Virus record (IMG/VR): IMGVR_UViG_3300021197_001489
Coordinates: 1 to 64,000 of that record
Direction: 5' to 3' (one strand)
Length of the DNA: 64,000 nt
Shown here: piece after piece, positions 1 through 64,000 of the stretch
Position numbering within the stretch: position 1 is the stretch's first letter
Layout of the letters: the number at the start of each line of letters is the position of its first letter
Notes under the pieces: model-generated
Seen by the model: the letters and a program-made list of their open reading frames with translations, nothing else
Database searches by the model: none
Told to the model about the DNA's origin: nothing
Made by a program: the position numbers and the translations under genes

Positions 1-28
1 GTAAAGCCGTCAAGCAAAGGAGAAAATT

Positions 29-985
29 ATGGAAGCACTCACCTTATGGGCCTTTCTTGGGTTCATATTCGCAGCCTATGCTGTGATAGCAAACGATTCA
101 GTACAAACTCTCGGTACATGGATTGCAAGTAACAATGAGAGATTCAATTGGAAGATTATGTGGGCCGCAGCAAGTGCGGTTTTATTATGGGCATTGTGGT
201 ACGGATTCTATATGTATGGTGACATATCATATGGTCGATTAAACAGAATACCATTTGTAGAAGTACAATGGTATCATGCTATGGCACCACTTGTGTTATT
301 GTTATTAACCCGCGTAGGCGTTCCAGTTAGTACAAGTTTCTTAGTACTAAGTGCATTTGCAAGTACCTTTGTACTAGAAAAGATGCTAGTAAAAAGCATG
401 CTGGGCTACGTCGTAGCAGCAACAGCAGCATACGCTATTTGGTATATTGTTAGTCGTTATCTAGATGAAGCAAAACCAGTTAAAGAAGAACACAAGGCAT
501 ACTGGCGTATTGGGCAGTGGGTAACCACAGGCTTCTTATGGTGGACTTGGCTAAGTCATGACATGGCAAACATTGCTGTGTTCTTGCCAAGACAACTGGA
601 CATTCCGTTGATGTTTATGATCAGTACAGTCTTTGTAGGTGGACTATGGTTTATGTTCCGCGAAGGTGGAGGCAAAATCCAAAAGATTGTACTGGAGAAA
701 CACAACACTCGCTATGTGCGCAGTGCAACTATTATTGATGCAGTATACTGGATTATCTTGTTTTTCTTTAAAGAACTTAACGACATTCCAATGAGCACCA
801 CTTGGGTGTTTGTGGGTATGTTAGCCGGGCGTGAATTTGCAATTGCAAGTTTCATGGGTAAGAAGAAAACACGGAGTGTGTTCCCATTAGTAGGCAAAGA
901 CTTTGGTAAGATGATGATCGGACTAAGTGCATCACTTGCTATTGTATTACTAATACACTATGTGATTGTTCCTAACGGACTATAA
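29..985 (+). CDS. Multi-pass membrane protein, phosphate/sulfate permease (PiT/PHO4-like)
   Basis: 318 aa, about 9-10 hydrophobic segments, repeated ANDSVQ/SHDMAN and PVSTS/PMSTT motifs as in the inverted repeats of PiT-type permeases; convergent with phoH. Confidence 0.55.
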   Translation: MEALTLWAFLGFIFAAYAVIANDSVQTLGTWIASNNERFNWKIMWAAASAVLLWALWYGFYMYGDISYGRLNRIPFVEVQWYHAMAPLVLLLLTRVGVPVSTSFLVLSAFASTFVLEKMLVKSMLGYVVAATAAYAIWYIVSRYLDEAKPVKEEHKAYWRIGQWVTTGFLWWTWLSHDMANIAVFLPRQLDIPLMFMISTVFVGGLWFMFREGGGKIQKIVLEKHNTRYVRSATIIDAVYWIILFFFKELNDIPMSTTWVFVGMLAGREFAIASFMGKKKTRSVFPLVGKDFGKMMIGLSASLAIVLLIHYVIVPNGL

Positions 986-993
986 GATATAGA

Positions 994-1023
994 ACAGGCA
1001 GTGTAAAAACTGCCTGTCCTTTT
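994..1023. terminator. Probable bidirectional intrinsic terminator
   Basis: Perfect 9-bp inverted repeat ACAGGCAGT-GTAAAA-ACTGCCTGT followed by CCTTTT, between convergent genes. Confidence 0.7.
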
Positions 1024-1027
1024 GACT

Positions 1028-1750
1028 TTAATTTGCGTATAGTTCTAGTACAGTGTCAATAATTGGATGCCGTTGTATATCTGCATTGCTCATATAACAC
1101 ACTGCCAGTCCCGAACTGTGTTTTGCTTCCAGTCTTGCACATAGATCAATCAAGCCATTGTCTTTTAGCCTGCGATCCGTTTGCTCAACATCACCTGTAA
1201 TTATGATCTTGCTATTCTCGCCAATGCGTGTCATAAGCATTTTCATTTGACTTGGTGTTGCATTTTGCATTTCGTCTGCAATGATCCAAGATTCTTTGAA
1301 CGTTCTGCCTCTCATAAACGCCAATGGTGAAATCTCAATGGTTTGATTTTCCAACATACGTTCAATGTCTTTGGGAGAGTAATATTCTCTTAGTACATCA
1401 AACAGTGGGCGTGTCCAAGGTTCCATTTTGCTATTCAAATCGCCTGGAAGAAAGCCGTGTTTCTCATCATCCACACCCACTGCTGGGCGTGTTAACACAA
1501 TGCGCTCACATTCACCTGCACGAAACGCTTTAATAGCCGCCAGCATAGCCAAATACGTCTTGCCAGTTCCAGCAGGACCTGTGGCAATCACAATAGATTG
1601 CGTGTGGTCTAGTAGGTTCAGTATAAGAGTTTCTTGATTTAATGACTTCGGACGAAGTTCTATATGGCGTTGTTTAAGTGCTTGGTTAAAGTTAATGGTG
1701 TTGTCGTTTTGTTGTGGATGGTATTTTGCTTTACGCTTTGCTCGGGACAT
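1028..1750 (-). CDS. phoH: PhoH-family ATPase
   Basis: GPAGTGKT Walker A, LTRPAV, GFLPG, FMRGRTF, DEMQN, TGDVEQ motifs; start placed at MSRAKRK (1750) because of AGGAGA RBS. Confidence 0.95.
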   Translation of the reverse strand: MSRAKRKAKYHPQQNDNTINFNQALKQRHIELRPKSLNQETLILNLLDHTQSIVIATGPAGTGKTYLAMLAAIKAFRAGECERIVLTRPAVGVDDEKHGFLPGDLNSKMEPWTRPLFDVLREYYSPKDIERMLENQTIEISPLAFMRGRTFKESWIIADEMQNATPSQMKMLMTRIGENSKIIITGDVEQTDRRLKDNGLIDLCARLEAKHSSGLAVCYMSNADIQRHPIIDTVLELYAN

Positions 1751-1898
1751 TGTATCTCCTCTGTCTCTTCTATTCGCTACCCTCAATAATATTTAGGCCA
1801 ATATACCACTACCATAAACCCGCGTAAATTTTTTGGATTGTACCACTAAATAAGGAACATGCTCAAGCACAGCAATTTCTTTACTCTTATCAATTGTG

Positions 1899-1905
1899 CT
1901 AAATA
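1899..1905 (+). promoter_or_regulatory. T4-like late promoter box
   Basis: CTAAATA 5 nt before ATG 1911; the motif recurs in front of many genes. Confidence 0.6.
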
Positions 1906-1910
1906 CTGTT

Positions 1911-2492
1911 ATGAAAACACTAGACACTGATATTTTCAAAAACGACGAAGACTACTGGATGATTGCCGACAACATCAAAGGCATCTACATGAGTGACGGT
2001 AGCATGAATGTGCTACTAGATTTCGAGCGTGTTCTCAATGAGTTGGATATTTTTGCTTTTCGCAATTGGGAACTAGGTGAGCTAGTTGCTGGACCATCAC
2101 AAGGTCCATACAAAACTTCATGCACATTTATGTGGCCTGCAAAACTGATGCCAGACCCAAGAGGCGCACTGCGTTTGTTGCCATTCGACTGTGAAATATT
2201 TTGGAAAAAGACCAAGATGAAAGTTCCTGTCAAGGTTAAAAACCCAAGCGACTTTAAAGCAGGCACAAAGGTTGCTCGTCTAATTGAAAAAGAAATATGG
2301 CTGGTAGAAGTTATAATGCCAAAGAGTCTAATGGCAGATATCCGCACTGGTTCAATTGAACTAGAAGATGAAACTGTAGATCTGCAGGATCTCGACGACG
2401 CTTACAGTGCAGACTTAGACCAGCAAGCAGTAATGAATCAAGACGCACAAACAGAAATGGATGCACAAACAGATGTCAATGTCCAAGTATAA
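1911..2492 (+). CDS. Hypothetical phage protein (late)
   Basis: Long ORF, acidic C-terminus; ATG 1911 preferred over GTG 1896 because it follows the late box. Confidence 0.6.
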   Translation: MKTLDTDIFKNDEDYWMIADNIKGIYMSDGSMNVLLDFERVLNELDIFAFRNWELGELVAGPSQGPYKTSCTFMWPAKLMPDPRGALRLLPFDCEIFWKKTKMKVPVKVKNPSDFKAGTKVARLIEKEIWLVEVIMPKSLMADIRTGSIELEDETVDLQDLDDAYSADLDQQAVMNQDAQTEMDAQTDVNVQV

Positions 2493-3024
2493 TCTCAACG
2501 AAGGCCTAGGTTACAAAGACCTAGCTGGCATGATGAAAAACACCATGTACATTGATGACTTTTCATCAAAAATGGGTGACGATGACGAGATTGTTGTTGC
2601 CAGTTTTTATGTAAGAGATCATCAAGCAGCAATGGACTTGGTTAACTGGTTTGAAAAAGGCTACGATTTTGTCATGGACGCTGACATGAGCCCTGGTGAA
2701 GTAAAACCAAATCGCTATCTGGTTTACGTTGAAATGAAACGCAGAAGTTACACAGGCGAAAACCTAAGTCAATTGGTCAATGACTTCGACACACTAACTG
2801 AATACGAAGGTGACAAATGGGTAATGGGATACAAAGGCGAAGAGTATCCATTTACTGTTGAAACATACAACAGCCTAGTTCCGCAAAGCCCGCAAACTTA
2901 CAGAGAACGCGAACAATTTGCACTCAATGAGATGAGAATTGCAGCAGGTCTTCCTCCCAAAACTATATACAACAAGCGCAAGAAAAAAGATATTAGAAAC
3001 CTTTTAAATAACGCAGGGATGTAA
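2479..3024 (+). CDS. Hypothetical protein, possible internal head protein
   Basis: Overlaps the previous gene; N-terminal LNE site like other putative processed virion proteins; start uncertain (2461/2473/2479). Confidence 0.5.
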   Translation: MSKYNLNEGLGYKDLAGMMKNTMYIDDFSSKMGDDDEIVVASFYVRDHQAAMDLVNWFEKGYDFVMDADMSPGEVKPNRYLVYVEMKRRSYTGENLSQLVNDFDTLTEYEGDKWVMGYKGEEYPFTVETYNSLVPQSPQTYREREQFALNEMRIAAGLPPKTIYNKRKKKDIRNLLNNAGM

Positions 3025-3744
3025 ATGTCTTATAAAAGAGTAACTGCTATTGGTGATAGCTTCACTCGTGGTGACGAACTGGCTGATTGTCCTGATTATC
3101 CATCCGACGGTAAGGGCAGTCACATGACCTGGCCGGCATTGATTGCCAAATCTATAAATGCTGAATATAAATGTATGGCAGTCGGCGGCAAAGGCAACCA
3201 ATGGACAAGTTGGGTAGTTGCAAAAAAAATATGTGATGCACATGAGTATGGAAACACTCCCTCGCTTTTTATTATAAACTGGAGTTGGTTTGAGCGATTT
3301 GACTATGTTAATATTGATGACGATTTGTGGGTAACCACTCACCCAGGGCATGAAAATAAAATAGATCATTATTTTTATCGTAATTTAGACAGTGAATTGT
3401 GGAACTTATTTAGAAACTTACAACAAATACACAGCACAATTTCTCTACTGAAACAGCACAACATTGATTTTATTATGACTTGCCTAGATCCAACATACAA
3501 TACTAACGTAAAAGATTTTCGTTCTGATAGTTTTGTCCAGGATATTAGAGGGCAAGCATGGACCAAAGTCATTGCCCAATTGCAAGAACAAGTATTACCA
3601 TATATCATTGCGTTTAACGGGATGAGTTTTTTAGATTGGGCTAACCATCATAATTATCAACTTGGACCAAATGGTCATCCGTTAGAAGAAGCACATGCTG
3701 CGGCTGCTGAGTATGTACGGCGTACAGTGCCGTTACTGCACTAA
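3025..3744 (+). CDS. SGNH/GDSL-like hydrolase fold protein
   Basis: N-terminal GDSF, C-terminal GHP..EAH; paralogous to 43500 and 54586 ORFs. Confidence 0.6.
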   Translation: MSYKRVTAIGDSFTRGDELADCPDYPSDGKGSHMTWPALIAKSINAEYKCMAVGGKGNQWTSWVVAKKICDAHEYGNTPSLFIINWSWFERFDYVNIDDDLWVTTHPGHENKIDHYFYRNLDSELWNLFRNLQQIHSTISLLKQHNIDFIMTCLDPTYNTNVKDFRSDSFVQDIRGQAWTKVIAQLQEQVLPYIIAFNGMSFLDWANHHNYQLGPNGHPLEEAHAAAAEYVRRTVPLLH

Positions 3745-3771
3745 ATAGCAGTAGTTATTAAGGATAATGTT

Positions 3772-4281
3772 ATGCAAGCAAACTATGAAAAGTGTTTAGA
3801 AACTATACTACATCACGAAGGCGGCTATGTAAATCATCCTAAAGATCCAGGTGGAGAAACCAACTTGGGTGTTACCAAAAGAGTCTATGAAGACTTTGGT
3901 GGTGAGAAGGATATGAAAGACCTTTTAATTGAGGACGTTGCTCCTATCTATGAAAAGAATTACTGGGGCAGAATGAAATGCGGCGACATGCCAAGTGGGC
4001 TTGATTTGTGTGTGTTTGACTTTGGAGTTAATGCAGGAACTGGGCGTAGTGCAAAGTACTTGCAAACAATGATTGGCACTGTGGCAGATGGCGGCATTGG
4101 ACCTAATACACTAGGCGCACTGGCTAACTATGTGGAAGAAGTTGGAGTTGAAGGTGCTATAAGAAACTTTCAGGAAGCACGACAGGAATACTACGAAAGT
4201 TTAAGCACATTTGAAACATTTGGACGTGGCTGGACCCGACGTGTTGATGAAACTACAGAACTTGCGGTTTCAATGATCTAA
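3772..4281 (+). CDS. Endolysin, glycoside hydrolase family 108 with PG-binding domain
   Basis: HEGGYVNHPKDPGGETNLGVT, FDFGVNAG, DGGIGPNT, FGRGWTRR motifs. Confidence 0.92.
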   Translation: MQANYEKCLETILHHEGGYVNHPKDPGGETNLGVTKRVYEDFGGEKDMKDLLIEDVAPIYEKNYWGRMKCGDMPSGLDLCVFDFGVNAGTGRSAKYLQTMIGTVADGGIGPNTLGALANYVEEVGVEGAIRNFQEARQEYYESLSTFETFGRGWTRRVDETTELAVSMI

Positions 4282-4784
4282 TGCTTAGGATTTATGCAAT
4301 ATTAGTTATTGTAGGTTTGCTAGGCGGCGTAGGGTATGCGGCCAAGAGCTATTACAATGATACCCAAAATGCAATAAAATCACTGAGCGAAAACAATGCA
4401 AAGTTAGAAATTGCAGCCGAAACTGCTGAAGCAAGCACAAAAGCACTACAAGCCGATATGGTTAAGAGTGCAGCACTTACTAAACAGTTGCAAAGTGAAT
4501 TACAAAAAGCCGAAGCATACGGTGATGAACTGAGATCTAAACTAAACAAATTAAATTTAGTTGTAGAAGCATTAAAAAATGCAAAAGTATTAGAAGGAAA
4601 AATGAATGGCGCAACAGCAAAATTATGGCGCGAGTTTATGGGCGACACTGGCAATGATAATCAGCCTGAGCTTCCTCAGTGGTTGCAGCAGTCTGATGCC
4701 GGAGCCGGAAGTGAAAGTAGTAACTCAAGTCCAAAAGTCAGTGATACCGACAGTAGCAAGACCGAAAGCAGTACAACTAACTGA
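4281..4784 (+). CDS. Inner-membrane spanin (Rz-like)
   Basis: N-terminal TM helix plus long coiled coil, immediately after the endolysin. Confidence 0.75.
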   Translation: MLRIYAILVIVGLLGGVGYAAKSYYNDTQNAIKSLSENNAKLEIAAETAEASTKALQADMVKSAALTKQLQSELQKAEAYGDELRSKLNKLNLVVEALKNAKVLEGKMNGATAKLWREFMGDTGNDNQPELPQWLQQSDAGAGSESSNSSPKVSDTDSSKTESSTTN

Positions 4785-4998
4785 CACTCGAGTCTTTGTC
4801 GTTACCAAAGATAACTATGATGAATTCGTCAAAGAGTTCACAGAGATCTATGGCGAACTTGCATTTGTGGCATTGTCAATGAAAGACTACGAGAACCTTG
4901 CACTCAACATTGCTGACATCAAAAGGTACTTGCAGCAACAAACCAAAATTATTGTGTATTACGAAAACGCAGTAACGGAGAAATCAGATGGCGACTAA
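4606..4998 (+). CDS. Outer-membrane lipoprotein spanin (Rz1-like)
   Basis: Signal peptide ending in lipobox LSGC, Pro-rich periplasmic start; overlaps the 3' 179 nt of the i-spanin gene in another frame. Confidence 0.75.
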   Translation: MAQQQNYGASLWATLAMIISLSFLSGCSSLMPEPEVKVVTQVQKSVIPTVARPKAVQLTDTRVFVVTKDNYDEFVKEFTEIYGELAFVALSMKDYENLALNIADIKRYLQQQTKIIVYYENAVTEKSDGD

Positions 4999-5410
4999 AC
5001 TAAATGAAGGCACCGAAGTAGCTTTACCTCTTAGAAATATTGTAAGCATGCTTGTTTTTACAGCATTAGCAACTTGGGCATATTTTGGTATTGTTGAAAG
5101 ACTGAATAAAGTCGAAACAAAACAGACTATGATGGTAGCAGACTTAGATCAAAACACTGAGTTTCGTATTAAATGGCCAAGAGGAGAAATGGGAAGTTTA
5201 CCTGCTGACAATGAACAATTTATGTTGATTGAACATTTGGCAGGAGAACTTGAAAGTTTAGCCACTGAGATCGAAGAAGGCAGGGCGCCTTATGATCAAC
5301 AACAAAAACTAACACTTGAGTTTTATGAAAAGAGAATTAACAATTTAGAAGAACAAATTGAAAAACTCAAAGACGCTCAGTTAGAAATTAAACAAAAGAA
5401 CGGACACTAA
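4988..5410 (+). CDS. Single-TM coiled-coil membrane protein (holin candidate)
   Basis: One TM segment (res ~17-35) and C-terminal coiled coil; adjacent to the lysis genes. Confidence 0.45.
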   Translation: MATKLNEGTEVALPLRNIVSMLVFTALATWAYFGIVERLNKVETKQTMMVADLDQNTEFRIKWPRGEMGSLPADNEQFMLIEHLAGELESLATEIEEGRAPYDQQQKLTLEFYEKRINNLEEQIEKLKDAQLEIKQKNGH

Positions 5411-5411
5411 A

Positions 5412-5687
5412 ATGACAACTGAAATGGTATGCATCACTCTATTATTATATGTCAATGGCGCAGTAGAATCGCACGTTGGACATCACAAAATGGTAGACTG
5501 CTTGAAAGCAAAAAAAACTAATGAAAGATCTTATGATGGTGAAAAGCCATTTAGGTTTACATGCCAAAAACGCCTGGTAGAAGTTGGAAAGGATGCTAGC
5601 GGCAAGGACTATATTGTTCGTTTGCTAGATACAGATGAGAATCCACGGATCAAAGCGAAAAGTATTACAGAGAAGCTAGGAGGATGA
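5412..5687 (+). CDS. Small protein with hydrophobic N-terminus and Cys pair
   Basis: CLKAK...FTCQK; paralog of the next ORF. Confidence 0.55.
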   Translation: MTTEMVCITLLLYVNGAVESHVGHHKMVDCLKAKKTNERSYDGEKPFRFTCQKRLVEVGKDASGKDYIVRLLDTDENPRIKAKSITEKLGG

Positions 5688-5688
5688 T

Positions 5689-5943
5689 ATGGTTAAAGAG
5701 GCAATCGTATTATTAATGTTCTTTGGCAGTCCTCTGCAAATACAAGAATACACAGTGAGAGACGGTCTGAGTGAATGTTTGAAAGCAAAACGAACAATTT
5801 CACGTAACGTAAAATCACCCGGATCAAACGCATATAAAGGTTCTATGAGATTGGCTTGTAAGAAACTTATAGTAAAAGTGGATGAAGATAACCGTATACT
5901 TGAATTTGTAACCGTTAAGAAAAGTGAATTAAAACCATTCTAA
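5689..5943 (+). CDS. Small protein with hydrophobic N-terminus and Cys pair
   Basis: CLKAK...LACKK; AGGAGGA RBS. Confidence 0.55.
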   Translation: MVKEAIVLLMFFGSPLQIQEYTVRDGLSECLKAKRTISRNVKSPGSNAYKGSMRLACKKLIVKVDEDNRILEFVTVKKSELKPF

Positions 5944-5949
5944 GAGAGC

Positions 5950-5978
5950 TTGACAGCCTCACAAAAAAATAGTATAAT
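5950..5978 (+). promoter_or_regulatory. sigma70-like promoter
   Basis: TTGACA-17 nt-TATAAT upstream of dnaJ. Confidence 0.8.
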
Positions 5979-5983
5979 ACACT

Positions 5984-6796
5984 ATGAATAATCCATATAG
6001 TACACTGGGCGTGAGCAAAAATGCGACTGAGGCTGAACTGAAACAAGCCTATCGTAAACTTGCTATGGAAAATCATCCAGACAAAGGTGGAGATCAAAAT
6101 CGCTTCGCTGAGATTAGCAGTGCGTACGACACACTGAAGGACCCACAAAAACGTGCTGCATACGATCATTTCGGAACGGCAGATCCACAACAACAAAGAC
6201 CACATGGCTTTGGTGGGTTTCAGCAAAGTGGACAGCCGTTTGATCTTGACAGCATCTTTGAAATCTTTGGCCAACGCATGCACCCAAATGCCAGGCGCGG
6301 CCCTCCAGATGCCAGAGTAAGCATGGTAATTGATCTTGCTGATGCAGTTCGTGGCGGCAAACGTGCATTTGCAGTGCAAACACCCAATGGACAAACCAGT
6401 ATTGAAATAACCATACCCAAGGGCGTAGTTGACAACGAAAACATACGCTATCCAAAACTTGCGCCAGGTGGCATGGACTTGGTTGCAAACTTTAGAGTTC
6501 GGGCGCACCAGCATTGGCAGCGTGATGGACTTGACATGCACTGTGAGCGTCCAATAGATTTTTGGCAATTGATACTGGGAACTACACTGAGCATAACAGA
6601 CATCTTGGATCGCACATACGGATTGACCATACCGCCAACAACTAAACCGGGTGCAGTAATGAGACTGCGTAACAAAGGCATAGAACGCGAAGGACACAAC
6701 ACAGGTGATCTTTTTGTTAAGCTACGAGCAACTATGCCAGACAACATCAATGAAGAAATACTAAAAGTAATCCGCGAACACCAAGTCAATAAATAA
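5984..6796 (+). CDS. dnaJ: DnaJ/CbpA-like co-chaperone
   Basis: J-domain with HPD, G/F region, C-terminal substrate domain, no zinc finger. Confidence 0.9.
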   Translation: MNNPYSTLGVSKNATEAELKQAYRKLAMENHPDKGGDQNRFAEISSAYDTLKDPQKRAAYDHFGTADPQQQRPHGFGGFQQSGQPFDLDSIFEIFGQRMHPNARRGPPDARVSMVIDLADAVRGGKRAFAVQTPNGQTSIEITIPKGVVDNENIRYPKLAPGGMDLVANFRVRAHQHWQRDGLDMHCERPIDFWQLILGTTLSITDILDRTYGLTIPPTTKPGAVMRLRNKGIEREGHNTGDLFVKLRATMPDNINEEILKVIREHQVNK

Positions 6797-6817
6797 TTTA
6801 AAGAACAAAGGAAACAG

Positions 6818-9118
6818 ATGCAACAGAATCCTGAAATTGAACATATCCTAGGACAAGCGCAACGCTTGGCAAAAACCAAAAAGCATGCTTATGTAACGCT
6901 GGAGCATTTGACACTTGCATTGGTTAGACATACTCCGTTTTGGAATTGCCTTGAAAAGTTTGGAGCCAGCCCAGTTGCTATTGACGAAGAGCTAGAACTT
7001 TACCTTGATGCGCAAATGGGATTGATTGATCATAAAGATCGCAGCGAACCAAAGAAAACCAATGCAATAGAAAGAGTGTTTAATCGAGCATTAACACAGG
7101 TGATGTTTGGCGGGCGGCGCAGCATGGAAACTGTTGATATCTGGTTAGCCATCATAGCAGAAAACAACAGTCATGCACAGTACTTTATGCTAAAGCATGG
7201 CGTTACCAAGCAAGAGTTTGTGCCGTTTTGGCAAGAGAATTATGCTCGTCGAAATAAGTCACCTGACATGGTTGCAGATCAAGCAGACGAGATCCTGGAA
7301 GAGCATTGTACAAATATCACACAACTTGCAGTAGATGACAAACTTGAGCCTGTGATTGGGCGCGATGCTGAACTAGAAGAAATTGTCACTGTGTTAGCCA
7401 AACGTTTTAAAAGCAATGCGCTATTGGTTGGCGATCCTGGCGTTGGCAAAACTGCTATTGCCGAAGGTCTTGCCACATTGATCAAAGACAACCATGTACC
7501 TACGTTCTTGCAAAACTTTGAAGTGTGGGGATTGGAAATTGGCAGTTTGCTAGCAGGCTCAAAATATCGCGGCGAGTTTGAAGAAAAACTTAAAGACGTT
7601 ATTGCTGCACTGGAAACAAAGAAAAACTGCATACTGTTTATTGACGAAGCGCACACCATGAAAGGCGCAGGCGCAGGAGGTGGCGGCGGCTTAGATTTTG
7701 CCAACATGCTCAAACCAGCAATTACCAAAAACAATATCAAAGTAGTAGCAAGCACAACTTGGGAAGAGTTTTACGAAAGTTTCGAACAGGATCGTGCGCT
7801 AATGAGACGTTTTTATAGAATCAGCATTGACGAACCTGATCAAGCAACCACAGTTAAAATATTGGAAGGGCTAAAGCCACGGCTTGAAAAGTTTCACAAT
7901 GTGAAAGTTGACAGTCCTGCTATTGTTAAAGCAGTTGACCTCGCCACACGTTACATGGCTGACAAAAAAAATCCTGATAAGAGCATTGACTTAATTGATG
8001 CTGCCTGTGCTGTTGAGCGTGTAAAAGATCAAGAAGGTTTAGTGGTCACTGAAGATCTCATTGATGTGCAAGTATCTCGTATTGCAAATATTCCAGAAAC
8101 CAAAGTCAAAAGCGATGCTAGCGATAAAGTGCTTGAACTTGACAGCAATATTAAACAACGTCTGTTTGGTCAAGATCATGTTGTTGACGAAGTGCTAGAA
8201 AGACTCTACGTGAACTATGCCGGCATCAGTACCACTGGACGGCCAATGGGTGCGTTTCTGTTCTTAGGTCCAACTGGTACAGGTAAAACTGAATTCGCAA
8301 AATTGCTAGCAGAAAACCTGGACATGGAAATGCTGCGTTACGACATGAGTGAGTATCAAGATCGCCACACGGTGAGCAGCCTACTTGGTGCACCCCCGGG
8401 CTTTGTGGGATACAACGACAGCAATCTTGGCGGCGGCAAACTGATCAGTGATGTTAGCAAACATCCATACAGTGTGCTACTGTTTGATGAAATTGAAAAG
8501 GCACACCCTGACGTAAGCAATATTTTCCTACAAATGATGGATGAAGGAAAGATTGCTGGTGCAAATGGAAAAGTTGTTGATGTTAAAAACTGTATTATTA
8601 TTATGACATCAAACTTGGGTGCTAGAGATAATGAAAACAACAACATTGGCTTTGGACAAGACTTAACAAAAACAGGATCCGAGGACAAAGCAGTTAAAGA
8701 CTTCTTTAAACCTGAGCTTCGTAATCGACTGGATCTTACTGTTAAATTTAAAACACTTGAGACACTGGCCATTAAGAAAATTGTTGCCAAGTTCACAGGC
8801 GAGTTACGCAAAAGTCTCAAAAGTAAAAACATCAATCTTATTGTTACTGAGGCATTGGTTGATCGTTTAGTTGAAGTGGGATATGATCCTAAAATGGGAG
8901 CAAGACCATTGGGACGCAAGATTGATGAGTTAATCAAAGTTCCGCTGTCAAAGAAAATACTGTTTGAAAAACTAAGTAATTGTCACGTCACTGCTGACTG
9001 GGTGCGGATTAAAGCTAAGAAATATGCTGTAGGTCTTACCAGCAAGCCTAAAACAACAGTGAGTGGCGGCGAAGTAAATCAGGATGGTATTGTAATTGTT
9101 AACGAATCAGAAAATTAA
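6818..9118 (+). CDS. clpA: ClpA-like AAA+ unfoldase
   Basis: Clp-N domain, two NBDs (GDPGVGKT/FIDEAH; GPTGTGKT/LFDEIEK), IGF ClpP-docking loop, no ClpB middle domain. Confidence 0.92.
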   Translation: MQQNPEIEHILGQAQRLAKTKKHAYVTLEHLTLALVRHTPFWNCLEKFGASPVAIDEELELYLDAQMGLIDHKDRSEPKKTNAIERVFNRALTQVMFGGRRSMETVDIWLAIIAENNSHAQYFMLKHGVTKQEFVPFWQENYARRNKSPDMVADQADEILEEHCTNITQLAVDDKLEPVIGRDAELEEIVTVLAKRFKSNALLVGDPGVGKTAIAEGLATLIKDNHVPTFLQNFEVWGLEIGSLLAGSKYRGEFEEKLKDVIAALETKKNCILFIDEAHTMKGAGAGGGGGLDFANMLKPAITKNNIKVVASTTWEEFYESFEQDRALMRRFYRISIDEPDQATTVKILEGLKPRLEKFHNVKVDSPAIVKAVDLATRYMADKKNPDKSIDLIDAACAVERVKDQEGLVVTEDLIDVQVSRIANIPETKVKSDASDKVLELDSNIKQRLFGQDHVVDEVLERLYVNYAGISTTGRPMGAFLFLGPTGTGKTEFAKLLAENLDMEMLRYDMSEYQDRHTVSSLLGAPPGFVGYNDSNLGGGKLISDVSKHPYSVLLFDEIEKAHPDVSNIFLQMMDEGKIAGANGKVVDVKNCIIIMTSNLGARDNENNNIGFGQDLTKTGSEDKAVKDFFKPELRNRLDLTVKFKTLETLAIKKIVAKFTGELRKSLKSKNINLIVTEALVDRLVEVGYDPKMGARPLGRKIDELIKVPLSKKILFEKLSNCHVTADWVRIKAKKYAVGLTSKPKTTVSGGEVNQDGIVIVNESEN

Positions 9119-9761
9119 AAAAGAAACTCGCAGTAGCCTGTATTTTAACGAATACAAACACTGCTTAAAGTTTTACTTGCCCGATGTGTTTACATTACGC
9201 TATCGTTCGCATGTGAAGATTGACGAAATATTAGCATACAATGCTAAACGAAACTTCAACTGGGGAGGTAGTTGGCAACGTAATACAAATTCACACGGTA
9301 CCAGTGAGGATTTACACGAACTTTTGTATTTCATTGAAGATATGGTTGACAGTTGCAAGTTAACAGTTCAAAGACATCACGGATATCTATACACCAATAA
9401 TTGGGATGTAATTGAAACAGTTAGTAAACTTGAGTATATTATGGCCATTCAAGGCAAGTCAGTTGAGCTTGCTGAAGCTGGCACAATGAAGTTAAAGAGT
9501 CCTAATCACGTCTACCGTACCTATTTTAAAACACAACGTATACAGCAAGAAGAAAAATCACGCATGGCTCAGTTTATAAATTCACAAACTGAAGTTCGCC
9601 CAGGCCCTGGATTTAAAGACTTCTTAACTAACTGGACCAACTATTGTTATGTGCAACAAAATCACTTTGTAGATCACAATGATATGGGTGTCATAACCAT
9701 GCTACAACTGGTGTGTCCTATCAAAATTAAGAAAACTCTAGAGTTAATATGCGATAAATAA
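9096..9761 (+). CDS. Hypothetical protein
   Basis: 221-aa ORF overlapping the clpA end; start uncertain. Confidence 0.55.
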   Translation: MLTNQKIKKETRSSLYFNEYKHCLKFYLPDVFTLRYRSHVKIDEILAYNAKRNFNWGGSWQRNTNSHGTSEDLHELLYFIEDMVDSCKLTVQRHHGYLYTNNWDVIETVSKLEYIMAIQGKSVELAEAGTMKLKSPNHVYRTYFKTQRIQQEEKSRMAQFINSQTEVRPGPGFKDFLTNWTNYCYVQQNHFVDHNDMGVITMLQLVCPIKIKKTLELICDK

Positions 9762-9765
9762 CAGT

Positions 9766-9945
9766 ATGGCAAAGATAAATTCAACATCAATAGCAATTAC
9801 AGTTAGTGAACTAGCAAAGGACGATAGCCCTGCACGTGAACTTCTCAGTGATGATATTATTGCACAACTAGAAGCAGTAATTACACAACTAGCAAGCGAA
9901 AGTGCCCCTGGCGGCGTGCTTGTAGAAGTACTAAAAGCAGAGTAA
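9766..9945 (+). CDS. Small hypothetical late protein (59 aa, not in ORF track)
   Basis: ATG 5 nt after ATAAATA; MAKINSTSIAITVSEL...; TAA at 9943-9945 abuts the next ATG. Confidence 0.6.
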   Translation: MAKINSTSIAITVSELAKDDSPARELLSDDIIAQLEAVITQLASESAPGGVLVEVLKAE

Positions 9946-9946
9946 C

Positions 9947-10345
9947 ATGAAGTCTAGCAGTCTTGTACTAATTCCGGTTACTGTCTATAGCGGCACCACA
10001 ACTATTACTGGTGGTCGGCAAAAAGGCGTGGGTTACTACCAAGGACAAGGCAACGGACAAAACATCAGATTTATTGCAAACGACTTTCCTGGAATAGTAA
10101 CCATACAAGCAAGTTTAGATACAGATCCAAAAACAGCTGATAGTTATCCAGCAGAATATCCTACTGGACTTATTGAAGCTGACTGGTTTGATGCCTATAC
10201 ATTCCCCGGAGACAGTGCAGTAGATGGATCAACTGCTATTACAACAGACTACAGTATATACTTGCCTGGTAAGTTTACCTGGATCCGCGCAGTTGTAAGC
10301 CAATTTACCGACGGCGAAATTGGACCAATTACACTTAGTTACTAG
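9947..10345 (+). CDS. Hypothetical, probable virion structural protein
   Basis: Beta-rich T/G/S composition in a late operon. Confidence 0.5.
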   Translation: MKSSSLVLIPVTVYSGTTTITGGRQKGVGYYQGQGNGQNIRFIANDFPGIVTIQASLDTDPKTADSYPAEYPTGLIEADWFDAYTFPGDSAVDGSTAITTDYSIYLPGKFTWIRAVVSQFTDGEIGPITLSY

Positions 10346-10363
10346 AAACAGATAAATATCATT

Positions 10364-11665
10364 ATGTTAAAAAAGTTAGTCATCATACCAGGCGGGTTTC
10401 ACCCATTCCATGCAGGACATAAAGCATTATATGATGCTGCGGTAAGCCAGTTTCCAAGAGCAGACGTTTACATTGCTGCCACTGATGACCAAAACGCAAG
10501 ACCATTTCCGTTTAAACTGAAGCAGCAACTGGCACAGATTGCTGGCATCCCCAAGCATAGATTTATACAGGTTGGAAATCCATTCCAAGCCAAAGAAATT
10601 ACTCAACATTATGATCCAGATAGCACACAACTTATTTTTGTAAGATCAGATAAAGATTCAGGAGTGGCTCCACTGCCTGGCAGTGTAAAGAAAGACGGCA
10701 GCGCCGGATACTTACAGCCCCTGAATCGACGCAATCCAGAGCCAATGACAAAACACGGCTTTATGACATACTTGCCAACAATATCGTTTGGTCCAGGTAT
10801 GAGCAGCGCAACAGAGATTCGCGCCAAGTGGCCTACAATGAGCGACGACAGCAAAGCTGATCTTGTTAGCAGTTTGTATCCTGCAGCAAACGACAGTGTA
10901 GCATCCAAAGCAGTGGAAATTTTCAACACTGTGCTAGGTGAAGAAAAAGAAATGATCACTATGCCGCTGGGTATGTCAATAGAAGAGCCAAAGCAAGAAG
11001 CAAAGATTATCAAAACTGATGATTCAGTTAGCATACTACCAAGTGGCGGTATGGGCAGTTACGACGAAGCCACTCTCAAAAGCAACCTTGGCAGCAAACT
11101 ACGCACACTAGCGGATCTACTTGACAGCGGCGACTACGATAATCTTGAATACCACATCTATCAAAGCGGTGCAATGCAAGCAATGATTGAAGCACTTGGC
11201 CAGTACAAGCGTTTTAAAGATAAAAAAGGCAATCGTCCAATCAAGAAAAACGTTGAGATTGATATAAGCAACGAATCAGGTTTTTCACAAGAGTTACCAA
11301 CTATTGACCAAGAAATGAATGCTTATTTCAAAGACAAAAAAGATATGGGCGAGTCAGAAGATTACTTGCCAGAAGACGAGCTGATTGTTGAATATGTATT
11401 CCAAAGTCGTCCACTGAGAGTACTTGACAATATTGCAGGGCGCAAAGATCAAACACCATTTCCAATCAAGTTTGATGACGGTTCGCAAGTTATGGTATCT
11501 CCGGCAATGGCCAAGAAGTTTATGTCAATCTACCTAAGCAAAGATGTTGCTTTTCAAAAACAGATTGATCAAAAAATAAGCCAAAAGTCAGTGTTTGTTG
11601 ATGTGTTCAATAACTTGGTTAAAGGTCTACGCAGTACTGGCGTAACAGTTGGCGACCGCAGTTAA
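10364..11665 (+). CDS. Cytidylyltransferase-like (HxGH) nucleotidyltransferase with C-terminal extensions
   Basis: PGGFHPFHAGH, VRSDKD, SATEIR motifs; late box ATAAATA at 10352. Confidence 0.75.
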   Translation: MLKKLVIIPGGFHPFHAGHKALYDAAVSQFPRADVYIAATDDQNARPFPFKLKQQLAQIAGIPKHRFIQVGNPFQAKEITQHYDPDSTQLIFVRSDKDSGVAPLPGSVKKDGSAGYLQPLNRRNPEPMTKHGFMTYLPTISFGPGMSSATEIRAKWPTMSDDSKADLVSSLYPAANDSVASKAVEIFNTVLGEEKEMITMPLGMSIEEPKQEAKIIKTDDSVSILPSGGMGSYDEATLKSNLGSKLRTLADLLDSGDYDNLEYHIYQSGAMQAMIEALGQYKRFKDKKGNRPIKKNVEIDISNESGFSQELPTIDQEMNAYFKDKKDMGESEDYLPEDELIVEYVFQSRPLRVLDNIAGRKDQTPFPIKFDDGSQVMVSPAMAKKFMSIYLSKDVAFQKQIDQKISQKSVFVDVFNNLVKGLRSTGVTVGDRS

Positions 11666-11723
11666 TTACACCCACTAGATAAACTCTATTAAATACCCAT
11701 ATAATTAACTTCACGAGGAACCT

Positions 11724-12659
11724 ATGGCTGAAGAAATCAAATCTGAAGAGACATTGCCACAAATGCCTGAAACACAACCAGAGCCCGCTGATCCTAACAA
11801 GATTCAAGTAAACATTGACAAAATTAGAGAAACAAAAGTGCATATCTGTTTGCCTTGCTATGGCGGACAGCTTACTGAGTCAACGTTTATGAGTTTTATC
11901 CGTTGGGGTAACACTGCTCGGCAGTTGAACATAGACTGGACAGTGGAAACACTTACAAATGAAAGTTTGATCAGCCGTGCTAGAAATACCATGTCAGCTA
12001 AATTCCTTAACAATCCCGCCAGCACACATTTAATGTTTATTGACGCTGACATAGGCTGGGAACCTTGGCACTTGTTATTGCTACTGCACCACGACAAGGA
12101 TGTAATTGGTGGTATGTACCCTCTCAAGAGCTTGCCAGTTAAATGGTGTGTTAACGGCTTTGACGGTGCAAAAACTGAAGACAATGACAAAGTGCAAGAA
12201 GTAAGCAAAACAGGCACAGGATTCATGTTAATCAAACGTCATGTATTTGAAAAACTCAATGAACATCCAGCAGTGGTTCCTTTTATCAATGACATTGGTT
12301 TGCCCGACGAACTTAACACACATATGAAAACATACTTTGATACTGATGTTCGCGAAGGTCGCTACTATTCAGAAGACTGGACATTCTGTGAAAACTGGCG
12401 TGATCTGGGTGGAGAAGTTTGGGTTGACAAACGTGTGCTACTCAAGCACACCGGCACATACACATATGATCACACTGCACAGCAAGCCCTTTATGATGCA
12501 CTAAAAACAGAGCTTGAAACCAATCCTGTGCCGCCGCAACATCCTGAGCAAGGCAAAATTGAAATGCCAGAACAGCAAGCAGCACTAGCACCTGAACGCA
12601 GAAGTGCAAAAGTACTTGCTAAAACAGGTGGCAAAAAGAAAAAGAAAAAAGCCAGTTAA
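11724..12659 (+). CDS. GT-A fold glycosyltransferase-like protein
   Basis: ICLPCYGG, ESLISRARN, FIDADIGW (DxD), SEDWTFC, KHTGTY; basic C-terminal tail. Confidence 0.7.
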   Translation: MAEEIKSEETLPQMPETQPEPADPNKIQVNIDKIRETKVHICLPCYGGQLTESTFMSFIRWGNTARQLNIDWTVETLTNESLISRARNTMSAKFLNNPASTHLMFIDADIGWEPWHLLLLLHHDKDVIGGMYPLKSLPVKWCVNGFDGAKTEDNDKVQEVSKTGTGFMLIKRHVFEKLNEHPAVVPFINDIGLPDELNTHMKTYFDTDVREGRYYSEDWTFCENWRDLGGEVWVDKRVLLKHTGTYTYDHTAQQALYDALKTELETNPVPPQHPEQGKIEMPEQQAALAPERRSAKVLAKTGGKKKKKKAS

Positions 12660-12667
12660 AGAAAATC

Positions 12668-12691
12668 AGCAGCGGAAACGCTGCTTTTTTT
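12668..12691 (+). terminator. Intrinsic terminator
   Basis: AGCAGCG-GAAA-CGCTGCT followed by a T run. Confidence 0.85.
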
Positions 12692-12710
12692 GTGATTAAA
12701 TTGTAAAAAA

Positions 12711-12757
12711 CGGTTGACCTTTTGGATGTATGTGTTATAATATATGTATAGTTAGAG
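12711..12757 (+). promoter_or_regulatory. Early-type promoter (extended -10)
   Basis: CGGTTGACC-16 nt-TATAAT with TGn; closely resembles the promoter at 59028. Confidence 0.7.
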
Positions 12758-12808
12758 CAAAGGGTATTGTACCCAGCGCAGTTTTATTGTAAAATGGAGA
12801 AGTAAAAC

Positions 12809-13849
12809 ATGGACCGTCTTGTTAGAAAGTTCACCGACGTTGTAGAAGAAGTTCGTATTCAGTTAGAAGCCGAGTTTGGCGTAACCCAAGAACAGTTGGA
12901 ATCATTTCGCAAAAGAGTTGATGCCAACGGACACAATTTTCCAATTGGCAGTAACATGGTAGACATTGACACACTGTACTTAGACTATGAAGTACAACGT
13001 GCCGCTATTGCCAAGCACATCTTACACATCATGAAAACCTACGATCCGCGGCTTTGCACACCTGCTAGTGCTTGTAAGGTTGATGGACAGGACTACACCA
13101 CACTGTATGATGGTCAACAGCGTAGTATTGCTAATGCATTGCTTGGCTTTACATATGTGCCCGCTACAGTGGTAGAAACCAAAGATGTAGCGTTTCCAAG
13201 TTATGCATTTGAGGAGCTAAACGAGACAGGTGTACAGCGTCTTGCACCAGGCGACTTGCATCGCAATGCACTTACACGTTATCGTTTGGGATCACGTGAA
13301 ATTAGAAACGTAAAAGCCCGTACACTGCAAGACCAGTTTGATTTTGTAGGCATTGACTTGCAGGACAAAGGTCAGAGAAAAAGTGCCAACTTGCGCGGTT
13401 CAAATGATTACTTCTTTAGCCACTTCAAGTATGCATACAAAGGCATTGACCTTGATCAAAGCGGCGGCGTACTAGAAGAAATACTGGATGCTATTATCTC
13501 TGTATTTCCGCTACAGGAAGAAGTTGATCAAGGTTGTTACATTGGACTGTACGAACTTGCAAGACTGGATACACGCCAAGAGCTCAATGGTGATTGGATG
13601 AAGCAGGTGCTTCGCAGTGCCAAGAAATACTGTAATTCAAGCGCAACTGTGCATGCAAAGGCCAAGATGCAAAACGCATATGTAAACCCAGGTGCTACTT
13701 GGAGTGCGCCCAGCAACATGAGCAACTTCTTGCGTGAAGTATACATCATGGATGGTGGTACACTGGATCTTCCATACCACGGAGAAGGTGCGCTTATGCA
13801 AGTTGCAACTAACCCTGCTCCGGGACTGATTGCCAAGGCAGCAGCATAA
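12809..13849 (+). CDS. ParB/DUF262-like DGQQR-motif protein
   Basis: DYEVQR and YDGQQR motifs, AFEELNE downstream. Confidence 0.6.
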   Translation: MDRLVRKFTDVVEEVRIQLEAEFGVTQEQLESFRKRVDANGHNFPIGSNMVDIDTLYLDYEVQRAAIAKHILHIMKTYDPRLCTPASACKVDGQDYTTLYDGQQRSIANALLGFTYVPATVVETKDVAFPSYAFEELNETGVQRLAPGDLHRNALTRYRLGSREIRNVKARTLQDQFDFVGIDLQDKGQRKSANLRGSNDYFFSHFKYAYKGIDLDQSGGVLEEILDAIISVFPLQEEVDQGCYIGLYELARLDTRQELNGDWMKQVLRSAKKYCNSSATVHAKAKMQNAYVNPGATWSAPSNMSNFLREVYIMDGGTLDLPYHGEGALMQVATNPAPGLIAKAAA

Positions 13850-14400
13850 TGTTGAAAGAAGCAATTGAAAACTTTCGCCAGCCAGTTTACACAAAAACTG
13901 CTCGTAGCACAGACACATACGCCAGCATTAACAATCGCTGTGCTACACAGATATCACGCCTGGTTGAAGAATACAACAGTGTAAAAAACGATCAGCAACT
14001 GTTGCGCGAAATACGCAACGAAATTGATTATCAGTTGCGTAGGTATCACAACTATGCTATTAAGGAAAACATTGGTGCGCACTACATTGAAGTAGGACTG
14101 GAAGGCAACGGCATCTTTGAACACATGATACCTGCTAGCACTGTGCGTGACCTTTGTATTGCAGGTATTATCAGTGCCAAGCAAGCACTGAATGTGCCGA
14201 CTTGCAGACTAAGCAAACAGCGTGATGATCTGTTGCGTGAAAAGGGTTGGGTAAGCAAGACACCAGACATCTACAATTTTTGGAAACGCTACAAATACTG
14301 CTTTGACACTGAAGGAGTGTTTACCACATGGGATGGACAGGCAGTAAACACTGATATGACACTGAATGACCACTTTGAGTATTTTGTTGTTAAACAGTAA
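13849..14400 (+). CDS. Putative His-Me/HNH-like nuclease (EHMIP)
   Basis: FEHMIP resembles the EHxxP motif of DUF1524/GmrD; stop-start coupled to the upstream gene. Confidence 0.4.
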   Translation: MLKEAIENFRQPVYTKTARSTDTYASINNRCATQISRLVEEYNSVKNDQQLLREIRNEIDYQLRRYHNYAIKENIGAHYIEVGLEGNGIFEHMIPASTVRDLCIAGIISAKQALNVPTCRLSKQRDDLLREKGWVSKTPDIYNFWKRYKYCFDTEGVFTTWDGQAVNTDMTLNDHFEYFVVKQ

Positions 14401-14418
14401 TACCATAAATACTGTATC

Positions 14419-17232
14419 ATGAAAGCAACCTGGTTCGAAAATAAAGAATTAATAACACTGTACACTGATGAACGCTATTTTGGCGCAGATGTGCCTGACA
14501 GTTACGCAAAGCGTCCTAGCAAGCCTGTGCCAGTAGACAGTTTGTTTGGCTACGAGCCGTCAAGCAAGATGGATGACATACATCACAAAGATGAAGTATT
14601 ACAAATTGCATTAAAAATGAAATCAGGTACCTGGGACGGCGACCCTATCGTGGTTCGCAAAGATCCTAAAGGCTATCAAGTGTTGGACGGACATCATAGA
14701 ATGCATGCAGCTCGCAAAGCAGGCTTGGACACACTTGATGCAGTCATAGTTGGTCACGAAGATATAGAATATTCAGATGAAGTCAAAGAACAAAAGGTAA
14801 ATGAAGATACCGAAGAGTTCATGCACGGTGATTGTCCTATATTTGCAATAGCACTTAGTCGACTAAGCGGACTTCCACTACAAGCAATGCTTGATTATAG
14901 CGATGAATTAGATAAAACTGTTCTTGTACATGCTTTTGTAGGGTATAAAAACGGACAAGTAATCGATGCAAGTGGTGTTCGCAGTATCGAAAGCATAGAA
15001 GATGACTATCCAGTTGAAGATGAACCGTATGTTACAGACATAAGTGAAAAAGAATTAATTGCATTAGGTTATGATGGAAACTGTCCTACAATAGATATTG
15101 CAAAACAACATGCAGAAAAAGTATTATCAACATTAAACGAAGCATCGGGTTACATACCAACTGCCGCACAAGCAAACGATCCTCGTTTTAAAACTGCACT
15201 CACTGTAGATGTGCGTCCGGGTGAAGATCAACGCAATATTTCAAAACTGGGTCTTGATCTAAACAAAGAACTGGTAAAGAAGACATCGCCAAAACGCAAA
15301 AACAAAAACTCAGTTCACACACTGCAAAATCTAGGACTAGCTGAAAGTCTTGCACTTGATTACCAAATAATGAAAGAAGATGATCTATTCGAAGTAAACA
15401 TGAGCCCTGGCGCATTGCGTGACTGGGCAAAAAGTGACGAAGCAAAAGGCATTGTTGCAGGCTTTGAAATGGAACTTATTTTTGCAGATACTGAAGGGGC
15501 TGATGGTGATTATGATGAAGCAATACCAGACTGGGACAGAGATGAAGGTCATAGAGGGCGCAGTTTTGATGCTGTAATTGACTGGTTTGACGATGACGAA
15601 TATGGTTATGCTATCAGCAACGATAATCCAGAACGTACCCGTGAACAAATGGATGAAGACTTCTTTGAAAAGGCCGACGAATGGGTAAACTCAGAGTTTG
15701 AAGAAGTAGCTGCTGAAAAAGTTCGTGAGATCATGGACGACGATGTTTGGGATGCAACCAAAGAAGAACGTTACGATGATACAGCAAACGAACTGTTTGA
15801 AAAAAGCTATGAAGCATTGGATGAAGAAGAACAAGAACAAGTTAGAGATACAGCATTTGACTACTATCTAAACGAAGTTGATGAGGCAGTCAGTGATCAG
15901 TACAATAATGAATACTGGGAACAGGCCATGGAAGACTTCCGTGAAGATCGCTGGGGCGACTATACCTGGGTACAATATTACAACGACGCTGATATAACTT
16001 ACATGAGTGATATAGCCGAACGCTTTGGAATAGCCTGGCCATTTTTAACTGGTGGCGGCGGCCTTGGAAATCGCAGTTGGGAAGAAATTGAACAGTCATT
16101 GATCAACGAACCGCTTGCTGACACAGACTTTTCCATAACCATTGGCGCTGGCTATCATGGCACTGCACGGCGCGACAACTTGTTTATTCTAGAACCTGAC
16201 AGCAGCCTGGAATCAGATGATGGCAGTGACACTGGCGTAGAAATTGTATCGCCGCCAATGCCATTGGGACTGGCAACAACCACACTGGAAAACATGCTAA
16301 TTTGGGCCAAAGACCCAGACACTGATGCTTACACAAACGGCAGCACAGGCTTGCACATGGGCATGAGTGTTCCAGGAACAGAGAATGTTGACTATGTGAA
16401 ACTGGTATTGTTCTCAGGTGACAAGTATATACTGGAAAAATACGGACGATCGGCCAACAGTTACACACCAAGTGCGCTTGACCAGTTACAGCGCAGAGGT
16501 CAAATGTTTGTGCAAAATCCAGAGATACTGAATGATATACTGGCAAAGATGCACGACAAATTAGACGATGCCGCCGAAGGCCTTATTCGCGGCAGCACAG
16601 GTGACATGAAGTACACTTCAATGAGCATAAAGAAAGGCTACATTGAATTCCGTTCACCAGGCGGAGACTACTTGTCAATGGACATTCCTGATGTTATCAA
16701 CACCATGCTGAGATTTGCCAGAGCTATGAAGATTGCCAGTGATCCAAATGCATACAGACAAGAGTACCAAAAGAAACTGTACAAATTAACAACCGCAGGC
16801 GGCGAAGGCATTGTTAATAAATTTAATAAACTGTTTGCAGATTATCAGACAGGAACACTCAGTGCCGAAAGTCTAAAGCGGCAATGGGCTAATTTAGTAT
16901 CAGATGAGAATACTACTATATTAAACAAACTAGATGATAAGCCTGATACCAAACGTGTCGGACTTGCAAAGCAAATACTGCAACCCAAGCCAAGTGTGGG
17001 TGCAGACAATGCAGCAGACAGTCAGCAGGTGCAACAGCGAGTAGAACCAAAGAACTATAATTACATGATGCCAATGGTTGACTTGGCGGGCGACGTGCAA
17101 AACACAGCGACAGGCACTGTAACAGCAACCAGCGAAGACGAAGCCAAAAGGCTAATCAATACTGAAGTAAGAGCCCGGAATCCAGACTTGCAACCTCTGT
17201 GGAGCCAAAGTAGAATAGAACAAGGCAGATAA
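14419..17232 (+). CDS. Multidomain late protein: ParB-like N-terminus plus amidoligase-2 (COOH-NH2 ligase) domain
   Basis: PIVVR...VLDGHHRMHAA; GFEMEL, EPDSSL, GVEIVSPP, TNGSTGLH, YIEFRSPGG; late box ATAAATA 14405. Confidence 0.7.
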   Translation: MKATWFENKELITLYTDERYFGADVPDSYAKRPSKPVPVDSLFGYEPSSKMDDIHHKDEVLQIALKMKSGTWDGDPIVVRKDPKGYQVLDGHHRMHAARKAGLDTLDAVIVGHEDIEYSDEVKEQKVNEDTEEFMHGDCPIFAIALSRLSGLPLQAMLDYSDELDKTVLVHAFVGYKNGQVIDASGVRSIESIEDDYPVEDEPYVTDISEKELIALGYDGNCPTIDIAKQHAEKVLSTLNEASGYIPTAAQANDPRFKTALTVDVRPGEDQRNISKLGLDLNKELVKKTSPKRKNKNSVHTLQNLGLAESLALDYQIMKEDDLFEVNMSPGALRDWAKSDEAKGIVAGFEMELIFADTEGADGDYDEAIPDWDRDEGHRGRSFDAVIDWFDDDEYGYAISNDNPERTREQMDEDFFEKADEWVNSEFEEVAAEKVREIMDDDVWDATKEERYDDTANELFEKSYEALDEEEQEQVRDTAFDYYLNEVDEAVSDQYNNEYWEQAMEDFREDRWGDYTWVQYYNDADITYMSDIAERFGIAWPFLTGGGGLGNRSWEEIEQSLINEPLADTDFSITIGAGYHGTARRDNLFILEPDSSLESDDGSDTGVEIVSPPMPLGLATTTLENMLIWAKDPDTDAYTNGSTGLHMGMSVPGTENVDYVKLVLFSGDKYILEKYGRSANSYTPSALDQLQRRGQMFVQNPEILNDILAKMHDKLDDAAEGLIRGSTGDMKYTSMSIKKGYIEFRSPGGDYLSMDIPDVINTMLRFARAMKIASDPNAYRQEYQKKLYKLTTAGGEGIVNKFNKLFADYQTGTLSAESLKRQWANLVSDENTTILNKLDDKPDTKRVGLAKQILQPKPSVGADNAADSQQVQQRVEPKNYNYMMPMVDLAGDVQNTATGTVTATSEDEAKRLINTEVRARNPDLQPLWSQSRIEQGR

Positions 17233-17236
17233 AAAC

Positions 17237-17524
17237 ATGAAACCACCCTTTACCAGGATTGAATTTGATTTGCATTTCCAATGGAAAAAGAACCCACCTG
17301 CATACAGACTGTATGTTAACGATGAAATGTTCACTGAGCGTACATACATTTGGAGCGGCACACAGTACCTATCTGAAATACTACAGCTAGAAGCGCCGCC
17401 AGGCAAATATATCATACGCATCGAAAACCTAGGAAAAGGCACATTTAAAATGCGTAATCTTACATGCACTGTAGGCAGTGCATTAATTTTAGACAATCAA
17501 ACATTTCAGGTATTAGCAGCATGA
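17237..17524 (+). CDS. Hypothetical protein
   Basis: 95-aa beta-rich ORF in operon. Confidence 0.55.
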   Translation: MKPPFTRIEFDLHFQWKKNPPAYRLYVNDEMFTERTYIWSGTQYLSEILQLEAPPGKYIIRIENLGKGTFKMRNLTCTVGSALILDNQTFQVLAA

Positions 17525-17709
17525 AGATAAAAGAACTACTAGAAGATGCAAGTGCAGGATCAAGCGGTGCAGGTAGCATGGCTCCAGTTGAAGTTCCACT
17601 AGGTGCTGTGATCACTCGTGGTGCACCTGCTACAAAAAAACGCAAACGCAAGTATGCTAATGCAGTAGACACTGCTAAATACACTGAACTACAACAAACA
17701 AAGGATTAA
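17521..17709 (+). CDS. Small putative internal head protein
   Basis: Starts MKIKELLE; ATGA overlap with the previous stop. Confidence 0.55.
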   Translation: MKIKELLEDASAGSSGAGSMAPVEVPLGAVITRGAPATKKRKRKYANAVDTAKYTELQQTKD

Positions 17710-17713
17710 AAAA

Positions 17714-18070
17714 ATGGCAAGCGTCACACGGATACACCCAACTTCAACAACACCTAATTCATCAATTGCTCCAACACAATCAGTAGCATTTTTTACAGTC
17801 GATTATATCAATGCAATTAACGGATCTGCTGGTCCCGAAGGAGCTCAGGCTGCTGTGCTTCAAGCAATAACAAACATAGCAACTATCATACAGTCTGGAC
17901 CATTAGGCAACAGTAATACAGAACAAACATTTGCTCTTGACAGAAACTCTTTGCCGAATTCAACGGCAGTCGCAGCATTACAGGCTGCTATTAGAGCCCT
18001 TGGCACATATGATGGCGTTAACCTATCGTCTGCAACTGTTACTGAAAAAGACCTGTATATAGCGGTATAA
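17714..18070 (+). CDS. Probable virion structural protein
   Basis: Ala/Thr-rich; CTAAATA at 17675. Confidence 0.5.
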   Translation: MASVTRIHPTSTTPNSSIAPTQSVAFFTVDYINAINGSAGPEGAQAAVLQAITNIATIIQSGPLGNSNTEQTFALDRNSLPNSTAVAALQAAIRALGTYDGVNLSSATVTEKDLYIAV

Positions 18071-18076
18071 TAAAAA

Positions 18077-18517
18077 ATGTTAGCTGATGATCTTAAAACA
18101 CTTCTTGCAACTGAATATGCATTTGTAATAAAAACACAAAACTTTCACTGGAACGTAGAAGGACCTGATTTTGCACAATACCACAACTTCTTTCAGGAAC
18201 TATACGAAGAAGTTTATGGCATCATTGATCAAACAGCAGAATACATTAGAACACTAGACGTATACGCACCAGGATCATTTGAAAGATTCACAGAGCTCAG
18301 TGTTATCATGGGGCAAACAAAAATCCCAAGAGCAATGCTGATGATTCAAGAATTACTTGATGATAACAGTGCAATACTGCAAATTTTAACACAGACTTTT
18401 CAATCAGCAACAGACGAAAACAACGAAGGCATTGCCAACTTTATTGCAGAACGTATGGATGCCCATAACAAGCATGCATGGATGTTGCGCAGTTTTCTCA
18501 AAGGAAGTAGAGCATAA
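18077..18517 (+). CDS. dps: Dps-family ferritin-like protein
   Basis: NFHWNVEG, HNFFQELYEE, D..AE ferroxidase residues, KHAWML. Confidence 0.9.
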   Translation: MLADDLKTLLATEYAFVIKTQNFHWNVEGPDFAQYHNFFQELYEEVYGIIDQTAEYIRTLDVYAPGSFERFTELSVIMGQTKIPRAMLMIQELLDDNSAILQILTQTFQSATDENNEGIANFIAERMDAHNKHAWMLRSFLKGSRA

Positions 18518-19482
18518 TGAGTATTGATCCACAAGAAGTAGCAAGTTTTGCCGACCTAGTTTCTAAAATGAATTCAATTGACAAAGGCGAAACGGTGAAG
18601 TCCACAAGCAATCATATTCAAGAAGGCATGAAGGCAAACAGCATGAATGCTATACTTGAGAATTTGTATCGAGACCAACCGTTTGAGAGTGCTAAAACTG
18701 TAAGCACAAAAGAATTTGAACCTGGCTATAAGCCAAAGCAACTTCCAGCAGACTTCAAAATGCCAAGTGTTGGACCAGTACTGGGCGGCGACGAAGAGAA
18801 AATCCCCACAAAAGGATACATGGTTGGCGATAGTATCGATGCTGATATGATCCGACAAATGGCTTCTGATGCTGACGAAGTTGAAATTGCTATCACAGAC
18901 AAAGGCGAATACGACGAAGAAGGTGCTGCAAGCAAAGATCAACTGGCACGAGCTGCTGATGCGGCACTAGAATTGCAAGGCATACTGGACGACGATGAGA
19001 ACTTACCTGAATGGGTGCAAAACAAAATTACAAAAGCATTAGACTATCTTGATACCAGCCGAGACTACATGAAGCAAGAGCTTGATGAGTACACTCCGCA
19101 TCCAGGTTCAGAAGAGTCATGGGATGGTGTAAGTCCTGACACTGATCAAACACTTAGTGGCCCAATCAACCCAGCGCCAAAAGCTGCAGAACTACCCGAA
19201 GACAAGGTTGGGATCAAACGCAGCATCATGGATTACGTTGGTGATATTGAAAGCAAAGCAGAAAGCAACAAACTGGTAGAGCCAGTGAAAACATACGAGC
19301 GTGACGGTAAAACTATCAAAATCTTTGGTACCGAAGATGATGGCTATAGAGTAAAAGTCAATGACAAAGACAGTAAAAAAACTTTTGGGAAATTAGAAAA
19401 TGCTGTTCGTGCTTGCGAAACGTTTCTCGAAAGACTAGAAGAACGTGCAAAATTAAAACATGATTATATGGATGAAAAATAA
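18517..19482 (+). CDS. Acidic putative internal head/scaffold-associated protein
   Basis: Contains LPEWVQNKITKALDYL module and several xxE sites. Confidence 0.5.
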   Translation: MSIDPQEVASFADLVSKMNSIDKGETVKSTSNHIQEGMKANSMNAILENLYRDQPFESAKTVSTKEFEPGYKPKQLPADFKMPSVGPVLGGDEEKIPTKGYMVGDSIDADMIRQMASDADEVEIAITDKGEYDEEGAASKDQLARAADAALELQGILDDDENLPEWVQNKITKALDYLDTSRDYMKQELDEYTPHPGSEESWDGVSPDTDQTLSGPINPAPKAAELPEDKVGIKRSIMDYVGDIESKAESNKLVEPVKTYERDGKTIKIFGTEDDGYRVKVNDKDSKKTFGKLENAVRACETFLERLEERAKLKHDYMDEK

Positions 19483-20993
19483 TGAAATACTTTGACCTTT
19501 TTGAAAGCAGTTTTGGAGACAACTCACTGGCTGATCGCCAAATGAAAGCAGATATGGCAGCCAAGAAAGATGTCCCTTTTTCTGGTCCATACCGTAAAGC
19601 AGGCGAAAAACGCACTGACAAATACGGAAATGAAATAAAGAATGCAGCAAGGCATCTTGCTAGGAAAGCAGCCAGAGGCGAAGTAAATGAAGAAATGATG
19701 TATGGACAAAGTGATTTTGACATGATCAAAGTTGTGGGAGATTATGTGCTAGGTGCAACTGATCACAGTGATGAGGATCGTCCAGCATTTGATTACTACA
19801 TACTGAAAAAAGAAGGCGACAAGTACCGCAAAGTGAGAAATCTGGATAGCAGAGTAAACACTGGCCCAGGTACAAAGCATCGGATTGCAGTGCGTGACTT
19901 TATGGATCTTGTTGACACAATCAACGAAGCCGACAACTTTGAAGTTAATCCAGCACAAAAGTCACTGGCTGACATTGGACGCAAACTGATGGACAAAGCA
20001 GCAACAACCAAAGATGACAAACTGTCAACTGCACTAAGCCGTGTAGGCAATGAGCTAACTTCATATGGCACAATTTTTGGTGCCAGAAGCATTGAAGAAC
20101 TTGAAAAGAACACTGGCATTGCTAAAGCAAGCATCATGAAGATGCTGGACTATGGCAAGAAGATGGTTGAAAAAGAAGGCATTGCACAAATTGCTGACAA
20201 AGACGAAGTTGAAGAAGGCAAGATGGCAAACATCGCCATGGGTGCGCTGCTTGGACTTGGTGCTATGTGGAGTGCAGGTGAAGCAACCAGTGCTAAGAAT
20301 TCGCCTCTTGGTGATGCACTAAAAGCTGCTGCACAAGCAGGCGACGACATTGCAATGGATCACTATAAGAATCTTGACTTGTATGTTGATGGCAATGATC
20401 GCAGTATTATGAAAATGCTAAACGGCAAGTATCTAAAAAAAAAGATAGACGATGATGCACCTCCTGGTGCTAAAGCAGAACGCATGGTCAAGCATATTAA
20501 AAAAGGATATGCCAAGGACGGCTTAACTGATACTGAGCGTTCAATTGCTTATGCCACAGCATGGAAACATCATAACAGGAAAAATGAAGATGCTGAGCCA
20601 GCACTGGCTACAAACAAGCGTACTGAGCGTATCCTCAATTTGCTACGAGCAAAATCACCAACTGCCAAAAACGATCTTGAAGCATTGATACTGAGCTTTG
20701 ACAAAGGCCAGTTGCAAGATCGCATGGACATCAATCGTCTATATGGTGAAAACAACACTGAAGAACAAAACATTGCAAATCTACAGCGCGATGTTGAAGA
20801 GCTAAAACGTTTGGTGTCTACGCAGAATGAATCACTCACAGAAGCACAGTTTGATGAAGCTGCAGGCGAGAAAGATGCTTGCTATCACAAAGTAAAAAGC
20901 CGTTACAAAGTGTGGCCAAGTGCTTATGCGTCGGGTGCGCTAGTACAGTGTCGTAAAAAAGGGGCAGCCAACTGGGGAAACAGCAAAAAATGA
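19482..20993 (+). CDS. Modular putative internal head polyprotein
   Basis: Short modules separated by VNE/INE/VEE/KNE/LTE/FDE sites. Confidence 0.5.
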   Translation: MKYFDLFESSFGDNSLADRQMKADMAAKKDVPFSGPYRKAGEKRTDKYGNEIKNAARHLARKAARGEVNEEMMYGQSDFDMIKVVGDYVLGATDHSDEDRPAFDYYILKKEGDKYRKVRNLDSRVNTGPGTKHRIAVRDFMDLVDTINEADNFEVNPAQKSLADIGRKLMDKAATTKDDKLSTALSRVGNELTSYGTIFGARSIEELEKNTGIAKASIMKMLDYGKKMVEKEGIAQIADKDEVEEGKMANIAMGALLGLGAMWSAGEATSAKNSPLGDALKAAAQAGDDIAMDHYKNLDLYVDGNDRSIMKMLNGKYLKKKIDDDAPPGAKAERMVKHIKKGYAKDGLTDTERSIAYATAWKHHNRKNEDAEPALATNKRTERILNLLRAKSPTAKNDLEALILSFDKGQLQDRMDINRLYGENNTEEQNIANLQRDVEELKRLVSTQNESLTEAQFDEAAGEKDACYHKVKSRYKVWPSAYASGALVQCRKKGAANWGNSKK

Positions 20994-21403
20994 GAAATTT
21001 AATCAGTATTATTGAAGCAATTGGAAAAAATTGTCCACTACCAACGCAAGATTTAGAACTAAACACCAAAAATCGTGACGCAAGTATCAAAGCAAAGCAC
21101 ATTCAATATGGTCCTCTTAATGTTGGCGTACCTGGTGATTACTGGATAGACATTGCTGACTACTGGAATACCAGCGAAGAGGCTGCTAAAGCAAGCAACT
21201 GTTCAGTTTGTGCAGCGTTTGATATATCACCAAGGATGCTAGACTGTATGCCCGGCGAGCTTGAAGACAAAGACGGTTATCTGGGCTATTGCTGGATGCA
21301 CAAGTTCAAATGTCACAGTGCTAGAAGTTGTAGAACATGGGCTGGCGGCGGACCAATTGAAACTGACGAGACAAGTTATAGTTGGGACAAAGAGTCAGCA
21401 TGA
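20990..21403 (+). CDS. Cys-rich putative internal virion protein
   Basis: MRNLISIIE leader; multiple Cys/His (CSVC, CWMHKFKCH, SC). Confidence 0.55.
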   Translation: MRNLISIIEAIGKNCPLPTQDLELNTKNRDASIKAKHIQYGPLNVGVPGDYWIDIADYWNTSEEAAKASNCSVCAAFDISPRMLDCMPGELEDKDGYLGYCWMHKFKCHSARSCRTWAGGGPIETDETSYSWDKESA

Positions 21404-21786
21404 GAATACTAGAAGTACTCACAGAAAAATGCTGGAAGGGCTACCGAAAGAAGGGCATGAAAACCATGTTCGGCAAGCGTGTTCCTAACTGTGTTAAAAA
21501 AGAAGACGTGCAACTTGGATCAGATGGTGAACTGGTATTTGCTGAACATCTAGACGAAGATCTCAAAAAATGGTTTAAAGAAAAATGGGTGCGCTTTGGT
21601 CCTGACGGCAAGATCCGCGGTGATTGTGCTAGAGGCAGTGACTCAGAAGGCAAACCAAAGTGTTTGCCACAGAAGAAAGCGCAAGCACTGGGCAAGAAAG
21701 GCCGCAAAACTGCTGCCAACAGAAAGCGCAAGCAGGATCCCAAGAAGAACAGACGTGGCAAAGCAAAGAACGTAGCAACAAAATGA
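21400..21786 (+). CDS. Basic Cys-containing putative internal virion protein
   Basis: MRILEVLTE leader; KCWKGY...PNCV and EDLKKWFKEKW modules. Confidence 0.55.
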   Translation: MRILEVLTEKCWKGYRKKGMKTMFGKRVPNCVKKEDVQLGSDGELVFAEHLDEDLKKWFKEKWVRFGPDGKIRGDCARGSDSEGKPKCLPQKKAQALGKKGRKTAANRKRKQDPKKNRRGKAKNVATK

Positions 21787-21992
21787 GAGCTACAGAATTT
21801 GTCAATGAAAACTTTGCTGATGGTAAGAAAAAAGGCAAAAGCAGACCTGGCAGAGTAAAGAAGTCAGGTGCTAGTTGTAAAGGATCTGTTACTAGCCTTA
21901 GAGCAAAGGCTAAAAAAGCAAGCGGTGAACGTGCTAGAATGTATCACTGGTGTGCGAACATGAAAAGTGGTCGCAAGAAATCCAAGTCATAA
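21783..21992 (+). CDS. Small basic putative internal virion protein
   Basis: MRATEFVNE leader followed by a Lys/Arg-rich peptide. Confidence 0.55.
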   Translation: MRATEFVNENFADGKKKGKSRPGRVKKSGASCKGSVTSLRAKAKKASGERARMYHWCANMKSGRKKSKS

Positions 21993-22000
21993 TTACTTGT

Positions 22001-22174
22001 ATGAGCCAAGTATCCTATACACCAACAAAATGTAAGAATTGCGGCGATAATAGCCACTGCGGCACAGCTAACTGGCGTGAAGAACGAGACTATGACGGTG
22101 GTTATCACTTAATCAAAGCGTGTGATGCATGTAGATGTGATCTTTGTGTTGTGCCCAATTATCAAGATGGCTGA
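22001..22174 (+). CDS. Small Zn-finger-like protein
   Basis: CKNC..SHC...CDACRC; ATG 5 nt after ATAATTA. Confidence 0.55.
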   Translation: MSQVSYTPTKCKNCGDNSHCGTANWREERDYDGGYHLIKACDACRCDLCVVPNYQDG

Positions 22175-22868
22175 AAACTTTATTACAATACTGTTGCCAA
22201 CTCGTAAACGCACTGCCATGGTAGAAAAAAGTGTGCGCGGACTGATTGCATTGGCACTTGATCCCAGTCGCATACACGTTGCCATTGCATACGACAGTGA
22301 CGATACCGAAAGCAAAGACTACTTGAGCAGTAACGAGTGGAAGCACTTGGTTGAGCACCCTGGTGCTACACAATCTGTACTGGAAATTAACAGAGTAGGC
22401 TGGATGGCACTACACGAATACTACAATAAGTTAGCAACCAGCATAGACAGTGATTGGTACTTTGTTTGGAACGATGATGCGTTTATGCAAACCAACGGAT
22501 GGGATCAAGAAATATGGGAAAACAAAGACTATCCTGGGTTGATCAGCATGGAAAGCAACGGTAAGCTACCTGGCTCTACACTGTTTCCATGTGTAAGCGC
22601 ACAATGGGTCAACACATTTGGCATGATTGGAATGAATCCGGTGGACCAGTGGATACAGGACATTGCATACGAAATTGGTTCATACAAAAGGATTGAAAGT
22701 AAAATTTTTCACGACCATTTTCAATTTACTGGCAACAACAATGACGAAGTATACCAAGAAACAAGCAAAAACAAAAAGTTTACAAAACGTGCTTACAAAA
22801 CAGCAGAAATGCACAAACTAAAACAAGTTTGGATTGCACGTTGGAAAGATGCATTGAATGAAATGTAA
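22167..22868 (+). CDS. GT2-like glycosyltransferase
   Basis: LLPTRKR, YDSDD, WNDDA (DxD), GWD; paralog of the 39800 ORF. Confidence 0.7.
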   Translation: MAENFITILLPTRKRTAMVEKSVRGLIALALDPSRIHVAIAYDSDDTESKDYLSSNEWKHLVEHPGATQSVLEINRVGWMALHEYYNKLATSIDSDWYFVWNDDAFMQTNGWDQEIWENKDYPGLISMESNGKLPGSTLFPCVSAQWVNTFGMIGMNPVDQWIQDIAYEIGSYKRIESKIFHDHFQFTGNNNDEVYQETSKNKKFTKRAYKTAEMHKLKQVWIARWKDALNEM

Positions 22869-23562
22869 AATAATAGTTTTAGCCAGCAGCGATATATCTG
22901 TGTCAATGGGCAACAAGTGCATTGCTCGCGCAAAAGAGTTTGGCATCGATGCAAAAGTAAGCAATGGTGTACACGGTGAAGATGCACACAAGATACTTGC
23001 TGACTTAGGATTACGCCAATACAAAGCAAAAATGAAAGGTGGGAGACTAGGAGTTCTTGGTTGTTTCCTCAGTCATTACTTCTTGTGGAATGAGTGTATA
23101 AAATCAAATGAACCTTACATGATATTAGAACATGATGCATATATGCTACGTCCATTGCCCAGTAAAGTTCTAAAACTTTTTCCTGACGTACTCAAGCTAG
23201 ACAGCTTAGATCCCTACTTAGAAACATACAATCAAGATCTGGAGGATCAGCCCAAAGAAGATAGCATATGGAGCTTGCGTGATAGAAAAGAACATGGGAA
23301 ACATATACACGAACGAGGATTATACTCAATTGGTGGTTACGGATACATAATTAAACCACATGCGGCCAAAGAAATCATTACAGAATGTAAGACGCATGGC
23401 TTTCGGCCTGCTGATCATCAGATACACACAACAACTAATATTGACATACATCACATTTCACCTAGTGTTGTAAGAATACACAAAGACTACCACGATCACG
23501 ATGCAATGAAAACACTGTCTCTGACACGCAACCTTGAGGCCAACAGCACACGAACCACATGA
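22858..23562 (+). CDS. Glycosyltransferase family 25-like
   Basis: GCFLSHYFLW, ILEHDA, GYIIKP, PAD motifs. Confidence 0.8.
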   Translation: MKCKIIVLASSDISVSMGNKCIARAKEFGIDAKVSNGVHGEDAHKILADLGLRQYKAKMKGGRLGVLGCFLSHYFLWNECIKSNEPYMILEHDAYMLRPLPSKVLKLFPDVLKLDSLDPYLETYNQDLEDQPKEDSIWSLRDRKEHGKHIHERGLYSIGGYGYIIKPHAAKEIITECKTHGFRPADHQIHTTTNIDIHHISPSVVRIHKDYHDHDAMKTLSLTRNLEANSTRTT

Positions 23563-24332
23563 AACTACAGATACCCGCAGAATCAATTAGGATCAGAGAG
23601 CAATTGTTTGGTTACTTGCTTGCAAACTATGATTGCAAAATCATAAAAGATAGCAGTGACATTGAAGTTGAACGAACACTGGTGTTCTCTGCTCCGTTTG
23701 ACAATTACTTACAACAAGCAATTAAACAGCTCAGCATTAACTTCTTTTACATTGACAACGGCTACATTGGCAACCACAATTATAAAAAACCTTGGTACTA
23801 TCGAGTCAGTTACAATCAACTTCAAAACACAAGGATTGGCCAGTTTGGAAACAGCAGGATACACACACTGGAACTTGATGGACGCTATGAAGATTGGAAC
23901 GCAGATGGTGAGTATAATTTACTTGTGATGCCTTTACCCAACAAGCTGTTTTCCTGGTTTGGCAAGGACTACGAAGCATGGAGAGCAGAAACTATACAAC
24001 ACTATGAAAAACAGGATACATACTGTAAAGTTAGAGACAAGCCTGGAGGTAGAGCAAGCCGCCAAGAACGCTTTAGGGATATCCTGCCATTGATACGTGG
24101 AGCAAAGAAAGTGATTACGCATCACAGCATGGCAGCAGTTGAAGCACTGTGTCTTGGCAAGCCAATTGAGATACTAGGTGAAAGTGCAGTACAACATTGG
24201 CAAAATCAAGTCAACTTTAATAGGCAGGAAATGCTAGAACACATCGCACACAGCCAGTTCAGTAGAGACGAGTTTGCAGACGGAACTGCCTGGCAGGTTA
24301 CAATGGATTACCAGTTTTACAGACAGCCTTAG
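23559..24332 (+). CDS. Capsule-biosynthesis/GT-B-like protein
   Basis: YIDNGY, VRDKP, VITHHSMAAVEALCLGKP motifs. Confidence 0.55.
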   Translation: MKLQIPAESIRIREQLFGYLLANYDCKIIKDSSDIEVERTLVFSAPFDNYLQQAIKQLSINFFYIDNGYIGNHNYKKPWYYRVSYNQLQNTRIGQFGNSRIHTLELDGRYEDWNADGEYNLLVMPLPNKLFSWFGKDYEAWRAETIQHYEKQDTYCKVRDKPGGRASRQERFRDILPLIRGAKKVITHHSMAAVEALCLGKPIEILGESAVQHWQNQVNFNRQEMLEHIAHSQFSRDEFADGTAWQVTMDYQFYRQP

Positions 24333-24419
24333 GACCGTAATCCTTAGGCTAGGGCGGGAACTGCCCTAAAATCAAGCATCGCTACCCTGGTTTTAAAAGT
24401 GCCAACTTTACCAAAACTA

Positions 24420-24448
24420 TTGACAACATAGCAACTATCGTATATACT
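24420..24448 (+). promoter_or_regulatory. sigma70-like promoter of the replication operon
   Basis: TTGACA-17 nt-TATACT. Confidence 0.8.
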
Positions 24449-24478
24449 AGCAAAGTATTTTAAAGGAGTATACATCAT

Positions 24479-24736
24479 ATGAGCGTACAATTTGACAGCG
24501 AAAGCAAAGCAAAACTAACACAGATTATCAATGAAGGCATGCAAGTAATGAGTGAAGTTGAAGCACTCAATGCCGGGCTTGCAGATACAGTAAAAGCCAT
24601 TGCAGAAGAAATGCAAATCAAGCCAAGTGTGCTTAAAAAAGCAATTCGCATTGCACACAAAGCCAGTTATACCACTGAAAAAGAAGACCAAGAACTACTT
24701 GAAGAAATCCTCACAACCGCTGGACGGACACTATAA
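24479..24736 (+). CDS. T4 DsbA/GapR (DUF2312)-like dsDNA-binding protein
   Basis: 85 aa helical; size and pattern (IAEEMQIKPSVLKKAIRI...E.LEEIL) match this family. Confidence 0.55.
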   Translation: MSVQFDSESKAKLTQIINEGMQVMSEVEALNAGLADTVKAIAEEMQIKPSVLKKAIRIAHKASYTTEKEDQELLEEILTTAGRTL

Positions 24737-24742
24737 ACTTAT

Positions 24743-27403
24743 ATGAGCTATGTTGACGCACTGTTTGATCGCGACAAAGACCGCATCCACGTAGTAGAAC
24801 GTATTGATGGACGCAGGGAGTATCGAGAATATCCTGCAAGCTATCAGTTTTATTATGCAGATCCTCGAGGCAAACACAAAAGTATCTATGGTACACCTGT
24901 AAGCAGATTCCACACACGAAACAACAAAGAGTTTCGCAAAGAACTGCGATTGCAATCAGGCAAACAGATCTTTGAAAGTGATATCAATCCGGTGTTTCGC
25001 TGTTTTGAAGAAAACTACAAAGATGACATTGCCCCTAAGTTACAAACAGCGTTCTTTGATATTGAAGTTGACTTTGATCCAGTACGTGGCTATTCGCCAA
25101 CCAACGATCCATTCAATGCAATCACTGCTATTTCTGTTTACTTGCAGTGGATGGAACAACTGGTAACATTGGTTGTTCCTCCCAAGAATATGAGCTGGGA
25201 AACAGCACAAGATATATGCAATCAGTTTGAAAACACCATGCTGTTTGAACGCGAAGAAGAAATGCTGAAGGTGTTTTTGGATCTTATCGAGGATGCAGAT
25301 GTACTAAGTGGCTGGAACAGCGAAGGGTATGATATTCCTTACACTGTTAACAGAGTTGCAAGAGTGTTGAGCAAAGATGATACAAGACGTTTTTGTTTGT
25401 GGAGCCAACTACCCAAGAAGCGCACGTTTGAACGCTTTGGTGCTGAAAACATTACATTCGATCTTATTGGCAGAGTGCATATGGATTACATGCAACTGTA
25501 TCGCAAGTATACCTATGAAGAGCGTCACAGTTACAGTTTGGATGCTATTGGTGAATATGAACTGGATGAGCGTAAGACTGCTTATGAAGGCACACTGGAT
25601 CACTTGTACAATCACAATTTTAAAACATTTATTGAATACAACAGGCAGGATACTGCACTGTTGGACAAGCTGGACAAGAAACTGCGATTCCTTGCTCTGG
25701 CAAATGAACTAGCGCATGCAAACACTGTGTTGCTACAAACCACAATGGGTGCTGTTGCTGTGACAGAGCAAGCAATTATCAATGAAGCACACGAACAAGG
25801 GTTGGTTGTTCCTAATAGACGTGAACGATTAACAGATGAAAACACTGCGGCTGCAGGTGCATATGTTGCATATCCCAAGAAGGGCATCCACGAATGGGTT
25901 GGTGCAATTGACATCAACAGTTTGTATCCTAGCGCCATTCGTGCGCTAAACATGGGCAACGAAACTATCATTGGGCAGTTGCGTCCAATCATGACTGATC
26001 GTTATATCAAAGACAAGATTTCAAACAAAAGTTCGTTTGCTATGGCGTGGGAAGGGCTGTTTGGTACACTGGAATACACTGCCGTTATGAAAATGGAAGT
26101 TGGAACTGAAATTACAGTTGACTGGGAAAACGGCGACGAAACAGTACACAGTGCAGCAGAAATATGGAAGATCATATTTGACAGCAATCGGCCTTGGATA
26201 CTGAGCGCAAATGGCACCATCTTTACATATGAAAAAGAAGGAGTTGTTCCGGGCTTGCTTGCACGTTGGTATAGAGAACGCCAAGAGATTCAAGCAAAAT
26301 TGCGAGCAACAACTGATCCTGATGAGCGTGAGTTTTTAGATAAACGTCAGCTAGTAAAGAAGATTAATCTAAATAGTCTGTATGGTGCTATTCTCAACCC
26401 AGGATGTAGGTTCTTTGATAAACGTATTGGGCAAAGCACAACACTAACTGGCAGGGCTATTGCACATCACATGGATGCATTTACAAATGAAGCAATCACA
26501 GGCACATATGACCATGTAGGTGATGCAGTAATCTATGGCGATACTGATTCAGTATACTTTAGTGCATGGCCTGTAATCAAGAAGGATGTTGAAGAAGGCA
26601 ACATGGAATGGAGCAAGGAAATTTGCATACAGCTCTATGATGCTATAAGTGATCAATTGAACGAAAGTTGGCCAGCATTTATGGAGCAAGCATTCCACGT
26701 TCCAAGGGCTAACGGTGTTATAATCAAAGGCGGTCGCGAGCTTATTGCAGACAGAGGGCTGTACATTACCAAGAAGCGTTATGCAGTAAACATATTTGAC
26801 TTAGAAGGCAAACGTTTGGATGTTGAAGGCAAGCAAGGCAAGATCAAAGCAATGGGTTTAGACTTGAAACGCAGTGACACTCCAAAAGTAATCCAAGACT
26901 TTTTGATGACGTTGCTGGTTAAAGTGCTTGCTGGTGCACAGCGTGAAGAAATAATTGAGATGATTAAAGCATTTAAGTATGACTTCAAGGAACGGCCTGC
27001 TTGGGAAAAAGGTTCTCCTAAGCGTGTTAACAACTTAACCAAGTACAGCGCAGAAGAAAAGAAACTGGGCAAAGCCAATATGCCAGGACATGTTAGAGCT
27101 GCAATGAACTGGAATTCAATGAAGAAAATGAACAGTGATAACTATTCACAGAGCATCATTGATGGCATGAAAACTATTGTTTGCAAACTAAAGCCCAATC
27201 CACTAAACTGGACCAGTATTGGCTACCCAACCGACGAACTGCACATTCCGCAGTGGTTTAAGGACTTGCCTTTTGATGATGCACTAATGGAAGCAACTGT
27301 GGTAGATCAAAAAATTGACAACTTGTTAGGTGTGCTTGCATGGGATCTAGCAAGTGAAACAGATACTTCAAATACCTTTAGCAGTTTGTTTGAGTTTGAG
27401 TAA
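24743..27403 (+). CDS. DNA polymerase family B with 3'-5' exonuclease
   Basis: DIEVD, WNSEGYD, YNRQD exo motifs; DINSLYPS, KINLNSLYG, YGDTDS, KKRY pol motifs; no intein. Confidence 0.97.
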   Translation: MSYVDALFDRDKDRIHVVERIDGRREYREYPASYQFYYADPRGKHKSIYGTPVSRFHTRNNKEFRKELRLQSGKQIFESDINPVFRCFEENYKDDIAPKLQTAFFDIEVDFDPVRGYSPTNDPFNAITAISVYLQWMEQLVTLVVPPKNMSWETAQDICNQFENTMLFEREEEMLKVFLDLIEDADVLSGWNSEGYDIPYTVNRVARVLSKDDTRRFCLWSQLPKKRTFERFGAENITFDLIGRVHMDYMQLYRKYTYEERHSYSLDAIGEYELDERKTAYEGTLDHLYNHNFKTFIEYNRQDTALLDKLDKKLRFLALANELAHANTVLLQTTMGAVAVTEQAIINEAHEQGLVVPNRRERLTDENTAAAGAYVAYPKKGIHEWVGAIDINSLYPSAIRALNMGNETIIGQLRPIMTDRYIKDKISNKSSFAMAWEGLFGTLEYTAVMKMEVGTEITVDWENGDETVHSAAEIWKIIFDSNRPWILSANGTIFTYEKEGVVPGLLARWYRERQEIQAKLRATTDPDEREFLDKRQLVKKINLNSLYGAILNPGCRFFDKRIGQSTTLTGRAIAHHMDAFTNEAITGTYDHVGDAVIYGDTDSVYFSAWPVIKKDVEEGNMEWSKEICIQLYDAISDQLNESWPAFMEQAFHVPRANGVIIKGGRELIADRGLYITKKRYAVNIFDLEGKRLDVEGKQGKIKAMGLDLKRSDTPKVIQDFLMTLLVKVLAGAQREEIIEMIKAFKYDFKERPAWEKGSPKRVNNLTKYSAEEKKLGKANMPGHVRAAMNWNSMKKMNSDNYSQSIIDGMKTIVCKLKPNPLNWTSIGYPTDELHIPQWFKDLPFDDALMEATVVDQKIDNLLGVLAWDLASETDTSNTFSSLFEFE

Positions 27404-28362
27404 TGGAGTTAATTGATCTGGTAAAATACAAAGTGCTACTTGACAAACTTAGTTTGCACGAGCCAAGGCTTGCAATACAAGCACTGCTCCACCAGTTTAA
27501 CAACGATGTAAACACACACAATATGGACTTTGATAATCTCAAAGATTCCATGACTGACAGTACAAAAAATATAACAACAGAAATAAATGTATTGTACCAA
27601 AATCTCGATCAACTCAAATGTAGAATTAATGAAAGTATTGTCAATATTGAGACTCCGTACTTGGAAGTAAAAAGTGAGACTATTTACAAAGAAGGTATTA
27701 ACGACGACTGGGATTATAAACTAGATCGAGATAGATTTAAAAAATTGTTATATGATCCTGCAACTTTTGACTTTTTTGTTGGCAGACTTAACGAACACGT
27801 TAATTGGAAATACCCAGGTCTGCAACTTGGTCCGAGGATAGGTGATATCACTGATCATCTAGTCGCACTTGATCCATTGTACCTTGTTGATGAACACCGA
27901 GACATGTTTAAAGTTGTTAAACAATTGTGGTCTAAGCAATATCAGCAACGGTTACGTTACTATGTCAATGATGAACAACAAGCAAATGTGTTAGGAGGAT
28001 TGCTGCCACTTGGACAATTTGGATTTGTCGTTGCAGTTGATTATTTTAACTTTCGTCCTCTTCGTCTTATTAAACAATATTTGGCCACACTAACCACTTT
28101 TTTGCGACCCGGCGGCGTAGTTATTTTTACATATAACAACTGTGATTATCCGATTGGTGTTGACAATTTTCTAAATTCGTACTACACTTATACTCCAGGA
28201 CGCTTAGTAAAAGCAGCTTGCATTGAGTATGGATTTAAAATACTAGCTAGCTTTGACATGGATAATAATGTAAGCTGGTTAGAAATAAAAAAACCCGGAA
28301 CACTCAGTAGTCTTAAAGGCGGACAATGTCTGGGGGCTATAAAATACTTAGGAGAAAACTAA
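27403..28362 (+). CDS. Class I SAM-dependent methyltransferase-like protein with N-terminal coiled coil
   Basis: LQLGP, FGFVVAVDYFNF, LRPGGVVIFTY. Confidence 0.55.
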   Translation: MELIDLVKYKVLLDKLSLHEPRLAIQALLHQFNNDVNTHNMDFDNLKDSMTDSTKNITTEINVLYQNLDQLKCRINESIVNIETPYLEVKSETIYKEGINDDWDYKLDRDRFKKLLYDPATFDFFVGRLNEHVNWKYPGLQLGPRIGDITDHLVALDPLYLVDEHRDMFKVVKQLWSKQYQQRLRYYVNDEQQANVLGGLLPLGQFGFVVAVDYFNFRPLRLIKQYLATLTTFLRPGGVVIFTYNNCDYPIGVDNFLNSYYTYTPGRLVKAACIEYGFKILASFDMDNNVSWLEIKKPGTLSSLKGGQCLGAIKYLGEN

Positions 28363-29094
28363 ATGAGAGACTATCTACTAGACTTGGTTGAACACAGCTA
28401 TGATTTGGGCTGTATCGATCTTATTAAAATTACAGGCACAGACAAAGAAACAAACATTGATGGTCTAGCAGAAGACAAAAGTGTTGTGTTGAATGCAAAA
28501 TTCCATACGCCAGTTGCTGAGTTTATGGGTACATTTGGTATGCCCAACTTGTCCAAGCTAAAGATCTTGCTTAACATTGGTGAATACAAAGAAGGTGCTG
28601 ATATTTCTGTAACACACCAGGAGCGCAACGGCGAACAAGCACCAGTTGGGTTGCATTTTAAAAATGCTGCTGGCGACTTTAAAAACGACTATCGCTTTAT
28701 GGTAAGTGAAATTGTTTCAGAAAAGTTGAAAACTGTCAAGATGAAAGACGTTAACTGGACTGTGGAGTTTGAACCAACCACTGCTAGCATCATGCGACTA
28801 AAGATGCAAGCACAGGCAAACGCAGAAGAAACAACGTTTCAGACCAAAACTGAAGATGGTAACTTGAAGTTTTTGTTTGGTGATCATAGCACACACGCAG
28901 GTGACTTTGTGTTTCAGCATGATGTAGCAGGACAACTAACTCGCTCTTGGAGTTGGCCAGTGCAGCAATTTATTGCAATCATGAATTTAACTGGTGATAA
29001 AACTGTGCGTATTTCAGATGAAGGCGCTACAAAGATCACTGTTGATAGCGGCATTGCTGTATACAACTATATTTTGCCTGCTCAAAGCAAGTAG
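28363..29094 (+). CDS. Putative DNA polymerase sliding clamp (gp45-like)
   Basis: 243 aa alternating beta/alpha pattern; position in the polymerase operon. Confidence 0.55.
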   Translation: MRDYLLDLVEHSYDLGCIDLIKITGTDKETNIDGLAEDKSVVLNAKFHTPVAEFMGTFGMPNLSKLKILLNIGEYKEGADISVTHQERNGEQAPVGLHFKNAAGDFKNDYRFMVSEIVSEKLKTVKMKDVNWTVEFEPTTASIMRLKMQAQANAEETTFQTKTEDGNLKFLFGDHSTHAGDFVFQHDVAGQLTRSWSWPVQQFIAIMNLTGDKTVRISDEGATKITVDSGIAVYNYILPAQSK

Positions 29095-29714
29095 TGATTG
29101 ATAATCGATACATACAAGACTTCCACAAAGCACCATACATGTGGGGTCTATTGTGTATTGATTGTTGGGATGTTCCTGCAAATCGGCCATTTTATCAACG
29201 TGCAGTTGACCAACTGGAACAGTACCGCATTGGTCCTGTAGTTAATTGTTGTGCCGATTTACAACTTGACTATCAAGACAAAAGTGTATACAATACATTA
29301 AATGAATATCTTTGGACAAACAAAAATGAAACAGTGCTATCTAATTTAATAAACTGTGCCGGGCACCGAAAAACAGATCAACATTTGCACGATAAAATTT
29401 TTACTGGGTCTACTGTTCATCTAAGTAGTGTTGATACATTTCGCAATCATGTACAAAAATATTGGCCAAATGTGCAAGATTGGATTATATTAGGAAGTGC
29501 ATGGGGTATATGTGTGACACACGGGCCATTGGGTTTTAATAAGTTAGTCAGTGCTATGCCGTCAGTAAAGTTCAATGTATTTCCGGAGTGGAGTATACAA
29601 GACGAAAACGCAGAATATATCAATGAACAAACATTACAAGATGATTTTAACGTCTGGGCTCAGTATCCAGCAGTGCCAGGCTGTTATAGATGGATTCGTA
29701 GAGTAAAACAATGA
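29094..29714 (+). CDS. Isochorismatase/cysteine hydrolase-like protein
   Basis: LLCIDCW and ILGSAWGICV match the IDxQ and GxxxxxCV motifs; GTG start. Confidence 0.45.
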   Translation: MIDNRYIQDFHKAPYMWGLLCIDCWDVPANRPFYQRAVDQLEQYRIGPVVNCCADLQLDYQDKSVYNTLNEYLWTNKNETVLSNLINCAGHRKTDQHLHDKIFTGSTVHLSSVDTFRNHVQKYWPNVQDWIILGSAWGICVTHGPLGFNKLVSAMPSVKFNVFPEWSIQDENAEYINEQTLQDDFNVWAQYPAVPGCYRWIRRVKQ

Positions 29715-31249
29715 ACTTTGAACAAGATAATCTAACCAAAAAACAAAAAGACTACGCTATATTCCTTCCTGCAATCAGCAGTTTTTATGCTGGCTACATT
29801 GGCAAGGAACGATATCCTGTGGATGACAAAAACAAAAGCGTCATTGGTGATAGACTGCCCAAAGGATTGGGCAATATGGAATCAATGAACTGGCTTAACA
29901 GCAAAGAAAGTTTATTTCCATACAAGTACAGTTTGTACAGTGCCGGACATGCTGACATGGATCTAAGCAAGCATGTACCCAAAGAGGACATGGTTCGTAA
30001 CAGAGAAGCAGACACTATCATGCTTGCTGACTCGGGAGGGTTTCAGATTGCCAAAGGTGTGTGGCCAGGTGAGTGGGCCAACCCCAAAGACAAAAACGCT
30101 GAAAAAAAGCGTGAACAAGTTATTGCTTGGCAAATGGGCATTGCTACACATGGAATGACCATGGATATTCCTACATGGACTTACCTGGATAAAAAAGCTA
30201 GCGAGCTTTGCGGTATTCACAGCTATGATGATGCTGTAAACGCAACTCACTTTAACAACGAGTTTTGGATGGCTAACAGAGGTGGTGATCTCAAAATCCT
30301 AAACGTACTGCAAGGCAGTAACCACGCAGAAGCAGATCATTGGTATGACAAAATGAAAGGCTTTTGCAGCGACAAAGTGGATCGCCCTTTTAATGGTTGG
30401 GGCATGGGTGGACAAAACATGTGTGATGTTCACCTAGTGTTGAAAAGACTGGTTACGCTTATCCACGAAGGCTTATTGGAAAAAGGGCAGCATGACTGGA
30501 TGCACTTCTTAGGTACTAGCAAATTAGAGTGGGCATGTTTGCTCACTGATATACAACGCAGTGTTAGGCGTCATGCAAACAGTAACTTCACTGTATCTTT
30601 TGATTGTGCAAGCCCGTTTTTAGCAACTGCAAACGGACAGGTTTACAACAGCATACGCATTGAAGATAGAGGCAAGTGGAGCTATCAGATGGAACCTACC
30701 ATTGATAACAAAAAGTATGCTGGTGATAGTACACCGTTCCGTGATGCAGTGCTTGCTGATGGAGTACACAAACTGTTTGAAGACAGCCCAATCACTGAGC
30801 GTTTAACCATTGGTGACGTGTGCCACTATGCTCCAGGCATGCTAAACAAAATTGGCAAAGAAGGTAAAACATCATGGGACAGTTTTTCATATGCATTGCT
30901 TATGGGGCATAATGTCTGGATGCACATCGAAAGTGTGCAACGTGCTAATAGAGAATATGATGCAGGTGTAGTTCCAGGTATGCTAGTACAGGAAACATTT
31001 GACAGAATACTATTCCGCGAAGTGGTTGAGCGTGTGTTTGAACAGCAAGACTATGCCAAGTCAATGAACATCATCAACGAATACAGCAAGTTTTGGGACA
31101 GTGTCAAAGGCACAAGGGGTTTTACTGGCAAGCGTATTGTAAACGCTGCAACACAGTTTAACAGTTTATTTGATGTAGAAGAAGGCGATGTTGCAGACGA
31201 ACCAGAACTTGATCAAAAGGCACTGGAAGCACTTGACAACATGGCATAA
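29711..31249 (+). CDS. TGT/DpdA-like 7-deazaguanine transglycosylase
   Basis: DSGGFQ, HFLG, SFDCASP, GHNV motifs; co-located with folE, queD and queE. Confidence 0.75.
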   Translation: MNFEQDNLTKKQKDYAIFLPAISSFYAGYIGKERYPVDDKNKSVIGDRLPKGLGNMESMNWLNSKESLFPYKYSLYSAGHADMDLSKHVPKEDMVRNREADTIMLADSGGFQIAKGVWPGEWANPKDKNAEKKREQVIAWQMGIATHGMTMDIPTWTYLDKKASELCGIHSYDDAVNATHFNNEFWMANRGGDLKILNVLQGSNHAEADHWYDKMKGFCSDKVDRPFNGWGMGGQNMCDVHLVLKRLVTLIHEGLLEKGQHDWMHFLGTSKLEWACLLTDIQRSVRRHANSNFTVSFDCASPFLATANGQVYNSIRIEDRGKWSYQMEPTIDNKKYAGDSTPFRDAVLADGVHKLFEDSPITERLTIGDVCHYAPGMLNKIGKEGKTSWDSFSYALLMGHNVWMHIESVQRANREYDAGVVPGMLVQETFDRILFREVVERVFEQQDYAKSMNIINEYSKFWDSVKGTRGFTGKRIVNAATQFNSLFDVEEGDVADEPELDQKALEALDNMA

Positions 31250-31261
31250 CCAGTGTATAGT
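31233..31261 (+). promoter_or_regulatory. sigma70-like promoter inside the end of the TGT-like gene
   Basis: TTGACA-17 nt-TATAGT. Confidence 0.65.
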
Positions 31262-31284
31262 TATAGAACAATAAGGAGTACTCA

Positions 31285-31473
31285 ATGTCCAATCCTGAAA
31301 AACGTTATGAATACTTGGTAAAAGAACACAAGCGACTTCACGATCTGGTTGAATACATGAAAAATGACAGCGTTAGTGGCGAAGCAATGGCTAAAGCTAA
31401 AAAACGTAAACTTGCAGCCAAAGAAGAAATGATCCAACTAAAACAAGAACTGGGACACACAGATGAATCGTGA
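31285..31473 (+). CDS. YdcH/DUF465-like coiled-coil protein
   Basis: EHKRLH...KKRKLAAKEEM pattern; AAGGAG RBS. Confidence 0.55.
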   Translation: MSNPEKRYEYLVKEHKRLHDLVEYMKNDSVSGEAMAKAKKRKLAAKEEMIQLKQELGHTDES

Positions 31474-31966
31474 CGGACATGAAGCTGTTAAATTCTTTTA
31501 CGGCACTGAAGTAGAACACACACCAGCATATGGTAAGCAAACACTGTTTGTGGTAGGTGTACAACCAGTTGAAGATATTGAGAAAGCATACAAAGACTGC
31601 GAACACATCTTTTTTGGTGCTAATCACAGCTACGATCCTCCTAAAGACAGCATTGAAGAATATGGAGAATGGGAATACATGATCAAGTATTTCCTCAAGC
31701 AGGGCATATTGTGTACGCTAGATGTGCCATACAGTCAACTGGAAGAGATTCACGATGATGGTTACGATGAATACAACAACTTTATAGCACAGTTGCGTAT
31801 CAGTATTCCTTATGTCAGCTCGTACAACTATAACACAATGGTCAAAATTGATGATAAAGACTTTGACGCAACCAACCCGGGCGTGTGGACACACAACCTA
31901 CACAAACTTATGGACAGGACTGTGTTTACTCCATGGAGTGACTACAGCAAAGACGAGGTAGTATAA
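31463..31966 (+). CDS. Hypothetical protein of the deazaguanine cluster
   Basis: GTEVEHT, HIFFGANHS; coupled between TGT-like and T-fold genes. Confidence 0.6.
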   Translation: MNRDGHEAVKFFYGTEVEHTPAYGKQTLFVVGVQPVEDIEKAYKDCEHIFFGANHSYDPPKDSIEEYGEWEYMIKYFLKQGILCTLDVPYSQLEEIHDDGYDEYNNFIAQLRISIPYVSSYNYNTMVKIDDKDFDATNPGVWTHNLHKLMDRTVFTPWSDYSKDEVV

Positions 31967-32391
31967 TGAATCAAGAACAGCGTGAAAATATTGAACACAG
32001 TAAAGATGTTGCTCGTCGATCAATTTGGGTAACATTTCAGCAAGAAGGAATTCACAAGTACCCTGCAGCACTGGATGACCCAAAGCTGGCAACAGGCGAC
32101 TGGGATGACGTTTCTTTTTTAGGATACCCACATCGTCATATGTTTCACTTCAAAGTGGCAATTGATGTATTTCACAATGACAGAGATATTGAGTTTATTC
32201 AATTCCAGCGTTGGCTAAAGCGTCTTTACAGCGGAGATATCTTACAACTTGATTATAAAAGTTGCGAGATGATTGCAGACGAGCTATATACACACATAGC
32301 TGGCAAGTATCCAGGCCGTAACGTTGTTATTAATATAAGCGAAGATGGCGAAAACGGATGCGTTATCAGTTACCCTTCAACTAGTCATTAA
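31966..32391 (+). CDS. T-fold (QueD/PTPS-like) protein
   Basis: EGIH, HRHMFH, EFI, SCEMIA, SEDGENG resemble the H/HxH/E pattern of PTPS. Confidence 0.55.
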   Translation: MNQEQRENIEHSKDVARRSIWVTFQQEGIHKYPAALDDPKLATGDWDDVSFLGYPHRHMFHFKVAIDVFHNDRDIEFIQFQRWLKRLYSGDILQLDYKSCEMIADELYTHIAGKYPGRNVVINISEDGENGCVISYPSTSH

Positions 32392-32401
32392 GGAAAGCAT
32401 T

Positions 32402-32677
32402 ATGGCTAATCAATATAGAAATCCACGCACAGAAGCTGTGTGGAATGACTTAGACGCATACTTGTTGTTTTGTCAAAACTATGGGTATCGTTACAATCCC
32501 GAAGACCTTTACAACAACAAAAAGTATCCTTACCAGCAATTCCGCAAATACTCCGCTGGCAAGAACTGCAAAAATATGTGGGAGGAAGATACCAAGCGTA
32601 TGAATGGTTTCCGTCCACGACACAACGACAATAATAGAAATAACAACCAAGGCCGTTATCACAGCGGCAGGAGATAA
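32402..32677 (+). CDS. Hypothetical protein
   Basis: ORF from ATG 32402; Asn/Arg-rich tail. Confidence 0.55.
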   Translation: MANQYRNPRTEAVWNDLDAYLLFCQNYGYRYNPEDLYNNKKYPYQQFRKYSAGKNCKNMWEEDTKRMNGFRPRHNDNNRNNNQGRYHSGRR

Positions 32678-32680
32678 GCT

Positions 32681-33874
32681 ATGCGTAAACTCTTCTACAT
32701 GGGCCTCGAAAGCTATGAGGCACGTTACACTCTTCAATTGACTGATTGGAATCGGCGTGTTTTTGAGCGTAGAGGCCTTGATGTTGTGTATGTCCCAGGT
32801 AACACTATTGATGATTCAAAAAGCATCAGTGTAGGACAGGTGCTTGACGCACATGGACGCAGTTACTTTGGCATGAGTCAGATCATGAATCTGGTACAGA
32901 TGATGCGCAACGGTGAATGTGGAGGAGGAGACGTAGTTTATTTTGAAGATATGTTCCAACCTGGAATTGAAAGTCTTCCATATATTATGGACCAGATTTC
33001 AGAAGAACAAAGACCCCAAGTTTATGTACGCTGTCTAGCCCAAGCAATTGATCCGGATGATTTCGTGCATGTATGGGGCATGTCAAAGTGGATGGGCCTA
33101 TACGAAAAGATGGTGAATGAGTTTGCAACAGTGTTGGCTACCAATGAAGAAATGGTAGCACACATGAAAATTGCAGGCTGGGAAGCACCCATCTATAACA
33201 TCTCAGGCCTGGCATTTGGCAAACAAGAAGTTCGTGAAAGGTTGGGCGAAGCGATAAAGCCTTTTCACGAACGCTCTAACAGAATTGTGTTTACTGCACG
33301 TTTTGACCAAGAAAAACAACCAGACTTTTATATGGATCTAGCAGAACGCTATTCAGAACAGTATCCAGGCAAACAAACATTCGCTATACTACAAGGCGGA
33401 CCGCTACGCAGTAACAACGACAAGTACATCGAACGTGCAAGAGCGTTGCAAGCAAGCGGTATTCTTGAGATTCACGAGGATCTTAAAAAGGATCAATACT
33501 ACAAGATTGTAAACGACAGTCGTGTACTTTTTAACTGTGCGTTGCAAGACTGGGTAAGTAACACTGTCAGTGAAGCAGACGCACTGGGCTGTAATGTTTT
33601 GTATCCAGCCTATCGCAGTTTCCCTGAAACATTCGCCAATGATCCAGATCGGCTTTATGTTCCATGGAGCATTGACGATGCTGAAAACAAACTGACTAAC
33701 TTGTTACGCAACCCACATCACAACATGGGTTTGATCTCTGATTGGACAGATGGCACAATTGACAGAGTCATTGACATCATGGAAGGCAATGGCGAACAAT
33801 GGTTGCGCACAGGCAATCGCTACAGAGATCATGTTGCTGGCGCAAAGTACGCAGTAACAAAGATTGAAGCATGA
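32681..33874 (+). CDS. GT-B fold glycosyltransferase
   Basis: FTARFDQEKQP and TVSEADALGC...YP nucleotide-sugar-binding motifs. Confidence 0.75.
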   Translation: MRKLFYMGLESYEARYTLQLTDWNRRVFERRGLDVVYVPGNTIDDSKSISVGQVLDAHGRSYFGMSQIMNLVQMMRNGECGGGDVVYFEDMFQPGIESLPYIMDQISEEQRPQVYVRCLAQAIDPDDFVHVWGMSKWMGLYEKMVNEFATVLATNEEMVAHMKIAGWEAPIYNISGLAFGKQEVRERLGEAIKPFHERSNRIVFTARFDQEKQPDFYMDLAERYSEQYPGKQTFAILQGGPLRSNNDKYIERARALQASGILEIHEDLKKDQYYKIVNDSRVLFNCALQDWVSNTVSEADALGCNVLYPAYRSFPETFANDPDRLYVPWSIDDAENKLTNLLRNPHHNMGLISDWTDGTIDRVIDIMEGNGEQWLRTGNRYRDHVAGAKYAVTKIEA

Positions 33875-34833
33875 GCAAGATAGTAATCATCACAGGTGCT
33901 GGTGGCTACATTGGTGGACAAACAGCAATATACTTCAAAGAACAAGGCTGGGTAGTCGTTGGTATTGATCGTCGGCCTTGTCCGCCGCACCTAGCTCAAT
34001 GGTATACCAGTTACCACGAAGCAGAGTTCTCATCACCCAAGGGTTTAATGTGGTTCACTGAGTATCGTCCTGATGCTATTGTGCATTGTGCTGGCTCAAG
34101 TCTTGTTGGCCCAAGTATAAAAGATCCACGCACATATTATGAAAACAATTTTATTGCAACCAAGCAATTGTTAGACTGGATGGTCGAGCATGGTGTACAC
34201 AGTAAATTTATTTTTTCAAGCAGTGCCGCAGTATATGGCGATCCTGTAACTACACCTATCTATGAAGCTGATCCGAAGGATCCTATTTCACCTTATGGTA
34301 TTAGCAAGCACATGGTTGAGCAACTGCTAGAAACTTACAGTGTAGCATACAACATTAATTATGTTGGGCTACGCTACTTCAACGCTGCTGGTGCTGATCC
34401 TCTCGGGCGACACGGGCAAGAAAAAGCTGCTACACACATTATTGCCCGCGTAATGGAAGCAATTCGTGACAACAAGGTGTTTACGCTGTTTGGTACAGGA
34501 CTTGCCACTGATGATGGAACTTGTGTGCGTGACTATGTGCATGTTGCAGACATTGCCAAAGCACACTGTTATGCAACAGAGCAGCGTGTGGTTCCAGGTT
34601 TTTACAATCTAAGCACAGGGCGCGGTGCCAGTAACTTGGAAATTATTGCCAAGTGTTGTGCCGTTAGCGGCAGCAAGCCACAGGCAGTGGTCGAAGGACC
34701 TACACGAGAAGGTGACCCGGACATACTGGTTGCCAACAACGAAAAGTTTTTCAAAATATCAAACTGGCAAAACGAATATCACATTGACGATATCGTTGAG
34801 CATGCATGGAAATGGTATACACGTGAGCTTTGA
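33871..34833 (+). CDS. galE: UDP-glucose 4-epimerase / NAD-dependent epimerase
   Basis: TGAGGYIG, SSSAAVYG, YGISK, LRYFNAAGA, RDYVHV. Confidence 0.9.
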   Translation: MSKIVIITGAGGYIGGQTAIYFKEQGWVVVGIDRRPCPPHLAQWYTSYHEAEFSSPKGLMWFTEYRPDAIVHCAGSSLVGPSIKDPRTYYENNFIATKQLLDWMVEHGVHSKFIFSSSAAVYGDPVTTPIYEADPKDPISPYGISKHMVEQLLETYSVAYNINYVGLRYFNAAGADPLGRHGQEKAATHIIARVMEAIRDNKVFTLFGTGLATDDGTCVRDYVHVADIAKAHCYATEQRVVPGFYNLSTGRGASNLEIIAKCCAVSGSKPQAVVEGPTREGDPDILVANNEKFFKISNWQNEYHIDDIVEHAWKWYTREL

Positions 34834-35416
34834 CCGGTTTACAGAGTTTGAACAAGCATTAAGCAAGTTTACTGGCGCACCGTATGTGGTCCTCACTGAC
34901 TGTTGCACACATGCTATTGAACTTTGTTTGCGCTATAAAACCCCAGGGCCTTGTGTTATACCTGCACACACCTATCTAAGCATTCCGATGACTTTTCACA
35001 AACTAGACATTCCATACTACTATGACACAAACAATGACTGGCAGTATGAATATAGACTAGTACCTAGCAACATCTGGGATAGTGCCAGAGCATTTGATCG
35101 TGGTATGTATCGTACAGGTGCGTTACAGTGTCTAAGTTTTGGACACAGCAAGCGACTTGAAATTGGGCATGGTGGTGCTATTCTCACAAACAAAAAACAC
35201 GAGTATGATGCACTACGGCGAATGGCATATGATGGAAGAGATCTAAATATCTCACCGTGGCAAGATCAAAAAGTATTCCATGTTGGGTATCACTATAAAC
35301 CCAGTATTGAAGATTGCGAGAAAGGTATACACATGCTCGCAGAAAACAAACTTAAAACCAAAGAGTCACAATTGGTAGAGTATCCTAACTTATTAGATAT
35401 ACAAATCCAGGATTGA
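34823..35416 (+). CDS. Short DegT/DnrJ/EryC1-type PLP aminotransferase
   Basis: TDCCTHAIEL, WDSA, CLSFGHSK (PLP Lys), GGAILT; probable GTG start 34823. Confidence 0.75.
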   Translation: MSFDRFTEFEQALSKFTGAPYVVLTDCCTHAIELCLRYKTPGPCVIPAHTYLSIPMTFHKLDIPYYYDTNNDWQYEYRLVPSNIWDSARAFDRGMYRTGALQCLSFGHSKRLEIGHGGAILTNKKHEYDALRRMAYDGRDLNISPWQDQKVFHVGYHYKPSIEDCEKGIHMLAENKLKTKESQLVEYPNLLDIQIQD

Positions 35417-35417
35417 C

Positions 35418-35446
35418 TTGACAGTTTACATAAATAACCGTACAAT
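35418..35446 (+). promoter_or_regulatory. Dual promoter: sigma70 box with a late box in its spacer
   Basis: TTGACA-17 nt-TACAAT with ATAAATA at 35430-35436. Confidence 0.65.
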
Positions 35447-35496
35447 ATAATTAACTTATTGTGGTCATCCTCGACCCAAACTCGGAGAATCATTAA

Positions 35497-36192
35497 ATGA
35501 CAATCAAAGAAAAAATTAAACAAAGACTACAAGACGCCAACGTTAGATACTGGGCCAACGACAACATTGCTGATTACCTTGAAGAAGGTGAAAAGCAACA
35601 GTTACTTGAAGAGGCAGTTCCTGCTTTTGAAAACATGTTACAACATCTGCTAATTGATACTGAGACAGACCCTAACAGTCAAGATACTGCAAGGCGTATG
35701 GCTAAGATGTATATCAATGAAATTATGAGCGGACGTTACGAGAAAATGCCTAATCCAAGTGCATTTCCTAACTACATTGAAGGTGGTTATGAAGGCATGT
35801 TGGTAGTGAGAAGCGAACTTACAAGTTTATGTTCGCACCATCACCAAACAGTAAAAGGTGTGGCATACATTGGTATCATTGCTGGTCCTAAACTATTGGG
35901 ACTTAGCAAATATACAAGAATTGCACAGTGGTGTGCTAGACGCGGGACACTACAAGAAGAACTAAATGTAATGATTGCTGATGCAATACAAAGAGAAACT
36001 GGCAGTGACAATATTGGTGTATATGTACAAGCAACACATGGTTGTTGTGAGAACCGTGGCATTATGGCAACCAGTAGTTTGACTCAGACTACAGTTTTAC
36101 GTGGTGCGTTTAAAAAAGATGCTGATGTTAGAAAAGAATTTATTGACAATGTAAAATTGCAACAAGACAATAGTAGGTATACTTGTAGTTAA
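35497..36192 (+). CDS. folE: GTP cyclohydrolase I
   Basis: TARRMAK, SLCSHHH, GLSKYTR, LQEE, HGCCENRG. Confidence 0.95.
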   Translation: MTIKEKIKQRLQDANVRYWANDNIADYLEEGEKQQLLEEAVPAFENMLQHLLIDTETDPNSQDTARRMAKMYINEIMSGRYEKMPNPSAFPNYIEGGYEGMLVVRSELTSLCSHHHQTVKGVAYIGIIAGPKLLGLSKYTRIAQWCARRGTLQEELNVMIADAIQRETGSDNIGVYVQATHGCCENRGIMATSSLTQTTVLRGAFKKDADVRKEFIDNVKLQQDNSRYTCS

Positions 36193-36249
36193 ATGTTGTT
36201 CGGGTGATGCATTAGTTATAGAACACCCTCTAATGAGAAAGGAAAATCA

Positions 36250-37320
36250 ATGAAACTATTTAAATTCCTGGCAGTAGCCCTGTCAGTGTTATTCTTCAGT
36301 GTTTCAGCAAATGCTGGAGATAAACTAAAGGTCGGATTTGTATATGTTGGGCCTATAGGTGACCATGGATGGACTTATCGTCACGACATTGGTCGTCAAC
36401 AAGTAGAAGAAGCATATGGAGACAAAGTTGAAACAGTGTTTGTTGAAAGTGTGCCAGAAGGTCCTGATGCTGAACGTGTAATGCGTTCAATGGCAAAAGG
36501 TGGAGCAGACATTATCTTTGCAACCAGTTTTGGCTATATGCCATCAATGCTTAAAGTTGCCAAGGAGTTTCCAGATGTAGCATTTGAACATGCAACTGGT
36601 TACAAACGTGCAGACAATATGGCAACATATGGCTTACGTCTATATCAAGCAAGACATGTACAAGGTATTATTGCAGGTATGATGACAAAGACAAACAAGA
36701 TTTGTTATGTTGCTGCTTTCCCAATTCCAGAAGTTATTCGTGAGATTAACACATATTACATGGGTGCAAAGAAGATGAACCCTGACGTAGAGATCATGAT
36801 TACTTGGGCCAACACCTGGTATGATCCAGGCAAAGAGTCACAGGCTGCTAAAGTTATGATGGCTGAAGGTTGCGACATGGTTGCACAGCACACTGATTCA
36901 CCTGCTCCATTGCAGGCTGCACAATTAGAAGGTAAATTAGGCTTTGGTCAAGCAAGTGATCAAATTAAATTTGCTCCTAAGGCACAATTGACTGCAACTA
37001 TTGACAACTGGGGTCCTTACTATGTAAAGCGAGTTGGCGAAGTAATGAACGGCACTTGGGCAACTGGTGACTACTTTGGTCATATGAATGACGGTTCCGT
37101 TCAAATGGCACCGTTTACTAACATGCCAGCAGATGTTGCTGCTAAAGCAAACGAAATCAAGAATGCTATCGAAGCAGGCAAGTATTTTGCATTTACTGGT
37201 CCACTCAAGGACAACAAAGGCAAAGTACAACTTAAAGCGGGCGAAATTGCAGACGACGGACATCTTAATAGTATGATGTATTATGTAGAAGGCATTAACG
37301 CACAAGTGCCTGGTAACTAA
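36250..37320 (+). CDS. BMP-family ABC substrate-binding protein (purine/nucleoside-type)
   Basis: Signal peptide; VGFVYVGPIGDHGWTYRH, IFATSFGY, WANTWYDPGKE, QHTDSPAP. Confidence 0.88.
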   Translation: MKLFKFLAVALSVLFFSVSANAGDKLKVGFVYVGPIGDHGWTYRHDIGRQQVEEAYGDKVETVFVESVPEGPDAERVMRSMAKGGADIIFATSFGYMPSMLKVAKEFPDVAFEHATGYKRADNMATYGLRLYQARHVQGIIAGMMTKTNKICYVAAFPIPEVIREINTYYMGAKKMNPDVEIMITWANTWYDPGKESQAAKVMMAEGCDMVAQHTDSPAPLQAAQLEGKLGFGQASDQIKFAPKAQLTATIDNWGPYYVKRVGEVMNGTWATGDYFGHMNDGSVQMAPFTNMPADVAAKANEIKNAIEAGKYFAFTGPLKDNKGKVQLKAGEIADDGHLNSMMYYVEGINAQVPGN

Positions 37321-37322
37321 AA

Positions 37323-38183
37323 ATGATTCCAGTTATTGATTTCACAAGCGAAACAGTACTGGAAGAGATTCGCGAAGCCTACACAACAGTAGGCTTCGCT
37401 GTCCTTACCAATACACTTAACCAACAAGACCAACAAACCATGGAAAACTGGTTTGACTTTATGAAGCAGTTCTTTGAACTAGACTTGCATACCAAAAAGA
37501 AATACAGTTACCAAGCAGAAAACAATCTTGGATACAGTGTTATGGGCGCAGAAAATGTAGACCCAACTGCTCCTAAAGACATGAAAGAAAGTTTCAATTA
37601 TAACAACACTCGTATGCCAGACGAACTATGGCCTACTGAGATAGACTTTTTTAAAGTTACAGCATTAAATTCTGTGCGTATTGCAGATAATTTAACTTTG
37701 CGTATCCTTGAAAAGTTTGATACAATCCTCGACTGCGGCACTACACTGGTAGATGCGCATCAGGATCCTTATAATACTACTCGTGTTATTCACTATCCTG
37801 CGTACACAGGTCCACTTGAAGATAAACAAATGAGAATAGGAGAACACAGTGATTACGGCACTATTACACTTCTTTGGCAGATTAATGACGTTCCGGGGCT
37901 CGAAGTCCAAGATCTCGAAGGCACGTGGCACCCGGTGCCGTATGCAAATGATGGAGTAGTTGTTAACATAGGCGACTTACTACAGCGTTGGACCAATGAC
38001 TACTTCAAATCAACAAAACACAGAGTTGTAAACAGCCACATAGATCAAACACGTTACAGCATGCCGCATTTTGTAGACCCTACCCCAGGAACAATAGTGG
38101 CAAACTTGCGTGACGAGGATGCAAAGTATGATCCTATCGAAAGCAAGGAATACTTGATGTGGCGATTAGCACAGAGTTATTAA
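37323..38183 (+). CDS. 2OG-Fe(II) oxygenase, isopenicillin N synthase-like
   Basis: HSD...H (GEHSDYGTITLL, KHRV) and RYS 2OG-binding motif. Confidence 0.9.
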   Translation: MIPVIDFTSETVLEEIREAYTTVGFAVLTNTLNQQDQQTMENWFDFMKQFFELDLHTKKKYSYQAENNLGYSVMGAENVDPTAPKDMKESFNYNNTRMPDELWPTEIDFFKVTALNSVRIADNLTLRILEKFDTILDCGTTLVDAHQDPYNTTRVIHYPAYTGPLEDKQMRIGEHSDYGTITLLWQINDVPGLEVQDLEGTWHPVPYANDGVVVNIGDLLQRWTNDYFKSTKHRVVNSHIDQTRYSMPHFVDPTPGTIVANLRDEDAKYDPIESKEYLMWRLAQSY

Positions 38184-38201
38184 CCAGCTGATGATTAAAG
38201 G

Positions 38202-38230
38202 TTGACAAGCAATATGAATTGTTGTATAAT
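38202..38230 (+). promoter_or_regulatory. sigma70-like promoter
   Basis: TTGACA-17 nt-TATAAT. Confidence 0.8.
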
Positions 38231-38256
38231 AAACATTGAAACAGCGGAGAAGCGGT

Positions 38257-38637
38257 ATGCATAGTGTAGACACGTTAGATGTGGCGAAACAAGAGGGTAG
38301 AGCTCCTTGGACTGATGTGCAGTTGGAAACACGAGATTTTATTGTTTTCAACGACGGCTTTCCAGTAACGCCAGGGCATGCACTAGTAGTGCCTCGTGAA
38401 TCTACTATGGAGAAACTTCTCCGCTGCTTTAATTATGCAGTGCAAATGGGAAATGCCAACGTCGAAGCAGATACCAATGCTGTTACAGGATTTAACGTTG
38501 GCATGAATGTAGGAACTAGTGCTGGTCAAACTGTGATGTACCCACATGTGCATTTGATTTTAAGGCGAGACAAAGACTGTGTAGATCCAGTTGGCGGTGT
38601 ACGCAACGTTATTCCAGGTGCCGGCAACTACAGATGA
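38257..38637 (+). CDS. HIT-family nucleotide hydrolase
   Basis: FPVTPGHALVVP, GFNVGMN.G.SAGQTV, PHVHL. Confidence 0.85.
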   Translation: MHSVDTLDVAKQEGRAPWTDVQLETRDFIVFNDGFPVTPGHALVVPRESTMEKLLRCFNYAVQMGNANVEADTNAVTGFNVGMNVGTSAGQTVMYPHVHLILRRDKDCVDPVGGVRNVIPGAGNYR

Positions 38638-38706
38638 TAACTACTATAGACGCCGTTGGTTCACCCGTCTCTAAACATTCTGACCTACTAACACTAGGAG
38701 AATAGA

Positions 38707-39183
38707 ATGCCATATTACAGCACAAAAACATACGGACACAACATTGGACTAAGTGCAGTGTTTCGCCAACCACACGCAGATCATTCGCATTGCAAGTTCT
38801 TGCATGGATACAGTTTACAATTTAAATTTGTATTTGGTTGCAGAGATCTTGACAACAAAAACTGGGCAGTTGACTTTGGTGGCTTAAAGCCGCTTAAACA
38901 ATGGCTCGAAGATAGTTTTGATCATAAAGTTGTATTAGATGAAAATGATCCTCACTTGGATGACTTTCGAGTACTAGAAGAAAAAGGCCTAGCACAACTT
39001 AACATTGTTGCAGGTGTTGGCGCAGAAAAGTTTGCAGAACATGCATGGCGCTTTGCTGACAAACTTATCCGTGAAGCAACTGATGACCGTTGTTGGTGCG
39101 ACAGTGCAGAGTGTGCAGAACATGGTGCTAACAGTGCCATCTATACACCATTTATAATCCGCAAAGAAAGGTTTACTGAATAA
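38707..39183 (+). CDS. queD: 6-carboxytetrahydropterin synthase
   Basis: [32 protein letters not shown]. Confidence 0.8.
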
Positions 39184-39800
39184 TGTCATTGATCCCAATG
39201 GTAGTAGAGACTACCTCTAAAGGCGAACGTGCATACGATATCTACAGTCGCTTGCTAAAAGATCGCATTGTAATGCTAAACGGTGTAGTTGAAGATCAGA
39301 TGGCAAACAGTGTAATTGCACAGTTGCTATTTTTAGAATCAGAAGATCCTGACAAAGACATCTTGCTATATATTAATTCACCAGGCGGGCAAGTAAGTGC
39401 AGGACTTGGTATATATGATACAATGCAGTTTATCAAGTGTGATATCAGCACTGTGGTTATTGGACAAGCATGTTCAATGGGCAGTTTCCTTGCACAAGCA
39501 GGCACAGCAAAAAAGCGTATTGTGCTTCCTGAATCGCGCACAATGATTCACAGAGTAAGTTCAGGCACACGTGGCACATCAGGTACTGTTCATGTACAAG
39601 AACTTCAATTTGAAGATGCATTGCGCAGTATGGAAGAGTCTAAGAAAGTCAATCGACGTCTTACTGAACTTTATGTAAAACATAACACAGCAGGCAAGAC
39701 CTATGATGAGATGGCAGAAACAATGAAGTTTGACACATTTCTAACAGCACAGGAAGCAGTTGAATGGGGACTTGCAGACCGGGTAATGGAGAATAGATAA
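39183..39800 (+). CDS. clpP: ATP-dependent Clp protease proteolytic subunit
   Basis: [23 protein letters not shown] (Ser), MIH (His). Confidence 0.95.
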
Positions 39801-40642
39801 TGCCTTTTAATATTGAGGCAACTAAAAAAATATCTGTGCTGTGCGCAACACGAGGTCGTCCACAGATGATCATGGAAAGTATGCAAAGCATGCTAGCCAC
39901 TGCTGACGATCCTGACAGTATTGAGTTTTTACTTGCCATCGATGATGACGATCAGGATACCATTGATTTTGTACAAAGTGATATTGTACCTGAGTTTGAA
40001 GAACGTGATCAAGACCTATATGCATTTGTGCAACCAAGATTAGGGTATGCTAGACTTAATGAATATTACAATCAGTTAGCTGGGGAGAGCCATGGAGAAT
40101 GGTTGATTGTGTGGAACGATGATGCCAGAATGGAAAGTCAAGGCTGGGATACTGAAATCCTCAGCCACAGCGGCAAATTTGCAGTACAGCGGTTTAACGA
40201 CAACCACGGACACCCATATGCTATTTTTCCAGTTCTTCCACGTGATTGGATTATAATGTATGGTTGTATATCACCGCACCAGATTGTTGATGGATGGGTT
40301 AGCCAAGTGTGTTACATGAATGACGCAATAATTCAACTTAAAAGTACTTGCTTTCATGACAGACATGACTTGACAGGTAACAACAATGATACTACCTATC
40401 AAGAGAGAAATCCACAGCAGAACGAAGGCAATCCAGAAAATCCCAAAGACTTTCTCTATCCAGCAACACACCAGTTAAGAATACAGTGGGGCTTCAAAAT
40501 GGAATGGCTACGCAAGTTGCTCAAGCAAGACAATGGCTATCTTGACAGAGTCAAGCGGGGTGAAATTGATGTATGGACTAAAATGCGCGAGAATGATCCT
40601 AAAAAGTTTTTGGGCACGTTTAAGGTAGACGTAGGTGGTTAA
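39800..40642 (+). CDS. GT2-like glycosyltransferase
   Basis: ATRGR, IDDDD, WNDDA, GWD; paralog of the 22167 ORF. Confidence 0.7.
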   Translation: MPFNIEATKKISVLCATRGRPQMIMESMQSMLATADDPDSIEFLLAIDDDDQDTIDFVQSDIVPEFEERDQDLYAFVQPRLGYARLNEYYNQLAGESHGEWLIVWNDDARMESQGWDTEILSHSGKFAVQRFNDNHGHPYAIFPVLPRDWIIMYGCISPHQIVDGWVSQVCYMNDAIIQLKSTCFHDRHDLTGNNNDTTYQERNPQQNEGNPENPKDFLYPATHQLRIQWGFKMEWLRKLLKQDNGYLDRVKRGEIDVWTKMRENDPKKFLGTFKVDVGG

Positions 40643-40677
40643 GCAGTGTATTATAGTGTAATAGAAGGACGCAAACT

Positions 40678-41265
40678 ATGAAAAAAGTCTATGTAACATG
40701 GCACGATGTACAGCGGCAAACACAAGAAATACTTAGGCAGTTGCAAAAAGATTGTTGGAAGCCGGATTACATTGTAGGAGTTACACGTGGCGGATTAACA
40801 CTTAGCAATCTGCTTAGTCAATACTTGGACATCACAATGTACACACTTGATGTAAGACTGCGTGATGGTAAACATGTCCCATGTGAAAGCAATACCAAAC
40901 TTGCAGAAATAGCATTTGGAATAAATGATGGTAGATCAAAAGGCGCACGTTGGGATGTTGGGCAACGTAAAAAAGTGCTGATAGTAGACGACATCAATGA
41001 TTCCGGGCAAACTATTAACTGGATAAAAGCAGACTGGGAACACACTATTAGTAGTAAAATACACGAAGATGTTGCCTATGTGTGGGATACTGTTTGGAAC
41101 GACAGTACACGTTTTGCAGTACTCTATGATAATGTAGCAAGTGATGCAAACTTAAAAGTATCTTATGCTGCGGAAGAAATAAACAAAGTTGAAGATCCAA
41201 GCTGGGTTGTTTTCCCTTGGGAAGAATGGTGGAGCAGATGGGATCCTAATGAGGAGATAATGTAA
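40678..41265 (+). CDS. Type I purine phosphoribosyltransferase (Gpt/Hpt-like)
   Basis: GVTRGGL, VLIVDDINDSGQT PRPP loop, WVVFPWE. Confidence 0.85.
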   Translation: MKKVYVTWHDVQRQTQEILRQLQKDCWKPDYIVGVTRGGLTLSNLLSQYLDITMYTLDVRLRDGKHVPCESNTKLAEIAFGINDGRSKGARWDVGQRKKVLIVDDINDSGQTINWIKADWEHTISSKIHEDVAYVWDTVWNDSTRFAVLYDNVASDANLKVSYAAEEINKVEDPSWVVFPWEEWWSRWDPNEEIM

Positions 41266-42137
41266 TGAGCAAAGTTAAGATAGCAGAAATCTTCTACAGT
41301 CTACAAGGTGAAGGCAAGTGGGCAGGAGTACCTAGCGTATTCTTGCGCAGCTTTGGTTGTAACTTTGAATGTAGAGGCTTTGGGATGCCTGCTGGAGAAC
41401 ACACTGACAATCCAGAGCAGATTGCCAAAGACGTTGACAAGTTTGAAAAATATGAAGACTTGCCGCTAACTGAGTTTGGTTGCGATAGTTACGCTTCATG
41501 GCACAAGGACTTTAAAAAGTTTAGCCCTGTTATGGAATCTCAGGATATTGTGCAACGCATGCACAAGTTGATTCCAAACAACCGTTGGAGCGATGGTAAC
41601 CAATTTGGACAAGATGTACACTTGGTTATCACAGGCGGTGAACCATTGCTAGGTTGGCAACGTGCTTGGCCTGGCATTATCAAATTGTGCAAACTTTCTG
41701 GATTGCAAAACATTACATTTGAAACAAATGGCACACAGCCACTAAGTGACGAGTTCTGTAAGTTCTTAAACGAGTTTACTGAGTTCGGACGTTACCGTGA
41801 TCGACTTACATTTTCAGTAAGTGCAAAATTGCCTTGTTCAGGAGAAAAGTGGGAAGATGCTATCAAGCCTGATATTATCAAGCACTACCAAAGTCACGGA
41901 CATACTTTTCTTAAGTTTGTTGTTGCTACAGAAGCTGATGTTCAAGATGTAGAACGTGCTGTTAGCGTGTACAGAGATAATGGATTTCATGGACCAGTAT
42001 ACTTGATGCCAGTAGGCGGCGTTCCAAATCAGTATCATTTGAATGTCAAAGATGTAGCAGCACTGGCAATGACAAAAGGGTATCGTTACAGCCCAAGATT
42101 GCAAGTAGATATATGGAAGAACGCATGGGGAACCTAA
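41265..42137 (+). CDS. queE: 7-carboxy-7-deazaguanine synthase (radical SAM) with split Cys motif
   Basis: IAEIFYSLQGEG...VFLR.FGC, ITGGEP, ETNGT, SVSAK, LMP, SPRLQ. Confidence 0.88.
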   Translation: MSKVKIAEIFYSLQGEGKWAGVPSVFLRSFGCNFECRGFGMPAGEHTDNPEQIAKDVDKFEKYEDLPLTEFGCDSYASWHKDFKKFSPVMESQDIVQRMHKLIPNNRWSDGNQFGQDVHLVITGGEPLLGWQRAWPGIIKLCKLSGLQNITFETNGTQPLSDEFCKFLNEFTEFGRYRDRLTFSVSAKLPCSGEKWEDAIKPDIIKHYQSHGHTFLKFVVATEADVQDVERAVSVYRDNGFHGPVYLMPVGGVPNQYHLNVKDVAALAMTKGYRYSPRLQVDIWKNAWGT

Positions 42138-42895
42138 CAGAAGAAATCCCACAGTGGATTAGAAAATATGCACTGGACAACAACTTTGGACAATTAGTTG
42201 TTGGAGTCAGCGGAGGCATTGACAGTGCTGTTGTATCAACGCTGTGTGCATTAAGTGGTGTACCAACATTGTGTTTGGTAATGCCTATTAGACAAAAAGC
42301 AGAACAAACTGACATGGGCATTGATCATTGCTTGCAGTTAAACACACATTACATGAATGCCAGTTTTGAAACTGTTGATCTTACCAAGGTGTTTGATGAA
42401 TTTGAGAATCTTTTTCAAAATGCATACTCGCCACTGGCATTAGCAAACAGTCGTGCAAGATTACGCATGATGACACTGTACCAAAAAGCACAAACACACG
42501 GCGGGCTTGTAGTAGGAACAGGCAACAAAGTAGAAGACTTTGGTGTTGGGTTTTACACAAAGTATGGTGACGGTGGTGTTGACATTTCGCCTATTGCTGA
42601 TCTAACAAAAACTGAAGTATGGGCATTAGGCAAGGAGCTAGGAGTTAGCAACGCAATCATTGATGCAAAGCCAACAGATGGACTGTGGGATGATGGTCGT
42701 ACTGACAATGATCAACTAGCAGGGATGAGCTATAGCGATATCGAACGCTGTATGTCTATTCAAGAACAAGGTATTGATATAGAAACACTTAGCAATTATG
42801 ACCAAGATTGTTTAGCAAAATATATTGAAATCAGAGAACGCAATTTACATAAAATGAACCCAATTCCGGTGTTCAGCAAATCAAAGGAGACTTAA
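42122..42895 (+). CDS. nadE: NH3-dependent NAD+ synthetase
   Basis: GVSGGIDS, ARLRM, GTGNKVE, GFYTKYGDG, PIADLTKTEV, PTDGLW. Confidence 0.9.
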   Translation, partial: RMGNLTEEIPQWIRKYALDNNFGQLVVGVSGGIDSAVVSTLCALSGVPTLCLVMPIRQKAEQTDMGIDHCLQLNTHYMNASFETVDLTKVFDEFENLFQNAYSPLALANSRARLRMMTLYQKAQTHGGLVVGTGNKVEDFGVGFYTKYGDGGVDISPIADLTKTEVWALGKELGVSNAIIDAKPTDGLWDDGRTDNDQLAGMSYSDIERCMSIQEQGIDIETLSNYDQDCLAKYIEIRERNLHKMNPIPVFSKSKET

Positions 42896-42896
42896 A

Positions 42897-43106
42897 ATGA
42901 AAGTAGGCGAACATATTATACACGCGGCGCGGAAACAAGCCGAAGGTGACATTGCAGTGCATCAAGCAAATATTGAAGTGTATAAAACCATGCCAGCAGG
43001 CATTGGCGAACATTCAGATATTACCGAAGCAGTGATTGCAGAGTTAAATAAACTAGCAGAAGCAGACGATAGACTGGAAATGATTAACAAATACTTTTCA
43101 GAATAA
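42897..43106 (+). CDS. Small hypothetical protein
   Basis: AAGGAG RBS; GIGEH motif. Confidence 0.6.
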   Translation: MKVGEHIIHAARKQAEGDIAVHQANIEVYKTMPAGIGEHSDITEAVIAELNKLAEADDRLEMINKYFSE

Positions 43107-43114
43107 GGAACCAC

Positions 43115-43498
43115 ATGTTAGATAAACTAAAAAAAGCAATGGGCATAAAAGAAAAGCCTGTTGTGCCAGAAAAGAAAAAGCGTACAAAGAAAACCGATAA
43201 AGAAATAGCAACTGCTGCCGGTGAACCTTATGTTGCTATTCTCAGTATGGATGTTGACCCAGAAGATATAAACAATGGTGCATTTGAACTAGATTGGAAC
43301 GAAAAATTTATTGCCAATCTAGTTCGCGCTGGCTATCAAGGACAGCCAAACGAGCCCGAGCATGAAATTGTTGATCGTTGGTTTCAAAATGTTTGCCGTA
43401 ACGTAGTAATGGAAACTTACGAACAGTTCCAAGCTGATCCTGAGATTCGTTTTACGAGCAGTAGAGATCTTGGCAACGGTTACACAGAAGTAAAATAA
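43115..43498 (+). CDS. Hypothetical protein
   Basis: AAGGA RBS; basic N-terminus, GAFELDWN motif. Confidence 0.6.
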   Translation: MLDKLKKAMGIKEKPVVPEKKKRTKKTDKEIATAAGEPYVAILSMDVDPEDINNGAFELDWNEKFIANLVRAGYQGQPNEPEHEIVDRWFQNVCRNVVMETYEQFQADPEIRFTSSRDLGNGYTEVK

Positions 43499-43499
43499 C

Positions 43500-44198
43500 T
43501 TGATACTGTACGTCAACGGTGATAGCCATACAGCGGGTGCTGAATGTACAAATAACCATGCATTTGCTTGTGATGATCCAAAACTGTTTATGATGGGAAG
43601 GCAGCCGCATCCGGACAATCTAGCACATTCGTGGAGTAAACTGCTAAGTCAACACTTGAGCTGTGCGCTAAAATGTGATGCGGAAAGTGCTAGCAGCAAT
43701 GATCGCATAATACGCACCACCCGCGATTGGATATCTAATCATCACAGGGATAGTTATCGAACACTTTATATTATACAGTGGAGCACATGGGAGAGAGAAG
43801 AATGGCTTATAGACGGAGATTATTTTCAGGTCAACGCCTCCGGTATAGACGACGTTCCTTATTCTCATCAACAGTCTTACAAAGACTACGTCGCAAACGT
43901 AAATTGGCAACAAAAAACACAAGACGCTCACGAAAAAATATGGTCTTTTCATCAAGAATTAAACGAGCTGGGCATAAAGCACATATTCTTTAATGGCAAT
44001 ACCACGTTCTCTGGTATTCCAGATAGACAAGACTGGGGTAGCAGTTATATTGATCCATACGGAACTATTACATTTGACAGCGTTATCAGTGAGACATGCG
44101 AAACAGTTGCGCCAACAAGTTATCACTATGGCCCTGATGGGCATCGAGTGTGGGCGCAATATCTTACAAAATATATCGTTGACAACAAGCTGGTTTAG
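43500..44198 (+). CDS. SGNH/GDSL-like hydrolase fold protein
   Basis: NGDSHTAG, SNDRI, HYGPDGH; TTG start. Confidence 0.6.
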   Translation: MILYVNGDSHTAGAECTNNHAFACDDPKLFMMGRQPHPDNLAHSWSKLLSQHLSCALKCDAESASSNDRIIRTTRDWISNHHRDSYRTLYIIQWSTWEREEWLIDGDYFQVNASGIDDVPYSHQQSYKDYVANVNWQQKTQDAHEKIWSFHQELNELGIKHIFFNGNTTFSGIPDRQDWGSSYIDPYGTITFDSVISETCETVAPTSYHYGPDGHRVWAQYLTKYIVDNKLV

Positions 44199-44207
44199 TG
44201 CTACAAT
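44179..44207 (+). promoter_or_regulatory. sigma70-like promoter
   Basis: TTGACA-17 nt-TACAAT. Confidence 0.7.
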
Positions 44208-44234
44208 AATAACATAATCAGCGAAAGGGTTGTT

Positions 44235-45236
44235 ATGAAGTATCTACTTATTGACACTGCTAATATGTTTTTCCGCGCAAGACACGTTGCATTTCGTGCA
44301 AGTGATCCATGGGAGAAAGTTGGGTATGCATTGCATATCAGCATGGCAGCCATTAACAAGGTAGCCAAGCAGTTTGATACTGATCATGTGGTGTTCTGCT
44401 TGGAAGGGCGTTCATGGCGTAAGGATCACTATAAGCCTTACAAGGCCAATCGTGCAGCAGCAAGAGCAGCACTTACTGAGCGTGAACAAGAAGAAGAGAA
44501 ACTTTTTTGGGACACCTTTGACGACTTCAATAAGTATTTGCAAGATAAGACAAATTGTAGTGTGCTTAGAGAACCTGACGCAGAAGCAGACGACCTAATA
44601 GCACGTTGGATACATTTGCATCCTGAAGATGATCATGTTATCATTAGCAGCGATTCAGACTTTTACCAACTGCTAGCAACGAACGTAAGACAGTTCAATG
44701 GCATCACTGATCAATTGATTACTATCGAAGGCATATTTGATGCCAAGGGTAAACAGGTGCTAGACAAGAAAACTAAACTGCCAAAAGAAGTTCCTAACCC
44801 TGAGTGGTTGTTGTTTGAAAAGTGCATGCGCGGCGATAGCAGCGACAATGTGTTTTCGGCATACCCGGGTGTGCGCAAAAAAGGTACAAAGAACAAAGTT
44901 GGTTTGATTGAGGCATTTGAAGACCGTGCCAGCAAAGGCTATGCATGGAACAACATGATGCTACAGCGTTGGACTGATCACGAAGGCAAAGAGCATCGTG
45001 TACTAGATGATTATCAACGCAATAGAGAACTTATTGATCTCACTGCACAACCCGATGCAGTTAAGGATCGTGTTGATCTAGTTATTATTACACAGGTAAG
45101 CAACAAAGACGTTGGGCAAGTAGGCTCAAAGTTCCTTAAATTTTGTGGTAAATATGAGTTGAATCGACTCAGTGACAATGCAGAGCAATACGGACGTTGG
45201 CTTAATCAAACATATCAAGGAGCATTAAAAGCATGA
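44235..45236 (+). CDS. rnh: T4 RNase H-like 5'-3' exonuclease/flap endonuclease
   Basis: LIDTAN, YKANR, EADDLIA, SSDSDFYQL, RGDSSDN. Confidence 0.88.
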   Translation: MKYLLIDTANMFFRARHVAFRASDPWEKVGYALHISMAAINKVAKQFDTDHVVFCLEGRSWRKDHYKPYKANRAAARAALTEREQEEEKLFWDTFDDFNKYLQDKTNCSVLREPDAEADDLIARWIHLHPEDDHVIISSDSDFYQLLATNVRQFNGITDQLITIEGIFDAKGKQVLDKKTKLPKEVPNPEWLLFEKCMRGDSSDNVFSAYPGVRKKGTKNKVGLIEAFEDRASKGYAWNNMMLQRWTDHEGKEHRVLDDYQRNRELIDLTAQPDAVKDRVDLVIITQVSNKDVGQVGSKFLKFCGKYELNRLSDNAEQYGRWLNQTYQGALKA

Positions 45237-45679
45237 ATGACACAATTGCAAGACCAATTGTTGACGGTGAATTTTGGATTCTCAAGGAGAATGACCAAAA
45301 AGTAGGCAGTGTAGAAAGAGCCAGAGGTGGCTACTTTGTGCGCACCAATGAAGGTGTAAAACAGTACAAATCCATACATGCACTGCGTGACATTGCCAAG
45401 CTCAACTTTGAAGATGCACCTGAAAAAGTTGCATATCCAGAGTTTCAAGTTAATGGATTTGAAACTGATGCAAAGCCGTATAATGCAGTATACAATGTTA
45501 AAACACGTTTGCCAATCTACACCAAAGAACCAAAGTCAAAGAGCTGGTATGCAGCAGGCTGGTATGAAATCACTGTCAACAACAAAACTACTATTGAGTT
45601 TTGTCCTAAACTGATCTTGCTTGAGCGTTATTTTTATCGCGGACCAGCAATGAGTGCAGATGGATTTACATTTAAGTGA
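45233..45679 (+). CDS. Hypothetical protein
   Basis: ATGA-coupled ORF. Confidence 0.6.
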   Translation: MNDTIARPIVDGEFWILKENDQKVGSVERARGGYFVRTNEGVKQYKSIHALRDIAKLNFEDAPEKVAYPEFQVNGFETDAKPYNAVYNVKTRLPIYTKEPKSKSWYAAGWYEITVNNKTTIEFCPKLILLERYFYRGPAMSADGFTFK

Positions 45680-45879
45680 GCGGACTTTATATACGCAAAT
45701 TCATTGATCGTGTGCAAGCATGCGACAGCAAGGGTGTTAACGACTTTGTTTGGCCACTTGCTGATGCAAAGAACTTACACGGCGATATCACAAAATTGCT
45801 CCTGGACATTGAAGCACTACAGCAAGCTCGCAGCAACGAACAAATCACGCAAGTTGAGGTATCTGGTGGAGATTGGTAA
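45676..45879 (+). CDS. Small hypothetical protein
   Basis: GTGA overlap, 67 aa. Confidence 0.5.
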   Translation: MSGLYIRKFIDRVQACDSKGVNDFVWPLADAKNLHGDITKLLLDIEALQQARSNEQITQVEVSGGDW

Positions 45880-46397
45880 TGGATATTGAACCATATATTA
45901 GAACTGTGCATGACTATCCTGTATCAGGTGTAAAATTCTACGACATGAACAGTTTGTTTGCAAGCCCTGTGTGGAGCAGTGTAGTTACAACCATGGTAGA
46001 AGTCATTGATGAGTTATATGAAGCACCCACACACGTTGTAGGACTGGAAAGCAGAGGATTTGTTGTTGGTGCAGCGATAGCACAGGAAATGCGTTTGCCG
46101 TTTGTAATGGTGCGCAAAAAAGGCGCAAAGTATCCGGGTAAACTGTTTGAAGAAACCTACAATCTTGAATACGGCAGTGACACACTTACACTGCAAGAAG
46201 GTATACTAGGGCATGTTAGCAGATGTATTATCACTGACGATCTGGTAGCAACAGGCGGCAGTGCATTGGCAACCAAACGCTTGATTGAACAAACTGGTGC
46301 GCGGGTATTGGGTATTATTGCTCCAGTGAATCTAGCGTACCTAAACAAAGTAACCAGTTTAGACACACCAATTACAGCTCTATTAGAGGTTAACTAA
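45873..46397 (+). CDS. apt: Adenine phosphoribosyltransferase
   Basis: DYPVSGVKFYD, GLESRGF, VRKKG, YNLEYG, DDLVATGGS. Confidence 0.9.
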   Translation: MVMDIEPYIRTVHDYPVSGVKFYDMNSLFASPVWSSVVTTMVEVIDELYEAPTHVVGLESRGFVVGAAIAQEMRLPFVMVRKKGAKYPGKLFEETYNLEYGSDTLTLQEGILGHVSRCIITDDLVATGGSALATKRLIEQTGARVLGIIAPVNLAYLNKVTSLDTPITALLEVN

Positions 46398-46454
46398 GCA
46401 GTTAACCCAGTTATCTACGCAGTTTATCATAAATAACTGTGGAGATAATGAAAC

Positions 46455-46754
46455 ATGAGCAGACCAAAACCCACAGTATTAGTTGAAATTACAGACAAAA
46501 CAACCTACAAAACAGAGCAGGTGCTTGCCAGTGATGGTATTTGGGCAGTGTACTTTGATAGCAATCCAATCAATCTAAAAACTTCAAACATATTGGTACA
46601 ATATCCTGGACCAAAGTACAAAAAGGTCAGCTTTTCAAATCCAGGACACGCAATTAGTCTTGCTAAAAAGCTCAACGCACAGTTTAAAACAGACAAGTTT
46701 ACTGTGGTATTGCTTACCAAAGGCGAAACTGTTTACGCAGCCAATGAGAAATAA
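46455..46754 (+). CDS. Hypothetical late protein
   Basis: ATAAATA 46429 and GGAG RBS; MSRPKPTVL...KYKKVSFSNPGHA. Confidence 0.65.
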   Translation: MSRPKPTVLVEITDKTTYKTEQVLASDGIWAVYFDSNPINLKTSNILVQYPGPKYKKVSFSNPGHAISLAKKLNAQFKTDKFTVVLLTKGETVYAANEK

Positions 46755-47094
46755 ACAAGAGCTCACAAACCTCATAATAGAACTGCTTCCAGAAAATAAA
46801 CCGGACTATAAAACTGCACTGCATTCATGGTGGTACAACACCAGAGATGGTGGTGGCATGCGATTAACGTCTACTGGGTTTGTGATATTTAAAAAATTGG
46901 ATTTTGAATATTGGGATTTTGTACTACCTGAAGGTTATTCACGTAAGAACAAACGTGTAATACTAGGATTGGATCGCAAACTGAGTTGGCCTTACTACTA
47001 CGGCAAATACCGTATCAGTTTTTTTAGCAGTCGCGATGCCATGATGGTCAATCTAACAGGCGACATAGAGCAGTGGCTTACTAACAACTTTTAA
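46744..47094 (+). CDS. Hypothetical protein
   Basis: Start at ATG 46744 overlapping the previous stop. Confidence 0.55.
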   Translation: MRNKQELTNLIIELLPENKPDYKTALHSWWYNTRDGGGMRLTSTGFVIFKKLDFEYWDFVLPEGYSRKNKRVILGLDRKLSWPYYYGKYRISFFSSRDAMMVNLTGDIEQWLTNNF

Positions 47095-48085
47095 GTTGTG
47101 CCAAACAACGTTGTTCGATACTTTCTGCATAATCATTCATTAAAAAATCAAAGTTGTATTCTGCATTTTCTTGGGCAGCGTCTACATCCCATTCAGAATC
47201 TGTAATTCTTTCCCAATTGAGGTGCAATGCAGTATCCAATCTCTGTTCTGCCGGCAAATTATCGTAACTTAAATCAAAAACGTTATCAAACAGTTGAAAT
47301 CCACGCTGAGCTATTTCGCAATGTATACCTTGATGTCCAATGCACATAAACGGATGCTTTGCTGCAATAGCCAATAGTGTTTTTTCTGTTATAATACCAG
47401 GATGGTCGGCATAAATGGTCTCGGTTACTATGCTTGTTTTACTCTGCTGATATAAAGGCATAAGTTTTACAAAATTACTTACATTATTAAAATCATATTT
47501 GTTATAAGGACACATCGGTGCTGGATTGTGATTGATATGCGACGTAAATCCTAACGGTTCACTTCCAAGCATATCATACATTTTTATCCTGTGTTCTCGC
47601 AACGTCCCATTTAAGCAGAGAAAATTGTACTTTATATCTTTGTGGTGAACATCTTTCCATTCACTGTGGCGTTCTTTAAGACTGTATACCAGTTCATAAC
47701 TGTGACTGGCAAACTCAACACACTTTACATTACCAATGTAAAGATCAGTTAAACCATGATCCCAGTGTAAAAAAATAGTTTTTGATTGTTGTTCCGGAGT
47801 CAAGTGTTCTTCAATAAAATGCAATTCTGTACACAGGGTATTGTTGTAGTAGTGACAAAAATCTTGAGCGTGTAAAACTAAACGAAAATTTCTTCTCTTC
47901 CAATCATTTGCAGTAATATTTGCTAGATGATCTTTGAGGTTAATTGCCCATCGCCCTTGTTCAATAGGACGGTCTAAAATACTAGGCACAAAATATGCAT
48001 TGAATCCGGAGGAGCGCAATAATAAATCAATTGTTTTTTTAAATTTTTCTCCAGCGTATGTATCTGGCATTACTGTCATTGACAT
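47081..48085 (-). CDS. GT10 (fucosyltransferase)-like / GT-B protein
   Basis: SIVTET..., ITEKT...HPF..IG...GFQLFD...SYD; start uncertain. Confidence 0.45.
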   Translation of the reverse strand: MSMTVMPDTYAGEKFKKTIDLLLRSSGFNAYFVPSILDRPIEQGRWAINLKDHLANITANDWKRRNFRLVLHAQDFCHYYNNTLCTELHFIEEHLTPEQQSKTIFLHWDHGLTDLYIGNVKCVEFASHSYELVYSLKERHSEWKDVHHKDIKYNFLCLNGTLREHRIKMYDMLGSEPLGFTSHINHNPAPMCPYNKYDFNNVSNFVKLMPLYQQSKTSIVTETIYADHPGIITEKTLLAIAAKHPFMCIGHQGIHCEIAQRGFQLFDNVFDLSYDNLPAEQRLDTALHLNWERITDSEWDVDAAQENAEYNFDFLMNDYAESIEQRCLAQLKSC

Positions 48086-48140
48086 TTGTGTTACCTGTGC
48101 TATAATATAGTTATTGTTTAGAACAGTAGCAGGTATAATT

Positions 48141-48848
48141 ATGTATTTAACGTACAAAGAAATAACAAAGTACGAAAGTGTTAACCAACAAATCAAAAAT
48201 CAAGGCTATGGCAGATACAGTATGAGTCGAGATGATGTTGCAGGACTTAAAGTGCAACAGTTTACACTGACAAAAATTGCAGCCGAACACAGTCGAATTA
48301 ATCTGGACCAGATACTGGAAACTGGTTTAAAATACAATGTACCAACAGTTATAGTCAAACCACAATTGATACAGTTTATTGGGCACGACACTTTTATAGA
48401 AAGTTCACATATACTAGATGCTAAAGCTATTAAACGCTTCACTGACGACGATACCTTTGGACGCTGGGCAAACGGTCCTAAGTGGCGCGACGTAACAAGC
48501 AGTAACGGATACCATATGCTTGAACTTGGCGGATACTTTCAGCATTTTTGGGCAATGAGTCCACAATGTGGCTATTACCAATTAAATCATCTTGGCACCG
48601 ACTACAACAAAACAACAAATCGCAAAACGCAGATTCAAGAACTGTGGAATTGGGGATGGCCAGCACGGCGCGGTCGTCCTGTGCATGTTGGTTTCGAGCA
48701 ATACAGCGGCAATTGCCAAGAAATTGAAATGCTCACTGACATGGCAGAAGTGCTATGCGAACGACAACGATACAGTGAAGTTGCTAAACGTACACTGGCC
48801 AACTTCCGCAGCATTAACAGAGAGTATTCGTGGCCTGGTTACTGGTAG
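48141..48848 (+). CDS. Hypothetical protein
   Basis: Divergent ORF; ATG 48141. Confidence 0.55.
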   Translation: MYLTYKEITKYESVNQQIKNQGYGRYSMSRDDVAGLKVQQFTLTKIAAEHSRINLDQILETGLKYNVPTVIVKPQLIQFIGHDTFIESSHILDAKAIKRFTDDDTFGRWANGPKWRDVTSSNGYHMLELGGYFQHFWAMSPQCGYYQLNHLGTDYNKTTNRKTQIQELWNWGWPARRGRPVHVGFEQYSGNCQEIEMLTDMAEVLCERQRYSEVAKRTLANFRSINREYSWPGYW

Positions 48849-48873
48849 TAAATACACTTGCAAGGAGACTGTT

Positions 48874-49047
48874 ATGAACAGTACAGTTGAATATATACAT
48901 CATTACACTTGTGACGAGTGTAAAGGTTGGTGGAGTATCGCAAGTCATGAAAACTACAAGCCCAAGGCAATGTATTGCCCACATTGCGGTCATAAGCATA
49001 GTGTTATTAATGTTCTCGATGTCAGAGACGGCCGAAAGCGGCGCTAG
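48874..49047 (+). CDS. Small zinc-ribbon protein
   Basis: CDEC...CPHC; AAGGAG RBS; GTAAATA upstream. Confidence 0.65.
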   Translation: MNSTVEYIHHYTCDECKGWWSIASHENYKPKAMYCPHCGHKHSVINVLDVRDGRKRR

Positions 49048-49369
49048 AACCTACACTGGAAAAGAAGATAAAGCACACTGCAAATTATGGAATACAAATC
49101 CGTTACGCTGGCCACAAAAGATATTGGGACTTGAGCCCATGGAGTGCAGACGAAAAGCAGTACCTCCAACTACTACTAATACAATCACTTGCAGACTGAA
49201 AAGTGAATATGTAGATCCCGAAACAGACGAACGCATGTGTATATATGAACGTGGTGCTACAGGACATCTAGACCTCACAGTGGCAATGGACAAGTACTTT
49301 CAATGCCCTAGAACTCAACAGTGTACACAAGCACCTGGAGGCCCCGGAGATAGAAACACATTGGATTAA
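48947..49369 (+). CDS. Cys-rich exported protein
   Basis: Hydrophobic signal-like N-terminus, several Cys; overlaps the zinc-ribbon ORF. Confidence 0.45.
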   Translation: MKTTSPRQCIAHIAVISIVLLMFSMSETAESGARTYTGKEDKAHCKLWNTNPLRWPQKILGLEPMECRRKAVPPTTTNTITCRLKSEYVDPETDERMCIYERGATGHLDLTVAMDKYFQCPRTQQCTQAPGGPGDRNTLD

Positions 49370-49408
49370 AATAACTTCATTGCCACTGTTGCGGATAAGT
49401 AAATCGTC

Positions 49409-49484
49409 GCTGGTTTAGCTCAGTTGGTAGAGCAATGGTTTTGTAAACCATAGGTCGGGAGTTCGAGCCTCTCAACCAGCACCA
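49409..49484 (+). tRNA. tRNA-Thr (TGT)
   Basis: 76-nt cloverleaf, anticodon arm ATGGT-TTTGTAA-ACCAT, GTTCGAG T-loop, encoded CCA. Confidence 0.97.
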
Positions 49485-49595
49485 TTTTTTCTGTAAAAAT
49501 ATGCAGTAGTGGCGAGTTCGCTTTTTTTATTTAGAGCGTAACACTCTGATTATCTAACTTGTTCGAACTGCACTTACTGCATACACAATTACTTA

Positions 49596-49624
49596 TTGAC
49601 ATTTAATCGAAATAGTGCTATTAT
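49596..49624 (+). promoter_or_regulatory. sigma70-like promoter
   Basis: TTGACA-17 nt-TATTAT. Confidence 0.6.
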
Positions 49625-49657
49625 AAGTATAGTTTGAATATAGAGAGACTCAAATAA

Positions 49658-49993
49658 ATGGTACAAAAGTTTAATCAAGCAGGCATAGCATGTGTCTGTG
49701 CAGATGCAATGAATCAAGCAATAAGAAAAAGTATGGACCTTCCTCAGGACCAAATGATCAACATACCACCAGACTGGTTCGATGCAAATTGTGCTTGTAC
49801 TAAACTTGCACCAGGGTGGGGAGCAAAAGCAGACTACAATGCATATGATGCACATGCATATTATCAAAGTCTAGTAGAACTAAAAGATGTTTCTGCCAAA
49901 GTAGTAGAACAAATTGCAGGCAAAGAAGCATTAAAAATTTATTGGTCAGAAGTAGAAACTAGACAAAAAAGAATATGGCGCGATTACAAATAA
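49658..49993 (+). CDS. Hypothetical protein
   Basis: 111 aa with CVC/CAC motifs. Confidence 0.55.
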   Translation: MVQKFNQAGIACVCADAMNQAIRKSMDLPQDQMINIPPDWFDANCACTKLAPGWGAKADYNAYDAHAYYQSLVELKDVSAKVVEQIAGKEALKIYWSEVETRQKRIWRDYK

Positions 49994-50227
49994 ATGTTTT
50001 GGAATTTATTGGCAGTTTCCCTTGTGTTCTTTGTACTGATAATTGCAGCGTGTAGTCCAATTGTTGGCACCACTAGTTTAGTACACAGTATAGTAAAAGG
50101 CGATGCCTTTGGCACAGCAACTGGTATCATTGGTCAAATAATATCAACTGTTACGCCCGAAGAACACCCGCCTAAGCAAAAATCAAAAGCAGAGATTATG
50201 GAAGATTTGCGTAACGCTATGAACTAG
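49994..50227 (+). CDS. Small putative lipoprotein
   Basis: Hydrophobic signal ending IAAC. Confidence 0.5.
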   Translation: MFWNLLAVSLVFFVLIIAACSPIVGTTSLVHSIVKGDAFGTATGIIGQIISTVTPEEHPPKQKSKAEIMEDLRNAMN

Positions 50228-50258
50228 GCATATAAGTAAAAAAACAAAGGTAGATAAC

Positions 50259-50465
50259 ATGGCAGCTAAGAAAAACAAAGATTCAAAAGCCTGGATGATA
50301 CCAGAGGGTGAAAAACGTGAAAATGCAACATATCATTTTCTTGCCCGCAAAAGCATAAGCATGATCCGTGAAGGTAAGAAATTGCGTATGCGTAAGTATC
50401 ATCCTAAATTAAAACAACATGTTTGGTTTGTAGAAACAAAGATGCCAAGCCACAGCGCAAAATGA
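50259..50465 (+). CDS. rpmG: Ribosomal protein bL33-like
   Basis: KLRMRKYHPKLKQHVWFVETK matches the bL33 C-terminal KLxxxKYxPxxxxHVxFxExK pattern; N-terminus divergent. Confidence 0.7.
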   Translation: MAAKKNKDSKAWMIPEGEKRENATYHFLARKSISMIREGKKLRMRKYHPKLKQHVWFVETKMPSHSAK

Positions 50466-51145
50466 ATCAATACATATTTGATGTTGACGGCACACTAACG
50501 CCCAGCAGAGAAAAAATTGATCCTGAGTTTGGTGCATGGTTCATTGACTTTTGCAACAACCACAGTGTGTATCTGGTAACAGGCAGTGACCGTCTGAAGA
50601 CCATTGAACAGGTAGGCGAAACAGTGTACAACAGTTGTGTTCGTGTGTATCAGTGTTCAGGAAATGAAGTATTTGAGAAAAACAAACGTATTCGTGTTAG
50701 TGATTGGCAGTTACCCGATGCAGCACAAACCTGGCTACAAGAACAGTTGGACAAAAGTAAATTTTATAGAAAGACTGGCACCCACATTGAACACAGGACT
50801 GGCATGGTTAACTTTAGCATTGTTGGTCGACAAGCCAACATGGAAGAACGAGCAATGTATGTTCAATGGGATGAACACAAACTGGAACGCATGATAATTG
50901 CTGCACAGTTTAACTTTCGCTTTCAAGATCTGCAGGCAACTATTGGTGGCGACACTGGCATTGATATCTATGCTAAAGGCAAAGACAAAGCACAGATTGT
51001 TAAAGACTTTGACCTAACAGATACGCTGTGGTTCTTTGGTGATGCTATGCGTCCAAGCGGCAACGATTACTCACTGAGCAAAGTTGTAAATCATGCAGTG
51101 CCAGTGAAGGATTGGCAAGATACGTGGCGTATATTAAGTGAATAG
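50462..51145 (+). CDS. HAD-IIB phosphomannomutase-like phosphatase
   Basis: FDVDGTLT, VTGSD, IEHRTGMVNFSIVGR, FGDAMRPSGNDY. Confidence 0.8.
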   Translation: MNQYIFDVDGTLTPSREKIDPEFGAWFIDFCNNHSVYLVTGSDRLKTIEQVGETVYNSCVRVYQCSGNEVFEKNKRIRVSDWQLPDAAQTWLQEQLDKSKFYRKTGTHIEHRTGMVNFSIVGRQANMEERAMYVQWDEHKLERMIIAAQFNFRFQDLQATIGGDTGIDIYAKGKDKAQIVKDFDLTDTLWFFGDAMRPSGNDYSLSKVVNHAVPVKDWQDTWRILSE

Positions 51146-51596
51146 TATGAATATTACTGTTACAGGCACTAGTAAAGGATTAGGTAAAAGTATTGCAGAC
51201 TATTGTGAACAATCACACACAGTGGTCAGGTTTGGTCGAGAATATGACTTGCGTGATTACTCCGTGCGGCAAAAAATTATACAACAAGAAAGTGATATTC
51301 TTATTAGTGTAGCAAAACCTAATTTTTCACAAACGGAATTATTGTATGAGTGGTATAATGTACATGGTACTAGTAAGCGGGTGATTAATATTGGAAGTGC
51401 GGTTGTACATAAAGAATTTTGGGGAGATGATATTCACATGATGAGGTATCATACACAAAAACGCAGTCTCGCACATGCTGTGGCTCAAATTGATCATCCA
51501 AACATCTCTATTATAAACCCAGAACACCTCTACAACAAAAATGCATTTGATTATGCTGTATTGGAAAAATGGTGCAAGGAGAATATTTTTATATGA
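51138..51596 (+). CDS. Short-chain dehydrogenase-like protein (short)
   Basis: TGTSKGLG, INIGS, YHTQK (YxxxK). Confidence 0.7.
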   Translation: MNSMNITVTGTSKGLGKSIADYCEQSHTVVRFGREYDLRDYSVRQKIIQQESDILISVAKPNFSQTELLYEWYNVHGTSKRVINIGSAVVHKEFWGDDIHMMRYHTQKRSLAHAVAQIDHPNISIINPEHLYNKNAFDYAVLEKWCKENIFI

Positions 51597-52738
51597 AACC
51601 AAAAGATTTATACGAAAATAGAGTATTTTGCTCAGCACCATGGAACAATTTATATATCAATCCAGATGGAAAAATTCTAACCTGCAGTATAGGAAAATGC
51701 AATGTAGGAAATCTTAGTGATAACAGGATACAGGATATTGTCCAGGACAATGATGTCTTAAAAGAAATTCAACAAAGTATGATAGACGGCAAGCGCCATA
51801 AAAATTGTGGTACTTGCTATAAGCTAGAAGATAGTGGAGTAAGTTACAGTTTAAGAAAGCACTACAAAAGCAAAATTAGTAATTTTAATAATTTAGATCA
51901 GTATGATATTGCTTCAGGCAGTTTAGATGTGACCAGTTTTGATCTAAGATACGACAACACTTGTCAAAATGCATGTGTTTACTGTGGTCCGGCACTAAGC
52001 AGTAGATGGGAAAAAGAACTGGGTGTAACAGTTCCAAAGCCAAGTCTTGGCAATATAGATAATACCAAGAAGTATGTATCAGAAAATCTTGCGAATCTCA
52101 AAGAAATATACCTAGCAGGTGGAGAACCTTTGGTTACCAAAGACTTTGCTGTTATATTAGAAGAGCTGCACAAAGTAAATCCAAATTGCAAAATTAGAAT
52201 TAACAGTAATATTAAAAATATTAATACTCCGGTGTACGAATTAAGCAAAAAGTTTCGTAATCTAAGATATACACTGAGTGCAGAAGCAGTTGAACAGCAA
52301 TTCGAGTACATAAGATATCCGCAAACATGGAGTAGTTTTCAAAAAAATGTTAAACAAGTTATTGATGAAGTCCCTTCATATAACTTTAACATGGCATTAA
52401 ATGTTCTTAACATGTATGGATTATTTGATTGCATAGACTATCTTAGAAGTATAGGAGCACACGATAATAGTTTAATAATTACGCATGTAAACAATCCATC
52501 TTGGTGTAATATTAATAATCTGTCAGATGAATTATTAGATGAATTTGTTGAACGTTGTAACCTGTACATGTCACAAACAGATCCAAAATACAGTCTGTAT
52601 TCAGCATTGGAAGGTTGTGTAAATTTTGTTCGGGTATCTTTCGATAAAAATATCAATGATACAAGATTAAATTTAGAAACATTAGATATAAGAAGAAACT
52701 TAAATAGTAAAAATATTTTTCCATATATTTACAAATAG
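51593..52738 (+). CDS. Radical SAM protein with N-terminal SPASM/twitch-like domain
   Basis: CQNACVYC, AGGEP; N-terminal CSAPW...C...CGTC. Confidence 0.85.
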   Translation: MKPKDLYENRVFCSAPWNNLYINPDGKILTCSIGKCNVGNLSDNRIQDIVQDNDVLKEIQQSMIDGKRHKNCGTCYKLEDSGVSYSLRKHYKSKISNFNNLDQYDIASGSLDVTSFDLRYDNTCQNACVYCGPALSSRWEKELGVTVPKPSLGNIDNTKKYVSENLANLKEIYLAGGEPLVTKDFAVILEELHKVNPNCKIRINSNIKNINTPVYELSKKFRNLRYTLSAEAVEQQFEYIRYPQTWSSFQKNVKQVIDEVPSYNFNMALNVLNMYGLFDCIDYLRSIGAHDNSLIITHVNNPSWCNINNLSDELLDEFVERCNLYMSQTDPKYSLYSALEGCVNFVRVSFDKNINDTRLNLETLDIRRNLNSKNIFPYIYK

Positions 52739-52745
52739 GTATAAA

Positions 52746-52937
52746 ATGTTAAGTAAAAAATGTAAACAGCATCTAGCAGATGTAAATGAAACAGGACTAG
52801 AGCACATGATAGTAGCACTAAAAGTTGCAGTAAAATTGCAATTGTTAGTGCCTGCATTAATTATACACAGCGTTGCTCCACGTTTCTTTACAACTACTGC
52901 CAGTGATACAATGAAGAATATATTAAAAAATAGATAA
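52746..52937 (+). CDS. Small hypothetical protein (DUF6356-like)
   Basis: HL...ET.LEH...IHS..P.FF..TAS pattern. Confidence 0.5.
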   Translation: MLSKKCKQHLADVNETGLEHMIVALKVAVKLQLLVPALIIHSVAPRFFTTTASDTMKNILKNR

Positions 52938-52958
52938 TGTTGGCCGACTGTTAAACAA

Positions 52959-53225
52959 ATGAGCAAATATGATGAAAAACGTATGAAAGAAATCCAAACC
53001 AGATTGGTAAAACACATACAGCAAAACCTTAAAGAAGATGAAGACTATGTGCTGCTTGCGACCATGCTTTTAAAACACAGTATAGTGCTTTATAGAACGT
53101 TCCTAACAGATCAACAGATAGTTAAAATGTTAGCCCGTGCAGGAGAAACAATCAATGACGCCGCGCACGACATTGACAAGTTTATCGACACAGACGAAAC
53201 TGGCAATCCTCCCACAGTACATTAA
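52959..53225 (+). CDS. Hypothetical protein
   Basis: 88-aa helical ORF. Confidence 0.5.
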   Translation: MSKYDEKRMKEIQTRLVKHIQQNLKEDEDYVLLATMLLKHSIVLYRTFLTDQQIVKMLARAGETINDAAHDIDKFIDTDETGNPPTVH

Positions 53226-53235
53226 AAAAAATTGG

Positions 53236-53264
53236 TTGACACATAGCACAATATATTATATACT
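53236..53264 (+). promoter_or_regulatory. sigma70-like promoter for tRNA-Arg
   Basis: TTGACA-17 nt-TATACT, 14 nt before the tRNA. Confidence 0.8.
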
Positions 53265-53278
53265 AATAAGACAATCGC

Positions 53279-53355
53279 GGTTCCATAGCTCAGCTGGATA
53301 GAGCAACTGCCTTCTAAGCAGTAGGTCGGGAGTTCGAATCTTCCTGGAATCGCCA
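53279..53355 (+). tRNA. tRNA-Arg (TCT)
   Basis: 77-nt cloverleaf, ACTGC-CTTCTAA-GCAGT anticodon arm, encoded CCA. Confidence 0.97.
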
Positions 53356-53376
53356 ACTTTAGCAAGGAGTAAGACT

Positions 53377-53613
53377 ATGGAAGTATTACTATTATTTGGA
53401 GCATTAGCAGCAGGTCATCATTACTTGACTCAAGATGAACCAGTTGCACCAGTTGCACCACAAGCTGTACACAGCGCACAATCCATTGGAGAAATTGTAA
53501 ACTTTGGTCACGACGATGTTAGTCTTGCAAGCATTGACTGGAGCAAGGCAGGAAATTCCATTGTTGGCGATTCATCCGAGAATGGAATTCAGTGGATCTT
53601 TATCACAAACTAA
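53377..53613 (+). CDS. Small hypothetical protein
   Basis: AAGGAG RBS; hydrophobic N-terminus. Confidence 0.55.
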   Translation: MEVLLLFGALAAGHHYLTQDEPVAPVAPQAVHSAQSIGEIVNFGHDDVSLASIDWSKAGNSIVGDSSENGIQWIFITN

Positions 53614-53629
53614 TAGAAGGAATAGTAAA

Positions 53630-53854
53630 ATGAAAGTATCAGTAGACGTTTATACCAAAGACATCGAAGCAGGCTTGGCAGCATTTAAACTTGCACTAGA
53701 CAGTGGTGCAACAGATGCACAATTGCGCAGCAACGAAGATTGGGAAACAAAGAAATTCGAAAGTCTCAATCTAATGTTTGAAGCAGACAACAAGAGTGAA
53801 GCTATTAGCAGCCTAGACAACGGTCCGTTCAAACGCGATCAATCAGATCTTTAA
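53630..53854 (+). CDS. Small hypothetical protein
   Basis: AAGGA RBS; MKVSVDVY... Confidence 0.55.
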   Translation: MKVSVDVYTKDIEAGLAAFKLALDSGATDAQLRSNEDWETKKFESLNLMFEADNKSEAISSLDNGPFKRDQSDL

Positions 53855-53998
53855 ATGAAAAAGATCTCAAGTCTAGTTCATAATCCGTTATTTGTTGGAG
53901 CCCTTGGTTTGACAAACCTATTTGCCAGTCAAGGCAACATATGGATGATAATTACAGGATTGGTATTGATTGTAATCGCCGCAATGGATGCATTCTAA
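53855..53998 (+). CDS. Small two-TM membrane peptide (47 aa, not in ORF track)
   Basis: ATG abuts the previous TAA; hydrophobic. Confidence 0.5.
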   Translation: MKKISSLVHNPLFVGALGLTNLFASQGNIWMIITGLVLIVIAAMDAF

Positions 53999-54000
53999 TT

Positions 54001-54074
54001 AGGGGATAAGTGTTACGGTAGCACGACAGGCTCCAACCCTGTAAGCGTGGGTTCGACTCCTACATCCTCTGCCA
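54001..54074 (+). tRNA. tRNA-Trp (CCA)
   Basis: 74-nt cloverleaf, ACAGG-CTCCAAC-CCTGT, G73 plus CCA. Confidence 0.9.
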
Positions 54075-54089
54075 ATTATAGGAAATACC

Positions 54090-54593
54090 ATGTACAAAGT
54101 ATCAGCATATTTCAAGAACCAAACAGTGATAAAATACTTTGTAGATCAGTATGAAGCAATTGATTTTAGAGACACAGTGGATGCTCACTATCCACTGAAA
54201 GTAATTTTTGAAGAAGGAGTTTATCCAATGCATACGTTTATCATTAACTGCTGGAACAGTGTGATGAATTACGAACACAATCCGTTACGTCATATTCCAG
54301 ACATGAATACAAGACACATGATAATGCAGGTGTTAGCCTGGATGTGGTGCATTGTGTTTGGCATCATGGTAGGAAGCTGGACTGTGTTTAGCATCAGTGC
54401 TGTTGCACATGTTGCACTAATTGCTGGTATCTGTATCACAGTTGGCGTGTTTGAAACAGCAAGACGTAAGCCAGATTTTTTTAGATTGCGCTCGGATGGT
54501 TATCATTCTGTAAGTCGCACACGCGGACATATGTGGATCAATGGTAAAAAAGTAGAACTAGATCCAAATGATCCTGGCGGCGAACATGAATAA
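54090..54593 (+). CDS. Membrane protein with probable internal in-frame start at 54228
   Basis: Two TM segments in the C-terminal half; AAGGAG 8 nt before the internal ATG. Confidence 0.6.
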   Translation: MYKVSAYFKNQTVIKYFVDQYEAIDFRDTVDAHYPLKVIFEEGVYPMHTFIINCWNSVMNYEHNPLRHIPDMNTRHMIMQVLAWMWCIVFGIMVGSWTVFSISAVAHVALIAGICITVGVFETARRKPDFFRLRSDGYHSVSRTRGHMWINGKKVELDPNDPGGEHE

Positions 54594-55344
54594 ATGTTTA
54601 ATACTGGGATGTTCGCATGCTAATGGTGCAGAAATGCACAAAGAACCAGGGTTCAACATTGCTCAATATAACTTTGTTGAACAAATCGAATATGGCGCCA
54701 GAAACAGCTATCCTGTATTACTAGCTGAACAGCTTGGTTATGATCCTCTAAATCATTCAATAAGCGGTGGAAGCAATGATGCAATGTACAGAATTGCATC
54801 AGAACAAATCCACAATCTCACTGATCAAGATATTGTTATTGCTTGCTGGACTGGCGTAGATCGCAGCGAGCTTTGGCATCAAGAGCATAGATGCTGGCGT
54901 CCTATTAACTACAACAATAATCAAATACATCAGATTAGTCCCAATGAATACAGCCTTGAAGGCATTAACATAGGCGCTGTAGTTGATCGAAATCAAGATT
55001 ATCATGAATACGCAAAACAATGGATAGTGTTCCAGGGACATTATCAAAGTGGTTATCACAATAAAATAAAAAATGTGCTTGCACTAAACTGTTTAACAAC
55101 CAGTCGTGGTATTCGCACTATTAACCTGGACAGTTTCCAAGGCTTCAACGCAAACCCGGATTTTTCATCCTGGTTTCCCTGGCCTGAAACGGTATATCGT
55201 CCATTTGATGTACACGAAGACGAATTTGTTCCCTTTTGTCTTGGTAAAAATTACCCACACGACCCCAGCGGACACTTTTTCCGTCCTGCACATGAAGCAT
55301 ATAGCAAACATGTTTATAATCATGTCAAAAATTTTGCCGCCTAA
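54586..55344 (+). CDS. SGNH/GDSL-like hydrolase fold protein
   Basis: GCSHANG, GGSNDA, GHF...AH. Confidence 0.55.
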   Translation: MNKCLILGCSHANGAEMHKEPGFNIAQYNFVEQIEYGARNSYPVLLAEQLGYDPLNHSISGGSNDAMYRIASEQIHNLTDQDIVIACWTGVDRSELWHQEHRCWRPINYNNNQIHQISPNEYSLEGINIGAVVDRNQDYHEYAKQWIVFQGHYQSGYHNKIKNVLALNCLTTSRGIRTINLDSFQGFNANPDFSSWFPWPETVYRPFDVHEDEFVPFCLGKNYPHDPSGHFFRPAHEAYSKHVYNHVKNFAA

Positions 55345-55366
55345 GTTGTGCCATATAAATAAAATT

Positions 55367-55468
55367 AGACAGCGCCAACTACGGCGCGGGTAAAACTGGA
55401 CGCTCACTGAAAGTGATTTTAATGTTGTGTAACATTAGACGCCCTGCCCTATGTTAATCTAGTCTCCC
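55367..55468 (+). ncRNA. Candidate structured RNA / 5' leader of tctA
   Basis: TATAAATA at 55354; hairpins GCGCC/GGCGC, TCAC/GTGA, TAATGTT/AACATTA closed by AGAC/GTCT. Confidence 0.4.
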
Positions 55469-55495
55469 AAAAATTAAATGGTTTAAAGGACCGAT

Positions 55496-56830
55496 ATGTT
55501 TGAATTACTTTCTGCTTTTGTTGTAGGATTAGGTTTAGGTGTTGTGTCTGGAATTGTTCCAGGTCTCAATGTGTTTGTAAGTATCTTACTGGTATTTCCA
55601 CTGTTGATAACTTGGGAACCAACCAGCATTATGTTTATGTATATCACATTGGCCAGTGTGCATCAGTACTTTGGCAGTGTAAGTGCCACTGTGTTTGCTA
55701 TACCTGGCACCAGCACCAGTTTACCTGCACTACACGAAGGGCATGGTATGTTTCAAAGTGGCAGAGGCAGCGAAGCAATTATGACAGCCGCAATTGGCAG
55801 TTTCTTTGCTAGTTTTTTTGCTATTGTTCTAATACATTTCATGTTGCCTTATCTCAGCATTTTCTATCAAATTTTTAACACACACATACAGGCATTGCTG
55901 TTAACAGTTGCCGCAGTAACAATCATAGTGTTCGCTGACAACAAAATTTGGATTAGTCTATTGCTTTGGATAGTAGGAAATACACTGGCCATGGTAGGCC
56001 TACACGAATACTATGGCGGCATTACATTTATGACTTTTGGAATTCCGGCACTGTACACAGGTATTGATCTATTACCTGTGATGATTTCACTGTATGTGGT
56101 TCCTGTGTTTTTGAGAGCAAGTAAGTCAGGCGGCCGTATTGAATTTAAAGGTGTAAGCATGGGAGGCTATGTTGATGCCGCGCGCCGCATGTACAAACAA
56201 ATGAAAATGACACTTTTGCGTAGCAGTATTATTGGAGCATTAGTTGGCTTCATACCTGGCATCAGTTGGGGGTTGAGTACAATGCTTGCTTACAACTCCG
56301 AACTGGGTATACGCAAACGTAAAAAACTATACAATACACAGGGAGATGCAAACTGTTTGGTGGCTGCAGAAAGCAGTAACAACGCAGGTGTGTACACCAG
56401 TATGGTGCCTATGCTGTTTGCAGGTATACCTATCACTGCAAGTACTGCACTCATATACAACATATTCATGTTTAGAGGCATCAACCCAACGCTGCCATTC
56501 TTTGAAAGTTTATACGAAATAACCTTAGTTGGGTTTGGCATAAGCAGTGTTATAGGATTGCTTATAGCAGGCAAATATGTTAATTTTCTCAAGTTTTTAA
56601 GTGGACTGGACATACGCAAATTTTACACTGTGATGTTTTTGCTGCTGGTTGTGATTTGCTACTTTGTGGCAGAACAATACTATGCAGGATTTGACAACAT
56701 GATGATGTTGGTTTGTCTGTTACCTTTTGGGTACCTACTTAGAAATTACAACACAATGCCATTGATATATGGTTTTGTGTTGCAAGATATTTTTATAGAA
56801 AGTGTTTATAGACTAACATTTTTCTATTAA
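55496..56830 (+). CDS. Tripartite tricarboxylate transporter TctA-like permease
   Basis: SGIVPGL, IPGTSTS, GALVGFIPG, AAESSNNA, GIPITAS motifs; about 12 TM. Confidence 0.75.
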   Translation: MFELLSAFVVGLGLGVVSGIVPGLNVFVSILLVFPLLITWEPTSIMFMYITLASVHQYFGSVSATVFAIPGTSTSLPALHEGHGMFQSGRGSEAIMTAAIGSFFASFFAIVLIHFMLPYLSIFYQIFNTHIQALLLTVAAVTIIVFADNKIWISLLLWIVGNTLAMVGLHEYYGGITFMTFGIPALYTGIDLLPVMISLYVVPVFLRASKSGGRIEFKGVSMGGYVDAARRMYKQMKMTLLRSSIIGALVGFIPGISWGLSTMLAYNSELGIRKRKKLYNTQGDANCLVAAESSNNAGVYTSMVPMLFAGIPITASTALIYNIFMFRGINPTLPFFESLYEITLVGFGISSVIGLLIAGKYVNFLKFLSGLDIRKFYTVMFLLLVVICYFVAEQYYAGFDNMMMLVCLLPFGYLLRNYNTMPLIYGFVLQDIFIESVYRLTFFY

Positions 56831-56857
56831 AAAAACCTTTTTTTATTAAAAAGGATG

Positions 56858-56886
56858 TTGACAACAAGCTGTTTTGTTGTTATTAT
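56858..56886 (+). promoter_or_regulatory. sigma70-like promoter
   Basis: TTGACA-17 nt-TATTAT. Confidence 0.6.
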
Positions 56887-56912
56887 ACTGAACAAACTTT
56901 AAAGGAGTTATA

Positions 56913-57812
56913 ATGTTTGATATTAGAAAAACTGTTTCAGTGGCAGTATTAGCACTGACAATGATGATTGGCGCAAACGGTACATCAGTTGCCGGCACAG
57001 ACATCACCACCCTTAAAGGTCCTGGTGATGTTAATGTAATGCTGATGTATCGCGCAGGCGGTTCATATGGACGTATGAGTCAGCAGGTGATTGCACCAAA
57101 TCTTGGTGATGATTTTAAAGAAATCAAAAACATTCGTGGTTGTGCAAAGATGGCAGATTTTGTCAAAAACACAGACGAAAAAATGTTTGGTTTGTGGGAT
57201 TGGTTCTCAACCAATGAGCCACTAGCAGACGGCAGCAAGAATCCTTGCTTCCTTGAGCAAGAAAACATTGTTAGTATTAGCCATGCATTTCCATATCGTG
57301 CATGTTTCGTAGCTGGTGCCAATGGCCGCAGTCTTGATGACTTCGTAAATGGCAAAGGTATTAAGGTTGGCATCCTGGCCAATGGTGTATACAAAGCACA
57401 GGCAACTCAGGTAATACATAGCATCAACCCTGATGCAAAAATCATTCCTTATAGCAGTAGTAAAAAATACATTCCTGGATTAAAGTCTGGCGAAGTAGAC
57501 TATCTTTACTCAGCACAAATGCGTGATTGGATGACATGTGTTGCTTCAACAGATGCAAAAGAAACACAGTTTACACCCTTTGGTACACTGTCAGACAACT
57601 TTCTTGCAGACAAAAACACCTATCCAGCATTTGCAGCATTTAATATGGACATGGACGAAGCATTTGCATTCGCGCAAAAAATTCAACAAAGTCCAGAAAT
57701 GGTCAAGTTCCTTGCTGGTGTCGGACACGTTATGCCGACACAGGTGACAATGCCACGTCGTGAGCAGCTGGCCTTTATGAATGAATGGTACGCAACCATT
57801 CAGGAAAAATAA
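56913..57812 (+). CDS. TctC/Bug-like periplasmic binding protein (divergent)
   Basis: Signal peptide; YRAGGSYGRM echoes the xxGGxxD motif; adjacent to the tctA-like gene. Confidence 0.5.
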   Translation: MFDIRKTVSVAVLALTMMIGANGTSVAGTDITTLKGPGDVNVMLMYRAGGSYGRMSQQVIAPNLGDDFKEIKNIRGCAKMADFVKNTDEKMFGLWDWFSTNEPLADGSKNPCFLEQENIVSISHAFPYRACFVAGANGRSLDDFVNGKGIKVGILANGVYKAQATQVIHSINPDAKIIPYSSSKKYIPGLKSGEVDYLYSAQMRDWMTCVASTDAKETQFTPFGTLSDNFLADKNTYPAFAAFNMDMDEAFAFAQKIQQSPEMVKFLAGVGHVMPTQVTMPRREQLAFMNEWYATIQEK

Positions 57813-57842
57813 AACAATGATGAATGTAGCAGGTGTAGCGTA

Positions 57843-59021
57843 ATGCTGTATTACCAAGTTGGAGATAAAACGTATTACACCAATGTAGATGCACTTGCTG
57901 CATTCACCAAAAATCCTACTCATGATTTGCAACTGAAACTTGAGTTTAATTTTACCAATCAACCACATCTTTGGCTAACCGAACCTAAATTAAGTGTGCA
58001 TGCTTACATGGATGAGCATGCAAAAATATTATATGATAGATATAGAAAAGTTCATTTAAGATACAGCGGCGGCACCGACAGTCACACTCTGTTACAAAGT
58101 TTTGTCCGCACCAAAGGCGTAGTTGACCTTGAACACATAACCACAGCAGAAATGAGTGACTTCAGCAGAGACTTGTATATACACAACAAAGCAGATTTTG
58201 CGGAGGTTGCAAAGCTAGATGCGGTAAACAGTTTCAGCGTATTTGATCATCATGGACTTACACTTAAAGAATTTAATCGTGCTCTTAGCAATTACAAAGG
58301 ACATCTAAACAACGCCTTGGGCAACCAAAGTTTATATTGGGACATGTGCTCAGACCGAACAACACTCACAGGCATCATGGAAAATGATGTTGTTGTTACT
58401 GGTAAAGAAAAACCCAGGTTGGTTATAGAAAATGGTTGGTGGTGTTGGACTGTCCTTGATGCCAATTTAAGCGACAGTCAGGCTGACTTTGACAGAGGAT
58501 TGCAGGTTTGGTTTTATATGACAGATGATGTCCCAGAGTTGCAAATCAAGTTGGCCTGGGTTAAATTAAAATATTTAGAACAAATAGCCAGAGAACAAAG
58601 TACAACAATAACAGAGAGCTGGCTAGCTAATATTCAACAAACCACAAGCATGTACTATCAAAGAATTAATCATGCCATGGGCTACAGTGCATTGAACCCT
58701 GTGTTAAATTCAGTCGTGGGTAAAATCAGTGACCCAAGCCAAACACGCATAAAAGAATACAGACAGTGGAATGACAACAACAACATCACTGATATGTTCA
58801 ATGATTACTGTCAAGATATTGTAAGTAATGTGCGCAGTGATTTCTATACAAGTGCAGGAAACTCATTTCAAACAGAGCGTCATGAACTAAGTGCAGCGGA
58901 AGCATATCAAACAGAGGTAGAAGACCACCAAACTGATTCTAAGCAAATCTATAACATCAGTGGCATATGGCATAAAAAAATACCTATCACGCCAGTAAGC
59001 CCAGACCTGCTGCCAATTTAA
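57843..59021 (+). CDS. PP-loop (adenine nucleotide alpha-hydrolase) protein
   Basis: LRYSGGTDS PP-loop; TGKEKP. Confidence 0.6.
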   Translation: MLYYQVGDKTYYTNVDALAAFTKNPTHDLQLKLEFNFTNQPHLWLTEPKLSVHAYMDEHAKILYDRYRKVHLRYSGGTDSHTLLQSFVRTKGVVDLEHITTAEMSDFSRDLYIHNKADFAEVAKLDAVNSFSVFDHHGLTLKEFNRALSNYKGHLNNALGNQSLYWDMCSDRTTLTGIMENDVVVTGKEKPRLVIENGWWCWTVLDANLSDSQADFDRGLQVWFYMTDDVPELQIKLAWVKLKYLEQIAREQSTTITESWLANIQQTTSMYYQRINHAMGYSALNPVLNSVVGKISDPSQTRIKEYRQWNDNNNITDMFNDYCQDIVSNVRSDFYTSAGNSFQTERHELSAAEAYQTEVEDHQTDSKQIYNISGIWHKKIPITPVSPDLLPI

Positions 59022-59027
59022 CTTTTT

Positions 59028-59074
59028 CGGTTGACAAAGTTTCTAACTGTGTTATACTGTATGTACAGTTAGAA
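59028..59074 (+). promoter_or_regulatory. Early-type promoter (extended -10)
   Basis: CGGTTGACA-16 nt-TATACT with TGn; same class as 12711. Confidence 0.7.
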
Positions 59075-59088
59075 AACAGGAGCAAAAT

Positions 59089-59424
59089 ATGTCAAAGATT
59101 CAAGAAGCCGCTGCCCAGCTTGTAATGGAAAGAGTCCCTTTCCAAGTAGCAAAAACCATCCGTGATCAAATTTGCGCACAAGACAAAATGGCTATGTGGG
59201 CTTGGGGAGCAAAAGATTTGGTTGCTCATCCAACAGGATTGAGCTTTAAAAGTTCAGGACTTGCTACTTGGAAAGGCACTGTGTTTGTTCAGTACAACGA
59301 AGGTGCCGATGACTACACTGTAGAATTCTTTAAAATCCGCAAAGCTGAAAAGAAAATTACCAAAACTGTTGCAGGTGTGTATTGCGATCAGCTGGTACAG
59401 GTAATTGACAGTGTCGTTGGATAA
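59089..59424 (+). CDS. Hypothetical early protein
   Basis: AGGAG RBS, follows an early promoter. Confidence 0.65.
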   Translation: MSKIQEAAAQLVMERVPFQVAKTIRDQICAQDKMAMWAWGAKDLVAHPTGLSFKSSGLATWKGTVFVQYNEGADDYTVEFFKIRKAEKKITKTVAGVYCDQLVQVIDSVVG

Positions 59425-59439
59425 GCAATAAGTATTGCC

Positions 59440-59874
59440 ATGGAAACTGTTGCAATTAATTTTGATTTAGACAGTAACAATTATGCTGCTGGGTTGGGCT
59501 TTTTGGTTGTGTACCAAAATCAAGTCCTTGTTGATATTGACAAGGTTGCCAGCAAGAATAGTATTAAATTTGATCTTGACGTTGAAGACGGAGATCACGC
59601 ACTGCAATTTACAATGAAGAATAAAACTATAGATAATACTGTAGTAGACGAACACGGCAATATTGTATCTGATTCCTACTTAACTATTGCCAATATGCAT
59701 TTGGAAAATGTCGATCTTGGTTACACCTTTATTGAAAACAGTGTATACCATCATGACTTCAATGGCAGCAAGGACAAAATAGAAGAAACATTCTATGGCA
59801 CAATGGGCTGCAATGGTACTGTGACATTTCGATTTACCACGCCGTTTTACATTTGGTTATTGGAAAATATTTAA
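59440..59874 (+). CDS. Hypothetical late protein
   Basis: ATAAGTA 5 nt upstream; beta-rich. Confidence 0.6.
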   Translation: METVAINFDLDSNNYAAGLGFLVVYQNQVLVDIDKVASKNSIKFDLDVEDGDHALQFTMKNKTIDNTVVDEHGNIVSDSYLTIANMHLENVDLGYTFIENSVYHHDFNGSKDKIEETFYGTMGCNGTVTFRFTTPFYIWLLENI

Positions 59875-60233
59875 TCTATGCTGCCAGGAAACATTTCTTC
59901 AATTACAGCGTCGAATATTTCTATCATGCCAAAGCCAATTATTAAACAGACTGGGAAAACAATAAAGAACACTATAGCAAGCAGTATACGCATAACTCGG
60001 TTGCAACGCTCAAAGTAAAAGTGTGCAAACCATTTAAGAGCACCCTTTACTCGTTCTTTAATCCATTCGCCAAAAAAGTTTCTAAACAGGCGCATAACAA
60101 TAAGAACTGGGCTGGTTAAAACATCCCAGAGCATTAATACAAGATCAACCAATAAGTCCACAATGTGATCTATAGTTAGCCACGCTTTGAATTTTTGCCA
60201 GCGTTGTTTAGTAGCAGAGAAAATCTTATTCAT
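59871..60233 (-). CDS. Membrane protein
   Basis: Hydrophobic segments; GTAAATA late box 4 nt upstream on the minus strand. Confidence 0.55.
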   Translation of the reverse strand: MNKIFSATKQRWQKFKAWLTIDHIVDLLVDLVLMLWDVLTSPVLIVMRLFRNFFGEWIKERVKGALKWFAHFYFERCNRVMRILLAIVFFIVFPVCLIIGFGMIEIFDAVIEEMFPGSID

Positions 60234-60272
60234 AGCGTATTTACTTTATAAATATGAGTAACGGAGAGCAGC

Positions 60273-60722
60273 ATGAGTATGTTTTTAAGGTGGTGGCTAC
60301 TGTTCTGCACCAGTTGTGCGGCTATGTTTACCGCCTATAGTTTTGGGTTTGTTGATGCACTGATTGCAAAAGATGTCACGCGACTTAGTTTTGCTATACT
60401 TGCAGTGTTCTTTTTAAGTAGCATGTATGTTGGATGGATGACCTATAAACGAAGCAAAGGTGCAGTAGTGAAAGTTGGTGTAAATGTTGGATGGTTTATC
60501 ACTGAACTACTGCTTGCCTTGGGCATGATTGGAACAGTTATTGGATTTATCTTGATGCTGGGCGGAAGTTTCGAAAGTTTAAATCTTTCTGATACTGGCA
60601 GCGTAAAGACTGCACTAACTGCTATGGCAATAGGTATGAGTACTGCACTGTATACTACACTCGTAGGAATGGTGTGCAGCCAAATCCTCAAGGTGCAGCT
60701 GGTCAATGTCGAATCCAAATAA
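60273..60722 (+). CDS. MotA/TolQ/ExbB proton-channel family protein
   Basis: LGMIGTVIG and GMSTALYTTLVG TM motifs. Confidence 0.8.
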   Translation: MSMFLRWWLLFCTSCAAMFTAYSFGFVDALIAKDVTRLSFAILAVFFLSSMYVGWMTYKRSKGAVVKVGVNVGWFITELLLALGMIGTVIGFILMLGGSFESLNLSDTGSVKTALTAMAIGMSTALYTTLVGMVCSQILKVQLVNVESK

Positions 60723-61371
60723 TAGATTAAAATACAAAAGCAGTATAGGCTTTACTGATTTACTATTCAATCTTGTTATTGGGTTTGTATACCTTTTTGT
60801 GATTGCATTTATACTGATTAATCCTGTTGCTAAAAAAGGCGATGTAATTAAAAAAGCAGAATACTTGGTTACAATAGAATGGAATCATGAGTACAATGAT
60901 GATATTGATTTGTGGATTAAAGACCCTGCCGGCAACATTGTTAGTTTTTTACAAAAAAGCAAAGGCTTGATGCATTTAGAAAAAGATGATCTAGGTCACA
61001 GCAACGATAGCTATCACAAAGGTGCACAAAAGAAAACACTTTATCTCAACAGAGAAGTTATAACACTGAGAGGCACACTAGAAGGCGAATATCAAGTAAT
61101 GGCACATGTGTACAACAGAAAGTTTACAATGAGAGACGGCGAAGTACGTCAGGACTTGCCAGGTATAATAGAAGTCACAGTAATAAAGATTAATCCTTAT
61201 TTGGAAACTTATTTTGAAAGAGTGCCCTATATTGAAACTGGACAAACATTAAGTTTGGTAAGGTTTACAGTGGGAGAAAAACATAGATATCTTGATCACA
61301 ATAATGATCCAAGTTCTTTTATAACTAAAAAAGGAACCAGCGGTTTGGGGAGGTATAACACAATACCATAA
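60706..61371 (+). CDS. MotB/ExbD-like single-TM partner with beta-sandwich periplasmic domain
   Basis: FTDLLFNL TM with conserved Asp; DIDLW...P and D..G motifs. Confidence 0.55.
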   Translation: MSNPNNRLKYKSSIGFTDLLFNLVIGFVYLFVIAFILINPVAKKGDVIKKAEYLVTIEWNHEYNDDIDLWIKDPAGNIVSFLQKSKGLMHLEKDDLGHSNDSYHKGAQKKTLYLNREVITLRGTLEGEYQVMAHVYNRKFTMRDGEVRQDLPGIIEVTVIKINPYLETYFERVPYIETGQTLSLVRFTVGEKHRYLDHNNDPSSFITKKGTSGLGRYNTIP

Positions 61372-61832
61372 TGTTTGATTTCAACCTACTTCCATTTTTT
61401 GCCAGCATGTTGGTTCTAACACTGATAGTGTTGGGTATTGGTGTGCATTTTTATCGCAATGCACTTGTGATGTTTATAGTGATTCCTGTAGCACTGTTTT
61501 GTGCATTTTCAGGATACAACACTATTACCACAATGCTAGGCTATCCTATTAAACACATTATTCCTGAAGATAGTATGTATCTCAATCATATTGAAAATGG
61601 TGACGGCTCAGAATTGTATGTATGGGTATTAGAACCAGAACGCATGATGCCAAAAAACTACAGTATTCCTGCAACAGACGAAAATAAGAAACAAATGCAA
61701 CGTGCCAAAGGTCGCACAGACAAAGGTATAAACCAACAAATAGGCAAATACAAAAGCGAGCGCAGTGGCGAGCGCAACGAAGGCGACTATATGGTTTATG
61801 ACTTTAGCATTGATCCGCAAGGGTTGAAATAA
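61371..61832 (+). CDS. Two-TM membrane protein, third gene of the module
   Basis: Stop-start coupled; hydrophobic N-terminus. Confidence 0.55.
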   Translation: MFDFNLLPFFASMLVLTLIVLGIGVHFYRNALVMFIVIPVALFCAFSGYNTITTMLGYPIKHIIPEDSMYLNHIENGDGSELYVWVLEPERMMPKNYSIPATDENKKQMQRAKGRTDKGINQQIGKYKSERSGERNEGDYMVYDFSIDPQGLK

Positions 61833-61921
61833 CATATACACTGCCTATTAGCCAATAGTTTTACAAACTTTGTTCTTTTGTGTATAATATTTAAATAGCT
61901 GCATATTCCAAAGGAGAAACT

Positions 61922-62410
61922 ATGCCAACATTTGTATACATGACTGCATGCGATGGATGTGGACATTGCGTCGACATTTGTCCAAGTGACATCATGCACA
62001 TTGATCCAGTAACAAGACGAGCAGTAAACATAGAACCAAACTTTTGCTGGGAGTGCTATTCATGCGTAAAAGCATGTCCACAAAATGCAATTGACGACAG
62101 AGGCTACAGTGACTTTGCGCCTATGAATCACAAGGTCAGAGTATTACGAGAACCAGAAAAAGGCGTTATCAGTTGGCGACTCAAATTCAGAGACGGCAGA
62201 GAAAAACACTTTGAATCACCTATTCGCACAACACCTTGGGGCAGTATACAATGCGCCAGTGAGTACGACGTGCCAGATGCAACACTAAATGACTCACAGC
62301 AACTAGCACATGAACCAGAATACTTACTGGCAGATGGCGGGTTGCGCATGATTAGTAAGAATAAATTTGTTAAATACGAGTACACAGGAGACACACATGC
62401 CACCACGTAA
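61922..62410 (+). CDS. aprB: Adenylylsulfate reductase beta subunit (2x[4Fe-4S] ferredoxin)
   Basis: MPTFVYMT.CDGCGHCVDICPSDIMH...NIEP..CWECYSCVKACP...RGYSDFAP; IRTTPWG. Confidence 0.92.
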   Translation: MPTFVYMTACDGCGHCVDICPSDIMHIDPVTRRAVNIEPNFCWECYSCVKACPQNAIDDRGYSDFAPMNHKVRVLREPEKGVISWRLKFRDGREKHFESPIRTTPWGSIQCASEYDVPDATLNDSQQLAHEPEYLLADGGLRMISKNKFVKYEYTGDTHATT

Positions 62411-63500
62411 TCATAATAACTGGACAGCAACACCCAAGGTTGAATACATCAGCAGCGAATGCTACAATAACTTTGAAGTGTTTGAACAAGAGCAAGAGCA
62501 CATCTTTTCAAAAGTGTGGGTACCAATGTGCCACAAGTCAGAGCTTTCGGAAGCAGGTAGGTTTAGAACAACCAAGATTGCTGGTCAAAATGTTATAGCA
62601 ATTAACAATGGCGACACTATTAAAACATACTTAAATCCTGGAAAGTTCAGTACTCCAGCTGGATCAATGACACGAGTTCAATTCTTAATGGATGACTATA
62701 CTCCATTGCATACTGAAGTCAAACATGGTGGAATGGTATGGACAACGTTGGATTCTAATCCTACACAAAGCGTAGATGAGTGGACAGCAGGTGCATTTGA
62801 TTGTATTGCTGATGCCATTGATACCGAAGAGATGGAAGTATTCCATTACCATAAAGCTGTTATAGATACCAATTATAAACTGTGGCATGATACCAACAGT
62901 GAATTCTATCACGACTTCATGCATTATTTTAATAGAGTGAGTGGCTTCAATGATGAATATTTCGCTAGAAAAAATATCCCTTTTGATAATGGTCACGTTA
63001 ATGTGTCTAGCTTTACTGTTAACTATGAAGAGTATGACGGATTTGAAGATCGCGGGGACTTATCTTTTCCCAATTTGCCGCCCAACCAGTGGTACATGGT
63101 TGACCTCTTCCCAGGATTCAATTTTAACCTCCGCGGGAGTGCATATCGTTCAGACTCGGTGACTCCACTAGGTCCTAACAAAGTTCTTATCGAATTTAGA
63201 GGTTATGGATTACTCAATGATACTCCTGAAGAAAGACAAACACGCATTAAGCACCACAATAGTATATGGGGACCTTTCGGCAGAAACTTGCACGAAGACC
63301 TTATTGGCGTGGCTGGTCAAGGCACTACAATGCGTGAAGGTACAGAATCAAGAAACATACTGCACGGCAGACATGAAAATTCTACAATACATGATGAAGT
63401 TGGAATGAGACATTATTATGAAGCATGGGGTAACATGTTGGGTGTAAGTCCAATGAATCCACTACAAGGACAACTACAAGATGTTAGTAAGGCTGCGTAA
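62397..63500 (+). CDS. Ring-hydroxylating oxygenase alpha subunit, MsmA-like, lacking the Rieske cluster motif
   Basis: FHYHKAV..TNYKLWHDTNSEFYHD.MH, WGPFGRNLHED, TIHDE.GMRH; no CxH...CxxH. Confidence 0.8.
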   Translation: MPPRNHNNWTATPKVEYISSECYNNFEVFEQEQEHIFSKVWVPMCHKSELSEAGRFRTTKIAGQNVIAINNGDTIKTYLNPGKFSTPAGSMTRVQFLMDDYTPLHTEVKHGGMVWTTLDSNPTQSVDEWTAGAFDCIADAIDTEEMEVFHYHKAVIDTNYKLWHDTNSEFYHDFMHYFNRVSGFNDEYFARKNIPFDNGHVNVSSFTVNYEEYDGFEDRGDLSFPNLPPNQWYMVDLFPGFNFNLRGSAYRSDSVTPLGPNKVLIEFRGYGLLNDTPEERQTRIKHHNSIWGPFGRNLHEDLIGVAGQGTTMREGTESRNILHGRHENSTIHDEVGMRHYYEAWGNMLGVSPMNPLQGQLQDVSKAA

Positions 63501-63578
63501 AAAGATATTTAAACTGATGGATTGGCTATCTAGAGACTCTGGCTGCAAACATATGGGTCGTAATTAAAAGAGGCAATT

Positions 63579-63800
63579 ATGAAAGAATTCATGCTTGTTA
63601 TCTCTATGTGGGGGAACACTGGTTCCGAATGGGAATACATCGGTAATCAAATGGTATTGCAACAACCAATGACTGAAGCCCAATGCGAGTACATGGTTGA
63701 CAAAGATATGTGGACTCAATACATTGAAAATGAATACTATATGATGGTTGCACAGTGTTATCCTAAACACTGTGCTGGTCAAGAAACCTGTGAAAAATAG
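63579..63800 (+). CDS. Small protein with hydrophobic N-terminus and Cys residues
   Basis: MKEFMLVISMWG...QC...QCYP..C. Confidence 0.6.
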   Translation: MKEFMLVISMWGNTGSEWEYIGNQMVLQQPMTEAQCEYMVDKDMWTQYIENEYYMMVAQCYPKHCAGQETCEK

Positions 63801-63801
63801 T

Positions 63802-63903
63802 TGGCTTTGGGGGGAGGATTCGAACCTCCACGCTTAAATATATTGCAACACATTTAAACAGACCGTAAACAGCGGCCCACGTCTACCATTTCGTCACCCC
63901 AAA
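63802..63903 (-). tRNA. Atypical type II (long variable arm) tRNA, anticodon GTT
   Basis: Acceptor TTTGGGG/CCCCAAA, G73-CCA, D arm ACG-AAATGGTAGA-CGT, anticodon arm GGCCG-CTGTTTA-CGGTC, 31-nt variable hairpin, T arm GGAGG-TTCGAAT-CCTCC; 102 nt. Confidence 0.8.
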
Positions 63904-63910
63904 CTGGTTG

Positions 63911-64000
63911 TTATGCGGCTAGTGCAACCTCTTGCTTTTTATCCATTGCCGCAATCATTCTTGTTAAGCCAATACCGCCGCCTACTCTTGGGAAGAAGTC
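63911..64000 (-). CDS. C-terminal 29 aa of a class IIb aaRS-like / AsnA-like protein (truncated by window edge)
   Basis: Reads DFFPRVGGGIGLTRMIAAMDKKQEVALAA*; PRxGGGIGxxR is class II motif 3. Confidence 0.7.
   Translation of the reverse strand, partial: DFFPRVGGGIGLTRMIAAMDKKQEVALAA

What the first reader, a model, noticed from the sequence alone, without database searches (positions are those of the whole stretch)
60273..61832. Phage-encoded MotA/ExbB-like ion-driven motor module of three coupled genes
Seen: an ExbB/TolQ/MotA-family gene overlapping a single-TM gene with the plug Asp (FTDLL) and a beta-rich periplasmic domain rather than an OmpA-like PG-binding domain, then a third membrane gene; TATAAATA lies upstream. 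Established: 5:2 motors power TonB, Tol and flagella, and form ZorAB of the Zorya defence system. Inference: superinfection exclusion, a Zorya or Tol/Ton decoy, or PMF manipulation linked to lysis timing.
Basis: partly seen in the sequence, partly recalled or inferred. Interest (0 to 1): 0.6.

Follow-up and report, generated by a model that had tools for sequence, protein, structure and literature searches.

The report
Phage copy of a stripped-down MotA/MotB-like module
A 316-kb marine phage carries three coupled membrane genes that look like a minimal ion-driven MotAB/ExbBD-type motor unit; the same uncharacterised trio sits in many alphaproteobacterial chromosomes, and all phage copies lack the cytoplasmic part of the channel subunit.

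Summary
Genes A (60273-60722), B (60706-61371) and C (61371-61832) are real, overlapping, and lie in a virus record.

- **A** passes Pfam's MotA_ExbB cut-off and keeps the TM3 and TM4 pore motifs.
- **B** has one N-in helix with an invariant Asp18. Its periplasmic beta-sandwich is related to DUF2135 and TerD, not OmpA.
- **C** is a two-helix hairpin with a small periplasmic domain of unknown fold.

New findings:
- The trio is syntenic in about 80 viral contigs and 29 Rhizobium/Sinorhizobium phage genomes, under purifying selection.
- It is also chromosomal, next to housekeeping genes, in 53 of 401 sampled alphaproteobacterial genomes, including Azospirillum brasilense Sp7.
- Cellular A proteins carry a cytoplasmic loop and tail that every phage A lacks.

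Best reading: an old, selected, streamlined phage copy of an unnamed host envelope module. It probably works as an ion-driven stator-type complex that acts in the periplasm through B and C.

Not shown: 5:2 assembly, ion flow, and the role in infection. The complex prediction gave no verdict. Exclusion, decoy and lysis-timing roles have no direct support. TATAAATA upstream is present but not above chance.

The parts
60247..60254 (+). TATAAATA motif in the 39-nt gap before gene A (possible -10-like element)
   Evidence: Present. There are 2 in the window against 3.4 expected and 14 in the genome, of which 6 lie 19-46 nt before a start codon. A promoter role is not shown.
60263..60266 (+). GGAG ribosome-binding site, 6 nt before the ATG of A
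   Evidence: Read from the sequence.
60273..60722 (+). Gene A: minimal 4-TM MotA/ExbB-family channel subunit (149 aa), N-in and C-in, with no cytoplasmic domain
   Evidence: PF01618 over the cut-off. The profile matches C. jejuni MotA 6ykm at E 0.012 and other MotA/ZorA chains across LGxIGTVxG (TM3) and ALYTTLxG (TM4). Invariant residues are D34, G87, T88, G91, A125, G132. Topology follows from charge counts. The loop and tail are shorter than in cellular relatives.
60706..61371 (+). Gene B: MotB/ExbD-position subunit (221 aa). N-in single TM with invariant Asp18, short Lys-rich linker, periplasmic DUF2135/TerD-like beta-sandwich with an invariant acidic cluster.
   Evidence: Alignments. AF2 model. 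VIA-align to TerD gives Z 9.4 and 8.2. hhalign to E. coli YfaP (DUF2135) gives probability 85%, E 6e-6. The language-model feature search picks DUF2135 at 0.89. The deep profile search finds 2,192 representative clusters, and the best 150 listed (154-327 aa, mostly about 200-230) have the domain at the C-terminal end.
61371..61832 (+). Gene C: TM-hairpin protein (153 aa) with a small periplasmic alpha/beta domain, a Gly/charged linker and a conserved C-terminal YDF motif
   Evidence: AF2 model, pLDDT 76.6. Alignment of 36 sequences. N-out, loop-in, domain-out topology from charge counts. It lies directly after B in nearly all loci. No Pfam, PDB or fold match for the soluble part.

Best explanation
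The three genes are a phage-borne, streamlined copy of an uncharacterised three-protein inner-membrane module that is native to Alphaproteobacteria.

A is a MotA/ExbB-family channel subunit reduced to its four membrane helices. B takes the place of MotB/ExbD: one helix with the ion-carrying Asp, then a periplasmic DUF2135/TerD-like beta-sandwich with a likely metal-binding acidic cluster. C is a membrane hairpin with a small periplasmic domain and a flexible tail.

Most likely A surrounds a B dimer, 5:2 by analogy. Ion flow past Asp18 would drive a conformational or rotary cycle. The phage A has no cytoplasmic domain, so the work must be delivered in the membrane and periplasm through B and C, as ExbBD does through TonB and TolQR through TolA.

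The phage would express the module during infection to supply, or take over in deregulated form, this host envelope function.

Shown: family membership of A; the architectures and topologies; synteny; the distribution in phages and cells; purifying selection; loss of A's cytoplasmic parts in phages.

Inferred: assembly and stoichiometry, ion conduction, periplasmic output, metal binding, and the benefit to the phage.
For: Family and architecture:
- A passes Pfam MotA_ExbB. It aligns to solved MotA and ZorA chains over the two pore helices.
- The residues at the Thr positions that line the ion path in PomA/MotA (my own knowledge) are invariant or nearly so: T88, T128, T129.
- B has an invariant Asp five residues into an N-in single TM helix.

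Linkage:
- A/B and B/C overlap.
- Among the 87 viral sources scanned, A was found in 85, B in 87 and C in 84, adjacent and in the same order.
- No fourth gene family occurs in more than 22 of 102 loci.

Selection: dN/dS is 0.05-0.12 against the closest relative.

Cellular counterparts:
- B is found in 53 of 401 sampled genomes of the class and 13 of 401 of the phylum.
- A-B-C are adjacent in all 16 chromosomal stretches fetched. Neighbours include spoT, rpoZ, folK, ctaA and RNase H.
- The trio is also present in Azospirillum brasilense Sp7.

Phage-specific trimming of A: the D34-to-G87 distance is 41-61 residues in all 83 viral A proteins, against 84-126 in most cellular ones. The tail after G132 is 18-28 residues against 29-77.

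Periplasmic placement of the B and C domains follows from charge counts. B's domain is related to DUF2135 and TerD. Across phage and cellular copies it keeps D66, D68, D94, D95, D101, N115 and E117.
Against: - No assembly was shown. The complex job gave no verdict, score 0.14 against a mark of 0.32.
- B's TM segment has no detectable sequence homology to MotB, ExbD or TolR, so its role is assigned by position, topology and the Asp alone.
- A's similarity to known stators is weak and limited to about 60-75 residues.
- C has no resemblance to TonB or TolA.
- The linker between B's helix and its domain is only about 12 residues, so B cannot reach far into the periplasm.
- Nothing is known about the function of the cellular module, so the benefit to the phage is a guess.
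Confidence: 0.55

Rival explanations
1. PMF valve. The minimal A/B pair is used as a gated or ungated proton leak. It would depolarise the host at a set time to control lysis timing, shut off the host, or block DNA entry by later phages. B's domain and C would act as gate or sensor.
For: All phage A proteins have lost the cytoplasmic loop and tail, leaving only the channel core. Unplugged stator units leak protons and arrest growth (my own knowledge of MotB plug deletions). A Lys-rich linker in B faces an acidic periplasmic loop 3 of A. The module is phage-encoded, and pieces of it appear in marine RNA libraries.
Against: The same trio is kept vertically beside housekeeping genes in many bacteria, which does not fit a killing device. 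The periplasmic domains of B and C are under purifying selection as strong as the pore. No lysis genes were identified next to it in the window.
Confidence: 0.2
2. Uptake energiser. The trio powers import across the envelope, working like Ton, together with an inner-membrane importer. This would feed phage replication, for example with a cofactor or peptide.
For: In 22 phage loci an SbmA/BacA-like transporter gene (PF05992, E 4e-76) lies beside the trio, directly upstream of A in most and just downstream of C in a few; in 10 loci (7 with it directly upstream of A) a ribonucleotide-reductase family gene whose one scanned member matched a B12-dependent RNR insertion domain weakly lies nearby. 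In the window the trio lies in a block of host-like genes that includes a TctA transporter. Some C proteins carry long Pro/Asp/Glu-rich tails, as seen in the alignment.
Against: The window's own phage has no SbmA/BacA gene. C has no TonB-like C-terminal domain. Most loci lack any transporter neighbour. Cellular neighbours are not uptake genes.
Confidence: 0.15
3. Counter-defence decoy. The proteins poison or mimic host ZorAB, ExbBD or TolQR by mixing into their rings.
For: A gives weak hits to ZorA models (E 6e-6 to 1e-3 in PADLOC; NCBIfam ZorA).
Against: The hits cover only the shared pore helices, and MotP/PomA score equally. The true nearest relatives are an orthologous cellular trio, not Zorya, Exb or Tol. 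B and C have no counterpart in those systems. Identity is far too low for co-assembly.
Confidence: 0.05
4. Three unrelated small membrane proteins that happen to be neighbours, with a spurious Pfam hit for A.
For: The Pfam score is modest (30.3 bits) and covers 62 residues.
Against: Independent A homologues in Rhizobium phages and bacteria also pass the cut-off, at 26.8-38.1 bits. The gene order is conserved in more than 100 loci.
Confidence: 0.03

Closest known systems
Flagellar stator units MotAB / PomAB
   Same: A has four TM helices with N and C termini inside, and the TM3 GxIGT and TM4 ALxTTLxG motifs align to solved MotA chains. B is an N-in single-TM partner with an Asp near the cytoplasmic end. 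The genes are adjacent and overlapping.
   Different: A has no cytoplasmic torque-generating loop or tail: 149 aa here, against 246-270 aa for the solved MotA chains listed. B has no plug-linker or OmpA-like peptidoglycan-binding domain; it has a DUF2135/TerD-like beta-sandwich about 12 residues after the helix. A third protein, C, is always present. There are no flagellar genes nearby.
ExbB-ExbD-TonB and TolQ-TolR-TolA
   Same: A three-gene logic: channel subunit, Asp-bearing single-TM subunit with a periplasmic domain, and a third membrane-anchored protein with a periplasmic part. The output is expected in the periplasm rather than the cytoplasm.
   Different: There is no homology of B to ExbD/TolR or of C to TonB/TolA. 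C has a two-helix hairpin, not one helix. A's TM4 lacks the Glu of ExbB/TolQ and resembles MotA/PomA instead (sequence; my own knowledge of those motifs).
ZorAB of the Zorya anti-phage system
   Same: A non-flagellar MotAB-like pair tied to phage biology, with weak profile hits of A to ZorA.
   Different: A has no long ZorA tail, and there are no ZorC/D/E-type partner genes. B lacks ZorB's peptidoglycan-binding domains. The module is encoded by the phage, and in bacteria it lies beside housekeeping genes rather than in defence islands.
DUF2135 (E. coli YfaP) and TerD-type beta-sandwiches
   Same: B's periplasmic domain aligns to YfaP (hhalign 85%, E 6e-6) and superposes on TerD (Z 9.4 and 8.2). 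It shares the W..DxDL..P.G...D...G.Y pattern.
   Different: No member of those families was found here or is known to me as the periplasmic domain of a MotB-like subunit. Pfam's own DUF2135 and TerD models do not reach threshold on B. Metal binding was not tested.

Membership tests
MotA/TolQ/ExbB channel family (Pfam PF01618) | Profile match above the curated cut-off | tested here: met
   30.3 bits against 22.9 and 32.6 bits in the genome scan. Phage and cellular homologues score 26.8-38.1 bits.
MotA/TolQ/ExbB channel family (Pfam PF01618) | Conserved pore helices: TM3 G-x-x-G-T and TM4 polar Thr pair | tested here: met
   The alignment to solved MotA chains covers both helices. G87, T88 and G91 are invariant; T128 and T129 are invariant or nearly so.
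5:2 stator-type complex (A5B2) | A pentamer enclosing a B dimer | tested here: inconclusive
   Complex prediction with A x4 + B(1-60) x2 gave 'no answer', score 0.14. A true 5:2 input was not accepted by the tool.
MotB/ExbD/TolR-type B subunit | N-in single TM helix with a conserved Asp near its cytoplasmic end, encoded directly after the A gene | tested here: met
   D18 is invariant. The helix spans 13-38. The N-terminus is Lys/Arg-rich. The gene overlaps A.
MotB/ExbD/TolR-type B subunit | Sequence homology to ExbD/TolR (PF02472) or to the MotB plug / OmpA-like domain | tested here: not met
   No Pfam, NCBIfam or PADLOC hit. The profile of residues 1-55 finds no stator B chain in the PDB.
Flagellar stator (MotAB/PomAB) | Cytoplasmic TM2-TM3 domain and C-tail of A that contact FliG | tested here: not met
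   The TM2-TM3 loop is about 16 residues, and only 9 residues follow TM4.
Ton/Tol systems | Third protein with a TonB/TolA-like single TM, a long spacer and a C-terminal domain | tested here: not met
   C is a two-helix hairpin with an unmatched 90-residue domain. No Pfam or PDB match.
Zorya | Long ZorA C-terminal tail and partner genes (ZorC/ZorD or ZorE etc.) | tested here: not met
   A ends just after TM4. PADLOC finds nothing for B, C or the neighbouring gene. No conserved fourth gene exists.
DUF2135 / TerD-like beta-sandwich | Fold and motif similarity of B residues about 50-200 | tested here: met
   VIA Z 9.4 to TerD over 134 residues. hhalign to YfaP gives 85%. Feature search gives 0.89. 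Pfam's own cut-offs are not reached, so B's domain is a distant relative, not a filed member.
DUF2135 / TerD-like beta-sandwich | Ca2+ binding by the acidic cluster | not testable with these tools
   The invariant D66, D68, D94, D95, D101, N115 and E117 are suggestive only.
Phage lysis cassette (holin / spanin) | Adjacent endolysin, and a coiled-coil i-spanin with a lipoprotein o-spanin | tested here: not met
   The neighbours are a small membrane protein, a ferredoxin-like protein and an oxygenase-like protein. B's domain is all-beta. The rest of the genome was not scanned for lysis genes.

The most novel reading that the evidence does not exclude
This would be the first virus-encoded ion-driven stator-type motor, a membrane-only A ring with no cytoplasmic domain. 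It would also be the visible tip of a previously unnamed PMF-coupled envelope system of Alphaproteobacteria: A, a B subunit with a DUF2135-like domain, a hairpin protein C, and sometimes a fourth periplasmic protein. Phages would have taken it over and trimmed it to act on the host envelope during infection.
Probability: 0.4. Interest if true: 0.8.

Novelty: new variant of a known kind. Interest (0 to 1): 0.62.

Why it matters
MotAB-type 5:2 units are known to power flagella, Ton, Tol, gliding and Zorya. The papers I found on their diversity do not mention phage-encoded units or B subunits with this kind of domain.

Three things would follow if this reading is right:
1. It is a natural minimal version of the A subunit. 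That bears on which parts of the motor are needed for ion-coupled movement.
2. It is a new three-part envelope system, found in about one in eight sampled alphaproteobacterial species. No Pfam or NCBIfam family covers B or C, and the source names seen for B homologues were nearly all 'hypothetical protein'.
3. It is a host-derived membrane machine kept under selection in many marine and rhizobial phages. This phage itself is near-identical in metagenomes of at least 12 studies.

Culturable carriers exist, so it can be tested: Rhizobium phage 16-3, the RHph phages, and Azospirillum brasilense Sp7.

Tried and rejected
**Complex prediction.**
- A x4 + B(1-60) x2 gave 'no answer', score 0.14. This is no evidence either way.

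**Fold searches.**
- Foldseek against the PDB gave nothing at E <= 0.001 for B or C.
- VIA-align for C was filled by generic helical hairpins, so its soluble domain stays unmatched.
- The Atlas fold search for B returned only its own viral family.

**Sequence searches against the PDB.**
- B residues 1-55: no stator B chain.
- C: nothing.
- B, whole or domain: only a weak motif match to a phage 'virion structural protein' 11pb_C and to a subtilisin-like protease C-domain.

**Family scans.** PHROGs gave nothing useful for A, B or C. PADLOC and NCBIfam gave only weak pore-helix hits for A.

**TATAAATA as a T4-type late promoter.** It is not enriched: 2 in the window against 3.4 expected, and 14 in 316 kb. 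The consensus promoter and terminator scan was uninformative.

**Literature.** No paper on phage-encoded MotA/ExbB units of this kind was found. One eLife paper lists a phage 'ExbB' as a putative metabolic gene without tests. Nothing was found on DUF2135 or YfaP function.

**Single versus multiple phage origins.** The AU test does not reject one clade of all phage copies (p 0.066). I therefore drop the idea that A's cytoplasmic part was lost independently several times.

**Expression.** The RNA libraries hold only short contigs over the region. DNA carry-over cannot be excluded, so transcription is not shown.

Full report
**1. What is in the window**

The window is the first 64 kb of a 316,012-bp IMG/VR virus record, CheckV 91%. 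It encodes a T4-type DNA polymerase, a Lon-like protease and ParB-like proteins.

Three + strand genes lie at the reported place:
- A: 60273-60722, 149 aa
- B: 60706-61371, 221 aa
- C: 61371-61832, 153 aa

A and B overlap by 17 nt. B's stop and C's start share one base (TAATG).

Upstream is a divergent 120-aa membrane-protein gene. The 39-nt gap holds TATAAATA (60247-60254) and GGAG. The motif is not enriched in the window or the genome, so I give it no weight.

**2. The three proteins**

*Protein A.* A passes Pfam MotA_ExbB: 30.3 bits against a cut-off of 22.9, and 32.6 bits in the genome scan. A profile of 38 homologues finds solved MotA and ZorA chains; the best is C. jejuni MotA 6ykm at E 0.012. 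The alignment spans LGxIGTVxG and ALYTTLxG, the two pore helices.
- G87, T88 and G91 are invariant. T128 and T129 are invariant or nearly so.
- Charge counts give N-in, four helices, C-in.

*Protein B.* B has no family hit.
- Its N-terminal helix (13-38 in the AF2 model) is almost invariant: KSxIGFTDLLFNLxxGFVxLF. D18 is never replaced.
- After a linker of about 12 Lys-rich residues comes an all-beta domain.
- VIA-align puts TerD on top: Z 9.4 over 134 residues, and 8.2. The next hit is at 6.4.
- A language-model feature search picks DUF2135 at 0.89.
- hhalign of a 38-sequence domain profile against E. coli YfaP (DUF2135) gives 85% probability, E 6e-6.
- Phage and cellular copies all keep W59, D66, D68, L91, D94, D95, G97, D101, N115, E117 and G127. 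This acidic cluster resembles the Ca2+ sites known in this type of fold. That comparison is my own knowledge and was not tested.

*Protein C.* C is a TM hairpin (4-26, 31-56) followed by a beta-beta-beta-alpha-beta domain, a Gly/charged linker and a YDF end. Charge counts place the domain in the periplasm. No fold or sequence relative was found.

**3. The trio is a conserved unit in phages**

- B finds 29 Rhizobium/Sinorhizobium phage genomes. In the three loci examined, A-like and C-like genes lie beside it (in 16-3 with a small ORF between each pair); the A-like genes of the two RHph phages pass PF01618, while the 16-3 A (p038) was recognised only by the family profile.
- A word-limited search finds 472 unnamed metagenomic homologues.
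- A pattern scan of IMG/VR gives 80 loci on contigs from 4 to 342 kb.
- Iterated profile searches over those loci find A in 85, B in 87 and C in 84 of the 87 sources. The genes are adjacent and in the same order. Exceptions are contig ends, two loci without a detectable C, and two with C 1.2 kb away.
- No other gene family accompanies the trio in more than 22 of 102 loci.
- dN/dS against the closest relative is 0.075 (A), 0.115 (B) and 0.046 (C).
- The region is near-identical in marine metagenomes of at least 12 studies. Short pieces occur in two metatranscriptomes, which does not prove transcription.

**4. The turn: the trio is also cellular**

A scan of one genome per species with two strict peptide patterns found only 15 MAG loci. 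Ten or eleven of these, Geminicoccaceae and other Alphaproteobacteria, share the same chromosomal neighbours, otsA-like and GH15 genes.

A profile search then found B in 53 of 401 sampled genomes of that class, and in 13 of 401 of the phylum.

All 16 chromosomal stretches I fetched carry A, B and C side by side. Their neighbours include spoT/relA, rpoZ, folK, ctaA, RNase H and a cytochrome c. These are housekeeping genes, not prophage or defence-island genes.

- A second, deeper cellular clade has 4,611 unnamed clusters in the word search. It includes Azospirillum brasilense Sp7 chromid p1.
- The exhaustive profile search counts 2,192 representative clusters at E <= 0.001. The best 150 listed are 154-327 aa, mostly about 200-230, with the domain at the C-terminal end; in the full-length ones it starts near residue 45.
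- Neither Pfam nor NCBIfam names the cellular B or C.

**5. Phage against cell**

Cellular A proteins are about 235-280 aa. They carry an insertion between TM2 and TM3 and a C-terminal tail, which is where MotA has its cytoplasmic domain.

| Measure | 83 viral A proteins | Most cellular A proteins |
|---|---|---|
| D34-to-G87 distance | 41-61 residues | 84-126 residues |
| Residues after G132 | 18-28 | 29-77 |

Three cellular copies have a D34-to-G87 distance of 65.

In a B tree, most phage sequences form one large clade next to a cellular clade. The deeper cellular clade lies across the midpoint root; temperate phage 16-3 falls with it on a long branch. The tree needs few phage-cell switches: 5, against 28.7 in shuffles. 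A single phage clade is not rejected (p-AU 0.066). The direction of transfer is not proven. Conserved chromosomal synteny and two old cellular paralogues in one genome make a cellular origin the simpler reading.

Either way, this is not a recent, unselected capture.

**6. Mechanism**

The shared pore motifs, the invariant Asp and the strict coupling make a MotAB/ExbBD-type ion-driven complex the best reading. The 5:2 stoichiometry is by analogy only, because the complex job gave no verdict.

The phage A has no cytoplasmic domain. Any work must therefore be done in the membrane and periplasm, through B's beta-sandwich, which sits close to the membrane, and through C. This is the logic of ExbBD-TonB and TolQR-TolA, but B and C are not homologous to those proteins.

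What the phage gains is open. I rank the options as follows:
1. Supplying or overriding the host's own module: 0.55 for the motor-module reading as a whole.
2. A timed proton leak: 0.2.
3. A Ton-like uptake energiser: 0.15. This is suggested by SbmA/BacA-like genes next to the trio in 22 loci. It is not supported in this phage, which has no such gene.
4. A decoy for Zorya, Ton or Tol: 0.05.

**7. Verdict**

It is a new variant of a known kind. Its architecture is unusual: a minimal A, a DUF2135-like B and a hairpin C. Its distribution is dual: many phages and about 13% of sampled alphaproteobacterial species. Both features were found in none of the family libraries or papers I could search.

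No alternative genetic code was used.

Noticed in passing
window 55496-57812: The phage encodes a TctA-family large permease of a tripartite tricarboxylate transporter (PF01970, E 2.4e-69). It is followed by a 299-aa protein with a signal-peptide-like N-terminus and no family hit, possibly the binding protein. A host-like transporter in a jumbo phage.
   Followed up: partly
window 61922-63500: Directly after gene C lies an APS-reductase-beta-like 2x[4Fe-4S] ferredoxin (PF12139, E 1.2e-24). It overlaps a 377-aa protein with a ring-hydroxylating oxygenase alpha catalytic domain (PF00848, E 1.6e-6). A strong sigma-70-like site (TTTACA-17-TATAAT) lies at 61860-61888.
   Followed up: no
L053:2532-3551 and 21 other viral loci (e.g. 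L041-L064, L067, L071, L089, L098): An SbmA/BacA-like inner-membrane transporter gene (PF05992, E 4.2e-76) lies directly upstream of A, or just downstream of C, in two phage clades. A ClpP-like gene often follows C. In one clade a ribonucleotide-reductase family gene precedes A; the one member scanned matched a B12-dependent RNR insertion domain weakly. The window's phage has no SbmA/BacA gene.
   Followed up: partly
L109:8539-9333, L110:8192-8983, L112:9328-10116, L113:8416-9147: In four bacterial loci a fourth gene of 243-264 aa follows C directly. One copy gives a weak DUF3108-like match (E 1.4e-5, below the cut-off). It may be a periplasmic or outer-membrane partner that phages lack.
   Followed up: partly
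window 59871-60233 (- strand): A divergent 120-aa membrane-protein gene lies next to A. It is shared with only 8 closely related loci, so it is not part of the conserved module.
   Followed up: partly
L004 (Rhizobium phage 16-3, DQ500118.1) 2196-4132: In temperate phage 16-3 the three genes (p038, p040, p042) are separated by two small ORFs, p039 and p041. Its B falls on a long branch with the deeper cellular clade.
   Followed up: partly
B residues 52-145; PDB 11pb_C residues 249-316; phrog_1735: The DDxDxW...P.G motif region of B weakly matches an 864-aa phage 'virion structural protein' in the PDB (E 0.14-0.47) and PHROG 1735 (E 0.0066). The same beta-sandwich type may also occur in virion proteins.
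   Followed up: no
window 6818-9118, 14419-17232, 50423-52738: Other notable genes: a Lon-like ATP-dependent protease (phrog_4871, E 2e-231), a 937-aa protein with a ParB-like N-terminus, a phosphomannomutase-like protein, and a radical SAM/SPASM protein.
   Followed up: no
L088, L089, L098, L101 (MAG contigs labelled Legionellales, Gammaproteobacteria, Flavobacteriales, Saccharibacteria): These MAG contigs carry short, phage-type A proteins (L088, L089, L098; L101 is intermediate); L098 and L101 fall inside the viral clade of the B tree, while L088 and L089 were merged there as exact duplicates of viral rows. They are probably phage contigs binned into MAGs, so their taxon labels say nothing about hosts.
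   Followed up: partly

What the first reader, a model, noticed from the sequence alone, without database searches (positions are those of the whole stretch)
61922..63500. AprB ferredoxin overlapping a Rieske-less methanesulfonate-monooxygenase-like alpha subunit
Seen: aprB (two intact CxxCxxCxxxC motifs) overlaps the next gene by 14 nt, and no aprA is adjacent. The next gene keeps the mononuclear-Fe domain (NYKLWHDTNSEFYHDFMH...NLHED). Its Rieske region, however, reads YLNPGKFSTPAGSMTRVQFLMDDYTPLHTEV, with none of the CxH...CxxH ligands. Established: Rieske oxygenase alpha subunits pass electrons from a [2Fe-2S] cluster to the neighbouring subunit's Fe centre. From memory the C-terminal motifs match MsmA (methanesulfonate monooxygenase). 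Inference: either an undescribed two-component organosulfur oxygenase with AprB as surrogate electron donor, or a subunit that joins or poisons host MsmA trimers. The deletion is clean and in frame, which argues against decay.
Basis: partly seen in the sequence, partly recalled or inferred. Interest (0 to 1): 0.85.

Follow-up and report, generated by a model that had tools for sequence, protein, structure and literature searches.

The report
Phage aprB plus Rieske-less MsmA cassette
A large marine phage carries two sulfur-metabolism genes taken from its likely SAR116 host: an APS-reductase iron-sulfur subunit and the catalytic half of a methanesulfonate-monooxygenase-like enzyme, whose missing Rieske half the host itself encodes in a separate, so far unannotated protein.

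Summary
aprB lies at 61922-62410 and has two CxxCxxCxxxC motifs. It overlaps by 14 nt a 367-aa MsmA-like alpha subunit (62397-63500) that lacks all Rieske ligands. No aprA is nearby.

The Rieske-less "MsmA" is not new. It was reported for SAR116 phage HMO-2011, viromes and the host (PMC4433239), and viral msmA is a listed marine AMG.

Three results appear to be new:
- The aprB->msm' cassette recurs. In 22 of 22 phage-type aprB loci, msm' is the next gene of the pair. The cassette sits in at least 5 backbones, and aprB-less sibling phages use the same promoter.
- Both genes are under strong purifying selection (dN/dS about 0.08-0.10).
- Most SAR116 genomes encode a reciprocal partner. This is an MsmA paralogue with the intact CPH-X26-CMFH Rieske domain but a deleted iron site, fused to a ferredoxin reductase. 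It is followed by a beta subunit, a Rieske ferredoxin and the Rieske-less alpha.

That partner gives an ordinary route for electrons, so AprB is not needed as donor. Phage AprB keeps 75 of 78 AprB-invariant residues and the AprA-clasping tail. It most likely serves host AprA.

The "poison subunit" idea is very unlikely.

The parts
61860..61888 (+). sigma-70-like promoter (TTTACA-17-TATAAT, 11 of 12 matches) of the aprB-msm' unit
   Evidence: The same element sits directly before msm' in the aprB-less sibling phage L072 (alignment A4). This is a consensus match only; function was not tested.
61911..61916 (+). ribosome-binding site (AAGGAG) of aprB
   Evidence: Read from the sequence.
61922..62410 (+). 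aprB: APS (adenylyl-sulfate) reductase beta subunit, 162 aa, with two [4Fe-4S] motifs, the APS-reductase_C domain and the C-terminal tail
   Evidence: TIGR02060 scores 176 bits against a cut-off of 135.65, and PF12139 matches. It aligns over residues 1-135 with A. fulgidus AprB 1JNR_B. It keeps 75 of 78 positions that are invariant in cellular AprB. dN/dS is 0.08. It is 81-86% identical to cellular AprB that sits in aprM-aprB-aprA operons.
62386..62390 (+). ribosome-binding site (AGGAG) of msm', inside the 3' end of aprB
   Evidence: The same ACAGGAGA..ATG leader precedes msm' in aprB-less L072, so the 14-nt overlap comes from aprB reading into the older msm' leader.
62397..63500 (+). msm' (alpha'): Rieske-less, catalytic-only paralogue of the methanesulfonate monooxygenase hydroxylase alpha subunit, 367 aa
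   Evidence: The AF2 model (pTM 0.81) matches Rieske-oxygenase alpha subunits (TPADO, NagG, CntA) at TM 0.65-0.70.
62631..62711 (+). scar of the lost Rieske cluster-binding loops (residues 79-105): 27 residues where canonical MsmA has 71, with no CxH or CxxH
   Evidence: Alignment A1. This is the most relaxed segment: dN/dS is 0.55 for residues 77-107. It lies within the stretch about 62500-62800 where identity to the sibling phage L091 falls to 60-62%.
62871..62927 (+). mononuclear-iron motif NYKLWHDTNSEFYHDFMHY (residues 159-177), including the putative bridging carboxylate E169 and His172/His176
   Evidence: Nearly all positions of this motif, including E169, H172 and H176, are invariant in 36 Rieske-less and canonical sequences. 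The assignment of individual residues as ligands rests on the known D/E-x2-H-x3-4-H motif of Rieske oxygenases and is an inference.
63285..63299 (+). NLHED motif (residues 297-301), the putative carboxylate-ligand region
   Evidence: Invariant in A1 and A3. It is deleted in the host's Rieske-only paralogue (A2).

Best explanation
The two genes form a small auxiliary-metabolic operon with its own promoter and two ribosome-binding sites. Its genes came from the sulfonate/sulfite island of SAR116 (Puniceispirillales) hosts.

msm' encodes alpha', the catalytic-only half of a split MsmA-type Rieske oxygenase. In most SAR116 genomes the other half is alpha*. This is an MsmA paralogue with an intact CPH-X26-CMFH Rieske domain but a deleted iron motif, fused to a ferredoxin-NAD+ reductase. 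It is encoded in the order alpha*-reductase, beta subunit, Rieske ferredoxin, a conserved unknown gene, then alpha'.

Rieske oxygenases pass electrons from the Rieske cluster of one alpha subunit to the iron of the neighbouring alpha through a bridging carboxylate. A mixed alpha*/alpha' (plus beta) assembly would therefore be catalytically complete. The phage copy of alpha' would plug into the host's alpha*/beta/ferredoxin. This would sustain or raise oxidation of methanesulfonate, or a similar small sulfonate, to sulfite plus formaldehyde during infection.

aprB is a true APS-reductase beta subunit. It most likely joins host AprA/AprM, so that the sulfite produced is oxidised to APS and then, through Sat, to sulfate plus ATP. 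It is an optional add-on placed precisely between the msm' promoter and the msm' RBS.

Shown here: gene identities, reciprocal loss, synteny, linkage statistics, selection and host origin. Inferred: the alpha*/alpha' heteromer, the substrate, and AprB pairing with host AprA.
For: (1) Reciprocal degeneration. Alignment A2 and BLASTP show that the SAR116 fusion proteins keep the MsmA Rieske domain, which is near-identical to the canonical one. They lack WHDTNSEFYHDFMHYHNR and the NLHED region, while alpha' shows the opposite pattern. Pfam finds Rieske plus Pyr_redox_2 plus Reductase_C and no PF00848.
(2) Conserved synteny. The order alpha*-reductase / beta / Rieske Fd / unk274 / alpha' is seen in full or in part (as far as the contigs reach) in 15 cellular loci.
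(3) E169 and the His motif are invariant in alpha'. The catalytic domain has dN/dS 0.044.
(4) The host island also holds TauE sulfite exporters and C1-folate genes (PanB-like, FTHFS, FolD). sat/aprM/aprA lie about 9-10 kb away in L109, L110 and L116. PMC8547437 and PMC12262181 report msmA beside dmsABC/soeABC, and aprABM plus sat, in SAR116.
(5) Viral AprB forms one clade (SH-aLRT 93) that is sister (99) to cellular AprB in sat-aprM-aprB-aprA operons. It is up to 86% identical to such AprB. It keeps 75 of 78 invariant positions and the tail that aligns to 1JNR_B.
(6) Close-relative scans of IMG/VR found no MsmA-type Rieske domain and no AprA. tblastn of the window and all fetched viral loci found no beta subunit, Rieske ferredoxin or reductase. 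The phage genes must therefore rely on host partners.
(7) aprB is a clean indel behind a shared promoter.
(8) Contigs from RNA libraries cover aprB and msm', and one of them spans the junction.
Against: There is no biochemical evidence for an alpha*/alpha' complex or for any substrate. Two SAR116 loci (L114, L116) have alpha' without alpha* or beta within 10 kb. A trimeric ring of mixed subunits would have fewer active sites than a canonical enzyme. Why a phage would gain from AprB alone, without AprA, is unexplained; replacement of a labile Fe-S subunit is a guess. aprB was never found in phages without msm' (22 of 22), and a purely pathway-level link does not obviously predict that. Only the first 73.5 kb of the 316-kb contig could be inspected. 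The RNA-library evidence is at 90-95% identity, comes from assembled contigs, and could include DNA carry-over.
Confidence: 0.55

Rival explanations
1. First reader's reading A. AprB replaces the lost Rieske centre. It docks on alpha' and feeds electrons to the mononuclear iron, forming a new two-component organosulfur oxygenase.
For: The linkage is strict and one-way. In all 20 IMG/VR aprB loci that extend far enough, and in 2 further metagenome loci, msm' follows aprB. The two genes share a promoter and overlap by 14 nt. No aprA was found in the window, the fetched phage loci or a close-relative scan of IMG/VR. One substitution in the AprB tail, P142R, is fixed in all viral copies.
Against: Most msm' phages lack aprB: 59 unique loci with enough upstream sequence, plus HMO-2011 and the relative that is 96% identical. 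aprB-less siblings share the same backbone and promoter. In L083 two spanin-like genes separate the pair. In cells aprB is always followed by aprA (66 loci) and is never adjacent to msm'. AprB keeps the AprA-clasping tail and 75 of 78 invariant sites. The host supplies a Rieske partner.
Confidence: 0.1
2. alpha' needs no alpha*. The small Rieske ferredoxin (133 aa) or another host carrier reduces its iron site directly, docking where the Rieske domain used to be. alpha* would then be only a reductase with an extra cluster.
For: A Rieske ferredoxin gene is conserved in the operon. L114 and L116 have alpha' without alpha* nearby. The scar region is variable, as if it had been freed from intramolecular constraints.
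Against: alpha* keeps about 400 residues of alpha-subunit fold, including conserved core motifs of the catalytic domain (FPGF, TPL, RGL, EW.RWM). That is hard to explain if only a cluster were needed. The pattern of loss is exactly complementary between the two paralogues.
Confidence: 0.15
3. First reader's reading B. The phage protein is a dominant-negative subunit that joins and poisons host MsmA trimers.
For: It retains the parts of the fold that could mediate oligomerisation but lacks a cluster.
Against: The same Rieske-less protein is a conserved chromosomal gene of SAR116. The iron motif is nearly invariant, and all its putative ligand residues are fully so; the catalytic domain has dN/dS 0.044. 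A poison subunit would not need an intact active site.
Confidence: 0.03
4. The adjacency is historical only. aprB was captured once next to msm' and hitch-hikes, with no functional relation between the two and perhaps no function of its own.
For: Viral AprB is consistent with a single capture. aprB has been lost or gained repeatedly.
Against: aprB is under strong purifying selection: dN/dS is 0.08 overall and 0.027 in the Fe-S core. The pair is kept in at least 5 backbones despite recombination inside msm'. Both genes belong to one host pathway island.
Confidence: 0.12

Closest known systems
MsmA-annotated gene of Puniceispirillum (SAR116) phage HMO-2011, gp61 (Kang et al. 2013, as cited in PMC4433239 and PMC4928673), and the viral msmA AMG family (bioRxiv 10.1101/2021.01.05.425418)
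   Same: It belongs to the same Rieske-less clade: about 71% identity at both nucleotide and protein level, and the deepest branch of the clade. It has the same PF00848-only architecture. The absence of the Cys/His ligands is already noted in the literature, and dN/dS below 1 has already been reported.
   Different: HMO-2011 and most relatives have no aprB upstream. The window's copy sits in a 316-kb contig with a T4-like DNA polymerase and is a mosaic of two allele types.
Canonical methanesulfonate monooxygenase hydroxylase MsmA (Methylosulfonomonas, Filomicrobium, Hyphomicrobium, Hansschlegelia; msmABCD)
   Same: It is 53-59% identical over the whole length. The catalytic domain is very similar and the iron motifs are identical. 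A beta subunit and a Rieske-type ferredoxin are encoded in the host locus.
   Different: It lacks the defining CXH-X26-CXXH Rieske motif through a net loss of 44 aa. In the host, the Rieske function resides in a separate paralogue fused to a reductase. The substrate has not been tested.
AprB of the AprBA/AprM-Sat sulfite-oxidising pathway (structure 1JNR, Archaeoglobus fulgidus; SAR116 sat-aprM-aprB-aprA operon)
   Same: It scores above the TIGR02060 cut-off, has both [4Fe-4S] motifs and the APS-reductase_C domain and tail, and is 81-86% identical to SAR116-type AprB.
   Different: It is encoded without aprA, aprM or sat and is always followed by msm'. The tail carries the fixed substitution P142R. 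The C-terminal end reads into the msm' leader.
Single-subunit phage AMGs that rely on host partners (cyanophage psbA, SUP05 phage dsrC/rdsrA; own knowledge and PMC4928673)
   Same: One subunit of a multi-subunit host redox enzyme is carried by the phage, is under purifying selection, and is host-derived.
   Different: Here two such orphan subunits from two consecutive steps of one pathway are joined in one transcription unit.
Intersubunit electron transfer in alpha3 Rieske oxygenases, e.g. carnitine monooxygenase CntA (PMC7948474; PDB 6Y8J)
   Same: It has the same fold (TM about 0.66) and a conserved carboxylate three residues before the first iron-binding His.
   Different: In known enzymes every alpha subunit carries both centres. 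Here the two centres appear to be divided between two paralogous polypeptides.

Membership tests
AprB (adenylyl-sulfate reductase beta subunit, TIGR02060) | Two CxxCxxCxxxC [4Fe-4S] binding motifs | tested here: met
   C10/13/16/20 and C42/45/48/52. Several Fer4 Pfam families match.
AprB (adenylyl-sulfate reductase beta subunit, TIGR02060) | APS-reductase C-terminal domain and AprA-wrapping tail, with the family HMM above the curated cut-off | tested here: met
   PF12139 at 1.2e-24. TIGR02060 at 176.3 bits against a cut-off of 135.65. Residues 1-135 align to 1JNR_B, including RTTPWGSI and LA.EPE. 75 of 78 cell-invariant sites are kept.
AprB (adenylyl-sulfate reductase beta subunit, TIGR02060) | Encoded next to aprA and functioning as the AprBA heterodimer | tested here: not met
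   No aprA in the window, in the 10 kb beyond it, or in any phage locus. Cellular relatives always have aprA next. Pairing with host AprA was not testable here.
Rieske non-heme iron oxygenase alpha subunit | N-terminal Rieske [2Fe-2S] domain with CxH...CxxH ligands | tested here: not met
   No PF00355 hit. The ligand-bearing loops are deleted. Only the flanking strands of the domain remain.
Rieske non-heme iron oxygenase alpha subunit | C-terminal catalytic domain (PF00848) with a 2-His-1-carboxylate iron site and a bridging carboxylate | tested here: met
   PF00848 at 28.7 bits against a cut-off of 24.9. E169, H172, H176 and the NLHED motif are invariant. Fold match at TM 0.65-0.70. Metal binding itself was not tested.
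MsmA (methanesulfonate monooxygenase hydroxylase alpha) | Rieske motif with the 26-residue spacer, CXH-X26-CXXH (PMC4433239) | tested here: not met
   Absent from the window protein. Present in canonical relatives and in the host's alpha* fusion protein.
MsmA (methanesulfonate monooxygenase hydroxylase alpha) | Closest characterised relatives are MsmA | tested here: met
   53-59% identity over the full length to MsmA of Filomicrobium, Hyphomicrobium and Hansschlegelia. The two groups are sister clades with 100% support.
MsmA (methanesulfonate monooxygenase hydroxylase alpha) | Oxidises methanesulfonate to formaldehyde plus sulfite, together with MsmB, MsmC and MsmD | not testable with these tools
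   The host locus has a beta subunit, a Rieske ferredoxin, a reductase, TauE and C1-folate genes. This is consistent with the activity but is not an assay.
Phage auxiliary metabolic gene | Lies inside a phage genome, has a close host homologue, and is under purifying selection | tested here: met
   The contig is an IMG/VR UViG with a T4-like DNA polymerase. SAR116 homologues are 78-86% identical. dN/dS is 0.08-0.10.

The most novel reading that the evidence does not exclude
Two linked novel readings remain open.

(a) SAR116 and its phages use a 'split' Rieske oxygenase, made by reciprocal degeneration of duplicated msmA genes. One paralogue keeps only the Rieske centre and is fused to its reductase. 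The other keeps only the iron site. Catalysis would require a heteromer. The catalytic half is among the widespread phage AMGs of the surface ocean.

(b) The bolder reading is that phage AprB wires host AprA to alpha'. The two electrons released when the product sulfite is oxidised to APS would then be returned to the monooxygenase, closing a loop that spares NADH: sulfonate + O2 + AMP -> formaldehyde + APS + H2O.
Probability: 0.4. Interest if true: 0.8.

Novelty: new variant of a known kind. Interest (0 to 1): 0.6.

Why it matters
Phage "msmA" has been counted as a marine sulfur-cycle AMG since 2013. Whether a Rieske-less protein can work at all has been left open (PMC4433239).

The host-encoded Rieske-only partner gives a concrete, testable answer. 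It would be the first Rieske oxygenase whose two redox centres sit on different paralogous chains. If that is confirmed, gene-count surveys of "msmA" should score the alpha*/alpha' pair rather than alpha' alone. Phage-driven sulfonate-to-sulfite flux in SAR116 would also become measurable.

The aprB add-on extends the known set of sulfur AMGs to the APS-reductase step. It links an organosulfur and an inorganic sulfur step in one phage transcription unit.

Tried and rejected
- Kang et al. 2013 (PMC3725092) is not held in the library, so its statements are cited only through PMC4433239 and PMC4928673.
- PHROGs gave no family for msm' and only weak ferredoxin hits for aprB.
- The exact-sequence look-up of the L110 protein found nothing.
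- Searches for aprA, aprM, sat, the alpha* fusion, the beta subunit, the Rieske ferredoxin and unk274 in the window and in all viral loci were negative. IMG/VR scans with the MsmA Rieske domain and with SAR116 AprA found no intact Rieske domain and no AprA. These scans use exact peptide words, so distant relatives could be missed.
- The idea that aprB-linked msm' genes form one clade was rejected. They are scattered on the tree, needing at least 6-8 changes.
- The idea that the 14-nt overlap reflects obligatory translational coupling was rejected for two reasons. In L083 the genes are 691 nt apart with two spanin-like ORFs between them. The overlap is explained by aprB reading into the pre-existing msm' leader.
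- No intrinsic terminator was found after msm'.
- A literature search for a described MsmA-reductase fusion or a split Rieske oxygenase found nothing relevant. This is absence of evidence within the held library only.
Full report
**What is there**

The window is the first 64 kb of a 316-kb IMG/VR contig, IMGVR_UViG_3300021197_001489. A near-identical contig of 316,126 bp exists as GCA_900491975.1 UEXM01000006.1. The window encodes a T4-like DNA polymerase, an ATP-dependent protease and three tRNAs, so it belongs to a large phage.

At 61922-62410 lies a 162-aa ORF that is a bona fide AprB:
- TIGR02060 scores 176 bits against a cut-off of 135.65.
- PF12139 matches.
- Both CxxCxxCxxxC motifs are present.

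Its last 14 nt overlap the ATG at 62397 of a 367-aa ORF ending at 63500. That protein hits only the catalytic domain of ring-hydroxylating alpha subunits (PF00848). Its N-terminus still aligns to the first strands of Rieske domains, but the cluster-binding loops are gone.

Canonical MsmA reads NVCPH-X26-CMFH. Against it, 71 residues are replaced by 27, with no CxH or CxxH. The iron motif NYKLWHDTNSEFYHDFMHY and NLHED are identical (A1). No aprA, aprM or sat occurs in the window or in the next 10 kb.

**What was already known**

Nucleotide search hits only Puniceispirillum (SAR116) phage HMO-2011, at its gene gp61, which is annotated as methanesulfonate monooxygenase.

[quoted passage not shown] They also report this for one of the two paralogues of its host IMCC1322. 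They restrict true MsmA to sequences with the 26-residue spacer.

Viral msmA is listed as a marine-only AMG with dN/dS below 1, and that paper does not mention aprB (10.1101/2021.01.05.425418). So the Rieske-less alpha subunit is neither undescribed nor a peculiarity of this assembly. It forms more than 1,200 protein clusters at 90% identity. More than 600 IMG/VR stretches encode relatives of it; the 80 best were examined and are of the short form.

**Origin and evolution of msm'**

A scan of 185,579 species genomes finds the short form (about 361 aa, 78-81% identical) in SAR116/Puniceispirillum genomes. It finds the canonical form (about 405 aa, 53-59% identical) in Hyphomicrobiaceae, Filomicrobium, Hansschlegelia and others.

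On a maximum-likelihood tree the Rieske-less sequences are one clade (support 100). HMO-2011 is the deepest branch, SAR116 cells form one sub-clade (98), and the other phage sequences fall into two large groups. The deletion therefore happened once and is old.

Pairwise NG86 dN/dS among phage copies:

| Region | dN/dS |
|---|---|
| Whole gene | 0.095 |
| Catalytic domain | 0.044 |
| Retained N-terminal part | 0.21 |
| Scar, residues 77-107 | 0.55 |

dS is near saturation, so these values are approximate.

An AF2 model (pTM 0.81) matches full-length Rieske-oxygenase alpha subunits at TM 0.65-0.70.

**The aprB linkage**

Twenty-one IMG/VR contigs encode close relatives of this AprB. In all 20 that extend far enough, msm' follows. 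In 19 of them the gap is -10 to +17 nt in tblastn coordinates. In one (L083) the gap is 691 nt and holds two spanin-like ORFs.

In a metagenome scan, aprB is followed either by aprA or by msm':
- aprA follows in 66 loci, nearly all with aprM upstream.
- msm' follows in 2 loci.
- No mixed arrangements were found.

The reverse does not hold. Only 7 of the 80 best msm' phage loci have aprB. The closest relative of the window's msm' (96% identical, L002) and HMO-2011 have none.

aprB-linked msm' genes are scattered over the tree. The cassette occurs in at least five unrelated flank contexts, and three of these also have aprB-less siblings.

Aligning the window with such a sibling (L072) shows the same upstream gene, the same TTTACA-17-TATAAT promoter and the same ACAGGAGA..ATG msm' leader. 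aprB is a precise indel between promoter and leader, and the 14-nt overlap arises because aprB reads into that leader.

The window's msm' is itself a mosaic:
- In 62350-62950 it is about 90-93% identical to L002, and in 62500-62800 it is only 60-62% identical to its backbone sibling L091.
- In 63100-63400 it is closer to L091.

**What kind of AprB**

Viral AprB sequences form one clade (93) that is sister (99) to cellular AprB encoded in sat-aprM-aprB-aprA operons. The AprA in those operons is 91% identical to that of SAR116 SAG AG-912-K11. The closest cellular AprB proteins are 81-86% identical to the phage protein.

Other properties of the phage protein:
- It aligns end to end with the crystallised A. 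fulgidus AprB, including the tail.
- It keeps 75 of the 78 positions that are at least 95% invariant in 110 mostly cellular AprB sequences. The only fixed change is P142R.
- dN/dS is 0.08 overall, 0.027 in the Fe-S core and 0.15-0.20 in the C-terminal domain and tail.

This is the profile of an AprB that still binds AprA. It is not the profile of a ferredoxin recruited to a new partner.

**The host context supplies the missing half**

In SAR116 locus L109 the gene order is as follows:
1. An 815-aa protein.
2. A beta subunit (Ring_hydroxyl_B).
3. A 133-aa Rieske ferredoxin.
4. A conserved unknown protein (unk274).
5. msm'.
6. LysR.
7. TauE.
8. A PanB-like gene.
9. FTHFS.
10. Two FolD genes.
11. 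A second TauE.
12. aprA, at the edge of the locus.

The N-terminal 400 residues of the 815-aa protein are 49% identical to canonical MsmA. They carry the hallmark CPH-X26-CMFH Rieske domain almost unchanged. The WHDTNSEFYHDFMHYHNR iron motif and the NLHED region are deleted. The C-terminal 400 residues are a ferredoxin-NAD+ reductase.

This arrangement is seen in full or in part (as far as the contigs reach) in 15 cellular loci. Some of these have a DmsABC/SoeABC-like complex inserted. The fusion family has about 38 clusters. The only names its sources give it are generic, such as "FAD-dependent oxidoreductase", and it carries no PF00848 hit. I found no description of it in the literature.

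The duplicated msmA genes have thus degenerated reciprocally. alpha* keeps the Rieske centre, and alpha' keeps the iron site. Electron transfer in Rieske oxygenases runs between neighbouring alpha subunits through a bridging carboxylate (established knowledge; see also PMC7948474). That carboxylate, E169, is invariant in alpha'. A mixed assembly would therefore be complete.

No beta subunit, Rieske ferredoxin or reductase was found in the window or in any fetched viral locus. Close-relative scans of IMG/VR found no MsmA-type Rieske domain and no AprA. The phage genes must therefore work with host parts.

One caveat applies. Two SAR116 loci (L114, L116) have alpha' in a cellular context without alpha* or beta within 10 kb.

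**Pathway logic**

In SAR116, msm', sulfite exporters, C1-folate enzymes and sat-aprMBA lie within about 20 kb of each other. Published surveys place msmA, dmsABC/soeABC and aprABM-sat in the same SAR116 lineages. In some soil Alphaproteobacteria, canonical msmA also lies within 10 kb of aprM/aprB/aprA.

The phage pair therefore joins the sulfite-producing step and the sulfite-oxidising step of one host island. Contigs from RNA libraries cover aprB and msm' but not the flanks, and one 1,046-nt contig spans the junction. This is suggestive only, because the matches are at 90-95% identity, come from assembled contigs, and could include DNA.

**Verdict**

The finding is real.
- The Rieske-less alpha subunit is already known.
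- The aprB cassette and, above all, the host's reciprocal Rieske-only partner appear to be new. They give the most economical mechanism.
- "AprB as surrogate donor" cannot be excluded, because aprB is never seen in phages without msm'. It is disfavoured.
- The "poison subunit" idea is very unlikely.

Noticed in passing
L109:5243-7690 (also L108, L110, L111, L115, L118-L121, L123, L128; cut off at the locus edge in L008, L117 and L127): SAR116 genomes encode a fusion protein of about 800 aa. It is an MsmA-like alpha subunit with an intact CPH-X26-CMFH Rieske domain but deleted iron motifs, joined to a ferredoxin-NAD+ reductase. Public sources name it only generically, for example 'FAD-dependent oxidoreductase'. 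It is the reciprocal of the phage's Rieske-less alpha subunit.
   Followed up: yes
window 62350-63500: The window's msm' is a recombinant. Its 5' part is about 90-93% identical to the aprB-less phage L002. At 62500-62800 it is only 60-62% identical to its own backbone sibling L091. The 3' part is closer to L091. The vestigial Rieske domain therefore exists as divergent allele types that move between phages.
   Followed up: partly
L083:3379-4138: In one phage, two spanin-like ORFs lie between aprB and msm'. One is 177 aa with an apparent N-terminal hydrophobic stretch (by eye, not computed). The other is 133 aa with a lipobox-like LTGCS. The pair therefore does not need to overlap.
   Followed up: partly
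window 62345-62347 (AprB residue 142): Pro142 is at least 95% conserved in cellular AprB tails (motif LP). It is Arg in all 20 viral AprB sequences. This is the only fixed difference at an invariant site.
   Followed up: no
window 63803-63905, minus strand: A tRNA-like cloverleaf with a 7-bp acceptor stem, a GGTTCGAATCC T-arm, a long 12-bp extra arm and the anticodon-loop sequence CUGUUUA. ARAGORN and Rfam do not call it, and the fold z-score is only -1.5. It lies directly beside a class-II aminoacyl-tRNA-synthetase-like gene (PF00152, 282 aa) whose 3' end starts at about 63911 on the minus strand.
   Followed up: partly
window 60273-61832: Three small + strand genes lie immediately upstream of aprB. 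They encode a MotA/ExbB-like protein (149 aa, weak PF01618 hit), a 221-aa protein and a 153-aa protein. This looks like an ExbB/ExbD-style membrane module in a phage. The 153-aa gene is conserved in sibling phages.
   Followed up: no
window 49409-56830 and L188 (contig 52397-73500): The region is dense in unusual auxiliary genes. It holds three tRNAs (Thr, Arg, Trp), a radical-SAM/SPASM protein, DUF6356 and a TctA transporter subunit. Downstream there is an AMP-binding enzyme, a phosphopantetheinyl transferase (ACPS), an AAA protein and an Smr domain. The smaller aprB-less relative L002 shares DUF6356, TctA and AMP-binding genes in a different order.
   Followed up: no
L109:8921-9745 (unk274): A protein of about 270 aa without any Pfam or NCBIfam hit is conserved between the Rieske ferredoxin gene and msm' in SAR116. 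tblastn also finds it in about 24 canonical msmA loci. It is an uncharacterised member of msm clusters.
   Followed up: no
L164, L175-L177, L183 (soil Alphaproteobacteria, Pseudolabrys): Canonical msmA lies within 10 kb of aprM/aprB/aprA in these loci. Genomic proximity of msm and apr genes is therefore not confined to SAR116.
   Followed up: partly
L120-L122, L124-L126, L129 (MAG contigs labelled Planktomarina, Rhodobacteraceae, Verrucomicrobiales, Endobugula, Rickettsiales, Hellea, Legionellales): Several 'genome' contigs carrying msm' look mis-assigned. In L122, L124, L125 and L126 the msm' gene groups with phage sequences on the tree. L129 has the same length as IMG/VR contig L103, an identical msm' sequence, and carries aprB-msm'. 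These are probably phage contigs binned into MAGs. L120 and L121 carry SAR116-type cellular loci and are probably SAR116 contigs binned into the wrong MAG.
   Followed up: partly

Follow-up and report, generated by a model that had tools for sequence, protein, structure and literature searches.

The window analyzed here is a stretch of 64,000 nucleotides of a marine phage, positions 1 to 64,000 of the IMG/VR virus record IMGVR_UViG_3300021197_001489. At its end, on the minus strand, window positions 63802–63903 encode a 102-nt tRNA(GUU). The tRNA begins 7 nt after the stop codon (63911–63913) of a gene ending in DFFPRVGGGIGLTRMIAAMDKKQEVALAA, the last 29 codons and stop of which occupy 63911–64000 on the minus strand. 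This part of the gene carries motif 3 of a class IIb synthetase; the gene runs off the window end and continues to contig position 64759, and in the parent contig it encodes a protein of 282 aa. The 7-nt spacer (63904–63910) leaves no room for a separate promoter, and no promoter-like site was found. On the other side, a convergent 73-aa ORF (63579–63800, plus strand) has its stop 1 nt from the tRNA 3′ end. This ORF marks the boundary of the plus-strand gene block and is not part of the cassette, as it is not conserved next to the cassette elsewhere.

Anatomy and covariation of the tRNA

The tRNA has a 7-bp acceptor stem with U1-A72, followed by G73 and an encoded CCA (63804–63802), a 3-bp D stem with a 10-nt D loop, an anticodon stem GGCCG/CGGUC with the loop C-U-G-U-U-U-A, and a T arm GGAGG-UUCGAAU-CCUCC (63813–63829). 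The anticodon, G34-U35-U36, is at 63868–63870, and the next base, position 37 (63867), is U. The variable arm (63832–63859, tRNA positions 45–72) is a 12-bp AU-rich stem with a UGCA loop, flanked by invariant U44 and by G47-U48. The cloverleaf is recovered as the minimum free energy fold. The sequence-only reading, which had described a long-arm tRNA(GUU) directly behind an AsnRS/AsnA-like gene, was correct in everything that it observed.

Standard tools miss this tRNA because its variable region is 31 nt long. ARAGORN in default mode, with relaxed score thresholds, and in tmRNA and mitochondrial modes did not find it, and neither did Rfam at the gathering score or even at E ≤ 10. ARAGORN calls it only with an invented 5-nt "intron," which we regard as a workaround and not biology. 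However, a covariance model of the family scores it at 105 bits, E = 2e-23.

A lack of covariation among homologs had been named in advance as grounds for abandoning the idea, and the homologs were examined for this. Across 56 distinct homologs, all 1120 stem cells of the alignment pair and 15 of 20 pairs show changes on both sides, while slid controls pair at only 36.5–62.9%. The base of the variable arm also covaries, with pairs 1–3 paired in 56/56, 56/56 (six pair types), and 54/56 sequences. U1-A72, G73, and G34-U35-U36 are invariant in 56/56, whereas position 37 is U in 43, A in 10, and C in 3. The perfect pairing and extensive compensatory change, including in the long arm, exclude a pseudogene or a tRNA disrupted by a chance insertion.

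The tRNA therefore carries the Asn identity set, GUU and G73, which is complete and transplantable in E. coli (PMC9976931), together with the GatCAB determinant U1-A72 (PMC2811023), but it does not have the body of a canonical bacterial tRNA-Asn. That body is type I, with a 4–5-nt variable loop and a 4-bp D stem, and has a purine at position 37 (A37, the site of t6A). The other three tRNAs of the window all have A37, and the pyrimidine at this position is specific to this tRNA in the genome. The body is instead like that of bacterial tRNA-Leu, with a 3-bp D stem, a D loop of 10–12 nt, A15-U48, G18-G19, and a variable arm with 1 unpaired nt on the 5′ side and 2 on the 3′ side, a register that is constant in all 56 homologs. 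This architecture matches a real tRNA-Leu used for comparison. It differs from tRNA-Leu in having G73 rather than A73, which is crucial for E. coli LeuRS, in U1-A72, the GUU anticodon, and the pyrimidine at 37, and in an arm expanded to 9–12 bp in many lineages. A tRNA-Ser would have G73 and a long arm in the Ser-specific orientation. G73 and the long arm are present, but the core is Leu-type and the sequence does not reveal the orientation of the arm, so this comparison does not settle the matter either way. Variable-region lengths in the family are bimodal, 13–17 nt or 28–37 nt, and the arm stem ranges from 3 to 12 bp.

The linked enzyme and its relatives

An anticodon-binding domain in the upstream protein had been proposed as a point to examine, and none was found. 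The 282-aa protein hits only PF00152, has no N-terminal OB fold, and its structural model is all catalytic core; two rows from annotated-record loci were left out of the alignment used for the model. Profile and fold searches place it nearest to AsnRS, and the nearest structures are real AsnRS rather than AS-AR, AsnA, or EpmA. Its amino acid loop, Q-T-G-Q-M-W-L-E, matches Q-S-S-Q-L-Y-L-E of AsnRS and not Q-S-P-Q-L-Y-K-Q of AspRS. The motif 2 and motif 3 arginines and the Mg/ATP acidic residues are at least 95% conserved. The protein is acidic (median pI 4.7, net charge about −20) and compact, without an RNA-binding appendage, and its rigid, Pro-rich motif-2 loop is the same length as in AsnRS to within one residue but lacks the basic residues found there.

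The protein does not belong to any of the curated families that were compared. It scores 27.4 bits against the 342.6-bit cut-off of TIGR00457 (AsnRS), and the whole OB-fold anticodon-binding domain of canonical AsnRS (e.g., P. horikoshii 1x54, human NARS1 8h53/8tc8, and B. malayi 2xti) is missing. It scores 22 bits against the 389-bit cut-off of NF005055, the NCBIfam model of the archaeal asparagine synthetase AS-AR, an AsnRS paralog (PDB 3p8t, 3reu, and 1nnh), and has no hit to PF03590 (AsnA, AS-A). The sequence relation to 3p8t, E = 7e-7, is weak compared with 1e-15 to AsnRS. It is, like AsnA and AS-AR, a stand-alone class IIb core without a tRNA-binding domain, but neither of those enzymes is linked to a tRNA gene, and the present family occurs in CPR, Bacteroidota, and marine phages. 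The score for EpmA/GenX/PoxA, the LysRS-like EF-P lysyl transferase, is 14.6 bits against the 286.9-bit cut-off of TIGR00462, and the pocket is of Asn type, not Lys type. GluQRS (YadB) is a class I enzyme.

The gene and tRNA occur together in 78 of 80 related viral loci, and a tRNA-only search gave 112 of 112 judgeable loci with the gene upstream. The cassette is present in hundreds of ocean phage contigs and arose once, and the spacer is 4–10 nt in relatives. The gene can lose the tRNA, but the tRNA was never found without the gene. This asymmetry looked at first like evidence that the tRNA depends on the enzyme, but it is equally well explained by dependence of the tRNA on the promoter of the gene, so we do not count it for either of the main models discussed below. 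RNA-library contigs bridge the gene/tRNA junction. No third gene is conserved with the cassette, as the commonest neighbor family is in 15 of 81 loci. The AMP-binding enzyme and phosphopantetheinyl transferase genes that lie 2.6–5 kb away in this contig are not conserved with the cassette, and were rejected as parts of the system.

The same cassette is present in the Prochlorococcus phages P-SSM2, P-SSM5, and P-SSM7, where it is annotated as "tRNA ligase" (T4-GC 194) plus "tRNA-Asn." The protein is 64% identical, and an 85–88-nt tRNA(GUU) lies about 8 nt after the stop, as was checked in P-SSM2 and P-SSM7. Those copies have a short, 5-bp arm, so tRNA finders detect them. The 2010 comparative paper lists the gene only in a table, without discussion (PMC3037559), and literature searches on the cyanophage pair, on host AsnRS status, and on CPR asparagine metabolism found nothing relevant. 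A megablast search of the last 6 kb of the window against cultured phages gave no match, and a viral scan with a 42%-identity relative found nothing; the full protein alignment was too diverse to provide a pattern for the genome scan.

The enzyme also stands alone in many CPR and Bacteroidota genomes, on contigs up to 1.5 Mb, and in a huge phage, without a private tRNA. The CPR and Bacteroidota copies are 55–62% identical. About 100 positions are at least 95% conserved across phage and cell copies, and only one conservative site is class-specific, so the coupled phage enzymes show no sequence specialization for the tRNA beyond this residue. In 10 CPR loci, the gene follows a tRNA dihydrouridine synthase (Dus) gene, a weak hint of a tRNA-related role. 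The occurrence of asnS, aspS type, gatCAB, asnA, and asnB was not tabulated for complete CPR genomes that carry the gene, such as the 716-kb chromosome OZ246403.1, or for Prochlorococcus NATL1A/2A.

Proposed function of the cassette

We suggest, with a probability of about 0.42, that the locus is a self-contained, mobile, co-transcribed two-part phage module devoted to asparagine supply. In this view, the AsnRS-derived core activates aspartate with ATP and amidates it with ammonia to make free asparagine, which would be a third, independent recruitment of a class IIb core as an asparagine synthetase, after bacterial AsnA and archaeal AS-AR. The tRNA would be processed from the 3′ end of the same transcript, charged by host AsnRS or by ND-AspRS plus GatCAB, and would decode AAY codons. 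The analysis itself demonstrates that the tRNA is real and under selection, that its linkage to the gene is conserved, that the enzyme belongs to the AsnRS lineage with all catalytic motifs intact and no anticodon-binding domain, and that undiverged stand-alone orthologs exist in cells; the chemistry of the enzyme, the identity of the charging enzyme, and co-transcription are our inferences.

There is precedent for this chemistry, since class IIb-like cores without a tRNA-binding domain transfer to ammonia instead of tRNA (AS-A; PMC9437257). Given the stand-alone orthologs, the chemistry does not depend on the private tRNA, and the acidity of the protein and its nonbasic motif-2 loop agree with this reading. 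Acceptor pairs 2–4 of the tRNA covary freely while the motif-2 loop of the enzyme stays fixed. The arm length switches at least 7 times on the tree under a constant enzyme, and for this reason we rejected the long arm as a recognition handle. The tRNA keeps exactly the identity set that host AsnRS or ND-AspRS and GatCAB read (GUU, G73, and U1-A72), which weakens the case for a private charging pair, and the invariant GUU implies codon reading or anticodon-reading host enzymes. However, neither asparagine synthesis nor charging of the tRNA was assayed, and whether the hosts have an AsnRS able to use free Asn was not established. The model also does not explain the type II body, the lineage-specific 9–12-bp arm expansion, or the pyrimidine at position 37, since an ordinary type I tRNA-Asn would serve as well; we treat these as tolerated history or as possible nuclease evasion. 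GatCAB reads the D-loop and sits near the variable loop (PMC2811023), so this tRNA may be a poor GatCAB substrate. Furthermore, we know of no other case in which a phage metabolic gene is welded to its cognate tRNA across this much divergence, and such coupling is what a charging pair would predict.

The main rival, which we consider unlikely but not excluded, is that the core is a minimal synthetase that aminoacylates the adjacent tRNA(GUU), most likely with Asn, recognizing it through U1-A72, G73, and CCA and perhaps the type II core. The phage would then bring its own enzyme–substrate pair for AAY decoding, and in cells the same enzyme would act on the ordinary tRNA-Asn. The tight linkage in both directions, the single origin of the cassette, the match between pocket type and anticodon, the intact catalytic motifs, the AsnRS-like length of the motif-2 loop, and the Dus neighbors are consistent with this, and the odd tRNA architecture could make it a poor substrate for host enzymes. 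Moreover, CysRS* lacks its anticodon-binding domain and is genetically coupled to a dedicated tRNA, SelC* (PMC9437257); ProRSx/tRNA-ProA is a further synthetase paralog coupled to an unusual tRNA. Those pairs are bacterial and their charging has been shown, whereas here the enzyme also lives without any private tRNA in cells, and the anticodon matches the pocket type, so no recoding is implied. Against a charging pair are the undiverged stand-alone orthologs, the acidic, compact protein, the labile arm, and the constancy of only U1-A72 and G73 in the acceptor stem. Bacterial tRNA-Gln shares those marks, a point not tested here, so specificity would be poor, and no known class IIb core charges tRNA without its anticodon-binding domain. 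The interpretation in the sequence-only reading was thus only partly supported: the tRNA(GUU) with its type II body and pyrimidine 37, the AsnRS/AsnA-like core, and the conserved unit hold, but the private charging pair is not supported, or is weakened. An Asn synthetase without tRNA binding had been named beforehand as the outcome that would refute the pair, and it is now the slightly favored reading, although it is not shown.

The remaining possibilities are all improbable in our view. The enzyme might act on the tRNA without being a synthetase, either by amidating Asp already attached to tRNA(GUU), a GatCAB-independent route in which U37 (no t6A) lets host AspRS load Asp, or by adding an amino acid to a modified base such as Q34, as GluQRS, also a synthetase core without an anticodon-binding domain, does on tRNA-Asp, a tRNA with a GUN anticodon. 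The AsnRS/AS-like pocket, the almost invariant U33-G34-U35, and the report that t6A37 blocks aspartylation of tRNA-Asn in yeast are compatible with this, but there is no direct evidence, and the acidity, the lack of an RNA-binding domain, and the cellular orthologs are problems for any tRNA-binding model. The sequence-only reading had also raised nuclease resistance or a decoy role, mistranslation, and a non-ribosomal aminoacyl donor, none of which has been tested. Evasion of, or a decoy for, a host tRNA-Asn-directed anticodon nuclease or another tRNA-targeting defense would fit the variation at positions 32, 37, and 38 beside an almost invariant 33–36, and phage tRNAs with anticodon-loop changes that escape host nucleases have been described in other systems. 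However, no nuclease is identified, the obligate linkage to an Asn-type enzyme, then a separate asset, is not explained, and the idea is compatible with the two leading models rather than an alternative to them. Charging by host SerRS, with insertion of Ser at Asn codons, could be imagined for a Leu-type core with G73, as A73-to-G73 changes can switch Leu identity to Ser identity in some contexts (PMC9976931). Yet the invariant GUU plus G73 is the full Asn identity set, acceptor pairs 1–3 are not Ser-like and they vary, proteome-wide Asn-to-Ser substitution is unlikely to be kept in hundreds of phage lineages, and the linked enzyme is given no role. A donor for non-ribosomal chemistry, for which only the nearby AMP-binding enzyme and phosphopantetheinyl transferase genes speak, is largely refuted by the absence of a conserved third gene, and a donor recognized only by a private enzyme would not need an invariant anticodon.

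A type II tRNA with asparagine identity marks and a pyrimidine at position 37 breaks two near-universal rules, that long arms belong to Leu, Ser, Tyr, and Sec and that ANN decoders have A37, yet it is under strong purifying selection in hundreds of ocean phage contigs. Because standard tRNA finders miss the long-arm form, phage tRNA censuses undercount it. The enzyme family to which it is welded is uncharacterized and labeled only "amino acid–tRNA ligase-related protein," although it is abundant in marine viromes (more than 8000 clusters at 90% identity) and also present in CPR bacteria. Nobody has tested what the cassette does, though cultured systems exist in P-SSM2 and P-SSM7 on Prochlorococcus NATL1A. 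Whichever of the two leading readings is right, something new follows. If the protein is a natural minimal asparaginyl-tRNA synthetase, it would be the first class IIb core shown to charge tRNA on its own, without reading the anticodon, forming in marine myoviruses a self-contained and ready-made compact orthogonal pair with a type II tRNA-Asn, and in CPR bacteria it may be the working AsnRS or an accessory one. If it is instead an asparagine synthetase, it would be a third independent conversion of a synthetase core to this function, used by phages as an auxiliary metabolic gene together with its cognate decoder.

Anatomy and conservation of the tRNA(GUU)

The parent contig, of which the window is the first 64 kb, is 316 kb long (GCA_900491975.1, UEXM01000006.1) and belongs to a large tailed phage with a T4-type family B DNA polymerase, a Lon-like protease, and an exonuclease. 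The tRNA and its gene lie on the minus strand and converge on the plus-strand gene block. Positions 63802-63903 read as a 102-nt cloverleaf. The acceptor stem is UUUGGGG/CCCCAAA, so the first pair is U1-A72, and it is followed by G73 and an encoded CCA. U8 and G9 precede a 3-bp D stem with a 10-nt loop, and the anticodon stem, GGCCG/CGGUC, carries the loop C-U-G-U-U-U-A, giving the anticodon GUU and a U at position 37. The variable region of 31 nt consists of U, a 12-bp AU-rich stem with a UGCA loop, and then G-U, and the T arm is GGAGG-UUCGAAU-CCUCC. A 7-nt spacer separates tRNA position 1 from the stop codon of a gene whose last residues are ...FFPRVGGGIGLTRMIAAMDKKQEVALAA, while the 3' end of the tRNA lies 1 nt from the stop of a convergent 73-aa ORF. 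Thus, the observation made in the sequence-only reading, of a long-arm tRNA(GUU) directly behind an AsnRS/AsnA-like gene, is confirmed, and every element that it listed is present.

ARAGORN in default mode and Rfam, both at the gathering score and at E<=10, report nothing at this site. When introns are allowed, ARAGORN calls tRNA-Asn(GTT), but only by inventing a 5-nt intron. The cause is the 31-nt variable region, since natural relatives with regions of 13-17 nt are called tRNA-Asn directly. Absence of covariation in homologs had been set in advance as a result that would count against the sequence-only reading. We delimited the element in relatives by anchoring on the T loop and the acceptor stem, which gave 56 distinct sequences, including those of phages P-SSM2 and P-SSM7. 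On the four core stems, 100% of 1120 cells form standard pairs, and 15 of the 20 pairs have changes on both sides (171 cells), whereas partners slid by 1-3 columns pair at only 36.5-62.9%. The base of the variable arm, registered by fixed offsets rather than by alignment, pairs in 56/56, 56/56 (six different pair types), and 54/56 sequences. A covariance model built from the family scores the window copy at 105 bits, E = 2e-23. The covariation excludes a pseudogene.

U1-A72, G73, U8, G9, A14, A15, the G18-G19 equivalents, G34-U35-U36, U44, U48, and the T-loop core are invariant in all 56 sequences. By contrast, acceptor pairs 2-5, D-stem pairs 10:25 and 11:24, every anticodon-stem pair, and the T-stem pairs vary, all by compensatory change. 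Position 32 (C in 48, U in 8), position 37 (U in 43, A in 10, C in 3, and never G), and position 38 (A in 45, C in 11) are also variable. The pyrimidine at 37 is specific to this tRNA, since the window's tRNA-Thr, tRNA-Arg, and tRNA-Trp all have A37. These three ordinary type I tRNAs (Thr-UGU, Arg-UCU, and Trp-CCA) form a cluster at 49409-54074 on the plus strand, about 10 kb away from the tRNA(GUU), which is kept apart from it on the opposite strand.

The body is that of a type II tRNA-Leu. A genuine tRNA-Leu from a bacterial locus has the same 3-bp GCG/CGC D stem, an 11-nt D loop, and the same variable-arm register, with 1 unpaired nt on the 5' side and 2 on the 3' side. A15-U48 and G18-G19 are the E. 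coli Leu core determinants (PMC9976931). What is not Leu-like is exactly the Asn set, namely G73 instead of A73, U1-A72, and GUU. In E. coli, the anticodon plus G73 is a transplantable Asn identity (PMC9976931), and U1-A72 is the bacterial GatCAB determinant (PMC2811023).

The length of the variable region is bimodal, with 13-17 nt and a 3-5-bp stem in 20 sequences, and 28-37 nt and a stem of up to 12 bp in 36 sequences. The long forms share a conserved distal sequence of the type ...AUGUACUGCAAUAUAUUUA... In the distal half of the long arms, for example at 63837-63853 (minus strand), a conserved sequence of the type AUGUACUGCAAUAUAU is seen even between tRNAs whose other stems have diverged. 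This suggests one insertion that spread or was repeatedly lost, or a binding site. On the protein tree, arm length changes at least 7 times, so the 12-bp arm of the window copy is a lineage-level expansion of an already type II arm, not a fixed feature of the system.

The upstream protein and its linkage to the tRNA

Examination of the complete upstream gene for an anticodon-binding domain had been named beforehand as a check on the sequence-only reading. In the parent contig, the gene encodes 282 aa. A Pfam search finds only PF00152, the class II D/K/N core, at E = 8e-17 over residues 16-278, and there is no room for an OB-fold anticodon-binding domain. All NCBIfam equivalogs fall far below their cut-offs: ND-AspRS at 31 bits against 353, AsnRS at 27 against 343, archaeal Asn synthetase A at 22 against 389, and EpmA at 14.6 against 287. 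The AlphaFold model is confident (pLDDT 94.4, pTM 0.91). A family profile hits AsnRS at E about 1e-15 and archaeal AspRS at 4e-13, but AS-AR only at 7e-7. The amino-acid-binding loop, P-Q-T-G-Q-M-W-L-E, aligns with T-Q-S-S-Q-L-Y-L-E of AsnRS, where AspRS has A-Q-S-P-Q-L-Y-K-Q. The family therefore has Leu-Glu where AspRS has Lys-Gln, which is an Asn-type pocket. The motif 2 arginine (R88), the motif 3 arginine (R267), D197, and R211 are near-invariant.

The protein is very common in marine data, with more than 8000 clusters at 90% identity that match it and at least 597 IMG/VR stretches that encode a relative. Among clusters at 50% identity, only 668 reach E<=1e-3, and most full-length hits are stand-alone cores of about 265-345 aa, with a few longer proteins of up to 661 aa. 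The family is bounded and far from canonical synthetases. In cultured phages, it occurs in the Prochlorococcus myoviruses P-SSM2, P-SSM5, and P-SSM7 (64% identity, annotated 'tRNA ligase') and in three huge-phage assemblies (44-47%). P-SSM7 annotates an 85-nt tRNA-Asn 8 nt after the gene. The tRNA-Leu(UAA) of this phage, just upstream of the cassette (2371-2443 of L090, the P-SSM7 locus), is only 73 nt, with a 5-nt variable loop, so that it lacks the long arm which the neighbouring tRNA-Asn has, and the usual assignment of long arms is swapped in P-SSM7. P-SSM2 has an 88-nt tRNA-Asn. The GenBank record NC_006883.2 places it (PSSM2_199) at 164094-164179, inside other genes, but ARAGORN and the covariance model find it right after the 'tRNA ligase' gene (3313-3400 of L089, the P-SSM2 locus; record positions about 162082-162169), about 2 kb upstream of the annotated position. 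The annotation coordinates look stale.

Of 80 viral loci with the gene, 77 have the full tRNA right after it and one has it cut by the contig end, while two (L048 and L051) lack it. The spacer is 4-10 nt, except in three loci (L037, L039, and L040), in which the tRNA lies 161 nt after the point where the reading frame of the gene stops. Either there is an insertion between them or the C-terminus differs. In the reverse direction, a pattern made only from the tRNA found 120 viral loci, of which 112 have the gene immediately upstream, 8 have too little upstream sequence to judge, and none has the tRNA without the gene. The linkage persists at 55% protein identity, in locus L092, which has an 80-nt tRNA(GUU).

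No third gene travels with the pair. The commonest neighbour family is present in 15 of 81 loci, on either side and in either orientation. It is the Rieske-like protein, which in the window is encoded by a ring-hydroxylating-oxygenase-alpha-like gene (367 aa) that follows a ferredoxin/APS-reductase-C-like gene (162 aa) at 61922-63500 (plus strand). Just outside the window, 2.6-5 kb from the cassette (contig 67.4-69.8 kb; 13802-16180 of locus L001), an AMP-binding (adenylating) enzyme, two small ORFs (72 and 85 aa), and a phosphopantetheinyl transferase (ACPS) form a possible carrier-protein loading set, but it is not conserved with the cassette in other loci. A TctA-family transporter-like gene and a MotA/ExbB-like gene (55496-56830 and 60273-60722, plus strand) are unusual membrane-protein cargo for a phage genome.

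Orthologues in cellular genomes

A scan of species-representative genomes found 264 relatives. The copies at 75-80% identity, together with L099 (63%) and L121 (59%), sit on phage-like contigs binned into MAGs, and all of these carry the tRNA. The contigs with the phage-type cassette (L094-L097, L099, and L121) are deposited in MAGs of Legionellales, Flavobacteriaceae, Bacteroidetes, Neomarinimicrobiota, Poseidoniia, and Chloroflexota. Two have the same lengths as IMG/VR viral contigs (27770 and 28041 nt), and they are probably phage contigs mis-binned into cellular MAGs. The many copies at 55-62% identity are in Patescibacteria/CPR (Saccharibacteria, Paceibacterota, Uhrbacteria, Nomurabacteria, Peribacteria, and Gracilibacteria), on contigs of up to 0.7-1.5 Mb, and in Bacteroidota (Weeksellaceae, Aureispira, and Chitinophagales). 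None of these has the tRNA. ARAGORN and the covariance model find only ordinary, non-adjacent tRNAs there, and the genes are followed by terminators or housekeeping genes. A huge-phage copy (47%) and a bacterial copy (33%, next to lpxB, rpmB, and rpmG) also lack it. NCBI names these proteins only 'amino acid--tRNA ligase-related protein', 'tRNA ligase' or, spuriously, 'transposase'. Their neighbours are housekeeping genes. A tRNA dihydrouridine synthase (Dus) lies upstream in 10 loci, and the others are DNA polymerase III gamma/tau, ClpP, trigger factor, PEPCK, and pyrD.

On a tree of 72 rows, all tRNA-linked genes fall in one clade (30 rows, 27 with the tRNA and 3 without; SH-aLRT 83), and the cellular copies lie outside it. 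The label needs 3 changes on the tree, against 21.8 on average for shuffled labels. So the tRNA was attached once, on the branch to the marine phage clade, and was lost a few times. In one loss, L098 (2359-2385; MAG-labelled contig NZDU01000035.1), a remnant reading UCCGGGG-U-CCCCCGGA-G-CCA lies directly after a 63%-identical copy of the enzyme gene. This is an acceptor-stem-only hairpin that keeps G73 and CCA, and it may be a deletion remnant or a natural microhelix. We consider it most telling that about 100 positions are at least 95% conserved across both phage and cellular enzymes, while a single conservative site (T11 versus S) separates the two groups. The job of the enzyme is therefore the same with and without the private tRNA.

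Expression and possible function

Lack of expression was another outcome that had been specified as counting against the sequence-only reading. Contigs assembled from marine metatranscriptome libraries cover the tRNA and the 3' end of the gene. Two pieces match exactly (63859-63921 and 63892-63997), and the first bridges the junction. This fits co-transcription, although DNA carry-over cannot be excluded. The adjacent 73-aa ORF (63579-63783) has zero depth in all four runs, and no promoter-like site lies between the gene and the tRNA.

The existence of the tRNA and its attachment to the gene are findings of this analysis, whereas the function of the pair is inferred from them, and two readings are close. 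In the one that we tentatively prefer, with a probability of about 0.42, the locus is an asparagine-supply module in which the enzyme would be an AsnRS-derived asparagine synthetase, and the tRNA would be a co-transcribed decoder charged by host enzymes. There is precedent that class IIb cores without a tRNA-binding domain transfer to ammonia (PMC9437257), and the cellular orthologues are stand-alone and undiverged. The protein is acidic and compact, with a median pI of 4.7 and a net charge of about -20, and its rigid E-P-N-x-x-P-G-R-H motif-2 loop lacks the basic residues of AsnRS. Moreover, the acceptor stem drifts freely beyond pair 1 under an unchanged enzyme, the arm is labile, and the tRNA retains the complete host-readable Asn identity set. 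In the other reading, which we consider less likely, the two are a private charging pair, and the core charges the tRNA directly. The coupling of an Asn-type pocket with a GUU tRNA is unusually tight and long-lived, the family is closer to true AsnRS than to AS-AR, there is the precedent of CysRS*/SelC* (PMC9437257), and Dus is a neighbour in CPR loci. The proposal in the sequence-only reading of a private synthetase-tRNA pair is only partly supported. That the tRNA is never found without the gene does not separate the two readings, since a tRNA 4-10 nt behind a gene, with no promoter of its own, depends on the transcription of that gene. Neither reading explains the type II body or U37, for which nuclease evasion, aspartylation made possible by the lack of t6A37 (PMC9976931), or plain historical accident (a remoulded tRNA-Leu) are all possible.

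The short-arm cassette has been present in the GenBank annotations of P-SSM2 and P-SSM7 since 2005-2010. The only mention of the gene that we found in the literature is a table row, 'T4-GC 194, tRNA ligase' (PMC3037559), and full-text searches gave no analysis of the cassette, though most subscription journals were not covered, so that this absence is not proof. Phage tRNAs, synthetase-derived amino-acid synthetases, and coupled synthetase-tRNA pairs are each already known. What is new is a tRNA with Asn identity marks on a type II body and with a pyrimidine at 37, obligately attached to an ABD-less enzyme of the AsnRS lineage that also lives alone in CPR bacteria.
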